DNA of 64,000 bases from NCBI GenBank assembly GCA_965237525.1, contig CBDEFO010000003.1, forward strand, positions 55,468 to 119,467, read 5' to 3'. Numbering within the stretch: position 1 is the first letter of the stretch; every line of letters begins with the position of its first letter. The notes beneath the pieces are model-generated. The model made no database searches. It saw only the letters and a program-made list of their open reading frames with translations, and had not been told where the DNA came from. The stretch comes from Candidatus Latescibacterota bacterium. GTDB taxonomy: Bacteria; Latescibacterota; CBDEFO01. A program made the translations under genes and the position numbers. Shown in pieces: positions 1-64,000 of the stretch.

Positions 1-400
1 GGTTCTCTTTGGTCACCAGAATCCGATCGCCGGCCGGTGCCCATAGCAACTTTTTACCGTTTTCGAGTTGAAAGTGCTTGGGCCACATCAGCAGGCGCTG
101 GCCTCCCGTCCAAGTCTTGCCTTCATCCTCTGAGCGCCAGATGCGCGTGTCGCCGCCCTGAATGAACAGTTCCTTACCGCGCCGAGCAATCGCTTCAATA
201 CCACCCTGCGGCCACGTGCTGATATCCGGCCAATCCTGCCAGGTTCGACCCTCATCGCCGCTGGCTATGGCGGATCCGGAGCCTATCAGAACTAGCTCTC
301 CATCCACACTGCGGTGAAAGTTCCACTGGCTCTTCCAGACATCGACTTCTTCTATGTAGAGTTCAAACACCGGCTGGATCGCTTGATCAGCGCTAGGCAC
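1..400 (-). CDS. BNR/Asp-box repeat protein (sialidase-like beta-propeller), C-terminal part runs off the window
   Basis: Hand translation of the reverse strand is open from about 436 down to base 1. It contains two Asp-box motifs S-x-D-x-G-x-T-W (ASGDEGRTW, RSEDEGKTW). It is absent from the ORF track because no stop lies inside the window. Start codon not fixed (GTG near 400 or 370). Confidence 0.5.
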   Translation of the reverse strand, partial: MPSADQAIQPVFELYIEEVDVWKSQWNFHRSVDGELVLIGSGSAIASGDEGRTWQDWPDISTWPQGGIEAIARRGKELFIQGGDTRIWRSEDEGKTWTGGQRLLMWPKHFQLENGKKLLWAPAGDRILVTKEN

Positions 401-692
401 ACCTACAGCCCCACGCTGTAAAACCCACCACGAAACTCAATACCATTAGCTGGATTATCATGAGATCACCTCACCTTGCAGAGAGGTTTGGTAGCTGGTC
501 ACAAGCGGAACCCCAAACCTTCCTTATTTACCATAATACAATAGCCTCAAGCATTTCCTCCGTCGCGGGAGTAATTATGCCCAGCTTTCAGCCCCCGTCC
601 ACCAACCATAGATATGCATCTGTGTGTGGCATCTACTTCTCTGTCCCGAGATAACGGGGACCAATCACTATCCTGACCCGCACTGCGGCAAA

Positions 693-2324
693 TCAAACAC
701 CTCGCAGCCCGATGTCAAACGACTCGCCCTTTGCACGCGCCTTGCAGTACTGATCACAATGCATCAAGGCGGTGTTCGCGCAGGCATTGTAACCCGGCCA
801 GTTCAGCCTGGACAGGGGCCGATCGAAGCGAAGATCGAATCCCCAAGTGGAAAACGCCCCGCTTTCCTGCTGGCCCCGAACGATCGCATTGGCCGCAGCG
901 ACGGCCTTATTGAAATACTCTTCCTTCTGCGTCGCCCGATGCAACGCAAGCAGCGCCAGCAGCCAGTTGCCGTTATGCGCCTCCATCGGGAACGGGCAGA
1001 CATATTGCTCGAGCACCATAGGCGTCGGCGTGATCAAGTTGGGACGCAGCGCCGAATTGCCAATATGGCCGTCGCCGACCGCGTACGAATCTCCCTCTTG
1101 CCAGATGACAAACTGGTCCTCGACCCATCGGTTCAGCTCCTCGGACGTCTCCAGGTAAGCCTGATCGTCCTCGCGATAGTGTACTAGGTAATTGATCGTC
1201 TCGTTGACAGCCCAGTTTTCCAGGTTGGAGTAAGGTGGTGCTTCCGGCATGTCCTCGAACATGCCCTCCCAGCGCCGCGTCTTTACCGGATTATTCATGA
1301 TCCACTGAATCGCTTTGCGCCGCGCCTTTTCGTACGCACTTTGCGGCTCGATCGCTTCAAGCAGGCCAAAGAAGCGAGCCTGCGTCGCCATATTCGAGGT
1401 GTACTCATGAACAATCGAACCATCTGCCGGATCGACGCGGAATGGCCATGACCCGTCGTCGCGCTGAATCTTCGCCAGCACGTTGGCCAGGTGCCGGGCA
1501 TATTCCAGGTATGCCTCGTCGCCGAAAGTCTCAAACAGGGCGATCATCACGATGCCAAGACGCGCTGCGCGGAAGATTGTATTTCCGTAGCCCTCTTCTT
1601 TCAGTACTCCGCCTTTAAGCACCGAGTATGGAAACAGGCTGCAGTACGACTCTTTCGGATGGCGACTGACCAAGAACCAATCACCAAACACTTTCGCCTG
1701 ACGTCTGGCTTCGCTTGCCATCTCATCATCGGGGAAATATTCACAGAAAGTCAGAAACGACCTGATGTGTCCAGCGCCGTTCAGGCAGGGACACGCCACG
1801 CTTGACCAACGCTGCCCCGTCACACTGTCCTCCATGCACGACCAGATGCCTCGCGGTAAACCTTTTTCGAAATCCTCTACACGATCCCGCGGCGGCGCCA
1901 GCAAATACTCCATGTTACGCCGCACGGCCGCAACCCAATCCAGCGGCTCGGCCCTGCGACCATCGTAGCCCTGCACCTTGTAGAAACTCTTCGTCTGAGA
2001 ATTGCACACTTCCGTTCCGTCAGCTCCGACGCCCAGGATCATCGCGTCGATCGGCCCGATCGGCAGTTGATCCCAGATATCTGACATATCAAACTGCGGC
2101 TGATCAACCTTGTAATCCTTCGCCTTCTGTTTCCCGATCGCCAGCTTTACAACATAGCCCGCAGCGTCCGGAATGGCGCCCCACGTCCACGTGGGCGCGG
2201 AAACAAAACGCGAAGACCAGACGTTCCAGCCTTCCAGCACGATGTTCACAATATTTCGGGCCGTAACTGGTCGGACGGTTGGAGCGCTTGTCCTTGTACC
2301 CGGTGCCTCCATCTGTGATTCCAT
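693..2324 (-). CDS. hypothetical protein, possibly (alpha/alpha)6-toroid glycoside-hydrolase-like
   Basis: 543-aa track ORF in a high-GC block with protein-like composition; overlapping ORFs in other frames are Arg/Pro/Ala-rich GC artefacts. Trp/Tyr/Asp-rich text (GSWPFRVDPADG, GNWLLALLALH) hints at a toroid fold, but I recognise no diagnostic motif. Confidence 0.5.
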   Translation of the reverse strand: MESQMEAPGTRTSAPTVRPVTARNIVNIVLEGWNVWSSRFVSAPTWTWGAIPDAAGYVVKLAIGKQKAKDYKVDQPQFDMSDIWDQLPIGPIDAMILGVGADGTEVCNSQTKSFYKVQGYDGRRAEPLDWVAAVRRNMEYLLAPPRDRVEDFEKGLPRGIWSCMEDSVTGQRWSSVACPCLNGAGHIRSFLTFCEYFPDDEMASEARRQAKVFGDWFLVSRHPKESYCSLFPYSVLKGGVLKEEGYGNTIFRAARLGIVMIALFETFGDEAYLEYARHLANVLAKIQRDDGSWPFRVDPADGSIVHEYTSNMATQARFFGLLEAIEPQSAYEKARRKAIQWIMNNPVKTRRWEGMFEDMPEAPPYSNLENWAVNETINYLVHYREDDQAYLETSEELNRWVEDQFVIWQEGDSYAVGDGHIGNSALRPNLITPTPMVLEQYVCPFPMEAHNGNWLLALLALHRATQKEEYFNKAVAAANAIVRGQQESGAFSTWGFDLRFDRPLSRLNWPGYNACANTALMHCDQYCKARAKGESFDIGLRGV

Positions 2325-2611
2325 GTCAGTCTCCTGTATTCCTGGATCCCGCGCATACCCCGGTGGCGAGCACCTCGTCGTAGCGCCAAGTGAACCGCCA
2401 GCTACTGGTGGGGCTTGTCAACGGTGGCGATCAGCAGCAGACGATTGTTCGCGGGAATGCAAAGTGTCCGATGGTTGCCGCCAGGATCATGCTTGAAAAT
2501 TGCAAAATGAAAGATCGGGCCAGCCGTCGTGGTTGAAAGCAGCCACCATCATCCCGAGCGCTGACGCCTACAGGGCAGAGAACGTCGGAATAGAAGTCCG
2601 ATACTTAGGGC

Positions 2612-3088
2612 TCAGACCTTCAGGTCCACCCCAGTAGATGAAACCCTAACCACAGGATCGGGCACCCACATATAATTGAGTATGATAACGTCTGTATAAC
2701 CCTCACCATCCAAGTCGCTTACGCACTGTGAAGATGAATGCCGCGTGGGCAACATTAATCTTGCGTCAGGACTCGGCTTGCCATCTGGCTGAAGATAGAC
2801 CCATGATGGCTCGTATTCTATCAGATCGTGCGAGTTACCGAAATACAGATCGATATCCCCGTCGTTATTGACGTCCCACGTGCGTATCATCTGAGCGCGC
2901 TCACCGCAAGACACATAGAAGTTCGCACCCGCCGCGTCAAAAGCACCCTTCGAGAAGTCCTCCCCGATTGAACCTATCGGGGAAGCCGCTAGTAACCCAA
3001 GAGGCTCTCTCGGACCTGAGATATTGCGGCGCAGAGCAGCAGTGACGTCAAGACAAGTGTATTTTTCAGCCTTTTGTGTCCTTGCCAA
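2612..3088 (-). CDS. FG-GAP/VCBS (ASPIC/UnbV-type) repeat protein, probably a fragment
   Basis: WDVNNDGDIDLYFGNS and DLDGEGYTDVII are FG-GAP-type Ca-binding loops. The ORF is only 158 aa, and downstream reverse frames still read repeat-like text (IFKHDPGGNHR), so truncation or a frameshift is likely. Confidence 0.45.
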   Translation of the reverse strand: MARTQKAEKYTCLDVTAALRRNISGPREPLGLLAASPIGSIGEDFSKGAFDAAGANFYVSCGERAQMIRTWDVNNDGDIDLYFGNSHDLIEYEPSWVYLQPDGKPSPDARLMLPTRHSSSQCVSDLDGEGYTDVIILNYMWVPDPVVRVSSTGVDLKV

Positions 3089-3167
3089 ATTCCCGTCTGG
3101 TCAAGGCACCCAGCCGATCGTTAAGCGTTCGCTCTGGTTTGCGTCGACCATGTGGGAAGACGATCAC

Positions 3168-4040
3168 CTACTGCATTGCATGCACCTCGTCTGCAATGGT
3201 TTTGGCACCGTCAAAGATGTGGCCGACTTCTTCGCCCAGCGCGAACCACTTCATGCCCTTTGCGCGCCACTCCCTGACTTGATCCAGATCGGTCCCGATC
3301 GAGCAGCCGACATGCAGTCCAGCCTCGACTCCTTTCGTGATGACAGTGTCAATCGCTTCGAGAACTTCAGGGTCGGTGTGCTGGCCGAGCTTGTTCAGCG
3401 TCCCGGAGAGGTCGTTGCGGCCAAGGCTGAGCCCGTCGAGCCCCGGTATACGCGTGATCGCATCCAGATCCCGCACGGCTTGAATCGTCTCGATGTGTGC
3501 GAAGACCATGATCTGTTCGTCGGCCGTCTCCAGGTGTTCGGCCATGGAGTTCTTCCCGTACATGTTGCGGATCGGCCCGAATCCGCGGTTGCCCTTCGGT
3601 GGATACTTGCATGCCTTAACCATCTCCGACGTCTGGTCGGCTGACTCGAGCATGGAAACGATGATTCCCGCCGGCGCCAGGTCCAGGAACGGCTTGATCA
3701 GATTCCGATCGGGATGGGAGATCCGCACAAGCGGAGCCGTTTGCGTACCGCGACAGGCCATGATATGTCCCATCGCGTCCGAAAGGCCCATGTGGGAGTG
3801 TTCCATCTCGATCCAGAGAAAGTCGTTGCCGGCCTCCGCAGCCAGCTCGCTTACTAATGGATCACACAGTTGCACCGACGTGCCGACGCAGATCTTGTTT
3901 TCGTCGAGCCTCTTACGGAACCGCTCGACATTATTAACGGAACTCATCAGGGGTGCCTCCACTGGAATGGGTTTGAATTTGACGACATAAGAGCAGGCTT
4001 TACGGAGCCGAATGAGCTGACCTCCTGGATCATAGGGCAC
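3168..4040 (-). CDS. HpcH/HpaI family aldolase (2-keto-3-deoxy-acid aldolase type)
   Basis: The track ORF reads WIEMEHS, KYPPKGNRGFG, FAHIETIQAV and GLDGLSLGRNDLS, typical of HpcH/HpaI-CitE fold aldolases. The real start is more likely the internal Met at about 3947 (MSSVNNVERF). Confidence 0.8.
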   Translation of the reverse strand: MPYDPGGQLIRLRKACSYVVKFKPIPVEAPLMSSVNNVERFRKRLDENKICVGTSVQLCDPLVSELAAEAGNDFLWIEMEHSHMGLSDAMGHIMACRGTQTAPLVRISHPDRNLIKPFLDLAPAGIIVSMLESADQTSEMVKACKYPPKGNRGFGPIRNMYGKNSMAEHLETADEQIMVFAHIETIQAVRDLDAITRIPGLDGLSLGRNDLSGTLNKLGQHTDPEVLEAIDTVITKGVEAGLHVGCSIGTDLDQVREWRAKGMKWFALGEEVGHIFDGAKTIADEVHAMQ

Positions 4041-4852
4041 CCGCGGCTAACAGCTCGTTGATAGCTGATGTGTCCTCTGCCTTGCTTACGCGGCGGAGCC
4101 ACCGCTCGTACAGAGTTGTGACGTCATATGCCTTGCCTACTTAGCTAGACTATAGTTGGACTTCTGTGCTTGAATGGGATCCACCCTGTGGCAGCAGAGA
4201 TGTTTGAGGGCAGCGTCTCAATAGGTATCAGGTAAGGACTTAGATGTGCGGGATTGAATCCTTGGCCTCTCCGCCACCGACATCAGGACCTCCTGCGAAA
4301 GCTCTTACTTTTGGGCACAGTTTTGAGACAACGCTTTCAAACCGTTGAGACGTGAGAACCTCTGTGTGTAAGAAATCTATTTTAACTATGTTAGGTAAGG
4401 TAATCTTAGCAAAGCTGTTTCTACTAGTTCGTATACATTTATGCGCTTTTCGATGGTTTTCCAAACGATTTGGGAACTGTGTGGGCAATGTATTAGGTAT
4501 CTTGTCAGATCTCATCTGGTTTTTCATGCCTGAAAAAGATAGAGATTTGCCTTTGAGAAGTCAAGCTAAAATTTGTTCTTCCTCCTCAAAGTCCACCAAG
4601 TCTCTCCGAGCAAGTACTCATTCAAGTTTACGCACAGACTTACATACTACCCCAGGTTGTTTAGTTGTTGTCGAAATCGAAGGGAGCGACAGTCCATATT
4701 AGGTTCTATCCGGTCATCATGTTTGGAGTGCGCGGCCGTTAGTTAGCGTTCAACGCACGGGGAATAGATGAGAGTCCAGTACAGACTACCTGCCAGGTTA
4801 AGTCCATCAGCAGGGCGAAGACGTTTTCTCGGATGTCTCTGATGAAAAAGTC

Positions 4853-5242
4853 TTGAAAGGGGCTCTGTACGCCTGGTCTGAGGTAGTTGCCAGGGGACTC
4901 AGGCGAAAGCGACTGACGTGTCGCACAGTCAGATTGAAGTTGCGCTGGCCCGATTTTTCGACCCTGAAGAGGCAAGCTACCATGAGAGATCCTACCGATC
5001 TGGATGAGGTGATCTATGCTGAAGTGGTTCGTCTCTTTGAACGATATTGGATTCCGGGACAGCCAGTGAGGTTGTTAGGCGTAGGTGTAAGAAACTTGAG
5101 TGGAGATACGCGTCAATTGAAGCTGTGGGATGAGGAGATAGAAAAGAAAGAGCGCTTGCAAGAAGCAGTCGACTCACTACGTAAGCGATTTGGGGAAAGG
5201 GCAGTTAGGTCATGTAGAGCAATGATGAGAGGAGACATTTGA
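4853..5242 (+). pseudogene. dinB: DNA polymerase IV (DinB) C-terminal little-finger fragment
   Basis: The 129-aa ORF reads CRTVRLKLRWPDFSTLKRQATM...PVRLLGVGVRNLSGDTRQLKLWD. This matches the DinB C-terminus pattern (GRTVTLK..DF...R...VRL.GV.VS.L...QL.LF). No catalytic palm/finger region lies upstream, and the frame is closed by stops. Confidence 0.6.
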
Positions 5243-5385
5243 CATCTGTCTATCTTCCTTGAATCATCGCTATACTAGGTTACTTCTATACTCGTTTGAG
5301 TCTCTGTCATTAGGGGTTTCGGCACTTCCGGCTAACCCAAAGCTATCCGACTATCCAAGCGCACCTTTTGAAACTCCTAAAAGCC

Positions 5386-6418
5386 CTAATCCCGCCAGTC
5401 GAAAATGACGCCCAACATGGACTTCTCTCTGCGGTAGGCCATCTCGTAGACCTGGGCCATCTCCGTATAGTGGAAGCGGTGAGTGATCAGGCGTTTGGGC
5501 TCCAGGCGACCCTCTTCCATCAGGGAGAGAATATAGGCACAGTCCCGATCCGCTGCGAAGCGGTCTTCCACCATAGTAGCGTATTGGGTGTCGTTCGGGT
5601 ATAAATAACCCGCTGATCCCGAGACAGCGATCAGTGAAATACCTTTGATATAGAAAAGATCCATAGCCAACGGATTAAAATCCAGCGGGGTCTCTCCGCG
5701 ACCGAGGAGGCTGACGATGGAAACGCGACCGTTTGGCCGCACGATCTGCAGGGCTGTACGGTAAGCAGGCCAGGGATTCGCAGTGAGGATAACCAGGTCG
5801 AGGCCCACGCCGTCAGTAAAGGTGTCCAGCTTTGCTTCGAGGTCAGGATCGTCGGACATGTAGGCGGCATGAGCACCCATCCGATCTGCCATTTCCAGGC
5901 GGATGGGGCTATTGCCAAGACTCACCACACGGGCTCCGAAGAGCGGGCCGAGAGCAACCGCACCCAGACCGAGCACACCCCAGACCGACGACCGCTACAT
6001 TTTCCCCCGGTTGGAAATGGGCTTTACGATAACAGAGGGAGCTGAGAGCGTAGAGGTGGGCAAAGACAGCATCCTCTGAATCCACGCCATCCGGGACTTT
6101 GACCATGCTGGCTGCCTGGTCGGTTATGTATTCGGATTGATGAGGCTGCCTGGTCACCACTCGATCTCCCACCTGAAAACGGGTGACCTGTTTGCCCACA
6201 TCCTTCACAATGCCCAGATTGCTGTCGCCGACCCATCTGGGGTAGTCGGGTGCGCCCGGGACCCTTTCGGCTCCTTCGTAGTTGCCGCGGTCGGTACCGA
6301 TTTTAAAAGCGGAAATCTGAGTCTTGATCCAGATTTCGTCTGGCTTCAGATTGTCAGTGTTCAGGGACTGCTCCTCAAGGCGAAGGTCTCTCGGACCGTG
6401 AAGAATAGCAATTTTCAT
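5386..6418 (-). pseudogene. Zn-dependent medium-chain alcohol dehydrogenase, single-base frameshift
   Basis: Track ORFs 5909-6451 and 5386-5976 are the N- and C-halves of one MDR dehydrogenase (MKIAILHG...GENVAVVGLG | VLGLGAVALGPLFGARVV...). They join at a C4/G4 run near 5978-5981, where one extra base shifts the frame. AAGGAG lies 7 nt before the ATG at 6418. Confidence 0.7.
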
Positions 6419-6467
6419 GGGGGATCTCCTTAGCCCGAATAATTCACACAAAAAGGCCGTGTATTAA

Positions 6468-7986
6468 AAGCCTTGTGAAATAGTTATGTCCCAGGCAGCG
6501 TCTGAAGCGCCGATTATGGGTCAAAGAGTAGCATATCGTATCGTTTTGCTGTGGAATAAGCAAAATAGTCTTATCAGAGTTCTGGTCAGCAAGGAACAGG
6601 AGCTGTTTGAAGAACAGGATGCACTGTCTTTGACAGACAGGGCACACATAGACGCTTTCCCCCTTCTTATGAAAGATACAAGCCTCTTGAGATTCTGTAC
6701 TGTTGCAACAAGATTCAACTGTTCATTCAGTGAGGCTGGTCCTCTGTAACGGGCTCGTCCCATACCGTATTGTTGCCTGGCTTCAGCAAAGATATGTTCA
6801 CTGCGTTTACGGAGTCTCCGGGAGAGTTTGTAGTCAGCTGTTAATGAGATAGACCGTGCATGATTTCTGGCTTTCGCCTCTCGCACTTTTCTATCCCGTT
6901 CGGCCTGAATATGTGCTGAATTTGTCTTGTTTTTCCATGTAGGAATCGGTTCAATCTTCTCATCGGCTCGCAGAGGAATATGGGGTATGATTCCCCGGTC
7001 AAGTACATCAGCGATAAAATTACCAGAACCGTAACCGGTATCGGCACTAAGTGTCTGAATGTCTTTGGGCATGGTCTATGTTTCAAGGTCATCTACCATC
7101 TTAAGGGCACTTTCGGGCTCTGCTGTCCCTGTCGCCTGCGTGCCCTGAGTCTCAAGGATTACTCTGCTTTTTGTGTCGATCAGATCATGGCCCATAAACG
7201 AGAGAAAAGCCCCTTTGCCCTTCGATTTGCTGTATAAGCGCGCGTCGGGGTCTGTAGTCGAACGGTGTGTTTGGTTCGTCCACTTTTCACCATGAAAGTC
7301 TTTATCCTGAGGATGCCCGGACCTACCCTTTGTCTTATCACCTTCAAAACCGATTCCCTTGAGATAATCATCAAGAGAAAAAGGGGGTTCTATCGGCTCA
7401 ATACTTTTCACTGAAGCATCAGCTTGTATCTGAGTGCCGTCGACACTAAGGTGTTTACCGCTCACAACACCGACATCTATGCAACACTGGACTACCTGAC
7501 GCATTATCCGTTCAAACAACCCACTGGATGCCCACTTGTGATTGCGAAGCTTGTTGATCGTGCTCCTATCCGGAACCGCATCATCAAATGTCTGATGACA
7601 AAACAACCGATATGCCGCATGCATCCCCACTTCCTGACAGAGCCGATTCTCACTCAAATTATACAGATAGCCAATAAGGATCATTCGAACAACTAATTCA
7701 GGATCAATACCGGGTCTGCCATTGTCAGGGCAATAACAATCTGATACAACGTCTCGTACAAATGAAAAATCAACTGCCTCATCAATCTGACGAAGGATAT
7801 GATCCTCGGGAACTAAATCCTCCATCTGAAAATAGTGAAACATCGGATTTGTCTGTTCCTGCTTTTGTGGGGTCATTGTTTCCTCCATGTATAATATTAT
7901 CAATAACATAATATAATACATCGGAGCTGCTTTATCAATGCTTGTTCTATACTACTTTCTGAATCTAAGGGTTTTTCACAAGGCTT
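6468..7986 (-). mobile_element. IS element copy 1 (1519 bp, IS1182/IS5-superfamily-like)
   Basis: Perfect 13-bp terminal inverted repeats AAGCCTTGTGAAA / TTTCACAAGGCTT. Flanked by a TTAA direct repeat (6464-6467 and 7987-7990). Same unit as 23418-24936, 32652-34170 and 37599-39117. Confidence 0.9.
6521..7921 (-). pseudogene. IS transposase with premature stop
   Basis: Same frame as the 466-aa transposase of the other copies. C at 7076 (G in the other copies) changes Tyr TAC to TAG (DDLET* then TMPKDIQ). This splits it into the 281-aa and 183-aa track ORFs. Confidence 0.85.
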
Positions 7987-8033
7987 TTAATTAAGGGATT
8001 GTATTATAGTTATGCCGTTTAACCACGTTCGGT

Positions 8034-8154
8034 GTCATTGCGAGCCGAAGGCGAAGCAATCTCGATTCTGTGGTAGATGTAATACTCTCGGGCTCTCATA
8101 GGAGACCACTATAAAACCTTGAGATTGCTTCGTCGCTTTGTTCCTCGCAATGAC
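8034..8154. repeat. GTCATTGCGAG...AAGCAATCTC inverted-repeat element
   Basis: GTCATTGCGAGCCGAAGGCGAAGCAATCTC at 8034 pairs with GAGATTGCTTCGTCGCTTTGTTCCTCGCAATGAC at 8121. Related copies occur at 9394-9500 and 58439-58482. Confidence 0.6.
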
Positions 8155-8935
8155 TCCACTAAGTTTATGAATTAATCGGGTTAGGGTCTCTACTCCATCG
8201 GGCCCTTCTTTAACTCATCTGATACCAGCATTGCCACCGCGTGTTGATACAAAGGCTATCTTACTCCCGTCCGGGACCAAGAAAGGTGGCAGTACATGTA
8301 ACCCTCCATGTAGTCGGCAATCGGGCCTGGCGTGCCCCTTCAGCGCTCATCACATAAATTACCCTTTTTCCAGCATAGCATGACACAAAAGACGATCTTG
8401 GTTTTGAAAAGATTCTGTGCAAGGCAGATGCATTCAAAGGAACTCGCAGGATCATAATAGTATAGAAGACTTTCCATATCATCATTAGAGATTCCCTTTC
8501 TTCGACAAACTATATAGTGAATCTATGGCAGGGTGAGCTTATGTTCGAGAGGAAAGATACAAAGGTACGATACCGATCAATTTGGTGGGATGATACAAAA
8601 TAAGACGGCGGACGTCAATCAAATTGTTCGGTGAAGGGCTCACAACAAAATCCTACTCTTTACAGTGAAGCACATGCCTTGTACCGTAGTTACCACCGCT
8701 GGTGTCCAAATAGTGTCCATACCCTGCAAAAAGTGGTTCGGACAAACCAGTTACTTCACCCACAATCGTTCTGTTTATCCGTGCACTAATTTTTCAAAAG
8801 AATCGGAGCAGATGCGAGGCAATGTTGACCTTGCATTTCCCACTAGTTTCTACGAGATCTCTACTGTAACAGGCTGGAACATCACAAAGTAACACGAAAC
8901 AGGAAGGAAAACCCTGAGCAGTCTGGCAGACAATA

Positions 8936-8967
8936 GGTCAGGGGTTCGATCCCCCTCAGTTCCACCA
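8936..8967 (+). other. orphan tRNA/tmRNA-like 3' end (T-arm, acceptor 3' strand, encoded CCA)
   Basis: GGTC-AGGGG-TTCGATC-CCCCT-CAGTTCC-A-CCA gives a 5-bp T-stem, a canonical 7-nt T-loop, a 7-nt acceptor strand, a discriminator and CCA. I find no matching 5' acceptor strand, D-arm or anticodon arm in the preceding 400 nt. Confidence 0.4.
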
Positions 8968-9072
8968 ATTGACAATGATGACTGAACTTTATACCCCTTT
9001 TCGGACACAGATAATATAAGCTGTCCGATCGGGGGGGGTACTTTGCCCCTACGTTTATCAGAACTTACCTTT

Positions 9073-9284
9073 TTATCTACTATTTTTCATCTCGAAATAT
9101 CCCACGGTCCAGCTTCCCAGGATGCCAAAGATTGTGGTGACTGTGCTACCCAGGGATAGGAGGGGCAGGCCTACAAAGCGTGGCCCACAGTACATCCTCC
9201 CGCCAGAGATCCACTAACACCTAAAAAGAGCCCGTCCGTAAACGCCTGCAACGCCTCCTTTCCCGTGATCTCATTGAAGGACAT
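9073..9284 (-). pseudogene. YeeE/YedE (sulfur-transport)-like C-terminal fragment with frameshift
   Basis: Hand translation gives MSFNEITGKEALQAFTDGLFLGVSGSLAGGCTVGHAL*. After a 1-nt shift it continues VGLPLLSLGSTVTTIFGILGSWTVGYFEMKNSR*. The GGCxxGH...G..LLS.GS pattern is as in YeeE/YedE repeats. The rest of the gene is absent. Confidence 0.35.
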
Positions 9285-9393
9285 CTTTCTCTTCGCCTTG
9301 TGCTACTATATGCCCCGTTTGAGTAGTGGCCCTACCTAGCTGCTGACTACTGGGCGAGTGAACCTAGCTCCTGCATTCTGTATACTCAAAACC

Positions 9394-9500
9394 GAGATTG
9401 CTTCGCTTTTCTCGCAATGACAGATGGCAGAAGGTGTCATTGTGAGGAGGTTCACCCGAGGGGCTCGGCTCTTACCTTTCGTCATTGCTCGTTTGCTGGG
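9394..9500. repeat. GTCATTGCGAG-type repeat cluster
   Basis: GAGATTGCTTCGCTTTTCTCGCAATGAC (9394), GTCATTGTGAGGAGG (9435) and GTCATTGCTCG (9481). The 85-aa track ORF 9336-9593 is just a translation of these repeats. Confidence 0.55.
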
Positions 9501-9960
9501 AGCTTCACAATTGCCCTCGGTATCCGTTCCGTGACGATAGCCAATGGGATGGGTCTTCAAAACCTCTGAGGGTAGCCGGTGAAGCCATATCACTTGAGGC
9601 GCCCGGTCACGTGGAAATCCATAACTTACAAGTCAAGTCAGCGTGAGAGGAACACTTAACTTCTTCCAACGCCTTCTGTCAACTCTGAGCCAGAAATACG
9701 GGATCGCGATGGAGCCTCGACGGTTGAGGCTGGATTCACCTACCGTGTTTCTTGGTGCTGAGAAACGCAAACACCACTCCGAAGGTTCTATCTATGTTAC
9801 TTGCTTGGGGTGAGAAATGGTTCGCGGTTACACTTCAAGAACTCAGTATAGCGGTCATTCAAGTCACAAAGACCAATACTTCTTCGGGCTCCATCTTGTA
9901 GCTTTCAGTGTGATCAACCTCTGCTATTGCTCCCGTGACACAGTCTCGCTTATCAGGTAT

Positions 9961-10379
9961 TCACTTGTCCATAGATCTGATTCTTGCGGACAGGACTGTT
10001 GCTATGTTTGTCATGACTTTAAGTGCGGCCTTCGGCTCCTCTTGGGCGAATTTGTCGTATTCTTCCTATTGAATATAAGGATCTGGGAGTCCACAGCAGC
10101 TTTTGCTTTGCCACTGCGGGCTCGGGTGTCTACGAACGCCATATCTCCGAACATATGCCCTTGGTGCATTGAAATCACAAACTTCATGCCTTCGCCTCTA
10201 TTTATCTGTATGTCCACAACCCCTGATCTAACAATAAAGAGGGCGTCATTTAGCTCTCCCTGTTCGAAGACTTTTTCGCCCGCAGTGTATTCCACGTCCC
10301 TTGCTAGTCCTGCTAACTTATCCGCTTCTTCATCGTTCAGGCCTCGGCCTAAATCTGTGGCTCTCAGAAATTCAGTCAT
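9961..10379 (-). pseudogene. cyclic-nucleotide-binding domain protein, single-base frameshift
   Basis: Track ORF 10011-10424 carries a cNMP-binding beta-roll (FEQGE..DALFIV.SG.V, FGDMAF...RSG.A.A). Near 10060 a missing base shifts the frame. The restored frame reads RKEYDKFAQEEPKAALKVMTNIATVLSARIRSMDK* and ends at 9961. Likely start is MTEFLRATDL at 10379. Confidence 0.6.
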
Positions 10380-10622
10380 GTCGTTCACATGTACCCCCAG
10401 TTTGAAAGAGGAGACTTGTACCATTTTCTCATCTGGGAGGGGAACACCTACTAAACCATCTCCTCAAATTTTGAAAATATTGACCTCCTCACGTGTCCGT
10501 CACGCTTCACTACTAAAACTTTCAATATGTTATTCAACTGCGATATACAAAAGACTTTTCAAGTTCAAGAGCTAAATCTTACTTTGGTATCCCTATTCTT
10601 CAGGCATTACTACATTCTTCCC

Positions 10623-10902
10623 TCAAGTTGCGATAAAGCCCTGACGTTCTAATCTCTTCAGGACTCTGGAGAATATCTTTCTCGTCGTTGCTGACATATT
10701 AGCTAGTTCCTGATGGATCGGACGGTTCTATAGCATTATCCCATCTTGAACGCTCACTCGGTGGACACAAGCCAATTGTGTCGGTTCTACTCCGTTCGGC
10801 AAGTACGATAATTGTAGCATATATCTCTGCTTCTATAAATACTACAGCAGTATACAAGAAATCCAGAATACTGTCAAGTCTTTTTTGTCGGAGCAGTATC
10901 AT
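10623..10902 (-). pseudogene. Crp/Fnr-type regulator C-terminal (HTH) remnant
   Basis: A short frame at 10623-10697 reads MSATTRKIFSRVLKRLERQGFIAT*, the recognition-helix text of Crp/Fnr HTH domains. The adjoining track ORF 10699-10902 lies in another frame. No intact N-terminal sensor domain is attached. Confidence 0.35.
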
Positions 10903-11081
10903 TTGAACCGCCGTAATTGACTCTCAATCTTTCTTTATAAAGATTATGGCAGAACACCGCCACTCGTGCGTGGCGGATGAATACCACTGGAGGAGGAGGG
11001 CATCTTCCAAGGGTGAGGTTTGAAGCCCCGCCCGCGGAGTGCCGATGTCGAGCCGCGCCGTAGGCGGTAGGCGACGTGGTT

Positions 11082-12023
11082 TCACTCTGTCACCTGCTTG
11101 ACGAGTCGGAACTTCTGAATGCGGTTATTCCCCCAATCTGTTACGTAGACGTTGTCGTCTTTGTCTGTTGCCACATCTGTCGGACGTTCGAACTTTCCGT
11201 CGCCGTTCCCCTTCCTTCCCCACTGGAGAAGGAAGTGTCCATCGCTGCCAAAGACCTGGATGCGGTGATTGTAAAAATCCGCTACGTAGATCCTATCTTC
11301 TCCGTCTAAGCCTATACCGGTGGACACGTTGAACCTGCCTTCATCTGTTCCGTAACCTCCCCAGCTCGTAAGAAGTTGCCCTTCACGCGTGAACTTGACA
11401 ATCCTATGATTGTAGGCGTCAGCCACGTAGACAGTACCGTCAGAACCGACAGCTAGATCGGTGGGGTAATTAAATTGTCCGTCGCCTTCTCCGTGCTCTC
11501 CCCATTGACGGACGAATTCGCCATTTCTATCAAACTTTTCTATCCTGTAGTTGTAGAAATCAGCTACATAGATATTCCCCTGGCTGTCCACAGATACGCC
11601 CGCCGGGGCGTCAAAATAAGTGTCCTCCTCTTGCCGCCGGCCAATAGTCCCGATAGAACTCCCGGAGGGGTTGAAGACCTGTATCCTGTCGTTGAAATAT
11701 TCTGCTACATAGAGCTTACTATCCTTCATTTCAATATGCATGGGACGCGCAAGCTCTCCACGGGCATTGCCCTCTTTTCCCCATTCGGCTAGGAAATTGC
11801 CCAGTATGTCAAACTTTTGAATGCGATTGTTCCCACTATCGGAGACATAGACACTTCCGACATCGTCAACAGCGATCCCTATAGGGCCCTGGAACTGCCC
11901 TGGCATTTCTCCTTCTGTTCCCCATTTCTGGACGAAGACGAATTGCAGTTTGTCCTCTTTGGAACAGTAAAGATGGCCTGTCGAAAGGATCAATATTATC
12001 AGCGACAAGATTGGTTGTCTCAT
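11082..12023 (-). CDS. secreted NHL-repeat six-bladed beta-propeller protein
   Basis: 313-aa ORF with a signal-like N-terminus. It has six repeats of the NHL signature (YV.D..N.RIQ.F: YVSDSGNNRIQKF, YVAEYFNDRIQVF, YVADFYNYRIEKF, YVADAYNHRIVKF, YVADFYNHRIQVF, YVTDWGNNRIQKF). Confidence 0.85.
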   Translation of the reverse strand: MRQPILSLIILILSTGHLYCSKEDKLQFVFVQKWGTEGEMPGQFQGPIGIAVDDVGSVYVSDSGNNRIQKFDILGNFLAEWGKEGNARGELARPMHIEMKDSKLYVAEYFNDRIQVFNPSGSSIGTIGRRQEEDTYFDAPAGVSVDSQGNIYVADFYNYRIEKFDRNGEFVRQWGEHGEGDGQFNYPTDLAVGSDGTVYVADAYNHRIVKFTREGQLLTSWGGYGTDEGRFNVSTGIGLDGEDRIYVADFYNHRIQVFGSDGHFLLQWGRKGNGDGKFERPTDVATDKDDNVYVTDWGNNRIQKFRLVKQVTE

Positions 12024-12036
12024 ATTTTCCCTCTTG

Positions 12037-12315
12037 TCAAAGTATCCTCGGCAACCACATGACGATCACCAAGGCGGTGGAGACCCATACTACAAGCACG
12101 CTCAGTCTGTGCCCGTGCCGCTTTACGTACACCAGATAGTGCGCTCTTGCCAAAAGCAGGACAGACAGAGTAAGCAAGAAAGGATAAAACTTTATCGCAA
12201 GGAACCTTGCAGTAGCTACCCCTGCTAACCCGAGCAGGGCAAAGATCGCCGGGACTATTCAACACCAGGGCAGTGCCGCAAGAAGGGCCATCAGGCTCGA
12301 TGCCTTTGTCTTCAT
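12037..12315 (-). CDS. MerT/MerF-like three-TM metal-transport membrane protein with in-frame TGA (Cys-Sec candidate or nonsense mutation)
   Basis: Hand translation gives MKTKASSLMALLAALPWC[TGA]IVPAIFALLGLAGVATARFLAIKFYPFLLTLSVLLLARAHYLVYVKRHGHRLSVLVVWVSTALVIVMWLPRIL*. The TGA (12259-12261) stays in frame and occupies the second position of the MerT CC..P....LG..G motif. The gene sits 12 nt after the HMA gene and 13 nt before the NHL gene. Not in the ORF track. Confidence 0.55.
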
Positions 12316-12327
12316 TGTTCTAATACC

Positions 12328-12867
12328 TTACTTAGTAGCAGAGGACAACATCTTAAACTGTCCAATAGACAGGACATAAGGATGCCCCGCATGGCCTTCG
12401 ACTTTTTCCTTGGAGAGCGTGCCAGTTATCCGAAGGAGCTTGTCCTCGCCTTTGAGCGCCTCTTTGACCTTCTTCAACTGCTCGTTCTGAGCGATCAGAA
12501 AGACGTTCGCGTTCTTTGCAAACTTTAAAACTGTTCTGCCATTATGCTCGGATATACGGCCTTTAACCGTAATCGCGATGTCTCTTGGGGTAAAGCCGCC
12601 GTCCACCACAGCCTTCTTTACATCTTCGATGGAGAGGTTCTTTTTCTCCTTCACAGTCAGTTTGGCTACTCCCTGATCCACTTTGATCTCTAACTTCTCA
12701 ACCCCTTCTACTCTCTTGAGCTTCTTCTCCAAGCCGTAGGCGCAAAAAGGGCACGAAAGACCGTCCACCTTAACTGTAGCCTCTTCTATCTGAGCCGGAC
12801 TCTCCACAGGTACAGCCGACACAATAATAACTGAGAGCAACAAAGAAAGAATTCTTTTTATCGTCAT
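12328..12867 (-). CDS. periplasmic heavy-metal-associated (HMA, MerP/CopZ-like) domain protein
   Basis: Signal peptide, then VKVDGLSCPFCAYGLEKKLKRVEGV, the GMxCxxC-type HMA metal-binding loop. AGGAGG Shine-Dalgarno upstream. Confidence 0.85.
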   Translation of the reverse strand: MTIKRILSLLLSVIIVSAVPVESPAQIEEATVKVDGLSCPFCAYGLEKKLKRVEGVEKLEIKVDQGVAKLTVKEKKNLSIEDVKKAVVDGGFTPRDIAITVKGRISEHNGRTVLKFAKNANVFLIAQNEQLKKVKEALKGEDKLLRITGTLSKEKVEGHAGHPYVLSIGQFKMLSSATK

Positions 12868-12917
12868 CTTGAAACGACCTCCTTTTAACTTTACAGGTTA
12901 ATATTGAGACTTTAGGA

Positions 12918-13863
12918 CTAAAAGATCAGCCATCGAATCCCGCTTACAAAGGCAAAGTCCCTCCCAAGTTGGGTGCCGTTCAGGTCCTGGAGCAGGGGGA
13001 TCTGTATCGATGTATCGATGATTAATGTGCTCAGAGGGATGTATTGTATCCCGGGAGAGAGACAAAATGTGTCCGCCGGAGTCCTCGACTGTCTGTCCAC
13101 TTGCCTCGTTCCTCCGGTTGAACTGCCCGTTTGCCTCTAAATAAAGAGTGGCACAAGACGATGGATAGGTCTCATAGACCGAAGGATATATTCTGTATCC
13201 GACCGCAAGATCGTAATTTAAAGCATCTCCGAATCTGTATTCGTCCTCCTCCCTTTTGAATGTGTAGATGGCGTCTGTGTTGATCCCGAGTCTTCCTACG
13301 CTGTGGGTTAAGATAAGTCCGGCTGAGTAATCTATGGAGCCTGTTCCCAATTGTAGCCCTCTGGGTAGAGGTTCGCCCAACTCATCGATCTCGTCGTGGT
13401 CTCCGATGGGAAGTTTCAGTCCTCCCTTAAACGTAATTCTGGTCGTCTTTCGATGAGCGTCCCGTTGAAGGAGTTGATATTTGAATAAGAGAGAAAGATC
13501 CCCAAAGCCGCTGTCAGACAGAGTGCGTCTTATCCCGCCCTGAACGAGACTCATCTCCTTATCCAGATACGGGATCGCTGCGGCGACTACCATTCTGTTT
13601 GGAATCAATTCGTAGGGAATTATAATAGGAACAGCCACAACTTGTACCTCACGGTCCAAAGGATCAGAGACTTTCGTACTACCCTTTAAGAGCTTCGATT
13701 TCTTTGTCGTTTTAACGAACGTCCTGAGCGCAGCACCCTGGAGGCCGACCACGAACGCTGTCTCAGTGTTGATCGGTGGCCCCTGAGCAAATGTCCCATT
13801 TGGATAAACCATATGAAGAACAACAGAGCACATAACAGATAACAAAACGATGTATCTTCTCAT
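12918..13863 (-). pseudogene. outer-membrane beta-barrel protein (MetA/phenol-degradation-type transporter family), single-base frameshift
   Basis: Track ORF 12898-13905 reads SDSGFGDLSLLFKYQLL and GTGSIDYSAGL, typical of this OMP family. Near 13050-13072 the conserved C-terminus continues in the frame of track ORF 12918-13100 (LSPGIQYIPL...QDLNGTQL...GIRWLIF*, terminal Phe). Likely start is MRRYIVLL at 13863, with AGGAAGGAGG upstream. Confidence 0.65.
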
Positions 13864-13909
13864 AGACACCTCCTTCCTAAGATTACTCCTAAGACCCTCT
13901 GACATTTCG

Positions 13910-14206
13910 TTATCTTGCGAACTTATAGATGATGTCCATCAATTGGTCGTATATTCTATCAGCCTCTTGGCTGTCTTGCGACCTGATGGAATTGGTGACA
14001 CAATTTTCCAGGTAGTTTCTCATCATAATCTTTCCCACCTGCTTTAGACCCTCCTCTGCCGCTGCTATTTGGGTCAGTACCTCCACGCAAGGGCGCTCCT
14101 TTTCTATCATGCCCTGTAATCCTCTCATCTGGCCTTCAATAGATTTAAGGCGTCTGACTGTCTGGTCCTTGCGATCTTGTGAGATTAGCTTGATTTCTAC
14201 GATCAT
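13910..14206 (-). CDS. csoR: CsoR/RcnR/FrmR-family metal-sensing transcriptional repressor
   Basis: 98 aa. RLKSIEGQMRGLQGMIEKERPCVEVLTQIAAAEEGLKQVGKIMMRNYLENC is the DUF156 helical-bundle text, with the conserved Cys (PC...) and C-terminal Cys. It is the first gene of the minus-strand metal operon. Confidence 0.85.
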   Translation of the reverse strand: MIVEIKLISQDRKDQTVRRLKSIEGQMRGLQGMIEKERPCVEVLTQIAAAEEGLKQVGKIMMRNYLENCVTNSIRSQDSQEADRIYDQLMDIIYKFAR

Positions 14207-14223
14207 CTTGTCTCCTTTCGTTT

Positions 14224-14248
14224 ACACCCCCACCCCCTGAGGGTATAT
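14224..14248. promoter_or_regulatory. candidate CsoR operator (GC-rich pseudo-palindrome)
   Basis: On the minus strand, ATATACCCTCAGGGGGTGGGGGTGT lies 18-42 nt upstream of the csoR start. It resembles TACCC-N-GGGGGTA type CsoR boxes. Confidence 0.4.
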
Positions 14249-14674
14249 AGAATATAAGAAACAACTTTAGCGATGTCAAGAAAGATTTTCACGTTAACTC
14301 CAAAATAGTGATCATCTGAGTTCCTGTGATCTTTGGACTCTTACAATGTATCAGGTCAAAACAGTCTGCACAAAATTGTAGAGATCCAAAAGGCAGCCAA
14401 CATACAGGGAGATGAATCCAATTGAGAATGCCTCGCTGTTCCCCACAAGAAGAAGTCGCGAAGCGGGACCAATCGCACCTTTCCACCGACTTAGCATGTA
14501 CGAAAAGTTTTGTCAAATTACTTAATAAAATCAAAATTGTAGTGAAGCGATATATCCTGATTGCGGTAAGACAATGTCGTCTCGGAGGGTTTTCCTCCCC
14601 CGAGCTGTGGCTGATCAGGCTCCCCTACCGTAAGGCTCATTGACGATCTCTTCTGTTTTGCACACTCGTTTGGC

Positions 14675-14703
14675 TTGACATTCTGGGGTGAGTATCGTAT
14701 ATT
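14675..14703 (+). promoter_or_regulatory. near-consensus sigma70-type promoter
   Basis: TTGACA (14675-14680), a 17-nt spacer, then TATATT (14698-14703). No annotated gene follows within 250 nt. Confidence 0.4.
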
Positions 14704-14743
14704 ACGGGTGAATATTATCCCCTAAAGTCCTTGTTGCTTGCTG

Positions 14744-14779
14744 CCCCCGCGGCGGCCCATGCTCCGCGCTTTTCTTTTT
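14744..14779 (+). terminator. possible intrinsic terminator
   Basis: CGCGG (14748-14752) pairs with CCGCG (14764-14768) across an 11-nt loop, followed by CTTTTCTTTTT. The stem is short, so this is weak. Confidence 0.35.
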
Positions 14780-14958
14780 AGACGAAGGTAGATATAGCGA
14801 TTTAGCTTTCTAGATAGCGACCTCATTCCTTCAATCGGGAGGGGTAAAATCCATCTTATGACGGTAGAAAGCTGATGCGTTTCGAGACGTGGAGTTGAGG
14901 AGAGGATCTCGAATACGTTGCGCGGTAGGGATGATCGTTCTTATAGATCCTTAGTAGC

Positions 14959-15609
14959 TTGCCACGTCTGGGTGTGTATATGGACAGGGAGAACACCAGA
15001 AAGCGTCACGAGAAGGCCCGTGAAAGAGAAATCCTGGTGGGTTACGAGATTTCGCGGGAAACTCCAAAGCCGGGCACACCCCTCGAAGAGCGGATAGTCG
15101 AATTTATCCAGAAAAAGCGGAAAACAGGGCATTGCTACATCACATCAGCTAGATATGTTCTGAACGGGTGGATATTCATCGGGCTCTGTCTATGTGTGTT
15201 GCTGCTCATCACCTTCTTTTCGGGATTTGGACGAGCGGTAGTCCTATTCGGGATCGTTACGTCGGTGCTATTCTTCTATTCTCTCCGTAAGCACAGCGGC
15301 TTGAGGGCTGCATTCTGGCTCTTATCTTTCCTGCCGGGCATATGTGTTTTAGCATACTACGGATCTGTGTGGTCGACGGAGCGGTTGCTGACGGCAACCC
15401 TTGGCCCAGGGGGCAAAGGTCCGACTATGGAAGCGTGGCGCCAGATGGCTACGCAGTTGCTCCTGCCGAAGGTGATTCCCATCGACCGTTTGGTGCCGGT
15501 ATGGCTGGGATACCTGACAGGGGCCGGCGCTCTGATGGGCTTGTGGATTGGTGTCCGGCTGGTCCGCTACGGTGCGTCGCTGCAACAGGCGGGTTCCGCG
15601 CGCAGATAA
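14959..15609 (+). CDS. hypothetical membrane protein
   Basis: 216-aa track ORF with a charged N-terminus and 4-5 hydrophobic segments (WIFIGLCLCVLLLITFF, VVLFGIVTSVLFFY, FWLLSFLPGICVLAYY, LGYLTGAGALMGLWIGV). No family recognised. The start may be the Met at 14980. Confidence 0.5.
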   Translation: MPRLGVYMDRENTRKRHEKAREREILVGYEISRETPKPGTPLEERIVEFIQKKRKTGHCYITSARYVLNGWIFIGLCLCVLLLITFFSGFGRAVVLFGIVTSVLFFYSLRKHSGLRAAFWLLSFLPGICVLAYYGSVWSTERLLTATLGPGGKGPTMEAWRQMATQLLLPKVIPIDRLVPVWLGYLTGAGALMGLWIGVRLVRYGASLQQAGSARR

Positions 15610-15628
15610 AAAAGGAAAGTGGGTGTAT

Positions 15629-16498
15629 ATGCAGATTATGCGGTCTTGGATGTTCGTGCCCGGGAATCGGAGTAGGATGATCGATAAGGCTCTCGGCCTG
15701 AAGCTGGATGTCGCGATCTTTGATCTGGAGGATGGTGTGCCGCCAGCCGAGAAGGATGCCGCCCGGGATCTGGTGGCTGCGGCCCTTGGGCGTCCTCTAG
15801 GCGGGCCGTCCCGCTATGTCCGCATCCACGCCGCCCGGAGCGCTGAGATGGATGCGGATCTGCAGACCGCCGTTAGACCCGGGTTGGATGGATTGACATT
15901 GTCGAAGGTGGGATGTCCCGAAGACGTGGTTGCGGTTGACGCGACTCTGAGAGAACGGGAATCCAGGTCCGGACTCCAACCTGGAAGCGTTCGACTGCTG
16001 GCTACAATTGAAAGTGCCCGCGGGCTCATTCAGGCGTCCGCTATCGCGGCCTCCTGTCCGCGACTGGTCGGGCTGATGTTTGGAGCGGAAGATTTCGCCC
16101 TGGATCTGGGGATTTTTGCCCTCCGGGATGGTGAAGCCACAGATATGGTCTACGCCCGCTCGGCCCTCGTCGTCGCGGCGGTCAGCCAGCGACTTCAGGT
16201 TGTGGACAGGATATACGCGAATATCCAGAATCCCGACGGGCTCCTTGCGGATGGGCGCCGGGCCCGCCAGCTCGGCTTTACGGGCAAAGCTCTGATTCAC
16301 CCGAGCCAGATCGAGGCCGTTCACGATGTCTTCTCTCCGACCGCCGATGAGGTGGAATACGCCCAACGTGTGGTGGAGGCCTTCGCGAAGGCGGAGGCCG
16401 CAGGACAAGGGGCGATCGTGGTGGAAGGCCAGATGGTCGATCTGCCGATCGTGGAGAGGGCCCGACGAGTTCTCAGATTGCACGAGATGATGAGATGA
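15629..16498 (+). CDS. CitE-like acyl-CoA lyase (citryl/malyl/citramalyl-CoA lyase family, HpcH fold)
   Basis: MQIMRSWMFVPGN...DVAIFDLEDGV...LLATIESARGL...GLMFGAEDFALDLG...GKALIHPSQI are CitE family hallmarks. The track ORF starts at 15548, but the Met at 15629 follows AAAGGAAAG. Confidence 0.85.
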   Translation: MQIMRSWMFVPGNRSRMIDKALGLKLDVAIFDLEDGVPPAEKDAARDLVAAALGRPLGGPSRYVRIHAARSAEMDADLQTAVRPGLDGLTLSKVGCPEDVVAVDATLRERESRSGLQPGSVRLLATIESARGLIQASAIAASCPRLVGLMFGAEDFALDLGIFALRDGEATDMVYARSALVVAAVSQRLQVVDRIYANIQNPDGLLADGRRARQLGFTGKALIHPSQIEAVHDVFSPTADEVEYAQRVVEAFAKAEAAGQGAIVVEGQMVDLPIVERARRVLRLHEMMR

Positions 16499-17694
16499 GA
16501 CTGCTCGAACATCAAAGCAGGAAACTGCTCTCAAGCTTCGGTCTGGTCTTCACCGAACAGAAGGTGATCGAATCCCTTCAGGAGGCGCAGGCGGCCGTCG
16601 AGGGCGTCGGGCTGCCCGCCGTTCTCAAAGCGCAGGTGCCTTTCGGCGGACGCGGTAAAGCCGGGGCGGTGAAGTTCGCGGAGACCTTGGACGAAGTCGA
16701 AGCCGGAGCCGGGGAGCTGCTTAGAATGGAATTGCGCGGCACCAGGGTGGGGAGGGTTTCGATTGAACCCAAGCTGGATTTTGATCAGGAGTTCTACGTC
16801 GGCATCGCCTGGGACACGGTAGAAAAGCTGCCCCTTGCCCTGTTGAGTCCCAGCGGCGGGGTCGATGTCGAATCCTCCCAGACAGATCGTCTTGTACGCC
16901 GTTCGTTTCATCCGTGGAGGGGGCTTGCGCCGTATGAAGGACGAGGGATGGCGTCCCAACTCGGCCTGAGGGGGAAAACGCTCGTCCGGTTGGGAGAGGT
17001 CCTCGCAACGCTGTCCGAAGCCTTCCTGGCATGCGATGCGGTCACTATGGAGATTAATCCTCTGGTTATTGCCGAAAATGGCGCTTCGGTGGGCCTCGAT
17101 GCGCACGTGGAAATTGAGGACGACGCTGCATATCGGCAGAATAAAAGATTAGAACCGTTAGGTGATCTGACGCAGAGCGCAACGGGCCACCCTCCAACGC
17201 CTCTGGAGCTTGAGGCACAGCGTATCGATGCAATGGATCACCGAGGTGTTGCGGGCCGCCTTGTGGAATTTGACGGCGACTTGGCCCTGCTTATCGGTGG
17301 GGGCGGCGCCAGTCTGACCGTTTTCGACGCGATCAAGCTCTATGGGGGGAGACCCGCCAACTACTGCGAGGTGGGGGGAAACCCGACTGAGGAGAAGGTG
17401 GCCGCTTTAAGTGCGCTTTTATTATCCAAACCAGAAGTTAAGCGGATGGCCGTTATTATGAATGTGGTCAACAACACTCGTTCAGACGTCATGGCCCGCG
17501 GGGTTCTCATGGGAATTGAGAGGGCGGGGAGAAACCCTTCCGATACCATCAGCGTCTTTCGCGTCCCCGGCTCGTGGGAACAGGAGGCGCGGGAGATCAT
17601 GGCCACGGCTGGGGTCGAGGCGCAGGGGCGCGACGTATCGTTGAATGAGGCCGCCAGATTGGCCGTAGAAGGAAATATGGCTCATGTTGCTTGA
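16495..17694 (+). CDS. succinyl-CoA synthetase beta-subunit-like ADP-forming CoA ligase (ATP-grasp subunit)
   Basis: MRLLEHQSRKLLSSFGL...VLKAQVPFGGRGKAGAVKF is the SucC/MtkA N-terminal signature. Its start overlaps the CitE-like stop by 4 nt. Confidence 0.85.
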   Translation: MRLLEHQSRKLLSSFGLVFTEQKVIESLQEAQAAVEGVGLPAVLKAQVPFGGRGKAGAVKFAETLDEVEAGAGELLRMELRGTRVGRVSIEPKLDFDQEFYVGIAWDTVEKLPLALLSPSGGVDVESSQTDRLVRRSFHPWRGLAPYEGRGMASQLGLRGKTLVRLGEVLATLSEAFLACDAVTMEINPLVIAENGASVGLDAHVEIEDDAAYRQNKRLEPLGDLTQSATGHPPTPLELEAQRIDAMDHRGVAGRLVEFDGDLALLIGGGGASLTVFDAIKLYGGRPANYCEVGGNPTEEKVAALSALLLSKPEVKRMAVIMNVVNNTRSDVMARGVLMGIERAGRNPSDTISVFRVPGSWEQEAREIMATAGVEAQGRDVSLNEAARLAVEGNMAHVA

Positions 17695-18562
17695 CCCACA
17701 GGCGGGAATTGTGGTGCAGGGCATTACGGGCAGAGAGGCGAGGGGGATGGTGGAGGACTCGCTGGCCTACGGGAGCAGAATTGTGGCCGGTGTAACGCCC
17801 GGAAAGGGCGGACAGAGCGTTCATGGGGTGCCTGTGTACGATACGGTTGCGGAGGCCGTCGATCGGTGGCATCCGACCGTCAGCATCATCTCCGTGCCGG
17901 CTCCCGCCGTGCTGGACGCAGCATTAGAAACCCTCTCAGCTGGTATTCGGCTCTGTCTGATCATGACCGAACGGGTACCGCGCCTGGACACGAGCAGATT
18001 ACTGGCAGCGGCAGGGGCAGCGGGCTGCAGAGTCATCGGCCCCAATACGCTTGGGCTCATCCGTCCGGACATCGTCAAACTGGGCACCATCGGAGGGCGC
18101 GTGGACAATGTGCGCCGTTCGTTCACTCCGGGTCGTGTAGCCATCCTCTCCCGCAGCGGGGGCATGACTACGGAGATCGCCAGCTACTTATCGAGTCGCG
18201 GCATCGGCCAGAGCATAGCGATCGGTGTGGGTGGGGACTCGATTGTCGGTTCCGATTTCAGAGATCTGATCGAACTGCTCGAAGACGATCCGCGCACGGA
18301 CTCCGTCGTCATCTATGGGGAACCCGGCGGCTCCGCGGAGGAGGAGCTGGCAGAGCGGCTAAGGAAGAAGCCGAGTCGACTGCACATCATCGCATTTTTG
18401 TCCGGCCGTTTCGTGGATGATCTGGAAGGCATGCGGTTCGGACATGCTGCAGTGATTGTCGAAGGAGGACGCGGCTCCGTTCGAGGCAAGGCGAAGGCCC
18501 TGCGTGAGGCGGGAGTATTCGTAGCGGACACCTTTGAAGAACTCTGCGAAGCGCTTCGCTAA
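17684..18562 (+). CDS. succinyl-CoA synthetase alpha-subunit-like CoA ligase subunit
   Basis: VVQGITGREA, GVTPGKGG, GPNTLG, SRSGGMT, and a phosphohistidine loop MRFGHAAVIV. Overlaps the beta-like gene by 11 nt. Confidence 0.85.
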   Translation: MLLDPQAGIVVQGITGREARGMVEDSLAYGSRIVAGVTPGKGGQSVHGVPVYDTVAEAVDRWHPTVSIISVPAPAVLDAALETLSAGIRLCLIMTERVPRLDTSRLLAAAGAAGCRVIGPNTLGLIRPDIVKLGTIGGRVDNVRRSFTPGRVAILSRSGGMTTEIASYLSSRGIGQSIAIGVGGDSIVGSDFRDLIELLEDDPRTDSVVIYGEPGGSAEEELAERLRKKPSRLHIIAFLSGRFVDDLEGMRFGHAAVIVEGGRGSVRGKAKALREAGVFVADTFEELCEALR

Positions 18563-18703
18563 GAACTAAGACGATGAAACGTAATTCCGCGCTGGGAGAT
18601 TCCTGCCAGGCTCGAACTCAGACGTAAAGATACGACGTTTTGTCAAGATGGCACCCGCTTTATCCGGGCCCTTTTTGAACGCTTATGTGACTATGGAACT
18701 TGT

Positions 18704-18743
18704 CCCCGATTGAAGCCCCAATAGATTCAATTGGGGGTCGGGG
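18704..18743. repeat. CCCCGATT-type palindromic element (compound copy)
   Basis: CCCCGATTGAAGCCCCAATAGATTCAATTGGGGGTCGGGG has an outer pairing CCCCGA/TCGGGG and an inner pairing CCCCAAT/ATTGGGG. It is intergenic, at the edge of the high-GC block. Confidence 0.6.
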
Positions 18744-18980
18744 AAACCCAGAGCCTTCAGCCGAGAGCGAAGCAAAGTGCTGCGCAGGGTCCGCCAAGTG
18801 ATCTCGTAGACAGTGCGGTTTCCCATGGTAAGCTGACTACCCTCTATGATCTTGTCAAAACTATTTTGAACCGATACTTAATCCACGGGATCCCGTGTGT
18901 AGATCAGAATACGGAGAGAAAATGTGCAGGAAGACCTGAATATGAATAGAAATAGAGGAAGGATAATCTGGGCAGAGCTC

Positions 18981-19568
18981 CTACCAGTAAATATAGCGGG
19001 TCAGTTTCCGTAAATCCTCTCGAGGAAGTTTTTCAAGATCGGGAATTACGTAGCGATTATCGAGGACATCCAGAAGAATCTTGCCTTTATCGCCGTGATC
19101 TTGAGTCTTATTGTGCTGCCAGAGCATCTCAAACTGTCTTCTGCCACTTTCGTGGCTTGTTTGCTCCCCATCAAAGCGGCCGCGCCGCCCCTGCTGTGTC
19201 TCCGCATCGAAAAAGAGGAGTCCATATTTCCATTCTACGTTGTAAATCTTTGTTATTTCATACTCAAAGTAGTGACGCGATAAGGACTCAAGGAGGAGTT
19301 CCTCAGCCTCCCTTGAAAAGGGTTTAGGGTCTATTATAACCCCTATCTCATTTTCTTTATTGTTCTCGTCGTGATAACGCAGAGAAATATAACGATCAGG
19401 AGAGGACACGGGAAAGGCCAAGACAGCAAAGACCCCTCTGTAGAGTTCTCCCTGACCATCCTCATCCTTGACGTGGGTGTGAAGAAGACTGAAGATGCCC
19501 TTGAAAATTTCGCAGTTTTCGGGGGTTAGTATGTACACCCCCGTCCTCGGTCGGTGGCTTTCTATCAT
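18981..19568 (-). CDS. DUF1854-like protein associated with the upstream ABC exporter
   Basis: 195-aa ORF 27 nt downstream of the ABC gene. It ends in RYIYW and matches my recollection of the small DUF1854 proteins that accompany ABC exporters. This assignment is from memory only. Confidence 0.45.
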   Translation of the reverse strand: MIESHRPRTGVYILTPENCEIFKGIFSLLHTHVKDEDGQGELYRGVFAVLAFPVSSPDRYISLRYHDENNKENEIGVIIDPKPFSREAEELLLESLSRHYFEYEITKIYNVEWKYGLLFFDAETQQGRRGRFDGEQTSHESGRRQFEMLWQHNKTQDHGDKGKILLDVLDNRYVIPDLEKLPREDLRKLTRYIYW

Positions 19569-19594
19569 CTCCCTTTTTCTCCGATTCTTTGGTC

Positions 19595-21826
19595 TTAATC
19601 AGATTCAATAGCCGCAAGCTCAGTCTGGATTCGAACCAATCTACTGTAGATGCCCTCCTTTGCCATAAGTTCATCGTGATTGCCGTGTTCGGCTAATGTC
19701 CCGTCGTCTATGACGTAGATACGATCGGCACCTCTTAAAGTGGAGAGTCTGTGAGCAATAGCTATGGTCGTACGACCTTTGGAAAGGACCGCTAAAGCCT
19801 CCTGTATCTGTCGCTCCGACTCTGTATCCACGCTGGAGGTGGCTTCGTCCAGAATAAGGATGGCGGGATCGCAGAGAAGGGCGCGAGCGATTGAAACGCG
19901 CTGACGCTCTCCCCCTGAAAGCCCCGATCCTCTTTCCCCCAACATAGTGTCGTATCCGGATGGGAGACGCATAATAAAGTCGTGGGCGTTGGCGGCTTTG
20001 GCAGCGTTTATTATCTCCTCCGGAGTTGCGCCCGGCTTGCTGTAGGCGATGTTTTCCGCCACGCTTGCCCGGATCAGAAAAGGCTCCTGGAGCACAAGCC
20101 CAACGTGGCTTCTGAGGTCATGACTTGATACGTCTCTTACATCCTTGCCGTCTATGCGCACGGAGCCCTCCTGCACATCGTAAAATCTGCACAAAAGGTT
20201 TATGAGCGTAGTCTTGCCGCTTCCGCTCTTGCCCACTATTCCTATCATCGCTCCTGACTCTATGGAGATGGAGACACCTTTTATAACGGGACTGTAGGGA
20301 TCGTATCCGAAGACGACGTCGTCAAATTCTATGTCGCCTTTGACCTCCGGCATAGGTTCGGCATCTGGATCGTCTTTGATTCCTGGTTCTGTATCTAATA
20401 TCTCAAAGATGCGCTGGCTTGAAGTCATAAAGGACGTCAGCCAGTTGGAAAAGAACGTAAGTCTGGATAGGGGACTGTAGAACATCCCTATGTAACCTAA
20501 AAACGCCATCAGGGTCCCCAGCGTTATCTTATCCCCGAGGACGTCTTTTCCGCCGACGTACCATACGATGAGTCCACCGAGACTGAATACAAAAGCCATC
20601 ATAGGGTAGAACGTCCCACTGCTCATTTCCACTTTACGGCTGCTATCCCTCAGATAGCCGATTCTATTTAGAAAGCGACTCTTTTCCCTGTCTTCCTGGG
20701 CAAACGCCTTGACCAGACGGATCCCGGAGAGGACGCCGTACAGCATCGAGGAAAACTTAGACCGGCTGTCCCTGATCTTGAATTGTTTGGGATAGATGTA
20801 TCGCCAGAAGACTACCGTCCCAAGTATGACGAACGGGATGGGGATCAATATGTAGAAAGCAAGGCTCGCATTGAGATGAAAGAGCATCCCTCCTATGGCA
20901 AAGATAAGGATTATATTGACGAGGAACCCCTGAGTTGCTTGATCTATAAATCCCCGCAGTTCCTCTACATCCTGACTTACGCGGCTCATTAAGTCTCCCG
21001 CCTGCATCTTGTCGTAGTAGTCCACGGACATCCTCTGGAGCTTGTCAAAAAGCTGTCTCCTGACATCGTATGCAATCTGCGTCCCCACCTTGCTCGAAAG
21101 GCGGTTTATGAGGATATTTACAGAGTTTCTGAAAACATGCGCCCCGGCCAGCGCCGCCACTATGAGCAGTAGCCACTCCGTGTGAGTCTGCTCTGTCAGA
21201 ACGTCATCTACCAGTATCTTCGTCAAATATGGAGGGAGCATATCCATACCGACTCCTGCAAACACCAACAGGAAAAGGACAATTGCCCACATCAGGTGTC
21301 CCCGCATCATCTTTATGATCCTGAACAGAACCGCTCCCTGCTTTATGCATTTCGGACAGGGAGCGTTAGGATCGGGAAGCGTTAAGCCACATTCGGGACA
21401 GACATTTGGATCGGGTGCAAGCAGAGCCTCCTTTTGAATATCCCTGTTATCTTTGAGACGTTTAAGCTGTGAAAGGACCCTACCGAATCGCTCCCGATAG
21501 CCGTTGGAGAAGCGAACCAGATCCAGGTGAAGGCCGTCCACTGAAGTCTGAAGGCAGGTACTCCCCACAGTGCTTCGAAGTTTAAAGTTCTCTGTCTCTT
21601 TGAACTTGAAGGGTCCGACTATGGGAACTTCTGGGGATTCTGCTATAGCGGCCACGTGTTCCGAGGTAGCCACAAGCCAGACGCAGGTCATCTGGCCGTG
21701 CTGGCTGAGGTCTCCCTCTGCGGCGATAAGGATGTCGTCCTCTTTAATCTGGGCTTGGTCGAGGCGCTTCCGGATGGCCTTGGGGATTCCATCTTGAGAA
21801 GAGAGGACTATAAGATCGTTGTTCAT
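19595..21826 (-). CDS. ABC exporter (fused TMD-NBD, MsbA-type) with about 170-aa N-terminal extension containing a zinc ribbon
   Basis: Walker A GKSGSGKTT, signature LSGGERQR, Walker B ILILDEATS, with six TM segments before the NBD. The N-terminal extension carries CPECG...CPKC. Confidence 0.9.
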   Translation of the reverse strand: MNNDLIVLSSQDGIPKAIRKRLDQAQIKEDDILIAAEGDLSQHGQMTCVWLVATSEHVAAIAESPEVPIVGPFKFKETENFKLRSTVGSTCLQTSVDGLHLDLVRFSNGYRERFGRVLSQLKRLKDNRDIQKEALLAPDPNVCPECGLTLPDPNAPCPKCIKQGAVLFRIIKMMRGHLMWAIVLFLLVFAGVGMDMLPPYLTKILVDDVLTEQTHTEWLLLIVAALAGAHVFRNSVNILINRLSSKVGTQIAYDVRRQLFDKLQRMSVDYYDKMQAGDLMSRVSQDVEELRGFIDQATQGFLVNIILIFAIGGMLFHLNASLAFYILIPIPFVILGTVVFWRYIYPKQFKIRDSRSKFSSMLYGVLSGIRLVKAFAQEDREKSRFLNRIGYLRDSSRKVEMSSGTFYPMMAFVFSLGGLIVWYVGGKDVLGDKITLGTLMAFLGYIGMFYSPLSRLTFFSNWLTSFMTSSQRIFEILDTEPGIKDDPDAEPMPEVKGDIEFDDVVFGYDPYSPVIKGVSISIESGAMIGIVGKSGSGKTTLINLLCRFYDVQEGSVRIDGKDVRDVSSHDLRSHVGLVLQEPFLIRASVAENIAYSKPGATPEEIINAAKAANAHDFIMRLPSGYDTMLGERGSGLSGGERQRVSIARALLCDPAILILDEATSSVDTESERQIQEALAVLSKGRTTIAIAHRLSTLRGADRIYVIDDGTLAEHGNHDELMAKEGIYSRLVRIQTELAAIESD

Positions 21827-22091
21827 TTTTTTATTCTTGTCCCTATTAAAAAACAGTTTCGCACATAACCCGTCGGGGAACTCCCAATGTAGGATAGTTC
21901 CCTACTTTGTGCCGAAACTGTCAAATTAACGCAAACAAAACAATATGTTGGTGAATTTCTAGCCGACAATTAATATGAAAATTAAGCAAAAGTCGTCTCT
22001 TCGTCAAGCTGAAAGTGCAGATAGACTTAAAATTGGTAATACAGAACACAGACAGTTCAAACTTTAGATCTCAATACCAGCAGTCGCATTA

Positions 22092-22418
22092 TTACTGAAA
22101 ATGAACGATCTTTGAGAATGACTCGGGGTCAAGTGAGGCTCCTCCTAACAGCCCGCCGTCTATATTATCCTTCTCCATCAAGTCCGATATATTATCAGGT
22201 TTGACAGAGCCGCCGTATATTATTCTCACGGAGTCGGATGTACAGCTATCGTACATGTCCAAGCAATACCTTATGCAGGAGTGCACCTCCTCGGCCTGTT
22301 GGGGCATCGCTCCCCTGTTATAATCCATCAGGGATTCAAAGAGAATTTTCAGTAGGTGGAAAGCTTCGGCCGTTAGGTCGGAGCTTTTACATTTGGTGTT
22401 ACCTATATGCTCCACCAC
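22092..22418 (-). pseudogene. chimeric ORF: duplicated 3' end of tpiA fused to unrelated sequence
   Basis: 22085-22297 is about 85-90% identical by eye to the tpiA 3' end (25472-25690), reading PQQAEEVHS...[42 protein letters not shown]. 22297-22425 matches 24996-25115, the tail of the small-peptide gene plus the convergent intergenic region. Confidence 0.7.
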
Positions 22419-22838
22419 ATAAAATGCTAACTGACAGCCGACTGGGAGACGAAATTGTTACTTGCTGCCTTGGAAAAGCTTCCGCTTTCGACAAGATCAC
22501 AGAAGATCTTCAGACTCTCTGGAAGCATCTTTAGGTGCGAATTCCAATATGAAATGTACAGTGCCGTCATATTTTCATAATGAAATATTTCTATTGCATT
22601 GCGCATCTACAAGCGCGGTATAACTCGATATTCAGGCGATCACTATAAGTAAACTAAAAGGCTGTAACTCTATGTTATTACACTATTTACTCTGACGAGA
22701 TATGAGGACTTTAATATGACCTTTTACGATTAGAGGTTGCTGTTCAACTGTTGGCACAAATGTTGCACTAATACTATTATGAACGGCACGAAACACAGAC
22801 AATTCAAACTTTAAATCATATAAGGGAGGTGAAAGACC

Positions 22839-22934
22839 GTGAAATTACTAATGCTGATAGAAGGTATAAGTCTGATTGTGGCAGTAGCAGCGTTTGAGAT
22901 GTATGCCTACAACAGCCTCGCTGCCCTGTTCTAA
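22839..22934 (+). CDS. 31-aa hydrophobic peptide, array copy 1 (MKLLMLIEGISLIVAVAAFEMYAYNSLAALF)
   Basis: GTG start 7 nt after GGGAGGTG, TAA stop. The ORF is identical in copies 1-3. It is below the track's size cutoff. Confidence 0.55.
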   Translation: MKLLMLIEGISLIVAVAAFEMYAYNSLAALF

Positions 22935-23024
22935 CCCATCAGGGTTGTAGATTGCTGAAATATTATTGAGCGGCACGAAACACAGACAATTCAACTTTAA
23001 ATCATATAAGAGAGGTGAAAGACC

Positions 23025-23120
23025 GTGAAATTACTAATGCTGATAGAAGGTATAAGTCTGATTGTGGCAGTAGCAGCGTTTGAGATGTATGCCTACAACA
23101 GCCTCGCTGCCCTGTTCTAA
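23025..23120 (+). CDS. 31-aa hydrophobic peptide, array copy 2
   Basis: 96 nt identical to copy 1. The SD is AGAGGTG, 7 nt before the GTG. Confidence 0.55.
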   Translation: MKLLMLIEGISLIVAVAAFEMYAYNSLAALF

Positions 23121-23210
23121 CCCATCAGGGTTGTAGATTGCTGAAATATTATTGAGCGGCACGAAACACAGACAATTCAACTTTAAATCATATAAGGGAG
23201 GTGAAAGACC

Positions 23211-23306
23211 GTGAAATTACTAATGCTGATAGAAGGTATAAGTCTGATTGTGGCAGTAGCAGCGTTTGAGATGTATGCCTACAACAGCCTCGCTGCCCTG
23301 TTCTAA
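23211..23306 (+). CDS. 31-aa hydrophobic peptide, array copy 3
   Basis: 96 nt identical to copy 1. The SD is GGGAGGTG, 7 nt before the GTG. Confidence 0.55.
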   Translation: MKLLMLIEGISLIVAVAAFEMYAYNSLAALF

Positions 23307-23417
23307 CCGATCAGGGTTGTAGATTGCCCAATATTATTGAGCGGCACGAAACACAGACAATTCAACTTTAAATCGTATAAGAGAGGTGAAAGACTGTGAC
23401 AACTGTGACATTACTAA

Positions 23418-24936
23418 AAGCCTTGTGAAATAGTTATGTCCCAGGCAGCGTCTGAAGCGCCGATTATGGGTCAAAGAGTAGCATATCGTATCGTTTTGCT
23501 GTGGAATAAGCAAAATAGTCTTATCAGAGTTCTGGTCAGCAAGGAACAGGAGCTGTTTGAAGAACAGGATGCACTGTCTTTGACAGACAGGGCACACATA
23601 GACGCTTTCCCCCTTCTTATGAAAGATACAAGCCTCTTGAGATTCTGTACTGTTGCAACAAGATTCAACTGTTCATTCAGTGAGGCTGGTCCTCTATAAC
23701 GGGCTCGTCCCATACCGTGTTGTTGCCTGGCTTCAGCAAAGATATGTTCACTGCGTTTACGGAGTCTCCGGGAGAGTTTGTAGTCAGCTGTTAATGAGAT
23801 AGACCGTGCATGATTTCTGGCTTTCGCCTCTCGCACTTTTCTATCCCGTTCGGCCTGAATATGTGCTGAATTTGTCTTGTTTTTCCATGTAGGAATCGGT
23901 TCAATCTTCTCATCGGCTCGCAGAGGAATATGGGGTATGATTCCCCGGTCAAGTACATCAGCGATAAAATTACCAGAACCGTAACCGGTATCGGCACTAA
24001 GTGTCTGAATGTCTTTGGGCATGGTGTATGTTTCAAGGTCATCTACCATCTTAAGGGCACTTTCGGGCTCTGCTGTCCCTGTCGCCTGCGTGCCCTGAGT
24101 CTCAAGGATTACTCTGCTTTTTGTGTCGATCAGATCATGGCCCATAAACGAGAGAAAAGCCCCTTTGCCCTTCGATTTGCTGTATAAGCGCGCGTCGGGG
24201 TCTGTAGTCGAACGGTGTGTTTGGTTCGTCCACTTTTCACCATGAAAGTCTTTATCCTGAGGATGCCCGGACCTACCCTTTGTCTTATCACCTTCAAAAC
24301 CGATTCCCTTGAGATAATCATCAAGAGAAACAGGGGGTTCTATCGGCTCAATACTTTTCACTGAAGCATCAGCTTGTATCTGAGTGCCGTCGACACTAAG
24401 GTGTTTACCGCTCACAAGACCGACATCTATGCAACACTGGACTACCTGACGCATTATCCGTTCAAACAACCCACTGGATGCCCACTTGTGATTGCGAAGC
24501 TTGTTGATCGTGCTCCTATCCGGAACCGCATCATCAAATGTCTGATGACAAAACAACCGATATGCCGCATGCATCCCCACTTCCTGACAGAGCCGATTCT
24601 CACTCAAATTATACAGATAGCCAATAAGGATCATTCGAACAACTAATTCAGGATCAATACCGGGTCTGCCATTGTCAGGGCAATAACAATCTGATACAAC
24701 GTCTCGTACAAATGAAAAATCAACTGCCTCATCAATCTGACGAAGGATATGATCCTCGGGAACTAAATCCTCCATCTGAAAATAGTGAAACATCGGATTT
24801 GTCTGTTCCTGCTTTTGTGGGGTCATTGTTTCCTCCATGTATAATATTATCAATAACATAATATAATACATCGGAGCTGCTTTATCAATGCTTGTTCTAT
24901 ACTACTTTCTGAATCTAAGGGTTTTTCACAAGGCTT
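23418..24936 (-). mobile_element. IS element copy 2 (1519 bp)
   Basis: Same inverted repeats as copy 1, with CTAA direct repeats at 23414-23417 and 24937-24940. Confidence 0.9.
23471..24871 (-). CDS. IS1182/IS5-superfamily DDE transposase (466 aa, intact)
   Basis: The N-terminus (NPMFHYFQMEDLVPEDHILRQID) matches the DUF772-type transposase N-domain. The C-half carries LSADTGYGS and SEHIFAEARQQHGMGRARYRG, a DDE/YREK-like region. Confidence 0.9.
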   Translation of the reverse strand: MYYIMLLIILYMEETMTPQKQEQTNPMFHYFQMEDLVPEDHILRQIDEAVDFSFVRDVVSDCYCPDNGRPGIDPELVVRMILIGYLYNLSENRLCQEVGMHAAYRLFCHQTFDDAVPDRSTINKLRNHKWASSGLFERIMRQVVQCCIDVGLVSGKHLSVDGTQIQADASVKSIEPIEPPVSLDDYLKGIGFEGDKTKGRSGHPQDKDFHGEKWTNQTHRSTTDPDARLYSKSKGKGAFLSFMGHDLIDTKSRVILETQGTQATGTAEPESALKMVDDLETYTMPKDIQTLSADTGYGSGNFIADVLDRGIIPHIPLRADEKIEPIPTWKNKTNSAHIQAERDRKVREAKARNHARSISLTADYKLSRRLRKRSEHIFAEARQQHGMGRARYRGPASLNEQLNLVATVQNLKRLVSFIRRGKASMCALSVKDSASCSSNSSCSLLTRTLIRLFCLFHSKTIRYATL

Positions 24937-25099
24937 CTAATGCTGATAGAAGGTATAAGTCTGATTGTGTGTACATCGTGTATGGTGTATGTCAACAGCA
25001 ACATCGTTGCCCTGTTTTAATCCCTCAGGGATTCAAAGAGGATTTTCAGTAGGTGGAAAGCTTCGGCCTTTAGGTCGGAGTTTTTACATTTGGTGTTAC

Positions 25100-25464
25100 C
25101 TATATACTCCACCACAGAAAATATGGATAATCAACAATTAGATTGTAAATGAAGCCTACCACTATTCCCAGTATCACAAAAGCCGCTACTCCCGATATGA
25201 ATCCTGCGGGCTTTCCGAATCTGTTGGTGACCTTAGATACAATTTTTATCTGTCCAAGAATACTACCACTCCCGGAAGAAAGAGAAAAACCCGTTCAGAG
25301 GCTGTACACCACGGACAATTCGGTGTCTGAGGATGGTTGATATTACAGCAAGACACTGCCCCTGACCAGAGCCAGGTGCATCCGCACCTGAAGATAAACA
25401 CGCACAACGGAGTAATAAAGACTAAAGTGAAGACACCCCAGAATAACTTTTCTATAACTGTCAT
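25100..25464 (-). pseudogene. Cys-rich small membrane protein, apparent frameshift
   Basis: Track ORF 25246-25464 (FRCGCTWLWSGAVSCCNINHPQTPNCPWC) stops at 25246. A 1-nt shifted frame then continues IVSKVTNRFGKPAGFISGVAAFVILGIVVGFIYNLIVDYPYFLWWSI* to 25100. Family not recognised. Confidence 0.4.
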
Positions 25465-25478
25465 CCGCGCAGGTCGCC

Positions 25479-26255
25479 TTATTGCTGAAAATGAACGATC
25501 TTTGAGAAAGATTCGGGGTCGAGTGAGGCTCCGCCTATCAGCCCGCCGTCTATATTATCCTCCTCCATCAAGTCCGATATATTATCAGGCTTGACGCTCC
25601 CTCCGTAGATTATTCTCACTGCGTCGGCTGTCTCGCTGTCGTACATGTCCAAAAGCAAGTACCTTATGTAGGAGTGCACCTCCTCGGCCTGTTGGGGCGT
25701 CGCTGTCTTGCCCGTTCCGATAGCCCAGACCGGCTCGTAGGCTATCGCAAGCTTTTTGACCTCATCAGAGGAGATCCCTGCCAACCCGTTCGATATGTGA
25801 TCCCTCACCACATCGAACGTTTTTCCTTCTTCTCTCTCCTCCAACTTTTCGCCGATGCACATAACAGGGGTCAGGTTATGTCTCAATATAGCCATAACCT
25901 TCTTATTGACCTCATCATTGCTTTCTTTGAAATATTGTCTCCTCTCGCTGTGACCCGCTATCACATAGCTACATCCAATATCTTCAAGCATAGACGGTGA
26001 CACTTCTCCTGTGAAGGCTCCTTCGTCCTCCCAGAACAGGTCCTGGGCTCCTAAACCGATGTTTGATCCCTTTATTACCTTGCCTACCGCATCCAAAGCC
26101 GTAAAGGGGGGGGCAATGAAAACCTCTGCATTGTCACTTACATCCTTCACTAAGTCCACGATCTTTTTTGATGTCTCTACTGCCTCTCCCACAACCTTAT
26201 TCATCTTCCAGTTCCCGCCTATTACGGGGATCCTTGACATGCCTTTTCTCCTCAA
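25479..26255 (-). CDS. tpiA: triosephosphate isomerase
   Basis: [54 protein letters not shown]. The likely start is MSRIPV at 26240. Confidence 0.9.
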   Translation of the reverse strand: MRRKGMSRIPVIGGNWKMNKVVGEAVETSKKIVDLVKDVSDNAEVFIAPPFTALDAVGKVIKGSNIGLGAQDLFWEDEGAFTGEVSPSMLEDIGCSYVIAGHSERRQYFKESNDEVNKKVMAILRHNLTPVMCIGEKLEEREEGKTFDVVRDHISNGLAGISSDEVKKLAIAYEPVWAIGTGKTATPQQAEEVHSYIRYLLLDMYDSETADAVRIIYGGSVKPDNISDLMEEDNIDGGLIGGASLDPESFSKIVHFQQ

Positions 26256-26264
26256 ATTTTCCCT

Positions 26265-26390
26265 TTATCTGGAGTTAGATCGCTGAGTCTGCATCCTCAC
26301 AGCGCCGCATCTTCGACATATCCACTTTCTACGCTTGTGGAAGCTGCGCTTTTGCTCCGTCATCTTATATCCGCATCTTTTGCAGTACAA
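26265..26390 (-). CDS. candidate 41-aa basic zinc-ribbon peptide
   Basis: Hand-found ORF with a TTG start 7 nt after GAGGTG. It reads MYCKRCGYKMTEQKRSFHKRRKWICRRCGAVRMQTQRSNSR* (CxxC...CxxC) and lies between the PP-loop gene and tpiA. It is short, so uncertain. Confidence 0.3.
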   Translation of the reverse strand: MYCKRCGYKMTEQKRSFHKRRKWICRRCGAVRMQTQRSNSR

Positions 26391-26406
26391 TCTTTCGCAC
26401 CTCGAT

Positions 26407-27102
26407 TTAGGAACGTTCAGGGGCGGGTAAAGGAGCCTTGTGGAGCAACTGATACTTGCGAATATCCAAAAACCAGTAACCGTCTATTAGAACTTTCTGG
26501 AATTCACAAATGTCTATTCTCTCTCTGAACAGCGGTCCGTCGGTCACGAACGTATGATATTCGCCGTTTTCTCCACAGGCATCGATATCTTTGTATTCTT
26601 TTATGTCTTCAAGGAATGCTTTGTCCAGTCTGCGTCCGATCCACTCTTTTCCGAGGAGATTAGCTTGAGCGCTGACGACAATCGCTTCAAAGCCTGAGTC
26701 TATAAAGTCTAAAAGAATTTCATCAGGACTCAGGCCCCAGAGGGGTTCGATAGCGCCAACGCCGAGTTCTCCACAGATTTTCTTGGCCCACTGTAGGCAG
26801 TGCTGCAGGTGGATGTCGCCAAAGACCACGCCATCTATACCTTCGGGGATGACGCTTCCAAGGGTCTCCTTAAACTCTGCTTCATAGCCACAAGCGGTGG
26901 TTTCTCTTTGCAAGAGAGGAATGCCGATTGCTCCTGCCTGTTTCTGGATAAGTATGTCCTGTGTACCGTGAAATCGCACTCGCCGAAATTCTTGGGAGAT
27001 CGTATTTACAAGATAGGAAACCTTGCAGCCCTTGAGCATCGCTTTATAGCAGGCTAAACAGCTGTCTTTCCCACCGCTCCACGATGCAATGACTTTGCTC
27101 AT
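26407..27102 (-). CDS. PP-loop ATP pyrophosphatase, MJ0570/Dph6-related family
   Basis: The N-terminal SWSGGKDS PP-loop, about 230 aa length and the ...GENGEYHTFV motif are typical of the diphthamide-synthase-like (Diphthami_syn_2) family. Confidence 0.7.
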   Translation of the reverse strand: MSKVIASWSGGKDSCLACYKAMLKGCKVSYLVNTISQEFRRVRFHGTQDILIQKQAGAIGIPLLQRETTACGYEAEFKETLGSVIPEGIDGVVFGDIHLQHCLQWAKKICGELGVGAIEPLWGLSPDEILLDFIDSGFEAIVVSAQANLLGKEWIGRRLDKAFLEDIKEYKDIDACGENGEYHTFVTDGPLFRERIDICEFQKVLIDGYWFLDIRKYQLLHKAPLPAPERS

Positions 27103-27108
27103 AAGTCG

Positions 27109-27708
27109 TTATCCCCCTTGAGACATTATCTTATTCCACACCCTGGATACCTCTTTTCCCAAATCCTCCAAGGATCCATTGTTGTATATGACGCAGTCCG
27201 CCACTTGAAGTTTCTCTCTCAGGGGTAGCTGTGCCCTTAATCTTTCATCTACCTCCTCGGCAGATAACCTGGTATCTTCGAGGAATCGTTCTTTCACCTT
27301 ATCCTCATCCGCCGCGACTACTACCAGAACATCGAACCTTTCCAACTCTCCCCATTCGACTATGAGCGCAGCATCTATAACCACAGGCCTGTGTGGGTTT
27401 TCGTCTAACGCCTTTTCGACCGTCTTCCATAACCTGTTTACGAGCGGCGGATGGACTATCTCGTTGAGCTTCTGATGCCTCTTGGGGCTGGAAAAGGCCA
27501 GACGACCCAACTTTCTCCTAACAAGCTTTCCGTCTTGATCTAGGATGTCAGGGCCGAAGGCTTCGACAAGTTTCGACAGAACCTTTTGATCCTCGGCCAC
27601 TTCCCTTCCGACTCGATCAGCGTCCACCGTAAACGCAGACATCTTCTCAAAGAGGCCAGATACTGTCGTCTTCCCCGAACCTATCCCTCCCGTAACACCT
27701 ATAATCAT
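27109..27708 (-). CDS. coaE: dephospho-CoA kinase
   Basis: MIIGVTGGIGSGKTTVS P-loop, 199 aa, with a ...DAALIVE... core. Confidence 0.9.
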   Translation of the reverse strand: MIIGVTGGIGSGKTTVSGLFEKMSAFTVDADRVGREVAEDQKVLSKLVEAFGPDILDQDGKLVRRKLGRLAFSSPKRHQKLNEIVHPPLVNRLWKTVEKALDENPHRPVVIDAALIVEWGELERFDVLVVVAADEDKVKERFLEDTRLSAEEVDERLRAQLPLREKLQVADCVIYNNGSLEDLGKEVSRVWNKIMSQGG

Positions 27709-27737
27709 CCTTCCTCCTGATAGACAGTAGACAGTAG

Positions 27738-28664
27738 TCAGGAGGGAGGGGAGGTGCCCTGTCTACTGTCTACTGTTTGCTGTCCACTGCTCTTCCACCT
27801 TCTGTGCATCCACAGCCAGTGATCTGGATATTTCCTTATGTACTCCTCCAGAACAGATGTATATTTCTGCGTTAGTTCCCTTATGCCGTGCTTTGACCCT
27901 GCGAACTCAGACGGATATATCGGGCCTTCGACTATTACCCTGTGTCTCCCCCCTTTCTGTCTTATCGGAAAACAGAGCACAAGAGGGATATTTCTCTTCA
28001 GAGCTATTGCCGCCGGTCCGGGAGGGGCCGATGCGCACTTATCAAAAAAGTTCACGAACACACCATCGGGACCGGCGTCCTGATCGGACAGAAAGCCCAC
28101 GAACTCTCCACGCCTTAAGGCCTTAAAGACCTCCTTGACCGAACTACTCCCCCTCGGAATCACCTTTAACCCGACCGCCTCTCTATGGTGTACAACGATA
28201 CGCTCAACCAATTCGTTCTTCATGGGAGCTGTCAGTGCAGAAAGGCGATAACCTAAATTACAGATCGCCGCTCCCGTCATCTCCCAATTCCCGAAGTGCC
28301 CTAGCACTAAGATGACCCCTCTTTTTAAGCTGGCAGCTTCCTTTGCTTTTTCAAAATTGATGAACCTGACAGACCTATTGATCTCATCCTTACCCATATA
28401 CGGGAGCCTCAGGAATTCGATCAGAGTCCGGCCGAAGTTCCTGTACGTGCCCCTTGCTATATCTTTCAGTTCCCTGTCGCTCTTCTCAGTTTCGAACGCC
28501 CTTTTTAGGTTCTGAAATACGATCTTCTTTCTGATTCCTATCACATAGAACGAGAGGTCTCCCAAGATCGCTCCGAAGAACAGGGCCGCTTTGAGTGGGA
28601 GGACATTCGCCAAGACTTTTAGAACTTCGACACCTGTATATTCGGCCAAATATTTTACAGACAT
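27738..28664 (-). CDS. LpxL/HtrB-type lysophospholipid (lipid A) acyltransferase
   Basis: About 300 aa with an N-terminal TM segment. Carries the HFGNWE catalytic motif, then FLSDQD and a PDHWLWMHRRWK C-terminus. Confidence 0.8.
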   Translation of the reverse strand: MSVKYLAEYTGVEVLKVLANVLPLKAALFFGAILGDLSFYVIGIRKKIVFQNLKRAFETEKSDRELKDIARGTYRNFGRTLIEFLRLPYMGKDEINRSVRFINFEKAKEAASLKRGVILVLGHFGNWEMTGAAICNLGYRLSALTAPMKNELVERIVVHHREAVGLKVIPRGSSSVKEVFKALRRGEFVGFLSDQDAGPDGVFVNFFDKCASAPPGPAAIALKRNIPLVLCFPIRQKGGRHRVIVEGPIYPSEFAGSKHGIRELTQKYTSVLEEYIRKYPDHWLWMHRRWKSSGQQTVDSRQGTSPPS

Positions 28665-28713
28665 GGTTGAACGGCGGTCTGCAGAGACCCGATCTCGTCT
28701 TTCGTCTTAATCT

Positions 28714-29682
28714 TTAGTATCCCGCTTCTCTATTATCCTCGATCTCCCACCCTTTCATAATCCTTTTTGCTCTCATTTTTTTCAGCGCATATACCAGTAT
28801 AAAGAGCAGACTTATGCCTACCCACAGCGTGAACGAATCTGTAGCCAAGGACACGAAGCCGAATCTGTCTTCCACATATCTTCTCCATCCTCGTTCAAAC
28901 TCATCGAGCGATATGCGTAACACACTTACTATCGCGAGCTCGAACGTAGCTCCAGCGGTCATCTCTGCCACAAGTCGCCTGAAGACATCTTCATCTGAAA
29001 GCTTTACAAGATATAAGGCGGCAAGGAAGCTTTGCATATAAGCCTGTTGTGCTTTGGAGGATGAAAATGTCAGAACCGAATCTATCTTGTCCAGTGGAAT
29101 AATGCCCCCGGTCAGGGCAGCGAAAGCCATACTAACACTCTGACCTAACCTCCATTCCCCTGAAAGGTACATAGCCAGGCCCTCGTTGAACCAACGTGGG
29201 ACTCTCACCGAGTGGTCGGACCATTTTTCTTTGAGGGTCCGTTCCAGCACTACGTGCGTTAGCTCGTGAGTCAAAATTTCTCTCATATTTCCTGCACCTA
29301 TAGCCTTGGGCTTTAAGATGATAAGGCTATCTTGGGGGAATGCGCAACCTGCTCCCCACTCGGGTATGGCTCCGCCTGTTACCTTCTCGAATTCCTCGTC
29401 GGACGAGGGGAGATATATCTTAGTATATCCGTATGAGTCTGTCCCTATCCTTTCAGATACGTCTATCAGACTCAACTTTGCTTCATCGAGCACCCTTTTT
29501 GCAAGAGTAGGGTCCGCTCCGTGGTAGAATACACCTATCAGTTCGGACTCCTCCCCTTTCCACACGGAATCGCCCCCGATTAAATCGGGGATCGACTTTG
29601 AAGATTGGTCGGTCACCGACTCCGTGGAGGAGCCCGGGACAGTAAGGAGAAGTGTCGCTAAAAGTGCCTTTGCGATCCTCAA
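28714..29682 (-). CDS. secreted zinc metallopeptidase (peptidase MA-like, HExxH) with C-terminal TM anchor
   Basis: Signal peptide, THELTHVV (HExxH), and a downstream NEGLA that may supply the third ligand. Hydrophobic C-terminal segment WVGISLLFILVYAL. Contains an in-frame copy of the CCCCGATT palindrome, coding IPDLIGG. Confidence 0.6.
   Translation of the reverse strand: MRIAKALLATLLLTVPGSSTESVTDQSSKSIPDLIGGDSVWKGEESELIGVFYHGADPTLAKRVLDEAKLSLIDVSERIGTDSYGYTKIYLPSSDEEFEKVTGGAIPEWGAGCAFPQDSLIILKPKAIGAGNMREILTHELTHVVLERTLKEKWSDHSVRVPRWFNEGLAMYLSGEWRLGQSVSMAFAALTGGIIPLDKIDSVLTFSSSKAQQAYMQSFLAALYLVKLSDEDVFRRLVAEMTAGATFELAIVSVLRISLDEFERGWRRYVEDRFGFVSLATDSFTLWVGISLLFILVYALKKMRAKRIMKGWEIEDNREAGY
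29574..29590. repeat. CCCCGATTAAATCGGGG palindrome inside a coding region
   Basis: Perfect 8-bp arms around one central base. It lies in frame within the peptidase gene. Confidence 0.6.
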
Positions 29683-29684
29683 GC

Positions 29685-30551
29685 CTACCTCGGGCTTATA
29701 CCGTCTGCCAAGTACCGGAAGAAATCGGATTCGGGCGGAAGCACAAGTACAGTGTTGGCGTCTATCGACACTTCGTACGCCTCGAGAGTCCTTACAAACT
29801 CGTAGAAAGCAGGGTCCCGTTGATACGCCTGGGCGTATATCTTGAGCGCCTCAGCGTCTCCCTGTCCCTTCATCTCCTGAGCCTTTTTGTATGCCTCCGC
29901 GCTGATCGTCGCCGCGTCCAGATCTGTCTGGGCACGTATCTTGAGAGCCTCTTCTTCACCTTCGGATCTGTACTGCTTGGCCTGACGGCTCCTCTCCGCC
30001 TTCATCCTGTCGAAGACCGACCTTTCGTTCTCCGGCGGAAGGTCCGCTCTCTTTATTCTCACATCTATCACCTCTATCCCGTAGTCCTGGGCATTCTTTC
30101 TAGATAGAGTCGTTACAGTCTCCATGATGTTCTTACGCTCTTCGGAGATCACTTCTATCAACGTGTGCTTTCCCAATTCCTCCCTTAAAGCTGCATAGAC
30201 TATATCGTCCAATCTGGGCTGGGCGGATCTTTCGGTCCTTATCTTCTCTAGGAACGTCTTGGGATCTGCGATCCTCCAACGCGCATAATTATCTACTATC
30301 AGGTTCTTCTTATCCTTCGTGTAGATAACCTTAGGATCGGCATCGTACTCTAAGATCCGCTTGTCGAACAGGTTCACCTTCTGCATCGGGAACGGGAGCT
30401 TAAAATAGAGTCCGGGCTCTTTGACCACCCTTACAACCTCTCCGACCTGAGTTATGACGACCTGCTCCTTCTCATCCACAGTGTAGATGACGAAGCTTGA
30501 GGCTATGATCAATACGATCAATATCACCAGTGTAACTACAGCGCCTTTCAT
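29685..30551 (-). CDS. hflC: SPFH/band-7 protein HflC
   Basis: 288 aa with an N-terminal TM segment and an SPFH domain. It follows the hflK-like gene with a 4-nt overlap. Confidence 0.8.
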   Translation of the reverse strand: MKGAVVTLVILIVLIIASSFVIYTVDEKEQVVITQVGEVVRVVKEPGLYFKLPFPMQKVNLFDKRILEYDADPKVIYTKDKKNLIVDNYARWRIADPKTFLEKIRTERSAQPRLDDIVYAALREELGKHTLIEVISEERKNIMETVTTLSRKNAQDYGIEVIDVRIKRADLPPENERSVFDRMKAERSRQAKQYRSEGEEEALKIRAQTDLDAATISAEAYKKAQEMKGQGDAEALKIYAQAYQRDPAFYEFVRTLEAYEVSIDANTVLVLPPESDFFRYLADGISPR

Positions 30552-31528
30552 CTTCCTCCTCCTTCTCCTATTGCTCTTTCCAGCGGCAGAACGTTCAAAA
30601 TTCCGCTATTTCCCTCCGCCTTAATCACGTACTTCTGGAGGCCGGGGAGCACCTTCTCCATCGTCTCTAAATACAATCTGGTCTTTGTGACCTTTTTGGC
30701 CTTCTTGTACTCTGCCAGAACTTGGAGGAATCTGTGGGCGTCGCCCTGGGCTCTGTTTACCCTCTCCACTTTGTAGGCTTCGGACCCCTTGATCAGCTTT
30801 TCTGCATTTCCTCTCGCTTTAGGGATGACATCGTTCTGGTAGCCCTCGGCTTCTCTTTTTAGCCGCTCCCTGTCCTCCCTTGCCGAAGCAACATCTTTAA
30901 AGGCCTGATCTACCTCTTTGGGGACGAACACCTCCTGCAACTTCACGGTTACTACCGCTATGCCTGACTCGTATATGTCCAGGATCCTCTGGAGCTCCTG
31001 CTCGGTCTCCGTCTGAATCAGGGCTTTCCCCTCTGTGAGCGCCTCGTCAATTTTGTGATTCCCTACCACCTGCCTCAGCGCCGCCTCAGCTGCGACCTTT
31101 ATCGTAATCTCAGGATTTTTGATCTTGAACAGATAGTTCGCTGCGTCCTTTATCCTGTACTGAACTGCGATCCAAATACCTACGATATTCTCGTCGCCTG
31201 TCAGCATCTCCGCCTCACTTGGAACATTACGGTACCGAGCAGGTGGCCCTTGGGATATTGTCCTGAAGCCTACCTCGATCCTCCTGATGCGGTCCACAGT
31301 CGGCGTATCCACTGTCTCTATCGGGGACGGAAAGTGCCAGTGCAGTCCCGCATCCACGGGTACACCTACCATCTTCCCGTACCTCCTTACGACCCCCTGC
31401 TCACCAGGGTCGACTATATATATCCCGCTGGCCAACCAGATAAACACCAATATTCCCAATCCGATGTAGATCTTACTGGCTGTCAGCTCGAAGTTGAACG
31501 GATTCCTTGGAAAATCGTACTGCTGCAT
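30548..31528 (-). CDS. hflK: SPFH/band-7 protein HflK
   Basis: 326 aa with a TM segment and an SPFH domain (VVRRYGK..., AEGY...A.G.A..F). It lies upstream of the hflC partner. Confidence 0.8.
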   Translation of the reverse strand: MQQYDFPRNPFNFELTASKIYIGLGILVFIWLASGIYIVDPGEQGVVRRYGKMVGVPVDAGLHWHFPSPIETVDTPTVDRIRRIEVGFRTISQGPPARYRNVPSEAEMLTGDENIVGIWIAVQYRIKDAANYLFKIKNPEITIKVAAEAALRQVVGNHKIDEALTEGKALIQTETEQELQRILDIYESGIAVVTVKLQEVFVPKEVDQAFKDVASAREDRERLKREAEGYQNDVIPKARGNAEKLIKGSEAYKVERVNRAQGDAHRFLQVLAEYKKAKKVTKTRLYLETMEKVLPGLQKYVIKAEGNSGILNVLPLERAIGEGGGR

Positions 31529-31571
31529 AGTTTAAAACACTCCCTTCTGTGCTGGAGAGCTCTACGTTTTC

Positions 31572-32561
31572 TTACTCTCCTGCGTTTGTTGTTAAAGTCA
31601 GATAATCTCTGATCTTGTATGTCTCCTCGATGCCTCTCAGACAGCAGTTGGATCCTGCTGCCTTGTTTGCAAAGACCGATGCAGACGGGAAATCCCCGGT
31701 CTTGAGATACTCCCAGGCAAAGGCTGCAAAAAACACATCTCCACAACCTGTCTGGTCAAGAAGTGGTGCGACCACTCCGTCCTGCTCAAATTTGAACGCA
31801 TCGGTCTTTTCTAACTCCATCTTGCCCCCCACACCCCTATACATACATATTGAGCCATCACCTCCATGCGTAATTATGACTCCATCAGAGCCAAGATTTA
31901 ATAGTTTCCGACCGAACTTTACAAAGTCCTCTTTTGTCTCTATCTTTGACCCATATAGGAGCTCCGCTTCGGTCTCGTTCATCTGAACAACATCTGTCTT
32001 TGAAAGCCACTCTTCCCACAAATCGGGCTTTCTTTGAAATCTCTTGCGATTGCTGTCTATCCCCAGGGTAAGACTGTGAACATCCATAAAGATGAGTGCA
32101 TCAGTAAATCTCTTTACTTTCTTTAAATCATCAATGCTGATCTCAAATCCCGATATAAAGTTAAAGCAGAGGGCGTCGCAGTCCAAAAATGGCTCCAATC
32201 GTTCGAACGTAAGGGCAGGCACACCTCCCAACAGCGTTTCGTCCTTATGCCCATCCTGGTAGTACTGTATGATACAGTGGTTGTTCTTTTCTGCCACCAC
32301 TTCAACGCCGCTTATATCAATAGAGTCGTACCTTTTTAGGAAGCCTAATACCTTTTCGGAGACATCCTCTCCCAGGTTGCACAGGGGAAATATGACGGCA
32401 TCGGACTCAGATATGGTAGCCAAAGGCAGGACACTGTACAATAGACCTCCATAGCTTTCAGTTACAACTCCGTCTGCCGCCCGTATCGTATCCCTGTTGA
32501 CCGTGCCGACGACTGCAATTTTCTTAGACATAAACTTTTTAGGCATAAGCTTTTCAGACAT
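31572..32561 (-). CDS. PfkB-family carbohydrate/nucleoside kinase
   Basis: DQTGCGDVFFAAF is a variant of the PfkB DTxGAGD motif. An N-terminal GG dipeptide region (ESYGGLLY) is also present. Confidence 0.75.
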   Translation of the reverse strand: MSEKLMPKKFMSKKIAVVGTVNRDTIRAADGVVTESYGGLLYSVLPLATISESDAVIFPLCNLGEDVSEKVLGFLKRYDSIDISGVEVVAEKNNHCIIQYYQDGHKDETLLGGVPALTFERLEPFLDCDALCFNFISGFEISIDDLKKVKRFTDALIFMDVHSLTLGIDSNRKRFQRKPDLWEEWLSKTDVVQMNETEAELLYGSKIETKEDFVKFGRKLLNLGSDGVIITHGGDGSICMYRGVGGKMELEKTDAFKFEQDGVVAPLLDQTGCGDVFFAAFAWEYLKTGDFPSASVFANKAAGSNCCLRGIEETYKIRDYLTLTTNAGE

Positions 32562-32651
32562 AAGCTTTAAAGCCGCACCTTGTGAATATGCCGATTAAGT
32601 CTGATCCACCCACTTCAGCTAGCCCAATTTTCCCTATATACCTTTCTTTAA

Positions 32652-34170
32652 AAGCCTTGTGAAAAACCCTTAGATTCAGAAAATAGTATAAAACAAGCAT
32701 TGATAAAGCAGCTCCGATGTATTATATTATGTTATTGATAATATTATACATGGAGGAAACAATGACCCCACAAAAGCAGGAACAGACAAATCCGATGTTT
32801 CACTATTTTCAGATGGAGGATTTAGTTCCCGAGGATCATATCCTTCGTCAGATTGATGAGGCAGTTGATTTTTCATTTATACGAGACGTTGTATCAGATT
32901 GTTATTGCCCTGACAATGGCAGACCCGGTATTGATCCTGAATTAGTTGTTCGAATGATCCTTATTGGCTATCTGTATAATTTGAGTGAGAATCGGCTCTG
33001 TCAGGAAGTGGGGATGCATGCGGCATATCGGTTGTTTTGTCATCAGACATTTGATGATGCGGTTCCGGATAGGAGCACGATCAACAAGCTTCGCAATCAC
33101 AAGTGGGCATCCAGTGGGTTGTTTGAACGGATAATGCGTCAGGTAGTCCAGTGTTGCATAGATGTCGGTCTTGTGAGCGGTAAACACCTTAGTGTCGACG
33201 GCACTCAGATACAAGCTGATGCTTCAGTGAAAAGTATTGAGCCGATAGAACCCCCTGTTTCTCTTGATGATTATCTCAAGGGAATCGGTTTTGAAGGTGA
33301 TAAGACAAAGGGTAGGTCCGGGCATCCTCAGGATAAAGACTTTCATGGTGAAAAGTGGACGAACCAAACACACCGTTCGACTACAGACCCCGACGCGCGC
33401 TTATACAGCAAATCGAAGGGCAAAGGGGCTTTTCTCTCGTTTATGGGCCATGATCTGATCGACACAAAAAGCAGAGTAATCCTTGAGACTCAGGGCACGC
33501 AGGCGACAGGGACAGCAGAGCCCGAAAGTGCCCTTAAGATGGTAGATGACCTTGAAACATACACCATGCCCAAAGACATTCAGACACTTAGTGCCGATAC
33601 CGGTTACGGTTCTGGTAATTTTATCGCTGATGTACTTGACCGGGGAATCATACCCCATATTCCTCTGCGAGCCGATGAGAAGATTGAACCGATTCCTACA
33701 TGGAAAAACAAGACAAATTCAGCACATATTCAGGCCGAACGGGATAGAAAAGTGCGAGAGGCGAAAGCCAGAAATCATGCACGGTCTATCTCATTAACAG
33801 CTGACTACAAACTCTCCCGGAGACTCCGTAAACGCAGTGAACATATCTTTGCTGAAGCCAGGCAACAACACGGTATGGGACGAGCCCGTTACAGAGGACC
33901 AGCCTCACTGAATGAACAGTTGAATCTTGTTGCAACAGTACAGAATCTCAAGAGGCTTGTATCTTTCATAAGAAGGGGGAAAGCGTCTATGTGTGCCCTG
34001 TCTGTCAAAGACAGTGCATCCTGTTCTTCAAACAGCTCCTGTTCCTTGCTGACCAGAACTCTGATAAGACTATTTTGCTTATTCCACAGCAAAACGATAC
34101 GATATGCTACTCTTTGACCCATAATCGGCGCTTCAGACGCTGCCTGGGACATAACTATTTCACAAGGCTT
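32652..34170 (+). mobile_element. IS element copy 3 (1519 bp)
   Basis: Same inverted repeats, with TTAA direct repeats at 32648-32651 and 34171-34174. Confidence 0.9.
32717..34117 (+). CDS. IS1182/IS5-superfamily DDE transposase (466 aa, intact)
   Basis: Differs from copy 2 at one residue (FSFIRDVV versus FSFVRDVV). Confidence 0.9.
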   Translation: MYYIMLLIILYMEETMTPQKQEQTNPMFHYFQMEDLVPEDHILRQIDEAVDFSFIRDVVSDCYCPDNGRPGIDPELVVRMILIGYLYNLSENRLCQEVGMHAAYRLFCHQTFDDAVPDRSTINKLRNHKWASSGLFERIMRQVVQCCIDVGLVSGKHLSVDGTQIQADASVKSIEPIEPPVSLDDYLKGIGFEGDKTKGRSGHPQDKDFHGEKWTNQTHRSTTDPDARLYSKSKGKGAFLSFMGHDLIDTKSRVILETQGTQATGTAEPESALKMVDDLETYTMPKDIQTLSADTGYGSGNFIADVLDRGIIPHIPLRADEKIEPIPTWKNKTNSAHIQAERDRKVREAKARNHARSISLTADYKLSRRLRKRSEHIFAEARQQHGMGRARYRGPASLNEQLNLVATVQNLKRLVSFIRRGKASMCALSVKDSASCSSNSSCSLLTRTLIRLFCLFHSKTIRYATL

Positions 34171-34174
34171 TTAA

Positions 34175-34562
34175 GGATCTCTTTTAAATGCCGGTTTTCG
34201 GAGTTCTCCAACCTGGGTTCACTTTCTATCAGATCAAACGCCTCTTTACTGGCTCTAAAACGCCCGTTTTACGTAGTCGATGCCCCCAAACGACACACAG
34301 CTTAAATAGGCCATTCCGTCCCCTGAGGTCATGACGAATTGCCTTCCATTACCGCCGAAATCTGTTGCTTTTCCACCTGTCTTATTCCTGTGACCTGCTT
34401 GTGGAAGGGCAGATCGGATATTGATATGATCAAACTCCTGTCTATATACCTTCTGGGGATGTAATAGAGAAGATCTTCGACGGTCTCGACGCCGAGCGAG
34501 CCTAAGGCCTTCGCGCGCGTAATGCCTATTCCGTTTTGAAATCAGCGGTGTCGAGTGTCCAT
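34175..34562 (-). pseudogene. recG: recG N-terminal remnant, decayed and cut off by IS copy 3
   Basis: Hand translation gives MDTRHR*FQNGIGITRAKALGSLGVETVEDLLYYIPRRYIDRS..., the RecG N-terminal pattern (GIG.K.A..L...GI.TV.DLL...P.RY.DR). It is followed by stops and frame changes. It abuts the IS end, and the helicase domains are absent. Confidence 0.45.
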
Positions 34563-34682
34563 CTATTCCCTGATCAACCGACAGTTTCTATCCTTCCTTA
34601 AGATCAAAATCAGTGAGGTCTCCAATATAAATATAAGCGAAGTTATATAAAAAAACCAAAGCTTTTTCTATTGTATATCTTA

Positions 34683-37091
34683 TCAGCCGGGTTCTGCTCC
34701 TTTTGGCTGGAGACTTATCTCTATGTGTCTTTGCTCTCCCCTCTCCACATTTACTTCTACCTGAGCACCTTTATATCCTCCTCTGCTTGCTCTGATCTTA
34801 TGGCTTGCACCCTCAATATAACCGAATGAAAACGCCCCGTCCTTTTCTGTTTGAAGCGGAAGATAATCGTCTAAAACTACTAAGGCGTCCCCTAACGGCC
34901 TGGATAGATTGTCTAATACCTTACCTGAGATAGTAGAAGAATCGGGTGTATCGTAGTGCCGTAGTACTCCTTTATAGATAGCGTACGCCGTCTTTTTAAG
35001 CCGGGAGGGCTCCATGAGGATATACTCTTCCTGTGGGTCGGAAAAGAAAGATGGAGTGATCAACACCGCCGGGCAAGATGTCTGCTGAACCACGTAGCTT
35101 GCGTCCTGATATGTCCCACCGTCCTGAGTTTTTAGGGCCGATACTACCTCCTCTTGAATAGCCTCTGCCAGGCTTTTACCCTCCGTACTTTGGGGATAGT
35201 GTCCTGTCCGGGTGGTTCGACTACTCCGGGCTGGATTTTCCTTTCCATAAGCTTCGTATGAGATTGAGATAAAAAGGTCAGCAGATGCACGCGAGGCGAC
35301 CTGAACTCTCTGAAGAGGTGTCGCGCTTTTGTCGCCATCCCTCGTCAGATGATCTATCGCGCCTGCCTTTCTAAGATATTCCGCTACGAACCGCGCTACG
35401 CCTAAATTTATGTCCGAAGCCCGCGTCCCCCAAAAACCCGTCGGACCTGTCTCTTCGCCTCCGAAAGCGGGGTCTATCACTATCTTTCGACCCAAAAGGA
35501 CTCCGCCTGATACCGGAGAAAGTTCAACTTTCAAAAAAGACGATTTGCCGTCGTCTATATTTATATTCAGACTCTGAGGTACGTATCCATCTTTTTCCAC
35601 GAAGACCCGATGCATCCCCGACTCAAAATCCTCTATGATCAGATAGCCCTCTGCATTTGAGAAGGTGGGTCGCTCACTCCTTGAAGGCATGTCGGAGTCT
35701 ACAGTTATCCTTGCTCCCTTTAACGGGCGATTATCTAAGTCGTCTTTGACCCTTATGGCCAGAAGTTCCCCGATCGAGTCGAAACTCGCAATAATGTGAT
35801 TTTCTATATTCCCATAGGAAGCAGTTATCTGCACATCGCCCGGCCGGTACGAAAAGAGATACGCCCTGGCAATTCCGTTCTCCGTCGTGAGCGTATCCAA
35901 TTCAAATCTCCCCAACGTTGAAGCAAAAACAACCTCGGTGCCATCCACGACAGGTATCCTGTCTTTATCGGTTACAAAAGCCCGTATCATAAGGGGGATT
36001 CCACTCTCAGGAGGAGCCATCTCCGGTCGGACAGAAAGGTCGATCCGGGCGGGAGGAAGAGATACGTAGAAGCTGGCACTGGCAAGATTTGAAGAATTTC
36101 CACGCAGATTCCTTGCAGACAAAGATATTGTATGAAGAGAATTGGAGAGTCTATCAGGATGCCTGTAGCTGACTGTCCCTCTTTGAGGATCGAAGATGTG
36201 TGCGATCCTTTCCCCGTCCAGCGTCATAACTATTGTCTGAGGGTCAATCCCCGCTCCTCCTTCTCCGTCTGTGACAAATCCTTCTATTGTGGGTCTTACA
36301 TCCGAAATGGTGGTATCCCGGGGAGAGAGGTTAAGGACCCGAGGAACTTGCCGCGCAAAATAGTCCAAGATCCCCAGAAAATAGCTCTGCGCCTCAAGCA
36401 ACTGTGCATCCTGTGTTTTCAGCTTCTTTTCAATCTTGGGGTTGGATATATATGAAGATTCCCCCAAAATAGCCGGGGCCTTGTTGTTTCTGAGAACAAA
36501 GTAATTTCCCGGGAGGACCTTGTTGTCCGGGCTTGTGATCCTTAAGTTCTGCACCAAATGACGGTGTATGTCCCTGCCCGCGTCTAAAGATGGCCCTTCG
36601 TCCGACATCTTGTAAAAGACCTTTGTATTGTTGACGTCCCTGTTCGTCTTTGCATCGGCGTTATGGTGTATGGAGATGAAAAGATCGGGCTCTATATTGT
36701 TGGAAATATCCACCCGCACCTGAAGGTCTTCCTTCAAAACGGGGGTATCCACATCTTTTCCTCCAAGCGGCAAGAGATCTCCTTTGCTGTACCTCGTCAG
36801 AACAACGTAAGTCCCGCCTTCCAAGAGGAGGCGAGCTAACTTCAAAGCCACCCCTAAATTTACGTCCGCCTCCTTCAGGTCCTTCTTGCCCACAGCGCCT
36901 GAGAACCTGCCTCCGTGTCCGGGGTCTATGACTATGATCTTCCCCTTAAGCGCGGACACATCCAGATCATCCAGAGATTCTGCAAGAAGACTGTAGGCGT
37001 CGTCCCGCCGGGACAAGAAGGGCACGATAGAGCACCCTGAGATCAGAACCGTCAACAGAAAGAGAGGGATTATGAGATTTGACTTTGGCAC
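34683..37091 (-). CDS. N-acetylmuramoyl-L-alanine amidase, large multidomain (two Amidase_3-like domains)
   Basis: IVIDPGHGGRFSGAVG...EADVNLGVALKLARLL...FISIHHNA is the Amidase_3 signature. A second, degenerate copy is IVIDPAFGGEETGPTG...INLGVARFV...FISISYEA. Signal/lipoprotein-like N-terminus (LISGCS). Confidence 0.85.
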   Translation of the reverse strand: MPKSNLIIPLFLLTVLISGCSIVPFLSRRDDAYSLLAESLDDLDVSALKGKIIVIDPGHGGRFSGAVGKKDLKEADVNLGVALKLARLLLEGGTYVVLTRYSKGDLLPLGGKDVDTPVLKEDLQVRVDISNNIEPDLFISIHHNADAKTNRDVNNTKVFYKMSDEGPSLDAGRDIHRHLVQNLRITSPDNKVLPGNYFVLRNNKAPAILGESSYISNPKIEKKLKTQDAQLLEAQSYFLGILDYFARQVPRVLNLSPRDTTISDVRPTIEGFVTDGEGGAGIDPQTIVMTLDGERIAHIFDPQRGTVSYRHPDRLSNSLHTISLSARNLRGNSSNLASASFYVSLPPARIDLSVRPEMAPPESGIPLMIRAFVTDKDRIPVVDGTEVVFASTLGRFELDTLTTENGIARAYLFSYRPGDVQITASYGNIENHIIASFDSIGELLAIRVKDDLDNRPLKGARITVDSDMPSRSERPTFSNAEGYLIIEDFESGMHRVFVEKDGYVPQSLNINIDDGKSSFLKVELSPVSGGVLLGRKIVIDPAFGGEETGPTGFWGTRASDINLGVARFVAEYLRKAGAIDHLTRDGDKSATPLQRVQVASRASADLFISISYEAYGKENPARSSRTTRTGHYPQSTEGKSLAEAIQEEVVSALKTQDGGTYQDASYVVQQTSCPAVLITPSFFSDPQEEYILMEPSRLKKTAYAIYKGVLRHYDTPDSSTISGKVLDNLSRPLGDALVVLDDYLPLQTEKDGAFSFGYIEGASHKIRASRGGYKGAQVEVNVERGEQRHIEISLQPKGAEPG

Positions 37092-37230
37092 CGTTTTTCT
37101 TTATATTGCAGCTAGCAGATCAGGGCAACCTTGCTCCCTATCGGGCGTTACACTAATAAATAGACATATTTCTCGCTATACAATATTACCAATCGCAACC
37201 TGAAGGTGCAAGCAATTTTTACCAGGACGC

Positions 37231-37620
37231 TTGAATATGTCCCGCAAGAGTCATAAGAACCTTGTATTATCGCTTACTGCCTCTGTGATCTTACACTCCA
37301 TAGTGTTTTTTCTCGCCTATATATTGAGAGGTGAAAGGGAGGATCAGGTATATAAGGTGCAGTTCAGACCTTATGGGCCTGCTCCTGCAAAGCCTCTATA
37401 TCCTGCGGAAAAACCTTCAATCCCCAAAGTGGCTGTTGAGATGCTCCCTAAAAAGGGAAAACCCGAACTGCCCCCGGAGGGATTTGCGGCTATTGATGAT
37501 ACTAGCAGATGGAAGGATGAACTCCGAGAAAGCGCCTTGAGTGCCGTCGAGGCTGAGGGACTTGTGGAGACCGCAGGCTCAAAAAGAGGGATCATTAAAA
37601 GCCTTGTGAAAAACCCTTAG
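37231..37620 (+). pseudogene. TonB-like protein N-terminal part, 3' end replaced by IS copy 4
   Basis: N-terminal TM segment (LVLSLTASVILHSIVFFLAYIL) and a Pro/Lys-rich linker (RPYGPAPAKPLYPAEKPSIPK...KGKPELPPEGF). There is no C-terminal TonB domain. The last residues (KSLVKNP*) are read from the IS inverted repeat. Confidence 0.45.
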
Positions 37621-39117
37621 ATTCAGAAAGTAGTATAGAACAAGCATTGATAAAGCAGCTCCGATGTATTATATTATGTTATTGATAATATTATACATGG
37701 AGGAAACAATGACCCCACAAAAGCAGGAACAGACAAATCCGATGTTTCACTATTTTCAGATGGAGGATTTAGTTCCCGAGGATCATATCCTTCGTCAGAT
37801 TGATGAGGCAGTTGATTTTTCATTTATACGAGACGTTGTATCAGATTGTTATTGCCCTGACAATGGCAGACCCGGTATTGATCCTGAATTAGTTGTTCGA
37901 ATGATCCTTATTGGCTATCTGTATAATTTGAGTGAGAATCGGCTCTGTCAGGAAGTGGGGATGCATGCGGCATATCGGTTGTTTTGTCATCAGACATTTG
38001 ATGATGCGGTTCCGGATAGGAGCACGATCAACAAGCTTCGCAATCACAAGTGGGCATCCAGTGGGTTGTTTGAACGGATAATGCGTCAGGTAGTCCAGTG
38101 TTGCATAGATGTCGGTGTTGTGAGCGGTAAACACCTTAGTGTCGACGGCACTCAGATACAAGCTGATGCTTCAGTGAAAAGTATTGAGCCGATAGAACCC
38201 CCTGTTTCTCTTGATGATTATCTCAAGGGAATCGGTTTTGAAGGTGATAAGACAAAGGGTAGGTCCGGGCATCCTCAGGATAAAGACTTTCATGGTGAAA
38301 AGTGGACGAACCAAACACACCGTTCGACTACAGACCCCGACGCGCGCTTATACAGCAAATCGAAGGGCAAAGGGGCTTTTCTCTCGTTTATGGGCCATGA
38401 TCTGATCGACACAAAAAGCAGAGTAATCCTTGAGACTCAGGGCACGCAGGCGACAGGGACAGCAGAGCCCGAAAGTGCCCTTAAGATGGTAGATGACCTT
38501 GAAACATACACCATGCCCAAAGACATTCAGACACTTAGTGCCGATACCGGTTACGGTTCTGGTAATTTTATCGCTGATGTACTTGACCGGGGAATCATAC
38601 CCCATATTCCTCTGCGAGCCGATGAGAAGATTGAACCGATTCCTACATGGAAAAACAAGACAAATCCAGCACATATTCAGGCCGAACGGGATAGAAAAGT
38701 GCGAGAGGCGAAAGCCAGAAATCATGCACGGTCTATCTCATTAACAGCTGACTACAAACTCTCCCGGAGACTCCCTAAACGCAGTGAACATATCTTTGCT
38801 GAAGCCAGGCAACAACACGGTATGGGACGAGCCCGTTATAGAGGACCAGCCTCACTGAATGAACAGTTGAATCTTGTTGCAACAGTACAGAATCTCAAGA
38901 GGCTTGTATCTTTCATAAGAAGGGGGAAAGCGTCTATGTGTGCCCTGTCTGTCAAAGACAGTGCACCCTGTTCTTCAAACAGCTCCTATTCCTTGCTGAC
39001 CAGAACTCTGATAAGACTATTTTGCTTATTCCACAGCAAAACGATACGATATGCTACTCTTTGACCCATAATCGGCGCTTCAGACGCTGCCTGGGACATA
39101 ACTATTTCACAAGGCTT
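37599..39117 (+). mobile_element. IS element copy 4 (1519 bp), flanks do not match
   Basis: Same inverted repeats. The left flank is TTAA (37595-37598) but the right flank is CTAA (39118-39121). Confidence 0.9.
37664..39064 (+). CDS. IS1182/IS5-superfamily DDE transposase (466 aa, intact, most diverged copy)
   Basis: Several substitutions relative to copies 2 and 3 (NKTNPAH, RRLPKRSEH, DSAPCSS, SSYSLL). Confidence 0.9.
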   Translation: MYYIMLLIILYMEETMTPQKQEQTNPMFHYFQMEDLVPEDHILRQIDEAVDFSFIRDVVSDCYCPDNGRPGIDPELVVRMILIGYLYNLSENRLCQEVGMHAAYRLFCHQTFDDAVPDRSTINKLRNHKWASSGLFERIMRQVVQCCIDVGVVSGKHLSVDGTQIQADASVKSIEPIEPPVSLDDYLKGIGFEGDKTKGRSGHPQDKDFHGEKWTNQTHRSTTDPDARLYSKSKGKGAFLSFMGHDLIDTKSRVILETQGTQATGTAEPESALKMVDDLETYTMPKDIQTLSADTGYGSGNFIADVLDRGIIPHIPLRADEKIEPIPTWKNKTNPAHIQAERDRKVREAKARNHARSISLTADYKLSRRLPKRSEHIFAEARQQHGMGRARYRGPASLNEQLNLVATVQNLKRLVSFIRRGKASMCALSVKDSAPCSSNSSYSLLTRTLIRLFCLFHSKTIRYATL

Positions 39118-39670
39118 CTAATGCCCGGTCGAATTCTTCTCTGGTCTCCACCTTCTCCGCCAGAAATTCGACTCCCCGGGAACTGAACTCTTGAACAAGG
39201 GATTGAATTTCTTCAGCTTCTAAATTTGCAAGTTCGACCTTGATAATATCGGCCATTTCGATTAAGGGTTGAAACTTTTCCTCGAAGACAAAATCATCCA
39301 GGACCATAAGATAACCCGATTGCTTCAAACTCTTACAGGCGGCTATAACCTCTTCATCGGGTTCCACATTTTCCAGAATCTCCACCGCTACCAATTCTTT
39401 TGGTATAGCACTGATAAACTCACCGACCAACAGATTGCGCGTAAAATTGATAAAAGCCCTCTTCCCCTCGGTAAGCTGATCCATACCGATCAAAAGAAAG
39501 CTGTCAGTGATAACCCTTGATGAGGCTTGGTCCCCGTCCAGGTTCTCATAAAAGTTGTCAAGCCCGGAGCGAAATAGTAGCTCATAAGCCCAGACCTCTA
39601 GTTTTTTATCGAAGATCGGCTGTCTGGCCACAAAAACTTCCATAGCTATACTCTCTGTCCTTCGTACCAC
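39107..39670 (-). pseudogene. EAL-domain (c-di-GMP phosphodiesterase-type) protein truncated by IS copy 4
   Basis: ARQPIFD...YELLFR, FINFT, EILE, VLDDF and IIKVE are the successive EAL-domain motifs. The frame runs into the IS end (…EEFDRALEAL*), so the last part of the domain and any C-terminal domain are missing. Likely start is MEVFVARQ at 39643. Confidence 0.65.
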
Positions 39671-39924
39671 AAGATTTTGCCAGCAAGGCTTTCGGTGAAT
39701 CCCAAGAGCAACAAATTAGAAAGCTTATATAGGAACAAAAATAACACACATTATCCACAAAGTCAAGTAAAAACACAATCTTCTATATCCTGATATTTTA
39801 TAATATGTTAGCTAAAGTTACATAGGTCTACACGTACAGGCACCGTCTCGGCGTTCCTCTTGAATCAAGAGGACACTTTGGAAATCTGTGCATGTCCGCT
39901 CTATAACAGGGCAATAAAATTTCC

Positions 39925-39953
39925 TTGACAAAAGCAGTTTTCCCCATTATCAT
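39925..39953 (+). promoter_or_regulatory. near-consensus sigma70-type promoter for the arsR-ATPase operon
   Basis: TTGACA (39925-39930), a 17-nt spacer, then TATCAT (39948-39953). It lies 45 nt before the arsR ATG. Confidence 0.45.
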
Positions 39954-39998
39954 ATTCATGAGGAAAGTTCAATTTTACAGATTGGAGTCCCTAATAAG

Positions 39999-40367
39999 AT
40001 GGATATAGTTGAGGAAAAAGAGATAGATACTTGCGATGTGGTGTTTGTGGACGAGGAGAGGATCAACAGCATAAGAGCCAATATGAAGTCCCAAGAGATA
40101 ATAAACAGCCTCTCGGAGACGTTCAGTGTGCTGAGCGACCCGACGAGACTGAAGATTGTGCTGGCTCTTTCCGATGCTGAACTCTGCGTCTGCGACATTG
40201 CGAACCTTTTGAGCATGAGCAATTCTGCCATATCACATCAGTTGAGGATTCTGAGAAATCTCAGGCTGGTAAAGTATGAAAAAAGGGGTAAAATGGTCTA
40301 TTACTCACTGGATGATTTCCACATCGAAAATCTGATAGGCGAGGGATTGAAACACATGGAGGAGTAG
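39999..40367 (+). CDS. ArsR/SmtB-family metalloregulator
   Basis: FSVLSDPTRLKIVLALSDAELCVCDIANLLSMSNSAISHQLRILRNLRLV is the winged-helix core, with the CVC metal site typical of CadC/ArsR. Confidence 0.85.
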   Translation: MDIVEEKEIDTCDVVFVDEERINSIRANMKSQEIINSLSETFSVLSDPTRLKIVLALSDAELCVCDIANLLSMSNSAISHQLRILRNLRLVKYEKRGKMVYYSLDDFHIENLIGEGLKHMEE

Positions 40368-40382
40368 TTTTTTTATAATTAC

Positions 40383-40404
40383 CGATTGAATAGTTGTTCA
40401 ATTG
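40383..40404. promoter_or_regulatory. candidate ArsR/SmtB operator (10-2-10 imperfect inverted repeat)
   Basis: CGATTGAATA-GT-TGTTCAATTG has 8/10 complementary arms and resembles the TGAACA/TGTTCA-containing 12-2-12 boxes of SmtB/CzrA/CadC. It lies just upstream of the ATPase start. Confidence 0.35.
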
Positions 40405-40422
40405 ATTTTGTATGGAGATATT

Positions 40423-42792
40423 ATGATGTCTCTATCAGATGTCTGTGATTTGCGCCTTAAGATTAAGGGCATGGACTGTCCCGCTTGCTCCTCCAAGATA
40501 GAGCGTGGTGTTTTGTCTTTGGATGGCGCCGAGTCCGCCAGAGTCGATTTTGTGAAGGGAAGTCTAGAGGCGAAAATAGATGAGGCAAAAATCGATATGG
40601 GCAAGATCGCCTTTCAGATCCAAAAGTTGGGTTACGATGTGATTAAGGAGGGCGATTTTTCACAGAGTGGTAGCACCACAACTTCCGTATTTAAGGTGGA
40701 GGATATGGACTGTGCAGATGAGGCCTTTCTGATAGAGAGAAAATTGAAGTCTTTGGAAGGTGTAGAGGAATCTAGCTTCAATTTTGTGGCTCGGACGATG
40801 ACGGTGAAGCACAAAATAGAGGATGAGGACATAGAAAGGGCTTTAGCTGAAATAGGTTTCCAGGCGACAGTTCAAAGTGATAAGGAAGATGAAGGAGCGT
40901 TTTGGGAGAAGCATAAAAAGACGGTTTTAACAATCGGATCTGGGATATTTACCCTTTTGGGGTTTGCGCTTTGGTACTCCGGATTCGAAGAAAACATAGT
41001 TCTTCCGATATATGTCCTGGCTATGACTTTGGGAGGACTGCAAATTGCAAAGAAGGGATTGGCTGCGGTGAGGAATCTTTCATTGGATATGAACTTCCTT
41101 ATGACAATTGCCGTGATAGGAGCCGCTGCATTAGGGGAATGGCTTGAGGGTGCGATGATTATATTCTTGTTCTCTTTAGCTCAGCTGCTTGAGAGTCTCA
41201 GCATGGACAAAGCAAGAAATGCCATCGGTTCGCTGATGGACCTGTCGCCGGCTGAGGCTACGGTCAAGAGAAACGGCGAACAGATGAAGCTTGCGGTTGA
41301 GGACGTGCAGATAGAAGATGTAATGGTGCTAAAGCCCGGTGAGAAGATAGCCCTGGATGGAGTTGTTCTGTCTGGAACTTCGGCTGTGAATCAGGCACCG
41401 ATGACGGGGGAGTCGATCCCTGTCGAGAAGTCAAAGGGACATGAAGTCTATGCGGGGACCATAAATGAGGGAGGATCCCTTGATGTTAAGGTGACTAAGC
41501 TATCGAAGGATACTACCCTAAAAAGGATTATTCATATGGTGGAGGAGGCGCAGAGCAGAAGGGCTCCATCTCAGAACTTCGTGGATAAGTTCACAAAGTA
41601 TTACACTCCGACTGTGATAGCGGGGGCCGTAGGAGTGGCAACAGTGCCTTGGCTCTTTTTCGAAGCACCTTTTGGCCACTGGTTTTACAGGGCCTTGGTG
41701 CTTCTGGTTATATCGTGTCCGTGTGCCTTGGTGATCTCGACTCCGGTGTCAATAGTCTCAGGCATTATGAGCGCGGCAAAAAGAGGCGTGCTGATCAAGG
41801 GAGGGCTACATTTAGAGAACACAGGAACAATAAGGGCTTTAGCCTTTGACAAGACAGGTACGCTGACCGAAGGAAGACCGTACGTAGACGAGATCATTTC
41901 GATAAATTCTTTCTCCCACGAGGAGATAATAGAGATCGCGGCTTCTGTGGAGTCGAGGTCTGAGCATCACCTAGCACAGGCTATCGTAGAGAAGGGTAAA
42001 GAAATAGGCATAGACATTAAGGAGGGCGAAGATCTCCAGATCATATCGGGTATGGGGGTTCAAGCCGAAGTTAAGGGATGGGATAAAAAGGGGGGATTCT
42101 TCATTGGAAATCACCGTCTCGTAGAGGAAAAAGGACTATGCAACCCCGAGGTAGAGGCTCATTTGAATCGGTTGGAATCGGAGGGTAAGACGGCTGTGAT
42201 TTTGGGAGATGAGGAGGGAGTGATAGGGATTATGTCTATTTCTGATAGGGTCAGAAAGGGGATTAAGGAGGTTATAGAGGAACTCCACAAGAGCGGAATC
42301 CAAAAGATTATCATGCTAACTGGAGATAACAAAGGGACCGCTGATGCCATCGCCAAAGAATTGGGGATAGATGAATATAAAGCTGAGCTTCTGCCGCAGG
42401 ACAAGGTTGATGCAGTTGAACAGCTAAGAGTTAAGTACAGTAATGTGGCCATGGTCGGGGACGGCGTGAACGACGCTCCTGCTTTAGCGGCCTCGACCGT
42501 AGGGATAGCTATGGGAGCAATAGGGACAGATACGGCCTTAGAGACGGCTGATATAGCGCTCATGTCGGACGATCTTTCCAAACTGCCTTACACTGTGGAA
42601 CTTTCAAGGAAGACAGTCACCACTATAAAGGAGAACATATTCCTTTCGATTCTGATCAAAGCCCTCTTCTTGGCTCTTGCAATAGGCGGGATGGCGACCT
42701 TGTGGATGGCTGTAGCTGCGGATATGGGTGCGTCGCTCTTGGTGATCTTCAACGGCTTGAAAGTGCTTAGGTTTCGGGCTAAACAAGAGTAG
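40423..42792 (+). CDS. P1B-type heavy-metal (Cd/Zn/Pb-type) translocating ATPase
   Basis: N-terminal HMA domain GMDCPACSSKIE plus a second, degenerate HMA. CPC in VISCPCALVISTP, DKTGTLT, and GDGVNDAPAL. The track ORF begins at 40402, but the ATG at 40423 follows GGAG. Confidence 0.9.
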   Translation: MMSLSDVCDLRLKIKGMDCPACSSKIERGVLSLDGAESARVDFVKGSLEAKIDEAKIDMGKIAFQIQKLGYDVIKEGDFSQSGSTTTSVFKVEDMDCADEAFLIERKLKSLEGVEESSFNFVARTMTVKHKIEDEDIERALAEIGFQATVQSDKEDEGAFWEKHKKTVLTIGSGIFTLLGFALWYSGFEENIVLPIYVLAMTLGGLQIAKKGLAAVRNLSLDMNFLMTIAVIGAAALGEWLEGAMIIFLFSLAQLLESLSMDKARNAIGSLMDLSPAEATVKRNGEQMKLAVEDVQIEDVMVLKPGEKIALDGVVLSGTSAVNQAPMTGESIPVEKSKGHEVYAGTINEGGSLDVKVTKLSKDTTLKRIIHMVEEAQSRRAPSQNFVDKFTKYYTPTVIAGAVGVATVPWLFFEAPFGHWFYRALVLLVISCPCALVISTPVSIVSGIMSAAKRGVLIKGGLHLENTGTIRALAFDKTGTLTEGRPYVDEIISINSFSHEEIIEIAASVESRSEHHLAQAIVEKGKEIGIDIKEGEDLQIISGMGVQAEVKGWDKKGGFFIGNHRLVEEKGLCNPEVEAHLNRLESEGKTAVILGDEEGVIGIMSISDRVRKGIKEVIEELHKSGIQKIIMLTGDNKGTADAIAKELGIDEYKAELLPQDKVDAVEQLRVKYSNVAMVGDGVNDAPALAASTVGIAMGAIGTDTALETADIALMSDDLSKLPYTVELSRKTVTTIKENIFLSILIKALFLALAIGGMATLWMAVAADMGASLLVIFNGLKVLRFRAKQE

Positions 42793-43259
42793 GAATTCTT
42801 TTTTGTTCGGCAAAGAAAGACTATGTTTTTGGCTTAAGTAGTATTCGGAGCAAGGTGCTTGAAATGAAAGCAGAGAAGTAGATTTCAACATCTGGTAAGT
42901 TCACTTAATCCACGAGACCTGAACCACCATCACTGATCAAGATCGATCCCAGCGATCTGTTGTCCGCTACGCCTCCTGCCTACACTCCGACCTATACACT
43001 CACTGTCCATCGAGGAATACACGGCATCTGCCCATGCGCGGCAGAGTAGTCACGAGCCACGTTTTGAACCCCTTCTGTGTCGTTGTGACGCAAAAGGCGA
43101 TCGATACGCTGAATCCGTTTGGGAAGTCGATCTCTGCAAGTCTGCGCGTCGCGCCGAATGTGTTATATGATGTTACCAAAACTTGATAGCCGAGTTGACT
43201 TATGACTGGCGAAAATTTCGATCTTGGACTTCAGATATCCTTAACCTACGGAGCGAGTA

Positions 43260-44297
43260 ATGAAAGCCTTAGTCCTCGAAAGAGACCTGAAGTTGAACCT
43301 GAGGGATATTGAACTGGACCAACCGCTTGGGCCGCGCGATGTGCGGATCAAGGTCCATACCGTCGGCATCTGCGGTTCGGACATACACTACTACCAGCAC
43401 GGTCGGATCGGGCCATTCGTGGTCAACGCCCCGATGGTGCTTGGTCACGAGGCATCGGGTGTGGTGGTCGAGGTCGGATCAGAGGTGACCAACCTCCAGG
43501 TCGGAGATCGGGTGACCATGGAACCGGGCATCCCCGATCCCAACTCCAGAGCTTCGCGTTTAGGTATGTACAACCTCGACCCGGCTGTGCGCTTTTGGGC
43601 AACACCGCCGGTCCATGGGGTCATTCGACCGACAGTTGTACACCCTGCGGATTTCACGTTCAAGATTCCGGATAACATCAGCATGGGTGAAGCGGCTATG
43701 GTCGAACCGCTGGCCGTGGGCATGCATGCGGCGGAGGTGGCCCGGATCAATCCCGGCGACGTGGCGGTGGTGGTCGGGGCCGGTCCAATCGGCATGGTTA
43801 CTGCTATGTCGGCTCTGGCCGGTGGATGCAGCAGGGTCATCATGTCTGACATAAAGCAGCCCAGGCTGGATCTGGCCGCAAGACTCGGTCCCATCACGCC
43901 GGTCAATGCTATACAAAAGAATCTGGGCGAGGTGGTGCTGGACACAACCGAAGGTTGGGGCGCCGATATCGTGTTTGAGTGCAGCGGTAGTTCGGAGGTT
44001 GCTGCGGGCATTTTCGAACTGCTATGCCCCGGTGGATGCCTGGTGTACGTGGGCATGCCAGTCGAACCGATCCGGATAGATATGGTCGCTGCTCAGGTCA
44101 AAGAGGCACACATCCAGACGATCTTTCGCTACGCCCACGTCTACCCGCGCGCCTTGGCTTTGATGGGGAGTGGTCAGATAGATGTGAAGCCGTTGATTAC
44201 AGACAAATTCAAGTTTGAACAGTCAATCGAGGCATTTGGTTTTTCATGCGATATGCGCGTAACTTCTATCAAGACGCAAATAGAAATGGCAGGATAA
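43260..44297 (+). CDS. Zn-dependent polyol dehydrogenase (sorbitol/L-iditol dehydrogenase-like MDR)
   Basis: [30 protein letters not shown]; 345 aa. Confidence 0.8.
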
Positions 44298-44485
44298 AGA
44301 CAACTACATGGAGTGGGCGGCACGTCCGCTTTGCTTGGGGCGCCGTGGGCGCTTTTCTGGGGAGTGGAGGCATCAAAGCACAAAGTGCCAACAAGCCACG
44401 CAGTGGGCGGAGCGGAGGATGCGTCCGCAACAAGCCACGAGGTGGGCGCACCACCTATATTCAAAAATAATCTTGGAGGCAGTCA

Positions 44486-45235
44486 TTGGAAATAAACTTA
44501 AATAATAAGCGTGCATTGGTCACCGGTGCGGGCAAAGGGATCGGCCGAGTCGTCTCAAAGATGTTGATCGAAAGCGGCGCTTCGGTGGTCGCAATCAGTC
44601 GCACATCTGCAGATCTGGAATCGTTGAAAGATGAAATCGGCTGCCAGACCATCCAGGCCGATTTATCGGATGCCGACCAGGCAAAATCCGCAGCAAAGAA
44701 GGCTGGAGCGATCGATCTGTTGGTGAACAATGCCGGGATCTCCATCCCGCAGCCATTTCTTGAAACCACAGTCGAGGTGTTCGATCAGACTTTGGCCGTC
44801 AACGTGCGCGCGGCGATGATTGTTTCACAGGTGGTATCACGAGGCATGATTAAACGAGGAAGGGGCGGTGCAATTGTGAATATCTCCAGCCAAGCATCTA
44901 AGGCCGCGCTGCCCGACCACACGACCTACTGTACCTCAAAGGGCGCATTAGACCAGCTGACACGCATGATGGCTTTGGAACTTGGAAAGCACAACATCCG
45001 TGTCAACGCGGTAAATCCGACTGTGACGATGACACCGATGGCCAAGATAGCTTGGGGTGATCCGGCCAAATCGAAGGATATGCTCGCCAAAATTCCCCTG
45101 GGGCGCTTTGCACAACCGCAAGATGTGGCACATACAGTAGTCTATTTGCTGAGCGATAAGGCAGACATGATCCACGGCGCTACGCTTCTGATCGACGGTG
45201 GGATTCCTGTCCAGCTAACTCCGCACTGCCGTTGA
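44486..45235 (+). CDS. short-chain dehydrogenase, L-xylulose reductase (DCXR)-like
   Basis: ALVTGAGKGIGR, LLVNNAG, IVNISSQ, YCTSKGALD and IRVNAVNPTVTMT run colinear with my recollection of DCXR. TTG start after GGAGG. Confidence 0.8.
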   Translation: MEINLNNKRALVTGAGKGIGRVVSKMLIESGASVVAISRTSADLESLKDEIGCQTIQADLSDADQAKSAAKKAGAIDLLVNNAGISIPQPFLETTVEVFDQTLAVNVRAAMIVSQVVSRGMIKRGRGGAIVNISSQASKAALPDHTTYCTSKGALDQLTRMMALELGKHNIRVNAVNPTVTMTPMAKIAWGDPAKSKDMLAKIPLGRFAQPQDVAHTVVYLLSDKADMIHGATLLIDGGIPVQLTPHCR

Positions 45236-45282
45236 TCCGCATCAGATACATAGGCAGTCGAACCTGGCGACACCTCCTTCCA

Positions 45283-45495
45283 TTAACTCATCCACTCGTC
45301 ATGCTGGTACCGCTCGAGGTGCAGGCCCCGGGGCATGTATTTGTGGATGCAAACGACAATAACTAGTTTGATTCCGGCGAACGCTGTCTTGGTGGTGCGC
45401 CTGTCAACGAGGTGAGAGGGTCTGTCGAACGAAGATAGATTGACGAGGGTCGTTGATGGGTTCGCGGAACGACCCAGTTCGCTAGAAATCCGCAT
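45283..45495 (-). pseudogene. possible IS5-family transposase C-terminal remnant
   Basis: The track ORF reads ...FDRPSHLVDRRTTKTAFAGIKLVIVV..., loosely like the F.R(I/V)ATRYDKTA..F.AGI.L C-terminus of IS5/IS427-group transposases. The match is weak. Confidence 0.3.
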
Positions 45496-46283
45496 CAGTC
45501 ATCCTTTGCAGGCATATAATCTCTCTTGCGAATCATCCGTAAAACCCAATATACGGCTGCAGCAGCAAAGAGATGCTTTGCAGTATGACCGCTGACTATC
45601 TCCTCTAAAGCGAAGATCTGCCTATCCAGTATCTCACCTGTCTTTGCTAACGCGTAACATGCCAATACTCCCCAAATATCTCCACCCCTGGTGTATTTAG
45701 GGGAGAAAAAGAATAAGAGTAAGGGAATAAGCAGCAAAGGATAGAATTGGACTAGGATGTAGGGACGCAGATCGCCGGCACCTGTTTGCTCGCTCATATG
45801 CCAATAAATCACACTGGAGGTGCCTAAAATCAACAGAGGGAGGAGTGAGAACAAGCCGGTTTTTAGGCTAATCCTTTCGGCTATGATTGACGTTAGGAAA
45901 GACATAAAGATAATGGCCATCGGCAGGCGGTCCCAGACCAGTCGTCCGTTGTTTGGCAACAGATGATAATAGGCCGATCCAAAGCCGGTGAGAAATGCCC
46001 CGAAGAAAAACCCCACATAGGGCCAGTATACCCATCTATCGGCGGAGGTTTTGCGATCACTCGATAGAATTCGCCCCCATACAAAACATAAACCGAGCCC
46101 GCCGACTAAAACAAAGGGAGCATTGGAGACAACGTTGAAGAAATTAGGAAGGCCCAAAAAGGTACGTCGGTCGGCAAATTGGTGATATTCCGGGTCTTGA
46201 GGAATACGCGGCAGAGCTGCAACGCTCACTACAACTGCTAAACTCAGACCCCCTACCAACAGCAGGCCTGTGCGACGATTCAT
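45495..46283 (-). CDS. seven-TM membrane protein, alkaline-ceramidase-like family
   Basis: 262 aa with multiple TM segments. Reads NVVSNAPFVLVG, SAYYHL.PNN..LVWDRLPM and GHTAKHL, as in bacterial ceramidase/PAQR-like hydrolases. Family call from memory. Confidence 0.5.
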   Translation of the reverse strand: MNRRTGLLLVGGLSLAVVVSVAALPRIPQDPEYHQFADRRTFLGLPNFFNVVSNAPFVLVGGLGLCFVWGRILSSDRKTSADRWVYWPYVGFFFGAFLTGFGSAYYHLLPNNGRLVWDRLPMAIIFMSFLTSIIAERISLKTGLFSLLPLLILGTSSVIYWHMSEQTGAGDLRPYILVQFYPLLLIPLLLFFFSPKYTRGGDIWGVLACYALAKTGEILDRQIFALEEIVSGHTAKHLFAAAAVYWVLRMIRKRDYMPAKDD

Positions 46284-46335
46284 GCTTATTCATCTCCCTT
46301 TAAGACCTCAGCCAAGCCTCAGCGGAAAATTAAGA

Positions 46336-48042
46336 TTAGCCGGACAATTCGTGTGCTTCACCGGCACCTCGGGGAATGCGAATCTCCTCTACAAGCTCCT
46401 GTATCTCTTTAGGCGGCGCGTGCGATGCCAGAGATACAACACCCGCCACCAGGAAGTTCAGCACCATGCCGAGTGTCCCGATACCCTCGGGTGATATGCC
46501 CAACCACCAGTGTTCTTTTGAGTTAAGTTCAGGACTTATAAACTTGAAAGTGATGATGTAACCTGCCGTAAACGTAATCCCGGCGATCATCCCACTGATG
46601 GCGCCGTATTTGTTAATGCGTTTCGAGAAGATGCCCATTACGATCACCGGGAAGAATGAAGAAGCAGCCAGACCGAATGCAAACGCAACCACCTCTGCGA
46701 CGAAGCCGGGTGGGTTCATACCGAAGTAACCGGCAATGCACACAGCAATCCCTGCTGATATTCGTGCAGTAATCAACTCCCCCCTCTCGCTAATCTGTTG
46801 ATAAATCTCCTTTTTGAACAGGTCGTGCGCGATAGATGTGGCAATCACCAGCAGTAATCCTGCAGCTGTCGAGAGCGCTGCAGCCAGTCCTCCCGCTGCA
46901 ACAAGACCCACAACCCAGTTCGGGAGCTTGGCGATCTCGGGATTTGCAAGCACCATGATGTCTCGATCTATCGTCAGTTCATTTTCGACATCCGATCCGG
47001 GACCACGATATTGGATAACATTGTCCCCGTTCTTATCATCGAATCGGATTAGACCGGTCTTCTCCCAATTTTCAAACCAGTCCGGAACCTCCTCATAGTG
47101 TATATTTGAGATCGTTGTGAGCAGATTAGTCCGGACAAATGCAGCCACTGCAGGTGCCGTCGTATACAAAAGCGCGATGAACACCAATGCCCAACCGGCA
47201 GAACTGCGCGCCTGAGCGACCTTCGGCACGGTGTAGAAACGTACAATTACGTGTGGCAATCCGGCTGTTCCGACCATCAGTGCCGCAGTAATGAAGAAGA
47301 TGTCGATCGTGCCCTTGCGACCATCCGTGTACGCGTTGAAGCCGAGCTCGCGACTGAGTCCATCGAGCCTGTCGAGCAGGTATTGACCCGAGCCGTCAGC
47401 CAACCTCCCACCGAAACCGATCTGCGGGACGATTTCTCCTGTCATCAGAAGGGAAATAAAGATTGCCGGCACAAGGTAGGCAAAGATCAATACGCAGTAC
47501 TGTGCAACCTGCGTGTAAGTTATGCCCTTCATTCCTCCCAGCACAGCGTAGAAGAACACAATCCCCATTCCGATCAGCACACCCGAGGCAATATCAACGT
47601 CCAGAAACCGCGAAAATACGATCCCCACCCCGCGCATCTGTCCCGCAACATACGTGAACGACACAAAGATAGCGCAGACGATCGCAACCAAGCGAGCCGC
47701 TCGAGAGTAATACCGGTCGCCGACAAAATCCGGCACGGTATATTTGCCGAATTTGCGCAGATACGGTGCTAACAGCAGCGCCAGCAATACATAACCGCCA
47801 GTCCAACCCATAAGATAGACGGATCCATCCCGGCCCATAAACGAGATGAGGCCGGCCATCGAAATAAACGAGGCAGCGCTCATCCAGTCCGCTGCTGTCG
47901 CCATGCCGTTCATAACCGGAGGTACGTTGCTGCCTGCGATGTAGAACTCGCTTGTGGATCTGGCCTTTGACCAGATCGCAACACCGATATAGAGCGCAAA
48001 CGACAAACTAACCAACAAGAATGTCCAGGCCTGTACGTTCAT
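46336..48042 (-). CDS. sodium:solute symporter (SSS family, ActP-related, VC_2705-type large subunit)
   Basis: 568 aa. GMATAADWMSAASFISMAGLI, YTVPDFVGDRY and many TM segments. It overlaps the small-subunit gene by 4 nt. Confidence 0.85.
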   Translation of the reverse strand: MNVQAWTFLLVSLSFALYIGVAIWSKARSTSEFYIAGSNVPPVMNGMATAADWMSAASFISMAGLISFMGRDGSVYLMGWTGGYVLLALLLAPYLRKFGKYTVPDFVGDRYYSRAARLVAIVCAIFVSFTYVAGQMRGVGIVFSRFLDVDIASGVLIGMGIVFFYAVLGGMKGITYTQVAQYCVLIFAYLVPAIFISLLMTGEIVPQIGFGGRLADGSGQYLLDRLDGLSRELGFNAYTDGRKGTIDIFFITAALMVGTAGLPHVIVRFYTVPKVAQARSSAGWALVFIALLYTTAPAVAAFVRTNLLTTISNIHYEEVPDWFENWEKTGLIRFDDKNGDNVIQYRGPGSDVENELTIDRDIMVLANPEIAKLPNWVVGLVAAGGLAAALSTAAGLLLVIATSIAHDLFKKEIYQQISERGELITARISAGIAVCIAGYFGMNPPGFVAEVVAFAFGLAASSFFPVIVMGIFSKRINKYGAISGMIAGITFTAGYIITFKFISPELNSKEHWWLGISPEGIGTLGMVLNFLVAGVVSLASHAPPKEIQELVEEIRIPRGAGEAHELSG

Positions 48043-48314
48043 GATTCATTAGGCTCCTGCTCGTCCACGCTGTACTTTCTATCCAGGCGATTCATCAGTT
48101 GAACATAGATGAAAATCAGCACGACGAAGACATAAATCGAACCCTGTTGCGCAAACCAAAAGCCGAGATGAAAACCGCCAATTCTAATTCGATCGAGGTG
48201 TTCAACAAAGAGTATCCCGCATCCGTAAGACACGATAAACCACACAGCTAAAAGGATACCCAGATAATGGAGATTCTTCCTCCAATATGCCGCTTTCTTA
48301 TCATTTGTCGCCAT
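48039..48314 (-). CDS. solute:sodium symporter small subunit (DUF4212)
   Basis: 91 aa. YWRKNL...LLAVWFIVSYG...GGFHLGFWFAQQGSIYVFVVLIFIYVQLMNRLD matches the DUF4212 pattern. It lies immediately upstream of the symporter. Confidence 0.75.
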   Translation of the reverse strand: MATNDKKAAYWRKNLHYLGILLAVWFIVSYGCGILFVEHLDRIRIGGFHLGFWFAQQGSIYVFVVLIFIYVQLMNRLDRKYSVDEQEPNES

Positions 48315-48383
48315 GCTGTTCCTCCACTATACTCTTGTTGCATGCAGATGTGTTCTGCGTGCTGATGTGATTAAGCAAGTGTC

Positions 48384-48412
48384 TTGACAAAATTTATGGT
48401 ATATATTAAATT
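48384..48412 (+). promoter_or_regulatory. near-consensus sigma70-type promoter upstream of the kinase-HPS-PHI genes
   Basis: TTGACA (48384-48389), a 17-nt spacer, then TAAATT (48407-48412). Confidence 0.4.
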
Positions 48413-48535
48413 TGTGGTGAATCCCTGGAAAGGGAGTGAACACAGATCATAAAGACAATATATGAAACTCATATTACGAAAGTCAACGTTTATTTTAACA
48501 GATTAAAATGGAGGAAAGGAGCGAATTCTTCGCAC

Positions 48536-49459
48536 ATGATGGACATACAAGCCGTTGCCTTTGGAGAGATCGTCTTCGACTGTTTCGAGGACAGCAGCTG
48601 TATAGGAGGTGCTCCGCTGAACTTTGCCTGGTATCTTCGCCAGTTTGGCATTTCAGTGGCCATAGTGAGTGCAGTCGGCCGGGATAAGCTCGGAAATACC
48701 GCGCTGCGCCTGCTGCATGAGGCGGATATCGACCCATCCTGGGTCTCTCGTAGATCAGAGCCCACAGGTACCGTGGATATCCAGCTGTTGGATGGCCAGC
48801 CAAGATACACGATCAACGAAGGTACAGCTTGGGAATACATAGAGCTTCCGAGTGACCTGGGAAAGATTCAGCCAACGCTGCTCTATTTTGGTACGGCAGC
48901 GCAGAAGACCCAGGTGAATCGTTCTACCCTTAGAAGACTGTGGACGCTCAAACCCCGCCATTCTTTCTTCGACGTCAATCTGCGCCAGGACCACTATTCT
49001 GGTGAAATCGTCCTGGACGGGCTCAGAGCGGCCACCATTTTGAAACTCAACCACAAGGAGTGGAGAGTAATCCAACAGCTTACCTCTCTGGAGGCGCCGG
49101 ACCAGATCTTGGAGACCTTCGGTCTGGAGATCATAGCCCTGACCCGGGGCAGCCAAGGGGCGGTTCTGTATGTACCCGGCAAAGGGTACGAGGCGGAAAG
49201 TACCCAGGTAGATGTGGTGGACACTGTCGGCGCCGGAGATGCTTTCAGCGCAGCTCTGGCTTCCGGGGTGATCTTGGGCGCCGATCTGAAGTATACCTTG
49301 CAGGTCGCCTGTAAAGTGGGCACCTATGTGGTGCAGCGCCGGGGAGCGCAAATCCAGCTAGCGAAAGAGTTGCACGGTGCTTTCAAGCACAAATCTCCTC
49401 CTTTGGATAGAAGAAAACATCAGAGTCCGCCAAGAAGGCCCAAAGTTCCGAGAGAGTAG
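48536..49459 (+). CDS. PfkB-family sugar kinase (fructokinase/ketohexokinase-like)
   Basis: GEIVFD..........GGAPLNFA N-terminus and the VVDTVGAGDAFSAAL signature. Confidence 0.75.
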   Translation: MMDIQAVAFGEIVFDCFEDSSCIGGAPLNFAWYLRQFGISVAIVSAVGRDKLGNTALRLLHEADIDPSWVSRRSEPTGTVDIQLLDGQPRYTINEGTAWEYIELPSDLGKIQPTLLYFGTAAQKTQVNRSTLRRLWTLKPRHSFFDVNLRQDHYSGEIVLDGLRAATILKLNHKEWRVIQQLTSLEAPDQILETFGLEIIALTRGSQGAVLYVPGKGYEAESTQVDVVDTVGAGDAFSAALASGVILGADLKYTLQVACKVGTYVVQRRGAQIQLAKELHGAFKHKSPPLDRRKHQSPPRRPKVPRE

Positions 49460-49546
49460 ATTCTTTTCGATCTTAGCCCCTCCTTTGTGCCCTTTGCGGT
49501 TCAAGTAATAGCCCGGTCAAGACGAAATTGGGAAGGAGAGAACGCA

Positions 49547-50173
49547 GTGAAGCTACAACTTGCTTTAGATCTTGTCGATATCCAGGGGGCAAGATCCCTG
49601 CTTGAAAAGGTCGCTGATCTGATAGACATAGCTGAAATAGGGACCCCCTTCGTTATAAACGAGGGCGTGAACGCTGTTACGGAGATCAAGAAGGCCTATC
49701 CTGAACTTGAAGTGCTGGCCGACCTCAAAATCATGGATGAAGGAGCGCTTGAGTCAAAGATAGCGTTTGAAGCCGGAGCCGATATCGTAACCGTGCTTGG
49801 TGTGACTAATGACGTCACGATTCAGGGCGCCGTAAATCAGGCCCGCGCATATGATAAAAAGGTGATGGTGGATATGATGGCGGTCATTGATTTACCCGAG
49901 CGCGCCCGTCAAATAGACGCTATGGGAGCCGATTATGTCTGTGTCCACACCTCCACCGATGTTCAGAAACTGGGCCTGAACCCTTTGCACGAACTTGAAC
50001 TTGTGCATCCGCTCTTGGAGCATGCTGGGTTGGCGGTAGCTGGTGGAGTAAAACCAGAGATACTATCTCAGATTGTGACTTTTCGTCCGGAAATCGTAGT
50101 TGTGGGTAGTTTCATAACCGGTCATCCGGATCCACGCGAGGCCGCCCTTGCAATAAGGGAAGGGCTGAACTAG
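49547..50173 (+). CDS. hxlA: 3-hexulose-6-phosphate synthase (OMP-decarboxylase-fold; KGPDC-type alternative not excluded)
   Basis: KLQLALDL...IDIAEIGTPF...ADLKIMD...VCVHTSTD...GLAVAGG. It is followed directly by a PHI gene. GTG start after GGAAGGAG; the track ORF begins earlier, at 49487. Confidence 0.75.
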   Translation: MKLQLALDLVDIQGARSLLEKVADLIDIAEIGTPFVINEGVNAVTEIKKAYPELEVLADLKIMDEGALESKIAFEAGADIVTVLGVTNDVTIQGAVNQARAYDKKVMVDMMAVIDLPERARQIDAMGADYVCVHTSTDVQKLGLNPLHELELVHPLLEHAGLAVAGGVKPEILSQIVTFRPEIVVVGSFITGHPDPREAALAIREGLN

Positions 50174-50186
50174 AGAGGAAGATGCG

Positions 50187-50747
50187 GTGAGCATACAAAC
50201 ATACATCGATCAGATACTCGACGAGCTAAGAAGAACCCTGGCTCACGTATCCAACGATCAGGGGGAAAAACTTGCCAGGGCTATCGTAGATGCCGGGACT
50301 GTCTTTGTTGCAGGGGCAGGCCGGTCGGGTCTGGCGATGAAGAGTTTTTCTATGCGTTTGATGCACCTGGGTTTTGACAGCTATGTGGTGGGAGAAACCA
50401 TAACACCTAATATAACGGACAAAGATCTGCTGTTGATCGGCTCAGGTTCCGGTGCAACTGAAAGCATAGTAGTAAATGCCGACAAAGCCCATAGAATTGG
50501 CGCTACAGTTGGCCTCATAACTATTCAGGAGGACTCACCTATCGGTCGGGTGGCAGATCTGATCCTCACTATACCCGCCCCTACGCCCAAGATAGATAGA
50601 GACCTCGGCTTTATGTCGCTCCAACCCATGGGGTCTCTGTTTGAACAGAGCCTCCTGTTGACCCTGGATGCGATCATCCTTATGCTGATGGACAAAACCC
50701 GGAGAGACAAGGATGCCATGTTCGAAAGACACGCCAATCTGGAATAA
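50187..50747 (+). CDS. hxlB: 6-phospho-3-hexuloisomerase (SIS domain)
   Basis: 186 aa. VFVAGAGRSGLAMKSFSMRLMHLG, LLLIGSGSGAT and SLFEQSLLL, as in PHI/SIS proteins. Confidence 0.75.
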   Translation: MSIQTYIDQILDELRRTLAHVSNDQGEKLARAIVDAGTVFVAGAGRSGLAMKSFSMRLMHLGFDSYVVGETITPNITDKDLLLIGSGSGATESIVVNADKAHRIGATVGLITIQEDSPIGRVADLILTIPAPTPKIDRDLGFMSLQPMGSLFEQSLLLTLDAIILMLMDKTRRDKDAMFERHANLE

Positions 50748-51310
50748 CGGAGTATGAACATAGCGCGTATTCTGGTCGTCTGCATGAACAGAACAGCAAG
50801 ATTCACATTTTAGATTACGGGCATGCGACCGCGATAGGGAATCCAGGCGGTGCGGAAAACAGATTAATCAGTGCAACTTTAGCTATGCATTACAATATGA
50901 AAAAATCATATTCGTAAAGCCAACGTCTATCGTAACAGAACAAAAATAAGGAAAGTCCGGAATCGTTCCAGCAGAAACGCAGCAGACAATAGTCAGTCAG
51001 TAGAGGTTGAATGCCAAATGAAATGAGAGCGCTAGACAGTTGTTCAGTTGTGATTCGGAAAGGTTGCTCTTCTCAAGAATTTGTCACACGTTGGACGACC
51101 TTCTTGCCCTTACAACCTGAAATTAAATGTAGGGGCGCGGTTGACTCGCCCCAAGAGCAGGGTTACCCTGCCCCTACGAATACGCATGTGGGGGGCAAAG
51201 CGTTCCTGGAAAAACTGAGACCAAAATGTTTTGCCTTTCCGAATCACAGCTAAGATCTATTTTATCAGGCAAGTTAAAGAGGACACACAACAAGCAGATA
51301 AAGCCGTGAT

Positions 51311-51331
51311 CCCCGATTGATTCTATCGGGG
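51311..51331. repeat. CCCCGAT-N7-ATCGGGG palindromic element
   Basis: CCCCGATTGATTCTATCGGGG, intergenic, at the low-GC side of the 50.8-kb composition boundary. Confidence 0.5.
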
Positions 51332-51583
51332 ATGTCTTAAATGACAAAGTGTTTCTTCCCTCCTTTTACATCAACTACTTTGTCCTGGCTGAATGGAACC
51401 TAAAAGAAGAACAATTATACATCCATTTTGAAAAGGAGCAAAAACCAAAGGTTATCAGAAAGCTATCATTCAAGATTAATCAAAGATCCAAAGAGAAGTG
51501 TTCTCATTTCATATGACCAATAACCAGTAGATACTGCACCTCCTTCTACTTTAGCCGTCCTTGCAGGGCGACGCAGGAGCAAG

Positions 51584-51607
51584 CCCCCCATAGATTCAAT
51601 CGAGGGC
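51584..51607. repeat. degenerate copy of the CCCC..ATAGATTCAAT..GGG element
   Basis: CCCCCCATAGATTCAATCGAGGG; compare CCCCAATAGATTCAATTGGGGG at 18715-18736. Confidence 0.45.
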
Positions 51608-51700
51608 AAGCCACGAAGTAGGGTAAGCAATCTGCGTTATACTGCCTCCACCTTTGTGCTGTCCAATGTGTGCTGACTGCTTGTCCTACGACTATAGCTT

Positions 51701-52747
51701 CTATGTTACAGGAAGTTCGACTTCCGCCTCCCTTAAGTACCTTGCGGCGTCTTCAGGCAGAGTGGGATTGATGTAAAATCCGGTTCCCCACTCAAAGCCT
51801 GCTACCTTTGTCAGCCTCGGGATGATCTCAATATGCCAGTGGAAATCGAACTCCAGAGTTCCCCAGTAGCCGGGTCTTCTGGGTCCTGCCTCCGTGTTCG
51901 GAGCCGTATGCAGCATAAAATTATACGGCGGATCTGAAAGACTTACCTTCAATTTGGCTAACACATCCTTCAGACTCTCACATAGTGCCCCTATTTGGTC
52001 CTCTTGTATATCCCCAAAATCGTGAGAATGCCGGGTTGGAGCTAAAAAGACCTCAAAGGGGAACCTGGACGCGTAAGGGGCTATCGCCACAAAGTCGCCG
52101 TTTTCGAAGATAAGCCTCTCTCCTGACGAGATCTCCTGATCTATCACATCGCAGAAGAGACATCTTTCCTTTAACATGTAGTGATTCTTTGCCGAATCGA
52201 GCTCTTGAGCAACAATCTTAGGAGTAACTGGAGTTGCTATCAGTTGAGTGTGAGGGTGAGAAAGCGACGCTCCGGCAACTTCCCCGTAGTTTTTGAATAT
52301 CAGGATATACCTGAACCTTGGATCCTTCTTGAGGTCGTTCAATCGGAGCTTGTAAGCTTTCACCACAAGTTCTAGATCCTCTACAGGCATATCTGCCATA
52401 TTCACAGTGTGGTCAGGCGTCTCGATCACCACCTCATGTGCACCAACGCCGTTCATAACATCGAATATACCGACGCCCCTTCGGTCCAGATCTCCTTCGA
52501 TTCTCAAAGCTGCAAACTTATTGGGAACTACCCTCACCTTCCACCCCGGAGAGTTAGGTTCTGTCCCTTTATCCCTGAAGGCGAATATCTCGGGAGGCGT
52601 CTTATCCTCATTTCCACCGCAGAATGGACAGAAATCCGGTATCGGTTCCTCGGCGGTTATATTGAAGTCTGAGGGTCTCCTTGCCCTTTCTGTAGATATT
52701 ATAACCCATCTTCTCTGTATGGGGTCGTGCCTCAATTCTGGCATATT
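51701..52747 (-). CDS. galT: galactose-1-phosphate uridylyltransferase-like (class I GalT / HIT-superfamily nucleotidyltransferase)
   Basis: RHDP...RWV..S..R..RP, CPFCGGNE, and the HPHTQL histidine-triad motif. The likely start is MPELRHDP at 52747; the track ORF extends to 52795. Confidence 0.75.
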   Translation of the reverse strand, partial: NMPELRHDPIQRRWVIISTERARRPSDFNITAEEPIPDFCPFCGGNEDKTPPEIFAFRDKGTEPNSPGWKVRVVPNKFAALRIEGDLDRRGVGIFDVMNGVGAHEVVIETPDHTVNMADMPVEDLELVVKAYKLRLNDLKKDPRFRYILIFKNYGEVAGASLSHPHTQLIATPVTPKIVAQELDSAKNHYMLKERCLFCDVIDQEISSGERLIFENGDFVAIAPYASRFPFEVFLAPTRHSHDFGDIQEDQIGALCESLKDVLAKLKVSLSDPPYNFMLHTAPNTEAGPRRPGYWGTLEFDFHWHIEIIPRLTKVAGFEWGTGFYINPTLPEDAARYLREAEVELPVT

Positions 52748-52759
52748 AACACCTCTGAT

Positions 52760-52783
52760 CCCCGACCCCTGATTTAATCGAGG
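52760..52783. repeat. degenerate CCCCGA..GATTTAATCGAGG element
   Basis: CCCCGACCCCTGATTTAATCGAGG spans the stop of the GH57 gene and the short spacer before galT. Confidence 0.4.
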
Positions 52784-54936
52784 ACCAAAACACAAAACTC
52801 AAAGTTGCATTCCCATCTATCTTTAGGACCTATCCCTATCTTCCAATTGGGAAACACAACGGAGCTTTGATATGTCCTTTCAAAGCCTTTTTCCGATTGC
52901 GAAACTGTCTCCACAGGAAAACGCCATACGTCTGTCTTTCTATCGAATTTTAACGACACAGTCAAATTCCGATCATCGTCGTCTAAATCTATCCTATCTA
53001 TTCCTTCAACAGCTCCTGTGCTCCCTAAACTGCAATCCTTTAAGTCCACTTGTAAATTTCGACTACGGATCTCGTAGTGCCTTGCTGGTCCCTCTCCTGA
53101 TAGAAATGAAAAATTAAACTCCACGCCGAACCAGAGTTCTACGTCCGCATCCAGAGGGTTTTCAATAACGTAGCGCACATCCACTTGGGCGTTAGATTTA
53201 GACATCTTAAGCTTCTTGGACACCGTCAAAGGTTGTTTCTTTTGTCCGTATATCCCCCCATCTCTTCGCATTGATACCTCTTTGCCACCATTTTGATCCT
53301 TAATATCGTACAAATAAGGCTGATTCACAAAATCTCCCAACTCCCGGTACTCGCACGCCTTGAATCCTTCAAGTGAGGTCCCTTCTCCCAGGAAATGATC
53401 CAGAAAGCACACTCTGTTGTACCAGTCATATTTGAGATAACGCTCGATTCCCTCCTCCGTCACCTTAGCCAGGTCGTGAATACTGCCAGGCCCTTCATAC
53501 TGTTTGCCCTCCACTTCTACCTCATACCTGCCCTCTATGATATCCCTGTGATAGCTTTCAGGCCTCCTTGACAGAGTGTTCACCAGATTGAAATCTCTCG
53601 GCTTGTAGTCCAATTCAAAGAGTGACCCGCCGTAGGAAGGATCAAGATACAGATTCAGCAGGCCGTTGCTCAAGATAATCTCATCTTTTCCGTCCCCGTC
53701 AAAATCCAACTCCTCGGACTCAATCCAATCTCCTGAACCTTTTTCCTCTTCATCGGAGATCCTTTCGGCCCTTATAAGGTGTCTGTAAACGGTGTCCCTT
53801 AGATGAGGCAGATAGAGACCTCCGAACACGCCGTGCCAGTAAGCACAGTTACACTGTCCTTTCCATAGCTCGCTTATAGCTTCTCCCTCCCCTTTTAAAT
53901 CGACTTTCCTGCTCACAGAGAGCATCTTTTTGTGCATATTGTTGCTCTCATCATACTTGGCCAGGAACCCCCTCCAGAATCCGCCCTTTAAGAACACCTT
54001 ATACTTTTCTATCTCTCCTTTGTCCTTCAAATCCTCCACAATATCCTCAAGCTCCGCTCCCTTTTGAGATGGGAGAGTCCATTGGCTCATCTCAAAATAA
54101 GAGGCTGTCGGGAGGTATGCCCTGCCTGAAGCCGGGTGCTTATCGGTGAAGTCCGAAAAGGTAGTGGTATTAATCCAATCGCTGTTCTCCTCCAGAGCAC
54201 AGAAGAACTTCTCCAGCCACTTCTCCTTATAGACCCAATCGTAAGTCTTGGGCCATAGGCCGAACTTCTCTCCGTCGTCAACGATCACCGATAACCTGTC
54301 TCGATTCAGAGAGGTCGGATCGTTCTCAGTGCCCATGTCTCGTAGATAATCGATTGTAAATTCTGGTAACTTGAACGGAATTCCGTATCTCAGCCTTTCG
54401 CTTATCGGAAAGATAGAGAGCACATACCCCTGTTCTTCAGTATTGAAATATCCGTAGAGTTCCTCTTCGTTGAATCCGGCGCTTTTGAAGTGATAATCGT
54501 CGAGGGCTACATACTTTATCCCCGCCTCAGCCAGCGGCTTGGGTAGGTGAGGCTCCCATACCCTTTCAGGCAGCCACATCCCCCTTGCCTCGTACCCGAA
54601 TCTATCCTTGATGTAATCTGTCAACATCTCTATTTGACCTATCTTATCCCTGTCGGGGATAATAGGCATAATAGGCTCGTAGAATCCCCCGGTCATCATC
54701 TCGACCTGTCCTCTATCTACTAACTCTTTCAGCATAGCGATAAACTCAGGTCTCTTTTGCTCTATCCATTCCAGAAGACAGCCGGAATAGTGCAGAACCA
54801 TCTTTATAGAGGGGTGCCTTGAAAGGATCTGGATAAAGGGCAGATACGACTTTTTGTAGGCCATTTGAAAGACAGAGTCAAAATTCCCCACTGGTTGATG
54901 GCAGTGTATCCCGAATATAAGATTTATCCTCTTCAT
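52774..54936 (-). CDS. GH57-family alpha-glucan enzyme (4-alpha-glucanotransferase/amylase type with C-terminal beta-domains)
   Basis: GIHCHQPVGNF, GGFYEPI, WLPERVWEP and ALDDYHF are the GH57 conserved regions. The start MKRINLIF at 54936 overlaps the upstream stop (ATGA). Confidence 0.85.
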   Translation of the reverse strand: MKRINLIFGIHCHQPVGNFDSVFQMAYKKSYLPFIQILSRHPSIKMVLHYSGCLLEWIEQKRPEFIAMLKELVDRGQVEMMTGGFYEPIMPIIPDRDKIGQIEMLTDYIKDRFGYEARGMWLPERVWEPHLPKPLAEAGIKYVALDDYHFKSAGFNEEELYGYFNTEEQGYVLSIFPISERLRYGIPFKLPEFTIDYLRDMGTENDPTSLNRDRLSVIVDDGEKFGLWPKTYDWVYKEKWLEKFFCALEENSDWINTTTFSDFTDKHPASGRAYLPTASYFEMSQWTLPSQKGAELEDIVEDLKDKGEIEKYKVFLKGGFWRGFLAKYDESNNMHKKMLSVSRKVDLKGEGEAISELWKGQCNCAYWHGVFGGLYLPHLRDTVYRHLIRAERISDEEEKGSGDWIESEELDFDGDGKDEIILSNGLLNLYLDPSYGGSLFELDYKPRDFNLVNTLSRRPESYHRDIIEGRYEVEVEGKQYEGPGSIHDLAKVTEEGIERYLKYDWYNRVCFLDHFLGEGTSLEGFKACEYRELGDFVNQPYLYDIKDQNGGKEVSMRRDGGIYGQKKQPLTVSKKLKMSKSNAQVDVRYVIENPLDADVELWFGVEFNFSFLSGEGPARHYEIRSRNLQVDLKDCSLGSTGAVEGIDRIDLDDDDRNLTVSLKFDRKTDVWRFPVETVSQSEKGFERTYQSSVVFPNWKIGIGPKDRWECNFEFCVLVLD

Positions 54937-55640
54937 ACGTACCACATCCTCTCCAGAAAATCCTTCCCGGGGACCTCTACTGTCATGGCTCCGTGCAGAG
55001 GCCACACCTCCATCTGTGAACCACCCTTCACAACGTATATCCTTACCCCAACGCTCTCTCCCTTCGACGCTCCCAGGGTGTCAAACGGCACTTTTACCTC
55101 GAACACCTTATCTACTCCTACTTCGATATCTGGGAAGTTCTTATTGTTGTTCTCAAGGGACATATCGAGTCCCAATCTATCTTTTCCCACAACCTCTATC
55201 GCGACAGAGATGCCTTCATCTCTCATCTGGTCGGGACTTATTGTCGTATCCGCTCTCAGATAGAGATTCTCTAGATCGAAGCCGTAATGCACGTTCTTTA
55301 AGATCGTTCCTCCTCGATGCGTCGAACCCCTTTCGCCACCCATGCTGTGGCATCCTGCGCTCAACCACTCATAGTACCCTGTCACCTTTCCATCTATAAC
55401 GGGGCATATGAAATCCACAGGCTCCTTGAAAGGCAGTCGCTTCTCCACCTTTGTAAGAGGAACATCCAGATATCCCGGCGGTTCTTTGCCTATCAACTGG
55501 TAGAAATTCTTCAGATGACCTCTGAAGAGACTGTCGAACTGCTCATCGTGTGATGACGAATGATCTGCCCCGTACCACCAGAACCAGTCGCTTCCCTGGG
55601 CCATATAGATCTCATCTTGCGCTCTTCTTACTGCAGGAGA

Positions 55641-55665
55641 TCCCACCCGATTTAATCGGGAGGGA
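55641..55665. repeat. TCCCACCCGATTTAATCGGGAGGGA palindromic element inside coding sequence
   Basis: It lies in frame in the GH57 gene, coding ...DPSRLNRVGS... Confidence 0.5.
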
Positions 55666-56098
55666 TCCTCTTTTAGACTGTCCAGTTCATCACCAGCCAT
55701 CTTTAGATACTCCCAGCCCCTATTCTCCTCTTCGTCGCCTATCCAGGTCCCGAAATTGGCGTCTATCCACGAACCCGGAAAGATCCTCTTCAAACGCGTC
55801 CCTTCAGGGTGCATCTTTAGAAAAGAATTAAAAGTTATAGTCTTTAATCCTTTGGTGTTACTCAACTTCTTGTACAGCGCCCTTAGAAACTCGGCTCCAT
55901 TTTCCCTGTAATTCTCCCAGGCGTTCTCACCATCCAATATTATCGAAACTATGTGCGCTCCACTGTCTGCCTCAATGCCGTCTCTTATATTCAAAAGGCG
56001 CCCCACGAAGTCCTCCGCCGCTTTTTTGGCATCCCATGTTTGATACACAAACCCTATAAGGTCGGACAATCTGTGGTCTCTGAAGAAGAGCTTTATGT

Positions 56099-56138
56099 CC
56101 CCGATTGAACCCCCCCCCGATTAAATCGGGGGGGGGGG
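56099..56138. repeat. CCCCGATTGAA + C9-GATTAAATC-G11 palindromic element inside coding sequence
   Basis: On the plus strand, CCCCGATTGAA-CCCCCCCCC-GATTAAATC-GGGGGGGGGGG. This is the site of the GH57 frame change. Confidence 0.7.
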
Positions 56139-57127
56139 ATTTGTCTCCATCTCCGAAGCTGTACATCCGAAAGGGCGTTCCACTTTTTCCGCTTAGCTTG
56201 AGAGACTCCCTCAAAACTCCGTCGTCGCTTGCCATCCAATCTATCCCCAAACCGGCGGCGATATTCCCAACTTCCTGGCTTATCGAACCTTCAGATGGCC
56301 ACATTCCAGAAGGAGTTTTTCCAAGAATCCTATTGTGAAACTCTAAAGCTTCCACAATCTGAGCCCTGGCATCCCCTGGCCTTTTTAACTTCAAGCGGGG
56401 GAGATTAGCTTGCGGAAGACCCTCCCTTGCTGAATCAGTATCGCACAAAAGCGGCAATATGGGATGATGAAAGGGACTAGTAGATATTTCGATCCTTTCT
56501 TCATCCCACAATCTTCTGTAAATCTGGGTTATCTTGCCTATAATCTCTCTTTCCAACTCAAGGAGGACCCTCTTATTGTCCTCAGAATAGCCCCTTCCCT
56601 TCCTCAAAAGTTCCACTATCTGATCTTTCTCTTTCAGACTATTCCCGCACCACGCCAGATTGAAGCAGACCTGAAGGTCCAGAAAATCCTCCTTCTTAAA
56701 CCTCTGTACTGCCCTTTCCAGATTATCCCCGTCTCTACGTCTCATCGCGTAGAGTTCATAATATCTCTTAAAGGGTTTTATCATATTTTCAAAATTTGCG
56801 TGGAAGAAATTTTCCAAGATAAAGACCTTATCATCCAAAGAGAGTTCTTCGGCTTCCTTTTTCGTCAGCTCCCAGAATTTATCGCTGGCCTTTCCCTCAG
56901 CGTAATCCTTCAACTGGACTAAAAGCGATGGGACCAAATTAAACGTCACCCTCACCTCCTCGCATTCATCCACGATAGCTGCCATATCGTAATAATCCTT
57001 AATACCGTGCAGATACACCCATGGCAGAATGTACTCCCCTGAGGAAAGGTCCTTATAAAATGGCTGGTGCATGTGCCACAAAAACGCCACATAGAGCGGA
57101 TGCCCCGATTTTGTCGAAGCATCCACG

Positions 57128-58465
57128 CTATTTCCCCCTCCTGACTTCCACCTTCAAAACCCTCCTGTCGGTCGCATCCACAACCCTGAACCATACGCCC
57201 TCTTGTGACATAATCTCCCCTACCTTGGGTAGCCTTCCGAAAAACGAGATGAGCATTCCGCCTATCGTCTCGTAATCCTCCTTTTCAATCTTCAAGCCAA
57301 GTTTTTCGTTCAATTCATCTATCTCCATCCTACCTTCTACGACTACTGCATCCCTTGTGAGCTCAATTCCACTTGATCTATCGTATTCATCCTCTATTTC
57401 TCCCACGACTTCCTCTACAATATCTTCCAAGGTTACTATCCCGGAGATTCCCCCATACTCATCCACGACCGTGCCCACATGCTTCCCGTTGGCCCTGAGA
57501 TCGGCCAGTACTTCCTCGGCGCTTTTCGTCTCAGGCACGATATAGACATCGTCCATGACCTCTTCAACAGGGGCATTTTCGTCCAACCCAATTAGATCGA
57601 CGGCGTGAACCATGCCCACCACATTATCCACTCTGTCTCTATAGACCGGAATCCTCGAATGTCCTGTCTGGATCATCAGTTTTGCAGTATGACCAACATT
57701 TTCAGACACAGACACAGCCACAATATCTATCAGGGGGACCATAATCTCCCTAGTTCTGAGCTCCCCAAAGTGGAATATATGGTGGATCATTCTTCTTTCA
57801 TCTCTGTGCAGAGCTCCGTGCCTTTCACCCTCCCTTACGAGTATCTGAATCTCATCTCTGGTGACAAAGGGGCTTTCATTTTTGACATCGCCGCCAACTA
57901 TCTTGGCAATAAGATTTGAAATAGAAGTAACAATCGCCACAATGGGGAGCATCGCAAAATACGACACCTTCAGAGGAAAGATTGTTACGAGGACCAACCT
58001 GTCGGCATACTGCCTTGCCAGGGACATCGGCACTATCTCGCCGAAGATAAGGATCAGAGGCCACATAATCGCCGCAGAGACTATAGCCACAAGGTCCTTG
58101 CTCACCCATTCGACCGCCAGGCTCGCAGCGACTGCAGACCCTGCGACAATAGGCAAGTTCACTCCCACCATCGTAGCTGCCAAGAATTTCTGTGGCTCAT
58201 CCAAAAAATCCACGGCAACCTTTGCCAGCTTGTTACCGCTTTCGGACAGATGGCGCAATTTTAGCCTGTTGCAGGAGAGCATAACCATTTCAACTCCGCT
58301 AAAAAACGCCTGTGCTCCCAGGCACATAAGGATGATGATTATTCCTGTAAGTTCACTCAAAGTATCCGGCGCTCTCCTTTTTAACAAGTAAGTGGACAGG
58401 CGTGCCCCCGCCGCTAAGATTGCTTGGGTCTTAGGTCCCCTCGCAATGACCCAAGTGAAAGCCAA
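57128..58465 (-). CDS. DUF21(CNNM)-CBS-CorC_HlyC membrane protein (CorC/TlyC family)
   Basis: N-terminal multi-TM DUF21, a CBS pair (…REIMVPL.DIV…, …VVDEYGG.SGIVTLEDI.EE.VGEI.DE), and a CorC_HlyC tail. The true start is probably downstream of 58465. Confidence 0.8.
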   Translation of the reverse strand: MAFTWVIARGPKTQAILAAGARLSTYLLKRRAPDTLSELTGIIIILMCLGAQAFFSGVEMVMLSCNRLKLRHLSESGNKLAKVAVDFLDEPQKFLAATMVGVNLPIVAGSAVAASLAVEWVSKDLVAIVSAAIMWPLILIFGEIVPMSLARQYADRLVLVTIFPLKVSYFAMLPIVAIVTSISNLIAKIVGGDVKNESPFVTRDEIQILVREGERHGALHRDERRMIHHIFHFGELRTREIMVPLIDIVAVSVSENVGHTAKLMIQTGHSRIPVYRDRVDNVVGMVHAVDLIGLDENAPVEEVMDDVYIVPETKSAEEVLADLRANGKHVGTVVDEYGGISGIVTLEDIVEEVVGEIEDEYDRSSGIELTRDAVVVEGRMEIDELNEKLGLKIEKEDYETIGGMLISFFGRLPKVGEIMSQEGVWFRVVDATDRRVLKVEVRRGK

Positions 58466-58482
58466 ACGATGTCATTGCGAGC
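58439..58482. repeat. TCGCAATGAC ... GTCATTGCGA inverted repeat
   Basis: Perfect 10-bp arms separated by 20 nt. It has the same core as the 8034 and 9394 elements and lies between the two CBS genes. Confidence 0.55.
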
Positions 58483-58539
58483 AACAGCTAAGCTATTTCT
58501 TAAACAGGACATCACCATCCCTGCGTACTGTCTACTTGT

Positions 58540-59814
58540 TCAATCTGTGTCCTCTGAAGAAAGTTCCCCCTGATCTTTTAGCTTTCTGACTTCAACCACA
58601 TGTATCCTGTTTGCCTCTGCCTCTGTAACCACAAACTCCATATTATCGTGCACTAACTTATACCCTACATCAGGTATCTTTCCCAGGCGACCAATTATAA
58701 ATCCTCCAATTGTCTTATGAGCCTCGTCCTGAAGATTCGTTCCAAATACCTCGTTGAAGGCGTCAAGCTCTATTTGGCCGGCTACCCTCACGGTCATCGA
58801 ATCAATCCTTTCAAACAAAGTATCCGTTTCCTCTTTATCAGCTACCTTGCCGAATATTTCCTCCAAAAGGTCCTCCATAGTGACTAAACCCGACACAGAG
58901 CCGTACTCATCCACCGCCAAGGCGATGTGGATTCTATCCCGCCTGAATTCCCTCAGAATCTCTCCTGCCCGCTTTTGCTCAGGCACGAACGACACAGAGC
59001 GCAGTCTCCTGCTCATATCAAAGTCATCTTTGCCCTTAGCTCCTAAAAGATCCTTAGCGTACAGGATCCCGACCACATTGTCAAAATCACCCTTGTAGAC
59101 CGGTATCCTGGAATATCTTTTCTCCCTTATCGAACTTATAACTTCATCTATAGGGGAGTCTATATCCAGCGTGAACATCTGAGCCTTGGGACTCATCACG
59201 TCCGCGGCCCTTTTTTTTCCCAGGTCTATCACCCGTTGCATCATCTCTTTTTCCTTTAGATCGAGCACACCTTCCTGCCCTCCCGCCTCAAGAGCAACCT
59301 TCAATTCCTCCTCCGTAATTCCCGATTCAGGGGGAGGTTCCCCCATGCTTGCCAGCCAGATTATAAGGTCCACAATCGCTCTTACCAATCTCCTCACCGG
59401 AAATATGACTTTCGACACTGTGCTTATGATGGGTGCCACTATAAAAGAAATTCGCTCGGCATTATGAATTGCTATTGTCTTGGGGGCGATCTCGCCGAAC
59501 ACTAATATCAAAAAGCCCATAACGACGATAGATATTTCCAGCCCCATCTCGCCTAAAACCCGCTCAGCTATACGCTCGGCTATAGTTGCAGAATAGATAT
59601 TTACAAACATGTTCACCGACAAGATAGAGATCAAGAGTCTCCGTGGGTTCTTTAAAAGTTCCACTATGAGCTTACCCTTCTTATCCTCCTCCTGTTCGAA
59701 CCTTTCCAATCTCACCTGGCTCAAAGAGAAAAGCGCTGTCTCAGAACATGAGAAGAACGCTGACAAAAAAAGCAGGATTACCAACATCAATAATGGAAGC
59801 CATAGATATTCCAT
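58540..59814 (-). CDS. DUF21(CNNM)-CBS-CorC_HlyC membrane protein, paralogue
   Basis: Same architecture as the preceding gene: FFSCSETALFSL, AVDEYGSVSGLVTMEDLLEEIFG, and a C-terminal CorC_HlyC domain. Confidence 0.85.
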   Translation of the reverse strand: MEYLWLPLLMLVILLFLSAFFSCSETALFSLSQVRLERFEQEEDKKGKLIVELLKNPRRLLISILSVNMFVNIYSATIAERIAERVLGEMGLEISIVVMGFLILVFGEIAPKTIAIHNAERISFIVAPIISTVSKVIFPVRRLVRAIVDLIIWLASMGEPPPESGITEEELKVALEAGGQEGVLDLKEKEMMQRVIDLGKKRAADVMSPKAQMFTLDIDSPIDEVISSIREKRYSRIPVYKGDFDNVVGILYAKDLLGAKGKDDFDMSRRLRSVSFVPEQKRAGEILREFRRDRIHIALAVDEYGSVSGLVTMEDLLEEIFGKVADKEETDTLFERIDSMTVRVAGQIELDAFNEVFGTNLQDEAHKTIGGFIIGRLGKIPDVGYKLVHDNMEFVVTEAEANRIHVVEVRKLKDQGELSSEDTD

Positions 59815-59914
59815 CTTCGGAACCTATGATAAAAAAAGGCGTTAAAAGGCCGACGGACTCTGTCAAAGATTATATCGACTCTTCAAACACCTCCACCAAC
59901 AAGAGTTCAGCCCT

Positions 59915-61030
59915 TTAGAAAAATACGTGAAGTTCAAAGGTTAACCGATCTTCACTTTCCCGGGGTCTCTGAGGGACACTATCGTTGATGTGGTAAAACA
60001 CGCTCAACTGAAGAAACTGGGTTATGAAGGGTTCCAAGCCAATAGTTACCCTTTCGCTTTCGTCCTCATCAACTTGGGGATCGGCATCGAAAAATCGGTC
60101 CCAGAAATCGTAAGTCACCTTGAGGTTGATACCCTTTGTAATCAAAAAGTCAAGTTCCCCCAAAAAGGCAAGTTCCTTTCCAAAACGGTCGTCCCTGTCA
60201 CTATCTATAAAGTCTAACTCGCTTAAAAGAGTCAATCTTCCGAAATTTGCTCCTGCAAAGTGTCCATATACCTTCCTGGTCGTTCCGGGAAACTTGTTCC
60301 TTGAAAACGATCCTCCGAACCTGAAATGTCTGAAAACAACATAACCTATCAAGGACACCTGCTTACTCCTGTTGTCATCAGATAATCCCCGTCCGGACCC
60401 GTTGCTTAGAGCTACGCTAAAAGAAAAAGGCCCGGGCTCTATGCCGCCTTCTATACCGAAGTCTTGTATATTGTAGTTAAACCCCGTCTTCTCCCTTATA
60501 AATGCAGCATTGTCCAGGAGTCTTAATCCGAACGGGAGCAGCATCCTTCCCGCCTTGAAATAGCCCCTCAAGGGCAGATTGTATAAGATCCCGTATGCCT
60601 CCCTGTTGCTTGCCCCAGACGGACCTAAGTTCTCATCAACATACAAAGTTAGCAAATCCTTTATGAGCTCCATCTCCACATAAGCGTTCGCGGTTCTGAT
60701 CTCTATGCTGTTATCGTTTTCTCTATCCACTCCGAATATCGTCTGGTTATTAACCCTCAAATCCGCGCCTAGAGATATATAATCGTTTAGCCTGTTGTCA
60801 AAAAGGGCTTCGTTAGAACGTTTGACGAATCTGTGGGGGAGACGCGTGTAGCTGTACATCAGGCCGAAATCGGTCCTTTTTCCTCCTCCCGTCGGATTCA
60901 CATGGCACTGGCTGCACTTGTATCCCGTCCTCGCTGCCAGATAAGGCTCAGCGCGGCAGAACTTTGGAAGAACTACAGCTCCTGAAACTAGTATCCAGAT
61001 CAGACACACAGCCTTTAACTTTTTTTTCAC
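59915..61030 (-). CDS. outer-membrane beta-barrel protein with N-terminal CXXCH haem motif (Cyc2-like fused cytochrome-porin candidate)
   Basis: Signal peptide, then YKCSQCH (about 60902-60916) some 12 residues after the predicted cleavage site. About 320 aa of alternating beta-strand-like text follows, ending ...TFELHVFF (terminal Phe, an OMP signature). Confidence 0.6.
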   Translation of the reverse strand: MKKKLKAVCLIWILVSGAVVLPKFCRAEPYLAARTGYKCSQCHVNPTGGGKRTDFGLMYSYTRLPHRFVKRSNEALFDNRLNDYISLGADLRVNNQTIFGVDRENDNSIEIRTANAYVEMELIKDLLTLYVDENLGPSGASNREAYGILYNLPLRGYFKAGRMLLPFGLRLLDNAAFIREKTGFNYNIQDFGIEGGIEPGPFSFSVALSNGSGRGLSDDNRSKQVSLIGYVVFRHFRFGGSFSRNKFPGTTRKVYGHFAGANFGRLTLLSELDFIDSDRDDRFGKELAFLGELDFLITKGINLKVTYDFWDRFFDADPQVDEDESERVTIGLEPFITQFLQLSVFYHINDSVPQRPRESEDRLTFELHVFF

Positions 61031-61057
61031 CTTCCCGCCTGTGACTCGTAGAAGAGT

Positions 61058-62161
61058 TCAATCGTTATTGGCTCCCCTTAATATCCACTCCTTTATCACA
61101 TCTATTTGCTCCTGGGGCAGGGGTGGCTCACCGGAAAAGAAAGGCGGCATCTGGTCTCCCACGATTCCGTTCCTGCCTTCCAACTTCCAGATCATATAGC
61201 TGTTCTCAGGGTCGCCCGGATCTACTCTCGGGATTCCTATCGAACTGTCGACCCCGACCAAATTATCGAAGGACTCGCCCTCCTCAAGGGTGAAAGGCCC
61301 TGTCCCTCCTGGGACGTGGCAATTTATACATATTGCGCTAAATACATTTTCCTGAATAGCTGACAGCGTGGGCGGGAAGGGTCCGGACATCTGGACGCTG
61401 ACCATGATATTGACCACCACACTCGACTCGTCGCTGTCATTGCTTATAATCTCTACCGCACCCTCAGCTGAGGTGGCTTGGAGGAGGGATGTGTTGATCA
61501 GCAGCTTAAGGAACACTGACCCACCCGGTGGCACTGTTTCATCAGATAGCGCCAGGGGGGTGATCCAGTCGACAGTTGAGACCAGACTGCTCAACGCCAG
61601 ATCGGCGCTTCCCAGGTTCTGGATAGTCACAGTAAGAGTGTCCGACTCTCCCTCCACTATCTCTGCGCTGAGATCAAGGGGGGTAACATTTATCTCCGGC
61701 AGCGGCATCTCTGTGACGGTCAGGACGATTGCGATTGTCTCAGATGGACTCTCTGCGTCGTCGCTCAGGATCGTAAGCGTCCCCTCTGATGAGCCAAGAG
61801 GGATATCGGTTGCATCAATCCTAATGAGGATCTCCAGCGACTCGTCTTGGCCCAGAGCTTTGGAGGCCACAAGCGTCGTGGCCCACGGCACGTCCGAGCT
61901 GACACTCAAGACAGTCAGCGGAAACCCTCCCACGTTTGTGACCGTCACCGAGACTGTGTCGACCGTTTCCTGAGTCAGCGAAAGGCTGACCTGCCCAGGC
62001 GCCACCTGGATCTGAGGCGGACCGAGGGGATTCCCCTGCGGATCCAAAGTGCTGCCGTCTCCGGCGCAGGACAGAACAGAAATAGCGAACCCCAACAAAA
62101 GACATAAAATCCAAACTACCCTATTTTCCGCCTTGATAGTCCCCGTCCTTCGTCTTCTCAT
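61058..62161 (-). CDS. lipoprotein with two Ig-like beta-sandwich repeats and a C-terminal monohaem cytochrome c (Planctomycete PSCyt-like) domain
   Basis: The N-terminus MRRRR...ILCLLLGFAISVLSC contains a lipobox. There are two about 100-aa T/S/V-rich repeats (VSVTVTNVGGFPLTVLSV..., LTVTIQNLGSADLALSSL...). The C-terminus reads IQENVFSAICINCH...VDPGDPENSYMIWKL...MPP...L..EQIDVIKEWI. Confidence 0.65.
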   Translation of the reverse strand: MRRRRTGTIKAENRVVWILCLLLGFAISVLSCAGDGSTLDPQGNPLGPPQIQVAPGQVSLSLTQETVDTVSVTVTNVGGFPLTVLSVSSDVPWATTLVASKALGQDESLEILIRIDATDIPLGSSEGTLTILSDDAESPSETIAIVLTVTEMPLPEINVTPLDLSAEIVEGESDTLTVTIQNLGSADLALSSLVSTVDWITPLALSDETVPPGGSVFLKLLINTSLLQATSAEGAVEIISNDSDESSVVVNIMVSVQMSGPFPPTLSAIQENVFSAICINCHVPGGTGPFTLEEGESFDNLVGVDSSIGIPRVDPGDPENSYMIWKLEGRNGIVGDQMPPFFSGEPPLPQEQIDVIKEWILRGANND

Positions 62162-63089
62162 TATCCTCCCAGAACAGCTTGTAAAAGAATCCCTTTTTCT
62201 CTGTAAGAGACTGAACGTAGTGAACCAAAGACCACTTCCTACTCACCTCTATAGCGGTCTTCTCCTCATCTGACATAGTGTCCCTTTCCTGCCTTGTAAT
62301 CAGACTCTTTATGTAATCCTTAACCCCTTTGATTTCATCATCAGAGTAATAACCCTCAAAGGTCACAAGGTCCTGATAGCTTTCTCTCGTAAAGAGAAAA
62401 CTCCTGGCGTAGGAGGGCATGGGAGTTCCGCTCAAGCCCGTATTAAACACCCTGTAGATGTCCTTATTCGCCCGACCGCCTTTGTACTCTCCCTTTGTAA
62501 AATCATAAGCCTCTATCGGATTTCCCCAGCTGTCTTTGAGATTATCGGAAGAGGGGCCATCGCCTTTTCCCCTCTTGCCGTGACATTTCCAGCACTGCAT
62601 GAGCATGTATATCTTTTCACCCTGGGCTATCGTCTCCTGGGTGACCGGCATCTCCTGTGGTATATCTATCGGCGCTTTAGGCCTTCTTTTTTCAAACTTA
62701 CTTGAAAAGGTCTTGATGTACTGAATTACAAACATCCGCTCGTCCTCCGAGAGAATATCTCCCCAGGCGGGCATGGAAGTACCCGGAATTCCCCTGGATA
62801 TAGTCCTGAATATATCCTCATCTGCAGGAAGAGATCCCGATGGCGTAGAGCGGAACTTGTAAGCCCCCTTGGTAAAGTCTCTCGGCTTGGGATCAAGATA
62901 CTTCGCAGCGGGTCCACTTCCGTTCCCGCTCTGGCTGTGACACGCTGCGCACGCCTTATTGTATATCCTCTCTCCCCTGAGGGCTGAGACGCTCCATTCC
63001 TTGCTTGATTGGCTGTCAGAGGAAAAGGCGCAGCCAGGAACGCAGAGCCACAAGACGTTGACAGTCCAGAAAATAGGAATTGACCTCAT
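62121..63089 (-). CDS. periplasmic dihaem cytochrome c
   Basis: Signal peptide and two haem motifs, CAACH and CWKCH, each followed by a Met-containing distal region (GIPGTSMPAW, LSGTPMPSY). Its stop overlaps the next gene's start by 41 nt. Confidence 0.8.
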   Translation of the reverse strand: MRSIPIFWTVNVLWLCVPGCAFSSDSQSSKEWSVSALRGERIYNKACAACHSQSGNGSGPAAKYLDPKPRDFTKGAYKFRSTPSGSLPADEDIFRTISRGIPGTSMPAWGDILSEDERMFVIQYIKTFSSKFEKRRPKAPIDIPQEMPVTQETIAQGEKIYMLMQCWKCHGKRGKGDGPSSDNLKDSWGNPIEAYDFTKGEYKGGRANKDIYRVFNTGLSGTPMPSYARSFLFTRESYQDLVTFEGYYSDDEIKGVKDYIKSLITRQERDTMSDEEKTAIEVSRKWSLVHYVQSLTEKKGFFYKLFWEDNEKTKDGDYQGGK

Positions 63090-63267
63090 TCTTAGCTCCC
63101 GTAATCATCCTTCTCAAATAAAAAGCGACAGATGCTGTAACCCATCGCCTGAAGGTCTACTCTTTCGCCCCCTCGATAACACAAGCAATTTAATACATAA
63201 AATATCAAATGTCAAGGAAGATTTGACGCACATATAGATAGCCCTACGCATAAGCTTAAGTTTATAG

Positions 63268-63296
63268 TTGACAATCATCTTTTGCTGTTTTATCTT
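63268..63296 (+). promoter_or_regulatory. near-consensus sigma70-type promoter
   Basis: TTGACA (63268-63273), a 17-nt spacer, then TATCTT (63291-63296). It lies 85 nt before the following ATG. Confidence 0.4.
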
Positions 63297-63381
63297 TCGT
63301 GATGAGTAGAACCTTGGCTATAGGCACTGCAAATCGCAGATTAAACTATTTTATGCGATAACCCTAAAGAAGGTGATAAGA

Positions 63382-64000
63382 ATGAAAGTATCAAAAGATA
63401 AAATCAGGAGGCCTGCAGTTGCGGGTCAGTTCTACTCTGGCGACCCTGAGGTCCTAAAAAGAGAGGTTGTGGAACTTTTAGAGCACGCCGATGACGCCGA
63501 TGTCAAGGGACAAATCACTGCCCTTATGTGTCCACACGCGGGATACCCCTACTCAGGCAGGATAGCCGCATCAGCCTACAAACAGATCCAGGGACAGGAC
63601 ATAGACACAGTCGTAGTCACAGCGCCAAGCCACAGGGATGTCTTCCAGGGGGCCTCCATCTACAACGGAGGAGCCTACCAGACCCCATTGGGGACTATTC
63701 CTGTGGATGTGGAACTTGCTTGTGCCATGGCCCAGCAAGATCCTGACATATTCCGTCTCGGAGACGACGGGCACAAGGATGAACACTCCTTAGAAGTTCA
63801 ACTTCCCTTTTTGCAGGAAACCCTAAAAAACTTCAGGATCGTCCCCATAGTCCTTTGCGAGCTTTCTCTTGATCTTGTAAAACGCCTCGCCGACGCTGTT
63901 GCCTCCGCTATAAAGGGCAGGAAACTCCTCATCGTCGCAAGCTCTGACCTCTATCACGGTTACTCATATAAAGAGTGCTTACGATCCGATTCTAAGACCC
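63382..64000 (+). CDS. AmmeMemoRadiSam system protein B (MEMO1 family), 3' end outside the window
   Basis: MKVSKDKIRRPAVAGQFYSGDP, CPHAGYPYSG, APSHR and HSLEVQLPFLQ are MEMO-family hallmarks. The frame is open to base 64000. Not in the track because it has no stop. Confidence 0.75.
   Translation, partial: MKVSKDKIRRPAVAGQFYSGDPEVLKREVVELLEHADDADVKGQITALMCPHAGYPYSGRIAASAYKQIQGQDIDTVVVTAPSHRDVFQGASIYNGGAYQTPLGTIPVDVELACAMAQQDPDIFRLGDDGHKDEHSLEVQLPFLQETLKNFRIVPIVLCELSLDLVKRLADAVASAIKGRKLLIVASSDLYHGYSYKECLRSDSKT

Follow-up and report, generated by a model that had tools for sequence, protein, structure and literature searches.

By analogy with Cyc2, the three-gene operon described here probably encodes a small gate through which electrons cross the outer membrane, in bacteria for which no such device is known. 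Its last gene, gene C, belongs to a previously unannotated branch of the Cyc2 superfamily of fused cytochrome–porins, distantly related and with diverged motifs. Cyc2 is the main genetic marker for inferring microbial iron oxidation from metagenomes, and the gene C family extends the fused cytochrome–porin design well past the sequences caught by the current Cyc2 motif definition. The family occurs commonly in phyla of heterotrophs that are abundant in sediments, soils, and the sea and are not usually associated with outer-membrane redox chemistry. Neither Pfam nor NCBIfam annotates it, and its conserved lipoprotein cytochrome partner had gone unremarked.

Organization of the Operon

Genes A (62121..63089), B (61058..62161), and C (59915..61030) follow one another on the minus strand of the window (the whole 64-kb stretch analyzed, to which all coordinates refer). 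They encode a secreted dihaem cytochrome c of 322 aa; a 367-aa lipoprotein with Ig-like domains and a C-terminal monohaem domain; and, from a GTG start, a 371-aa fused monohaem cytochrome–porin. Genes A and B overlap by 41 nt and a gap of 27 nt separates B from C, an arrangement that the initial annotation had described, together with the haem motifs, and that we found in the sequence throughout. An SD-like GGGAG lies ahead of the gene A ATG, and a strong SD sequence (GGAGG) precedes the start of gene B. The same three gene calls recur in strain L081, an independent assembly that is 99.76% identical over 14 kb. No inner-membrane redox partner genes are encoded near the operon, and neither the window nor an 18-kb sister contig contains octahaem or other multihaem ORFs.

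Gene C Joins a Conserved Haem Module to a Predicted Barrel

Gene C opens with a predicted signal peptide (aa 1–27, nt 60950–61030, minus strand) that ends in CRA before a mature N-terminus of EPY. The haem module follows immediately (aa 28–63, nt 60842–60949, minus strand) and contains CSQCH (aa 39–43, nt 60902–60916), the sole CXXCH of the protein, 12 residues past the predicted cleavage site. Homologues form at least 1,198 clusters at 90% identity, all labeled hypothetical; among the best 120 of these, which span at least eight phyla, every one retains the CXXCH. The motif lies in a stretch, A-E-P-Y-[LIF]-A-x-R-x-G-[YF]-K-C-S-Q-C-H-V-N-x-T-G-G-G-[KM]-R, that hardly varies among the same 120, begins at the predicted signal-peptidase site, and exceeds every other part of the family in conservation. 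We expect this motif to carry covalently attached haem.

The opposite possibility, that gene C is an ordinary or alginate-export porin with a chance Cys pair and no haem, had been raised as a caution in the initial annotation and is now exceedingly improbable. All of the best 120 homologues carry the pair in an invariant segment at the start of the mature protein; most of them have no Cys outside the signal peptide other than the two of the CXXCH, and Pfam and NCBIfam searches with gene C returned no match. No evidence in favor of a chance pair emerged, and conservation effectively refutes it.

AlphaFold2 confidently models the rest of the protein (aa 85–371, nt 59918–60778, minus strand), which terminates in Phe (HVFF), as a 16-strand barrel (pLDDT 86.8, pTM 0.81; haem-module residues 41–70 exceed pLDDT 80). 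The top Foldseek matches in the PDB are OprP (2o4v) and OprO (4rjw/4rjx), the phosphate- and diphosphate-selective porins of Pseudomonas aeruginosa, with E 4e-12, a query-normalized TM of 0.65, and 12–13% identity. Both share the 16-strand barrel of the gene C model, whereas they lack a haem motif and cytochrome partners and do not resemble gene C in sequence, a profile search against PDB entries having found nothing. Gene C is predicted to lie in the outer membrane. After the haem block, the second most conserved element is the loop between barrel strands 5 and 6 (aa 164–189, nt 60464–60541, minus strand; conserved LLPYGLRLxDDxAFIRxxTGF), in which P166, G168, R170, D173, D174, F177, R179, T182, and G183 are invariant or nearly so. 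Judged by its position in the model, this loop may correspond to the L3 constriction loop of classical porins.

Relation to Cyc2 and Other Porin–Cytochrome Systems

The OprP/OprO matches and a remote homology to Cyc2-motif proteins bear out the Cyc2-type architecture first proposed for gene C. OprP and OprO are also the reported structural homologues of Cyc2 PV-1 (PMC8406198), and our model of a Cyc2-motif reference protein likewise has 16 strands, a long strand 5–6 loop, and OprP/OprO as its top matches. Cyc2 and gene C are further alike in possessing a signal peptide and one CXXCH within ~12 residues of the mature N-terminus.

At the profile level, hhalign matched the gene C family to 24 diverse Cyc2-motif proteins—reference sequences picked by motif, with the experimentally tested proteins not among them—at 96.6% probability (E 6e-10, 335 columns), a score driven by the haem module. 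A narrower Cyc2-motif set gave 94.9%. The mature haem module alone scored 96.4% (E 1e-9), compared with E 0.06–0.7 for column-permuted and E 0.12 for reversed controls; the barrel alone was not significant against Cyc2-motif proteins (E 0.008, probability 5%). These alignments show homology between the gene C haem module and that of Cyc2-motif proteins.

The two families differ in the motifs that flank the haem site. An upstream (A-x-)P-x-F-A-R-[Q/K]-[T/Y] served as an inclusion filter for the published Cyc2 set (Keffer et al. 2021, PMC8406198). This PxFAR[Q/K][T/Y] motif is found in 119 of the 120 sequences of our motif-picked reference set and in none of 120 gene C family members, which have E-P-Y-[LIF]-A-x-R-x-G in its place. 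The PxL motif after CXXCH is equally absent from all 120, which have V-N-x-T-G-G-G-[K/M]-R there, including an insertion of 3 residues. The only positions that the gene C family has in common with the Cyc2 motif are A(−12), P(−10), a hydrophobic residue at −8, A(−7), G(−3), and a basic residue at −1. The haem blocks still align in register, as A-x-P-x-[F/L/I]-A ... G-x-[K/R]-C-x-x-C-H ... F-G. The earlier remark that the haem region does not match Cyc2 holds for the published motif definition, but the region is diverged from Cyc2 rather than unrelated to it.

Members of the gene C family are ~70–100 aa shorter than Cyc2. Gene C itself (371 aa) lies above the 365-aa cut-off of FeGenie, and 52 of its 120 closest homologues fall below it. 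One metagenome-assembled genome, KW1-S21_193, carries two family members (L057 and L071) and is not among the FeGenie-derived, author-checked Cyc2 calls of PMC10367259 (Table S7).

The MtrCAB, MtoAB, and PioAB systems share with genes A–C the general idea of a barrel and c-type cytochromes that move electrons across the outer membrane, and Mtr has a lipoprotein cytochrome partner (MtrC) as the present locus has lipoprotein B. Their barrels have 26 strands and no haem of their own, with a separate decahaem protein inside (PMC8406198), whereas gene C has 16 strands, a single haem site of its own, and monohaem and dihaem partners. We rejected gene C as an MtrB/PioB/MtoB porin on these grounds and on the lack of any multihaem gene in the window; nor did gene C match the porin families of Pfam and NCBIfam, including any MtrB/PioB-type model there.

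Partner Cytochromes

Gene B has a predicted VLSC lipobox with lipid Cys32 (nt 62066–62068), followed on the minus strand by the conserved motif GDGSTLDPQGNPLG and then by two Ig-like domains (aa ~51–250, nt 61412–62011; PF22544, E 1.7e-7; NCBIfam choice-of-anchor D, E 4.6e-11). Its C-terminal monohaem domain (aa 265–367, nt 61061–61369, minus strand) contains CINCH (aa 278–282, nt 61316–61330). The best Pfam match of this domain is PSCyt1, "Planctomycete cytochrome C" (PF07635), a weak one at 20.0 bits against a cut-off of 22 (E 0.001); homologues score similarly or give weak Cytochrome_CBB3 matches. A CxxCH and a conserved (Q)MP ~55 residues further on are common to the two. The gene B domain differs from PSCyt1 in its score below the Pfam threshold, in a haem motif that across the gene B family varies among CX2CH, CX3CH, and CX4CH, and in the lipobox and conserved G-D-G-x-x-L-D-x-x-G-N-P motif ahead of the cytochrome domain. 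We found no such lipoprotein partner described for Cyc2 loci.

Gene A carries CAACH (aa 47–51, nt 62937–62951) and CWKCH (aa 166–170, nt 62580–62594), and Pfam Cytochrom_C matches it twice (E 1e-21). A dihaem cytochrome c gene adjoining a haem-porin parallels the known cyc2–cyc1 arrangement of Acidithiobacillus, in which the porin–cytochrome is accompanied by a dihaem c4. Residues 38–231 of gene A align with residues 10–203 of PDB 6h5l chain B (E 8e-66, 225 bits), with both haem motifs in place. This 226-aa chain is a structurally characterized dihaem electron-transfer subunit, and gene A is its close homologue. We take the chain to be, very probably, Kustc0457, which partners Kustc0458 in the HAO-like nitrite reductase complex Kustc0458/7 of Kuenenia stuttgartiensis. 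The alignment runs end to end across the chain; gene A differs from it in a 90-aa C-terminal extension and in context, with an HAO-like gene absent nearby (64-kb window and 18-kb sister contig) and linkage to a haem-porin instead.

The gene B homologue of Thalassomonas carries two cytochrome P460 domains after its monohaem domain. These domains and the closest characterized relative of gene A, which partners an HAO-like nitrite reductase, are two hints toward nitrogen-oxide chemistry over iron. One could imagine a module engaged in periplasmic chemistry of NO, hydroxylamine, or nitrite, in which C admits or senses the molecule or disposes of electrons and B and A serve as electron partners of a catalytic haem protein; dihaem proteins with an EB_dh domain and membrane monohaem cytochromes, found nearby in four loci, would suit such a role. 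We consider it quite improbable. Class-I dihaem cytochromes are generic electron carriers, and the P460 fusion occurs in 1 of 80 loci. The window, moreover, is devoid of HAO, P460, and nitrite or NO reductase genes: only four of its ORFs contain CXXCH, and three of these are A, B, and C.

Conservation of the B–C Pair and Its Hosts

The conserved unit across genomes is the B–C pair and not the three-gene operon. A gene B cytochrome domain is encoded directly upstream of the gene C homologue in 57 of 76 loci (75%), across phyla, whereas a gene A homologue is present in 28 of the 76 (~37%) and always together with B. Neither partner is nearby in the remaining 19, which include a subgroup in which gene C stands alone among housekeeping genes.

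Such solitary copies, with no cytochrome neighbor of any kind, would suit a solute porin—an OprP-like anion or phosphate channel in which the haem acts as a redox-sensitive plug, gate, or sensor and not as a relay. So would the nearest fold (phosphate-selective OprP/OprO), the conserved strand 5–6 loop, rich in Arg and Asp, and a sigma-54 response regulator upstream in 23 of 80 loci. The prospects of this explanation are nonetheless slim: a transport porin would not readily account for the dedicated monohaem cytochrome gene linked to gene C in three-quarters of loci, and the haem module appears homologous to that of proven iron oxidases.

Hosts of the family belong mostly to the Latescibacterota, Gemmatimonadota, KSB1, Calditrichota, Marinimicrobia, and Fibrobacteria. 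No classical or otherwise known iron oxidizer is among them. In contrast to Cyc2, the gene C family resides mostly in heterotrophs of the FCB group; the host phyla are mainly anaerobic or facultative inhabitants of sediment and soil. Thalassomonas sp. RHCl1 is a cultured carrier of the B–C pair.

Proposed Electron Route

The account that best joins these observations, and that we favor with moderate confidence by analogy with Cyc2, is that gene C forms an outer-membrane haem peptide and OprP-like barrel of a distant Cyc2 branch that passes electrons inward through B and A. The haem peptide would occupy or adjoin the barrel's periplasmic mouth, as proposed from the Cyc2 analogy. A small soluble redox-active species would enter the narrow, strongly conserved pore and exchange one electron with the haem; on the same analogy Fe2+ is the leading candidate, which would make gene C an Fe(II) oxidase. 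From there the electron would reach lipoprotein B, tethered to a membrane beside the barrel, at its monohaem domain, and pass, in the present Latescibacterota host, to the soluble dihaem cytochrome A and on to the inner-membrane respiratory chain. Counted against this account are the absence of both Cyc2 motifs, the nonsignificant barrel similarity, hosts without a known iron oxidizer, the 19 of 76 loci that lack a nearby partner, the lack of an inner-membrane redox partner gene near the operon, and the two hints toward nitrogen-oxide chemistry.

The direction of flow might instead be outward, with B and C, together with A, delivering respiratory electrons to a soluble extracellular or pore-accessible acceptor in reductive extracellular electron transfer or detoxification. 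Acceptors such as chelated Fe(III), Mn(III), humic quinones, or reactive oxygen species would be candidates, and we regard both the outward direction and these acceptors as unlikely. Hosts that are heterotrophs and not lithotrophs fit outward flow, as does a type-II NADH dehydrogenase (NDH-2) gene divergently upstream in nine Gemmatimonadota loci. The Cyc2 literature allows other functions for homologues in non-iron-oxidizers, and one paper states that annotation cannot separate oxidation from reduction. However, the NDH-2 linkage is lineage-restricted and could be mere inherited synteny, a single haem in a narrow pore would be unable to reach solid acceptors, and every characterized relative—Cyc2 PV-1 of Mariprofundus, Cyc2 of A. 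ferrooxidans, and Cyt572 of Leptospirillum—is an oxidase (PMC8406198).

A further and equally tentative idea, which we hold to be rather doubtful, is that B and C form an outer-membrane redox module in its own right, widespread among heterotrophs of the FCB group and the Gemmatimonadota, which is not an Fe(II) oxidase but passes single electrons between the periplasm and some other small soluble species at the cell surface. Its substrates could conceivably be nitrogen oxides or hydroxylamine, Mn, iodine or sulfur species, or organic redox shuttles, and the chemistry might be set by the variable B partner (Ig-like here, P460 in Thalassomonas). If gene C does oxidize Fe(II), iron-cycling surveys undercount its host groups; if it does something else, the family opens a new way to study electron exchange between these bacteria and their environment. 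The system is small, has a simple two-gene core, and has a cultured carrier, which makes the question directly testable.

Upstream Region of the Operon

Gene A is preceded by a 290-nt divergent intergenic region. A sigma-70-like promoter candidate (TTGACA-17-TAAATT; 63187..63215, minus strand) lies there, ~100 nt upstream of gene A; it is defined by consensus only (10 of 12 matches), in a region with seven such sites against 4.2 expected. The region has no match among Rfam families, and the putative 5′ leader of gene A contains a hairpin with an 11-pair stem, including four GC pairs, followed by a T-run (63123..63150, minus strand).

A compact cytochrome–porin operon

ORF listing and translation place three tightly packed genes on the minus strand, upholding the cytochrome/porin arrangement proposed in the initial annotation. 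The 322-aa product of gene A (62121..63089) carries CAACH (aa 47–51) and CWKCH (aa 166–170) as haem motifs behind a signal peptide; Pfam Cytochrom_C matched it twice, bearing out the proposed dihaem cytochrome c. Gene B (61058..62161) encodes the anticipated lipoprotein (367 aa; lipobox VLSC, Cys32) with two Ig-like repeats, matched by PF22544 in Pfam and choice-of-anchor D in NCBIfam, and a C-terminal CINCH (aa 278–282) within a weak Pfam match to PSCyt1. Gene C (59915..61030), the haem-porin gene, starts with GTG and encodes 371 aa; as had been read earlier, its translation comprises a signal peptide (ending ...CRA, before EPY), a single CSQCH (aa 39–43) near the mature N-terminus, and a terminal Phe (...HVFF). 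The A and B reading frames share 41 nt, a 27-nt gap separates B from C, and clear Shine–Dalgarno sequences precede A and B. The same three gene calls were obtained on contig L081, an independent assembly from a near-identical strain (99.76% identity).

A promoter-like site, assigned by consensus match, lies ~100 nt upstream of A, and a terminator-like hairpin with a T-run (63123–63150, minus strand) falls between it and the A start codon. The hairpin could serve as a leader or attenuator of A; an Rfam search of the operon and leader, hairpin included, matched no family. The flanking genes—Memo and AMMECR1 upstream on the opposite strand, CNNM/CorC genes downstream—are unrelated to the operon.

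Fold and conservation of the haem-porin

The body of C, for which a barrel prediction had been sought, folds in the AlphaFold2 model from a 62-sequence alignment as a 16-strand barrel (pLDDT 86.8, pTM 0.81), with a short N-terminal module that is confident from residue 41 on. Foldseek against the PDB ranked OprP (2o4v) first and OprO third (4rjx) and fifth (4rjw), followed by general 16-strand porins; OprP and OprO are the structural homologues given for Cyc2 PV-1 by Keffer et al. (PMC8406198). A family-alignment profile search of PDB sequences returned no match. Pfam and NCBIfam likewise gave none at E ≤ 1, which rules out membership of C in a curated porin family of either resource.

Homologues of C (the C family) form at least 1198 clusters at E ≤ 1e-3, and each cluster with a source name is labelled hypothetical. 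Conservation of CXXCH, the check proposed in the initial annotation, held at the same position in 120/120 of the best homologues among these clusters, most of which carry no further Cys outside the signal peptide. In a motif-anchored alignment the start of the mature protein hardly varies: A-E-P-Y-[LIF]-A-x-R-x-G-[YF]-K-C-S-Q-C-H-V-N-x-T-G-G-G-[K/M]-R-x-x-F-G. Judged from these alignments, the haem site is the hallmark of the family. Second in conservation is the strand 5–6 loop, LLPYGLRLxDDxAFIRxxTGF, which in the model takes the place that the L3 constriction loop has in classical porins, an assignment by position only. Judged by conservation, H368, K/M51, and Y30 are candidates for the sixth haem ligand.

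Relation to Cyc2

Cyc2 is defined by a single CXXCH with upstream (A-x-)P-x-F-A-R-[Q/K]-[T/Y] and downstream P-x-L, a length of at least 365 aa, and a 16-strand OprO/OprP-like porin (PMC8406198). Published Cyc2 sequences number 1,593. As a reference set we used metagenomic proteins selected by the published Cyc2 motif, a large, mostly Terriglobales family of ~470 aa, widened by representative search to 2799 representatives at E ≤ 1e-3. A metagenome scan with the published spacings taken literally gave no match; a second scan, whose pattern was one N too long and hence out of frame, gave 23, several of which are Cyc2-like genes with frameshift errors (single-base indels). One frameshifted match (L091) was stitched and used as a homologue query, and a search with a 110-aa piece of another contig, L098 (Ga0137417_1486279), returned N-terminal fragments only. 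On L098 the 5' end of a Cyc2-like gene is present twice, as diverged, inverted and frameshifted copies, a pattern suggestive of an artefact of assembly or of a hairpin. A tblastn search of PLSDB plasmids with C, aimed at Burkholderia or Ralstonia Cyc2 homologues, found no match.

A model of one reference protein likewise has 16 strands, a long strand 5–6 loop, and OprP as best PDB match. In profile–profile comparison the C family matched 24 diverse reference proteins with a probability of 96.6% (E 6e-10, 335 columns), so that, with 16 strands and OprP/OprO as best PDB matches, the Cyc2-type architecture first suggested for C was essentially right. The mature haem module alone matched the reference at 96.4% (E 1e-9, 31 columns, one 3-residue insertion), against E 0.06–0.7 for eight column-permuted nulls and 0.12 for a reversed profile; the barrel alone reached E 0.008 and a probability of only 5%. 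These comparisons locate the profile signal in the haem module, not the barrel.

Counting upstream from CXXCH, both families share A(-12), P(-10), a hydrophobic residue at -8, A(-7), G(-3), and a basic residue at -1, then C-S-x-C-H and F-G. The initial remark that the haem surroundings differ from the Cyc2 text also held, yet within a homologous module: PxFAR[Q/K][T/Y] and PxL occur in 0/120 C-family members, whereas 119/120 reference proteins have both. Fifty-two of the 120 members are shorter than 365 aa. Because the haem module is homologous and the model fold matches, yet both defining motifs are missing, we place the C family as a probable divergent branch of the Cyc2 superfamily, outside its current membership definition.

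Our literature search turned up no description of this motif variant, and MAG KW1-S21_193, which holds two members (L057 and L071), is absent from the FeGenie-derived Cyc2 list for its data set (PMC10367259). For Gemmatimonadota, Calditrichota, and KSB1, two other studies give "Cyc2 homologues"; these may include C-family proteins, so part of the family could already have been scored as Cyc2.

Hosts and gene partners

A relative on a Latescibacterota MAG chromosome (L001) is ~93% identical to C. A one-genome-per-species scan found 126 relatives, with the largest share in Gemmatimonadota and others in Latescibacterota, KSB1, Calditrichota, Marinimicrobia/Fidelibacterota, Fibrobacteria, Rhodothermales/Bacteroidota, Acidobacteriota, Planctomycetota, Bdellovibrionota, and Entotheonella. 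The cultured gammaproteobacterium Thalassomonas sp. RHCl1 also carries one relative. None of the 126 is from Zetaproteobacteria, Gallionellaceae, Chlorobium, Leptospirillum, or Acidithiobacillus, the scan pattern being specific to the C family's motif. Some genomes hold two haem-porin copies, in tandem (L023 5944–8784, L067 4704–7050) or on separate contigs; MAGs with two copies are D_3_bin.27, OFTM153, and KW1-S21_193.

Among 76 C genes with sufficient upstream sequence, 57 have the B monohaem domain encoded directly upstream and 19 have neither partner; an A homologue is also present in 28, always with B. The typical B is a 145–260-aa lipoprotein with a lipobox, a conserved G-D-G-x-x-L-D-x-x-G-N-P, and a ~100-aa cytochrome domain; in the window, two Ig-like domains are inserted between the latter two elements. 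As the B-family haem motif (L014, L035–L077), most phyla have CX2CH, some Marinimicrobia CX3CH (CAVKCH), and Gemmatimonadota CX4CH (C-x-F-S-G-C-H). In Thalassomonas sp. RHCl1, a two-gene B+C unit is inserted directly after bioF-bioC-bioD-like biotin-synthesis genes, and its B (L044 4456–5889) is a 477-aa lipoprotein in which two cytochrome P460 domains (CNTCH, CASCH) come after the monohaem domain.

Residues 38–231 of A are closely homologous to chain B of PDB 6H5L (E 8e-66), the entry for the Kuenenia HAO-like protein. That chain is very probably Kustc0457, the dihaem protein that forms an α6–β6 complex with the nitrite reductase Kustc0458. The 64-kb window holds no HAO-like or other multihaem gene.

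In 23/80 loci across several phyla a sigma-54 response regulator is encoded upstream; the window locus lacks one. Aldehyde dehydrogenase, NDH-2, ValRS, and NFACT recur as neighbors; we rejected them as functional partners because each is confined to single lineages, resembling inherited synteny. Near the haem-porin operon, four loci (L005 8475–10925, L007 6636–9135, L073 1782–4150, L075 1714–4055) encode a 540–570-aa protein joining an A-like dihaem cytochrome to EB_dh (ethylbenzene-dehydrogenase gamma-like, haem b), just preceded by a gene for a membrane-anchored monohaem cytochrome.

Proposed electron route

The analysis shows the genes, the motif conservation, the fold, the haem-module homology, and the gene linkage; haem attachment, localization, transfer order, direction, and substrate are inferred. 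By architecture and homology, C most likely resides in the outer membrane as a monohaem cytochrome, with its haem peptide at the periplasmic entrance of a conserved, narrow pore, as in the model put forward for Cyc2. A small soluble redox species would enter the pore and exchange an electron with the haem; B, held by its lipid anchor, would relay the electron; and A, in the window organism, would carry it toward the respiratory chain. Among candidate reactions Fe2+ oxidation comes first, since all characterized relatives perform it (PMC8406198). Other substrates, or transfer in the reverse direction, may apply, given the heterotrophic hosts, the kinship of A with the partner of an HAO-like protein, and the fusion to P460 domains. 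The finding is real, and the C family extends the known fused cytochrome–porin kind rather than making a new category; it is of interest as a large family that annotation resources lack, that keeps a conserved lipoprotein partner, and that can be tested in a cultured carrier.

Other features of the window

A 466-aa transposase ORF (DUF772 + DDE_Tnp_1, near-identical Pfam scores) occurs at 23471–24871 (minus), 32717–34117 (plus), and 37664–39064 (plus); the three copies are a multi-copy IS element within 15 kb, and a similar fragment lies on L081 (188–1148). Adjoining them, ~17 kb from the cytochrome operon, is a CopA-like heavy-metal P-type ATPase with two HMA domains (40402–42792, plus). Two overlapping ORFs of 378 and 384 aa make up the split GH57 gene (54933–57126, minus), which is a single 730-aa gene on L081; the window carries one extra base at 56118, either a sequencing error or a real frameshift/pseudogene. 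GC content, ~47–50% elsewhere, falls to 43% at an IS copy (22001–24000) and rises to 60% at 16001–18000, which holds an ATP-grasp/ATP-citrate-lyase-like gene (16495–17694).
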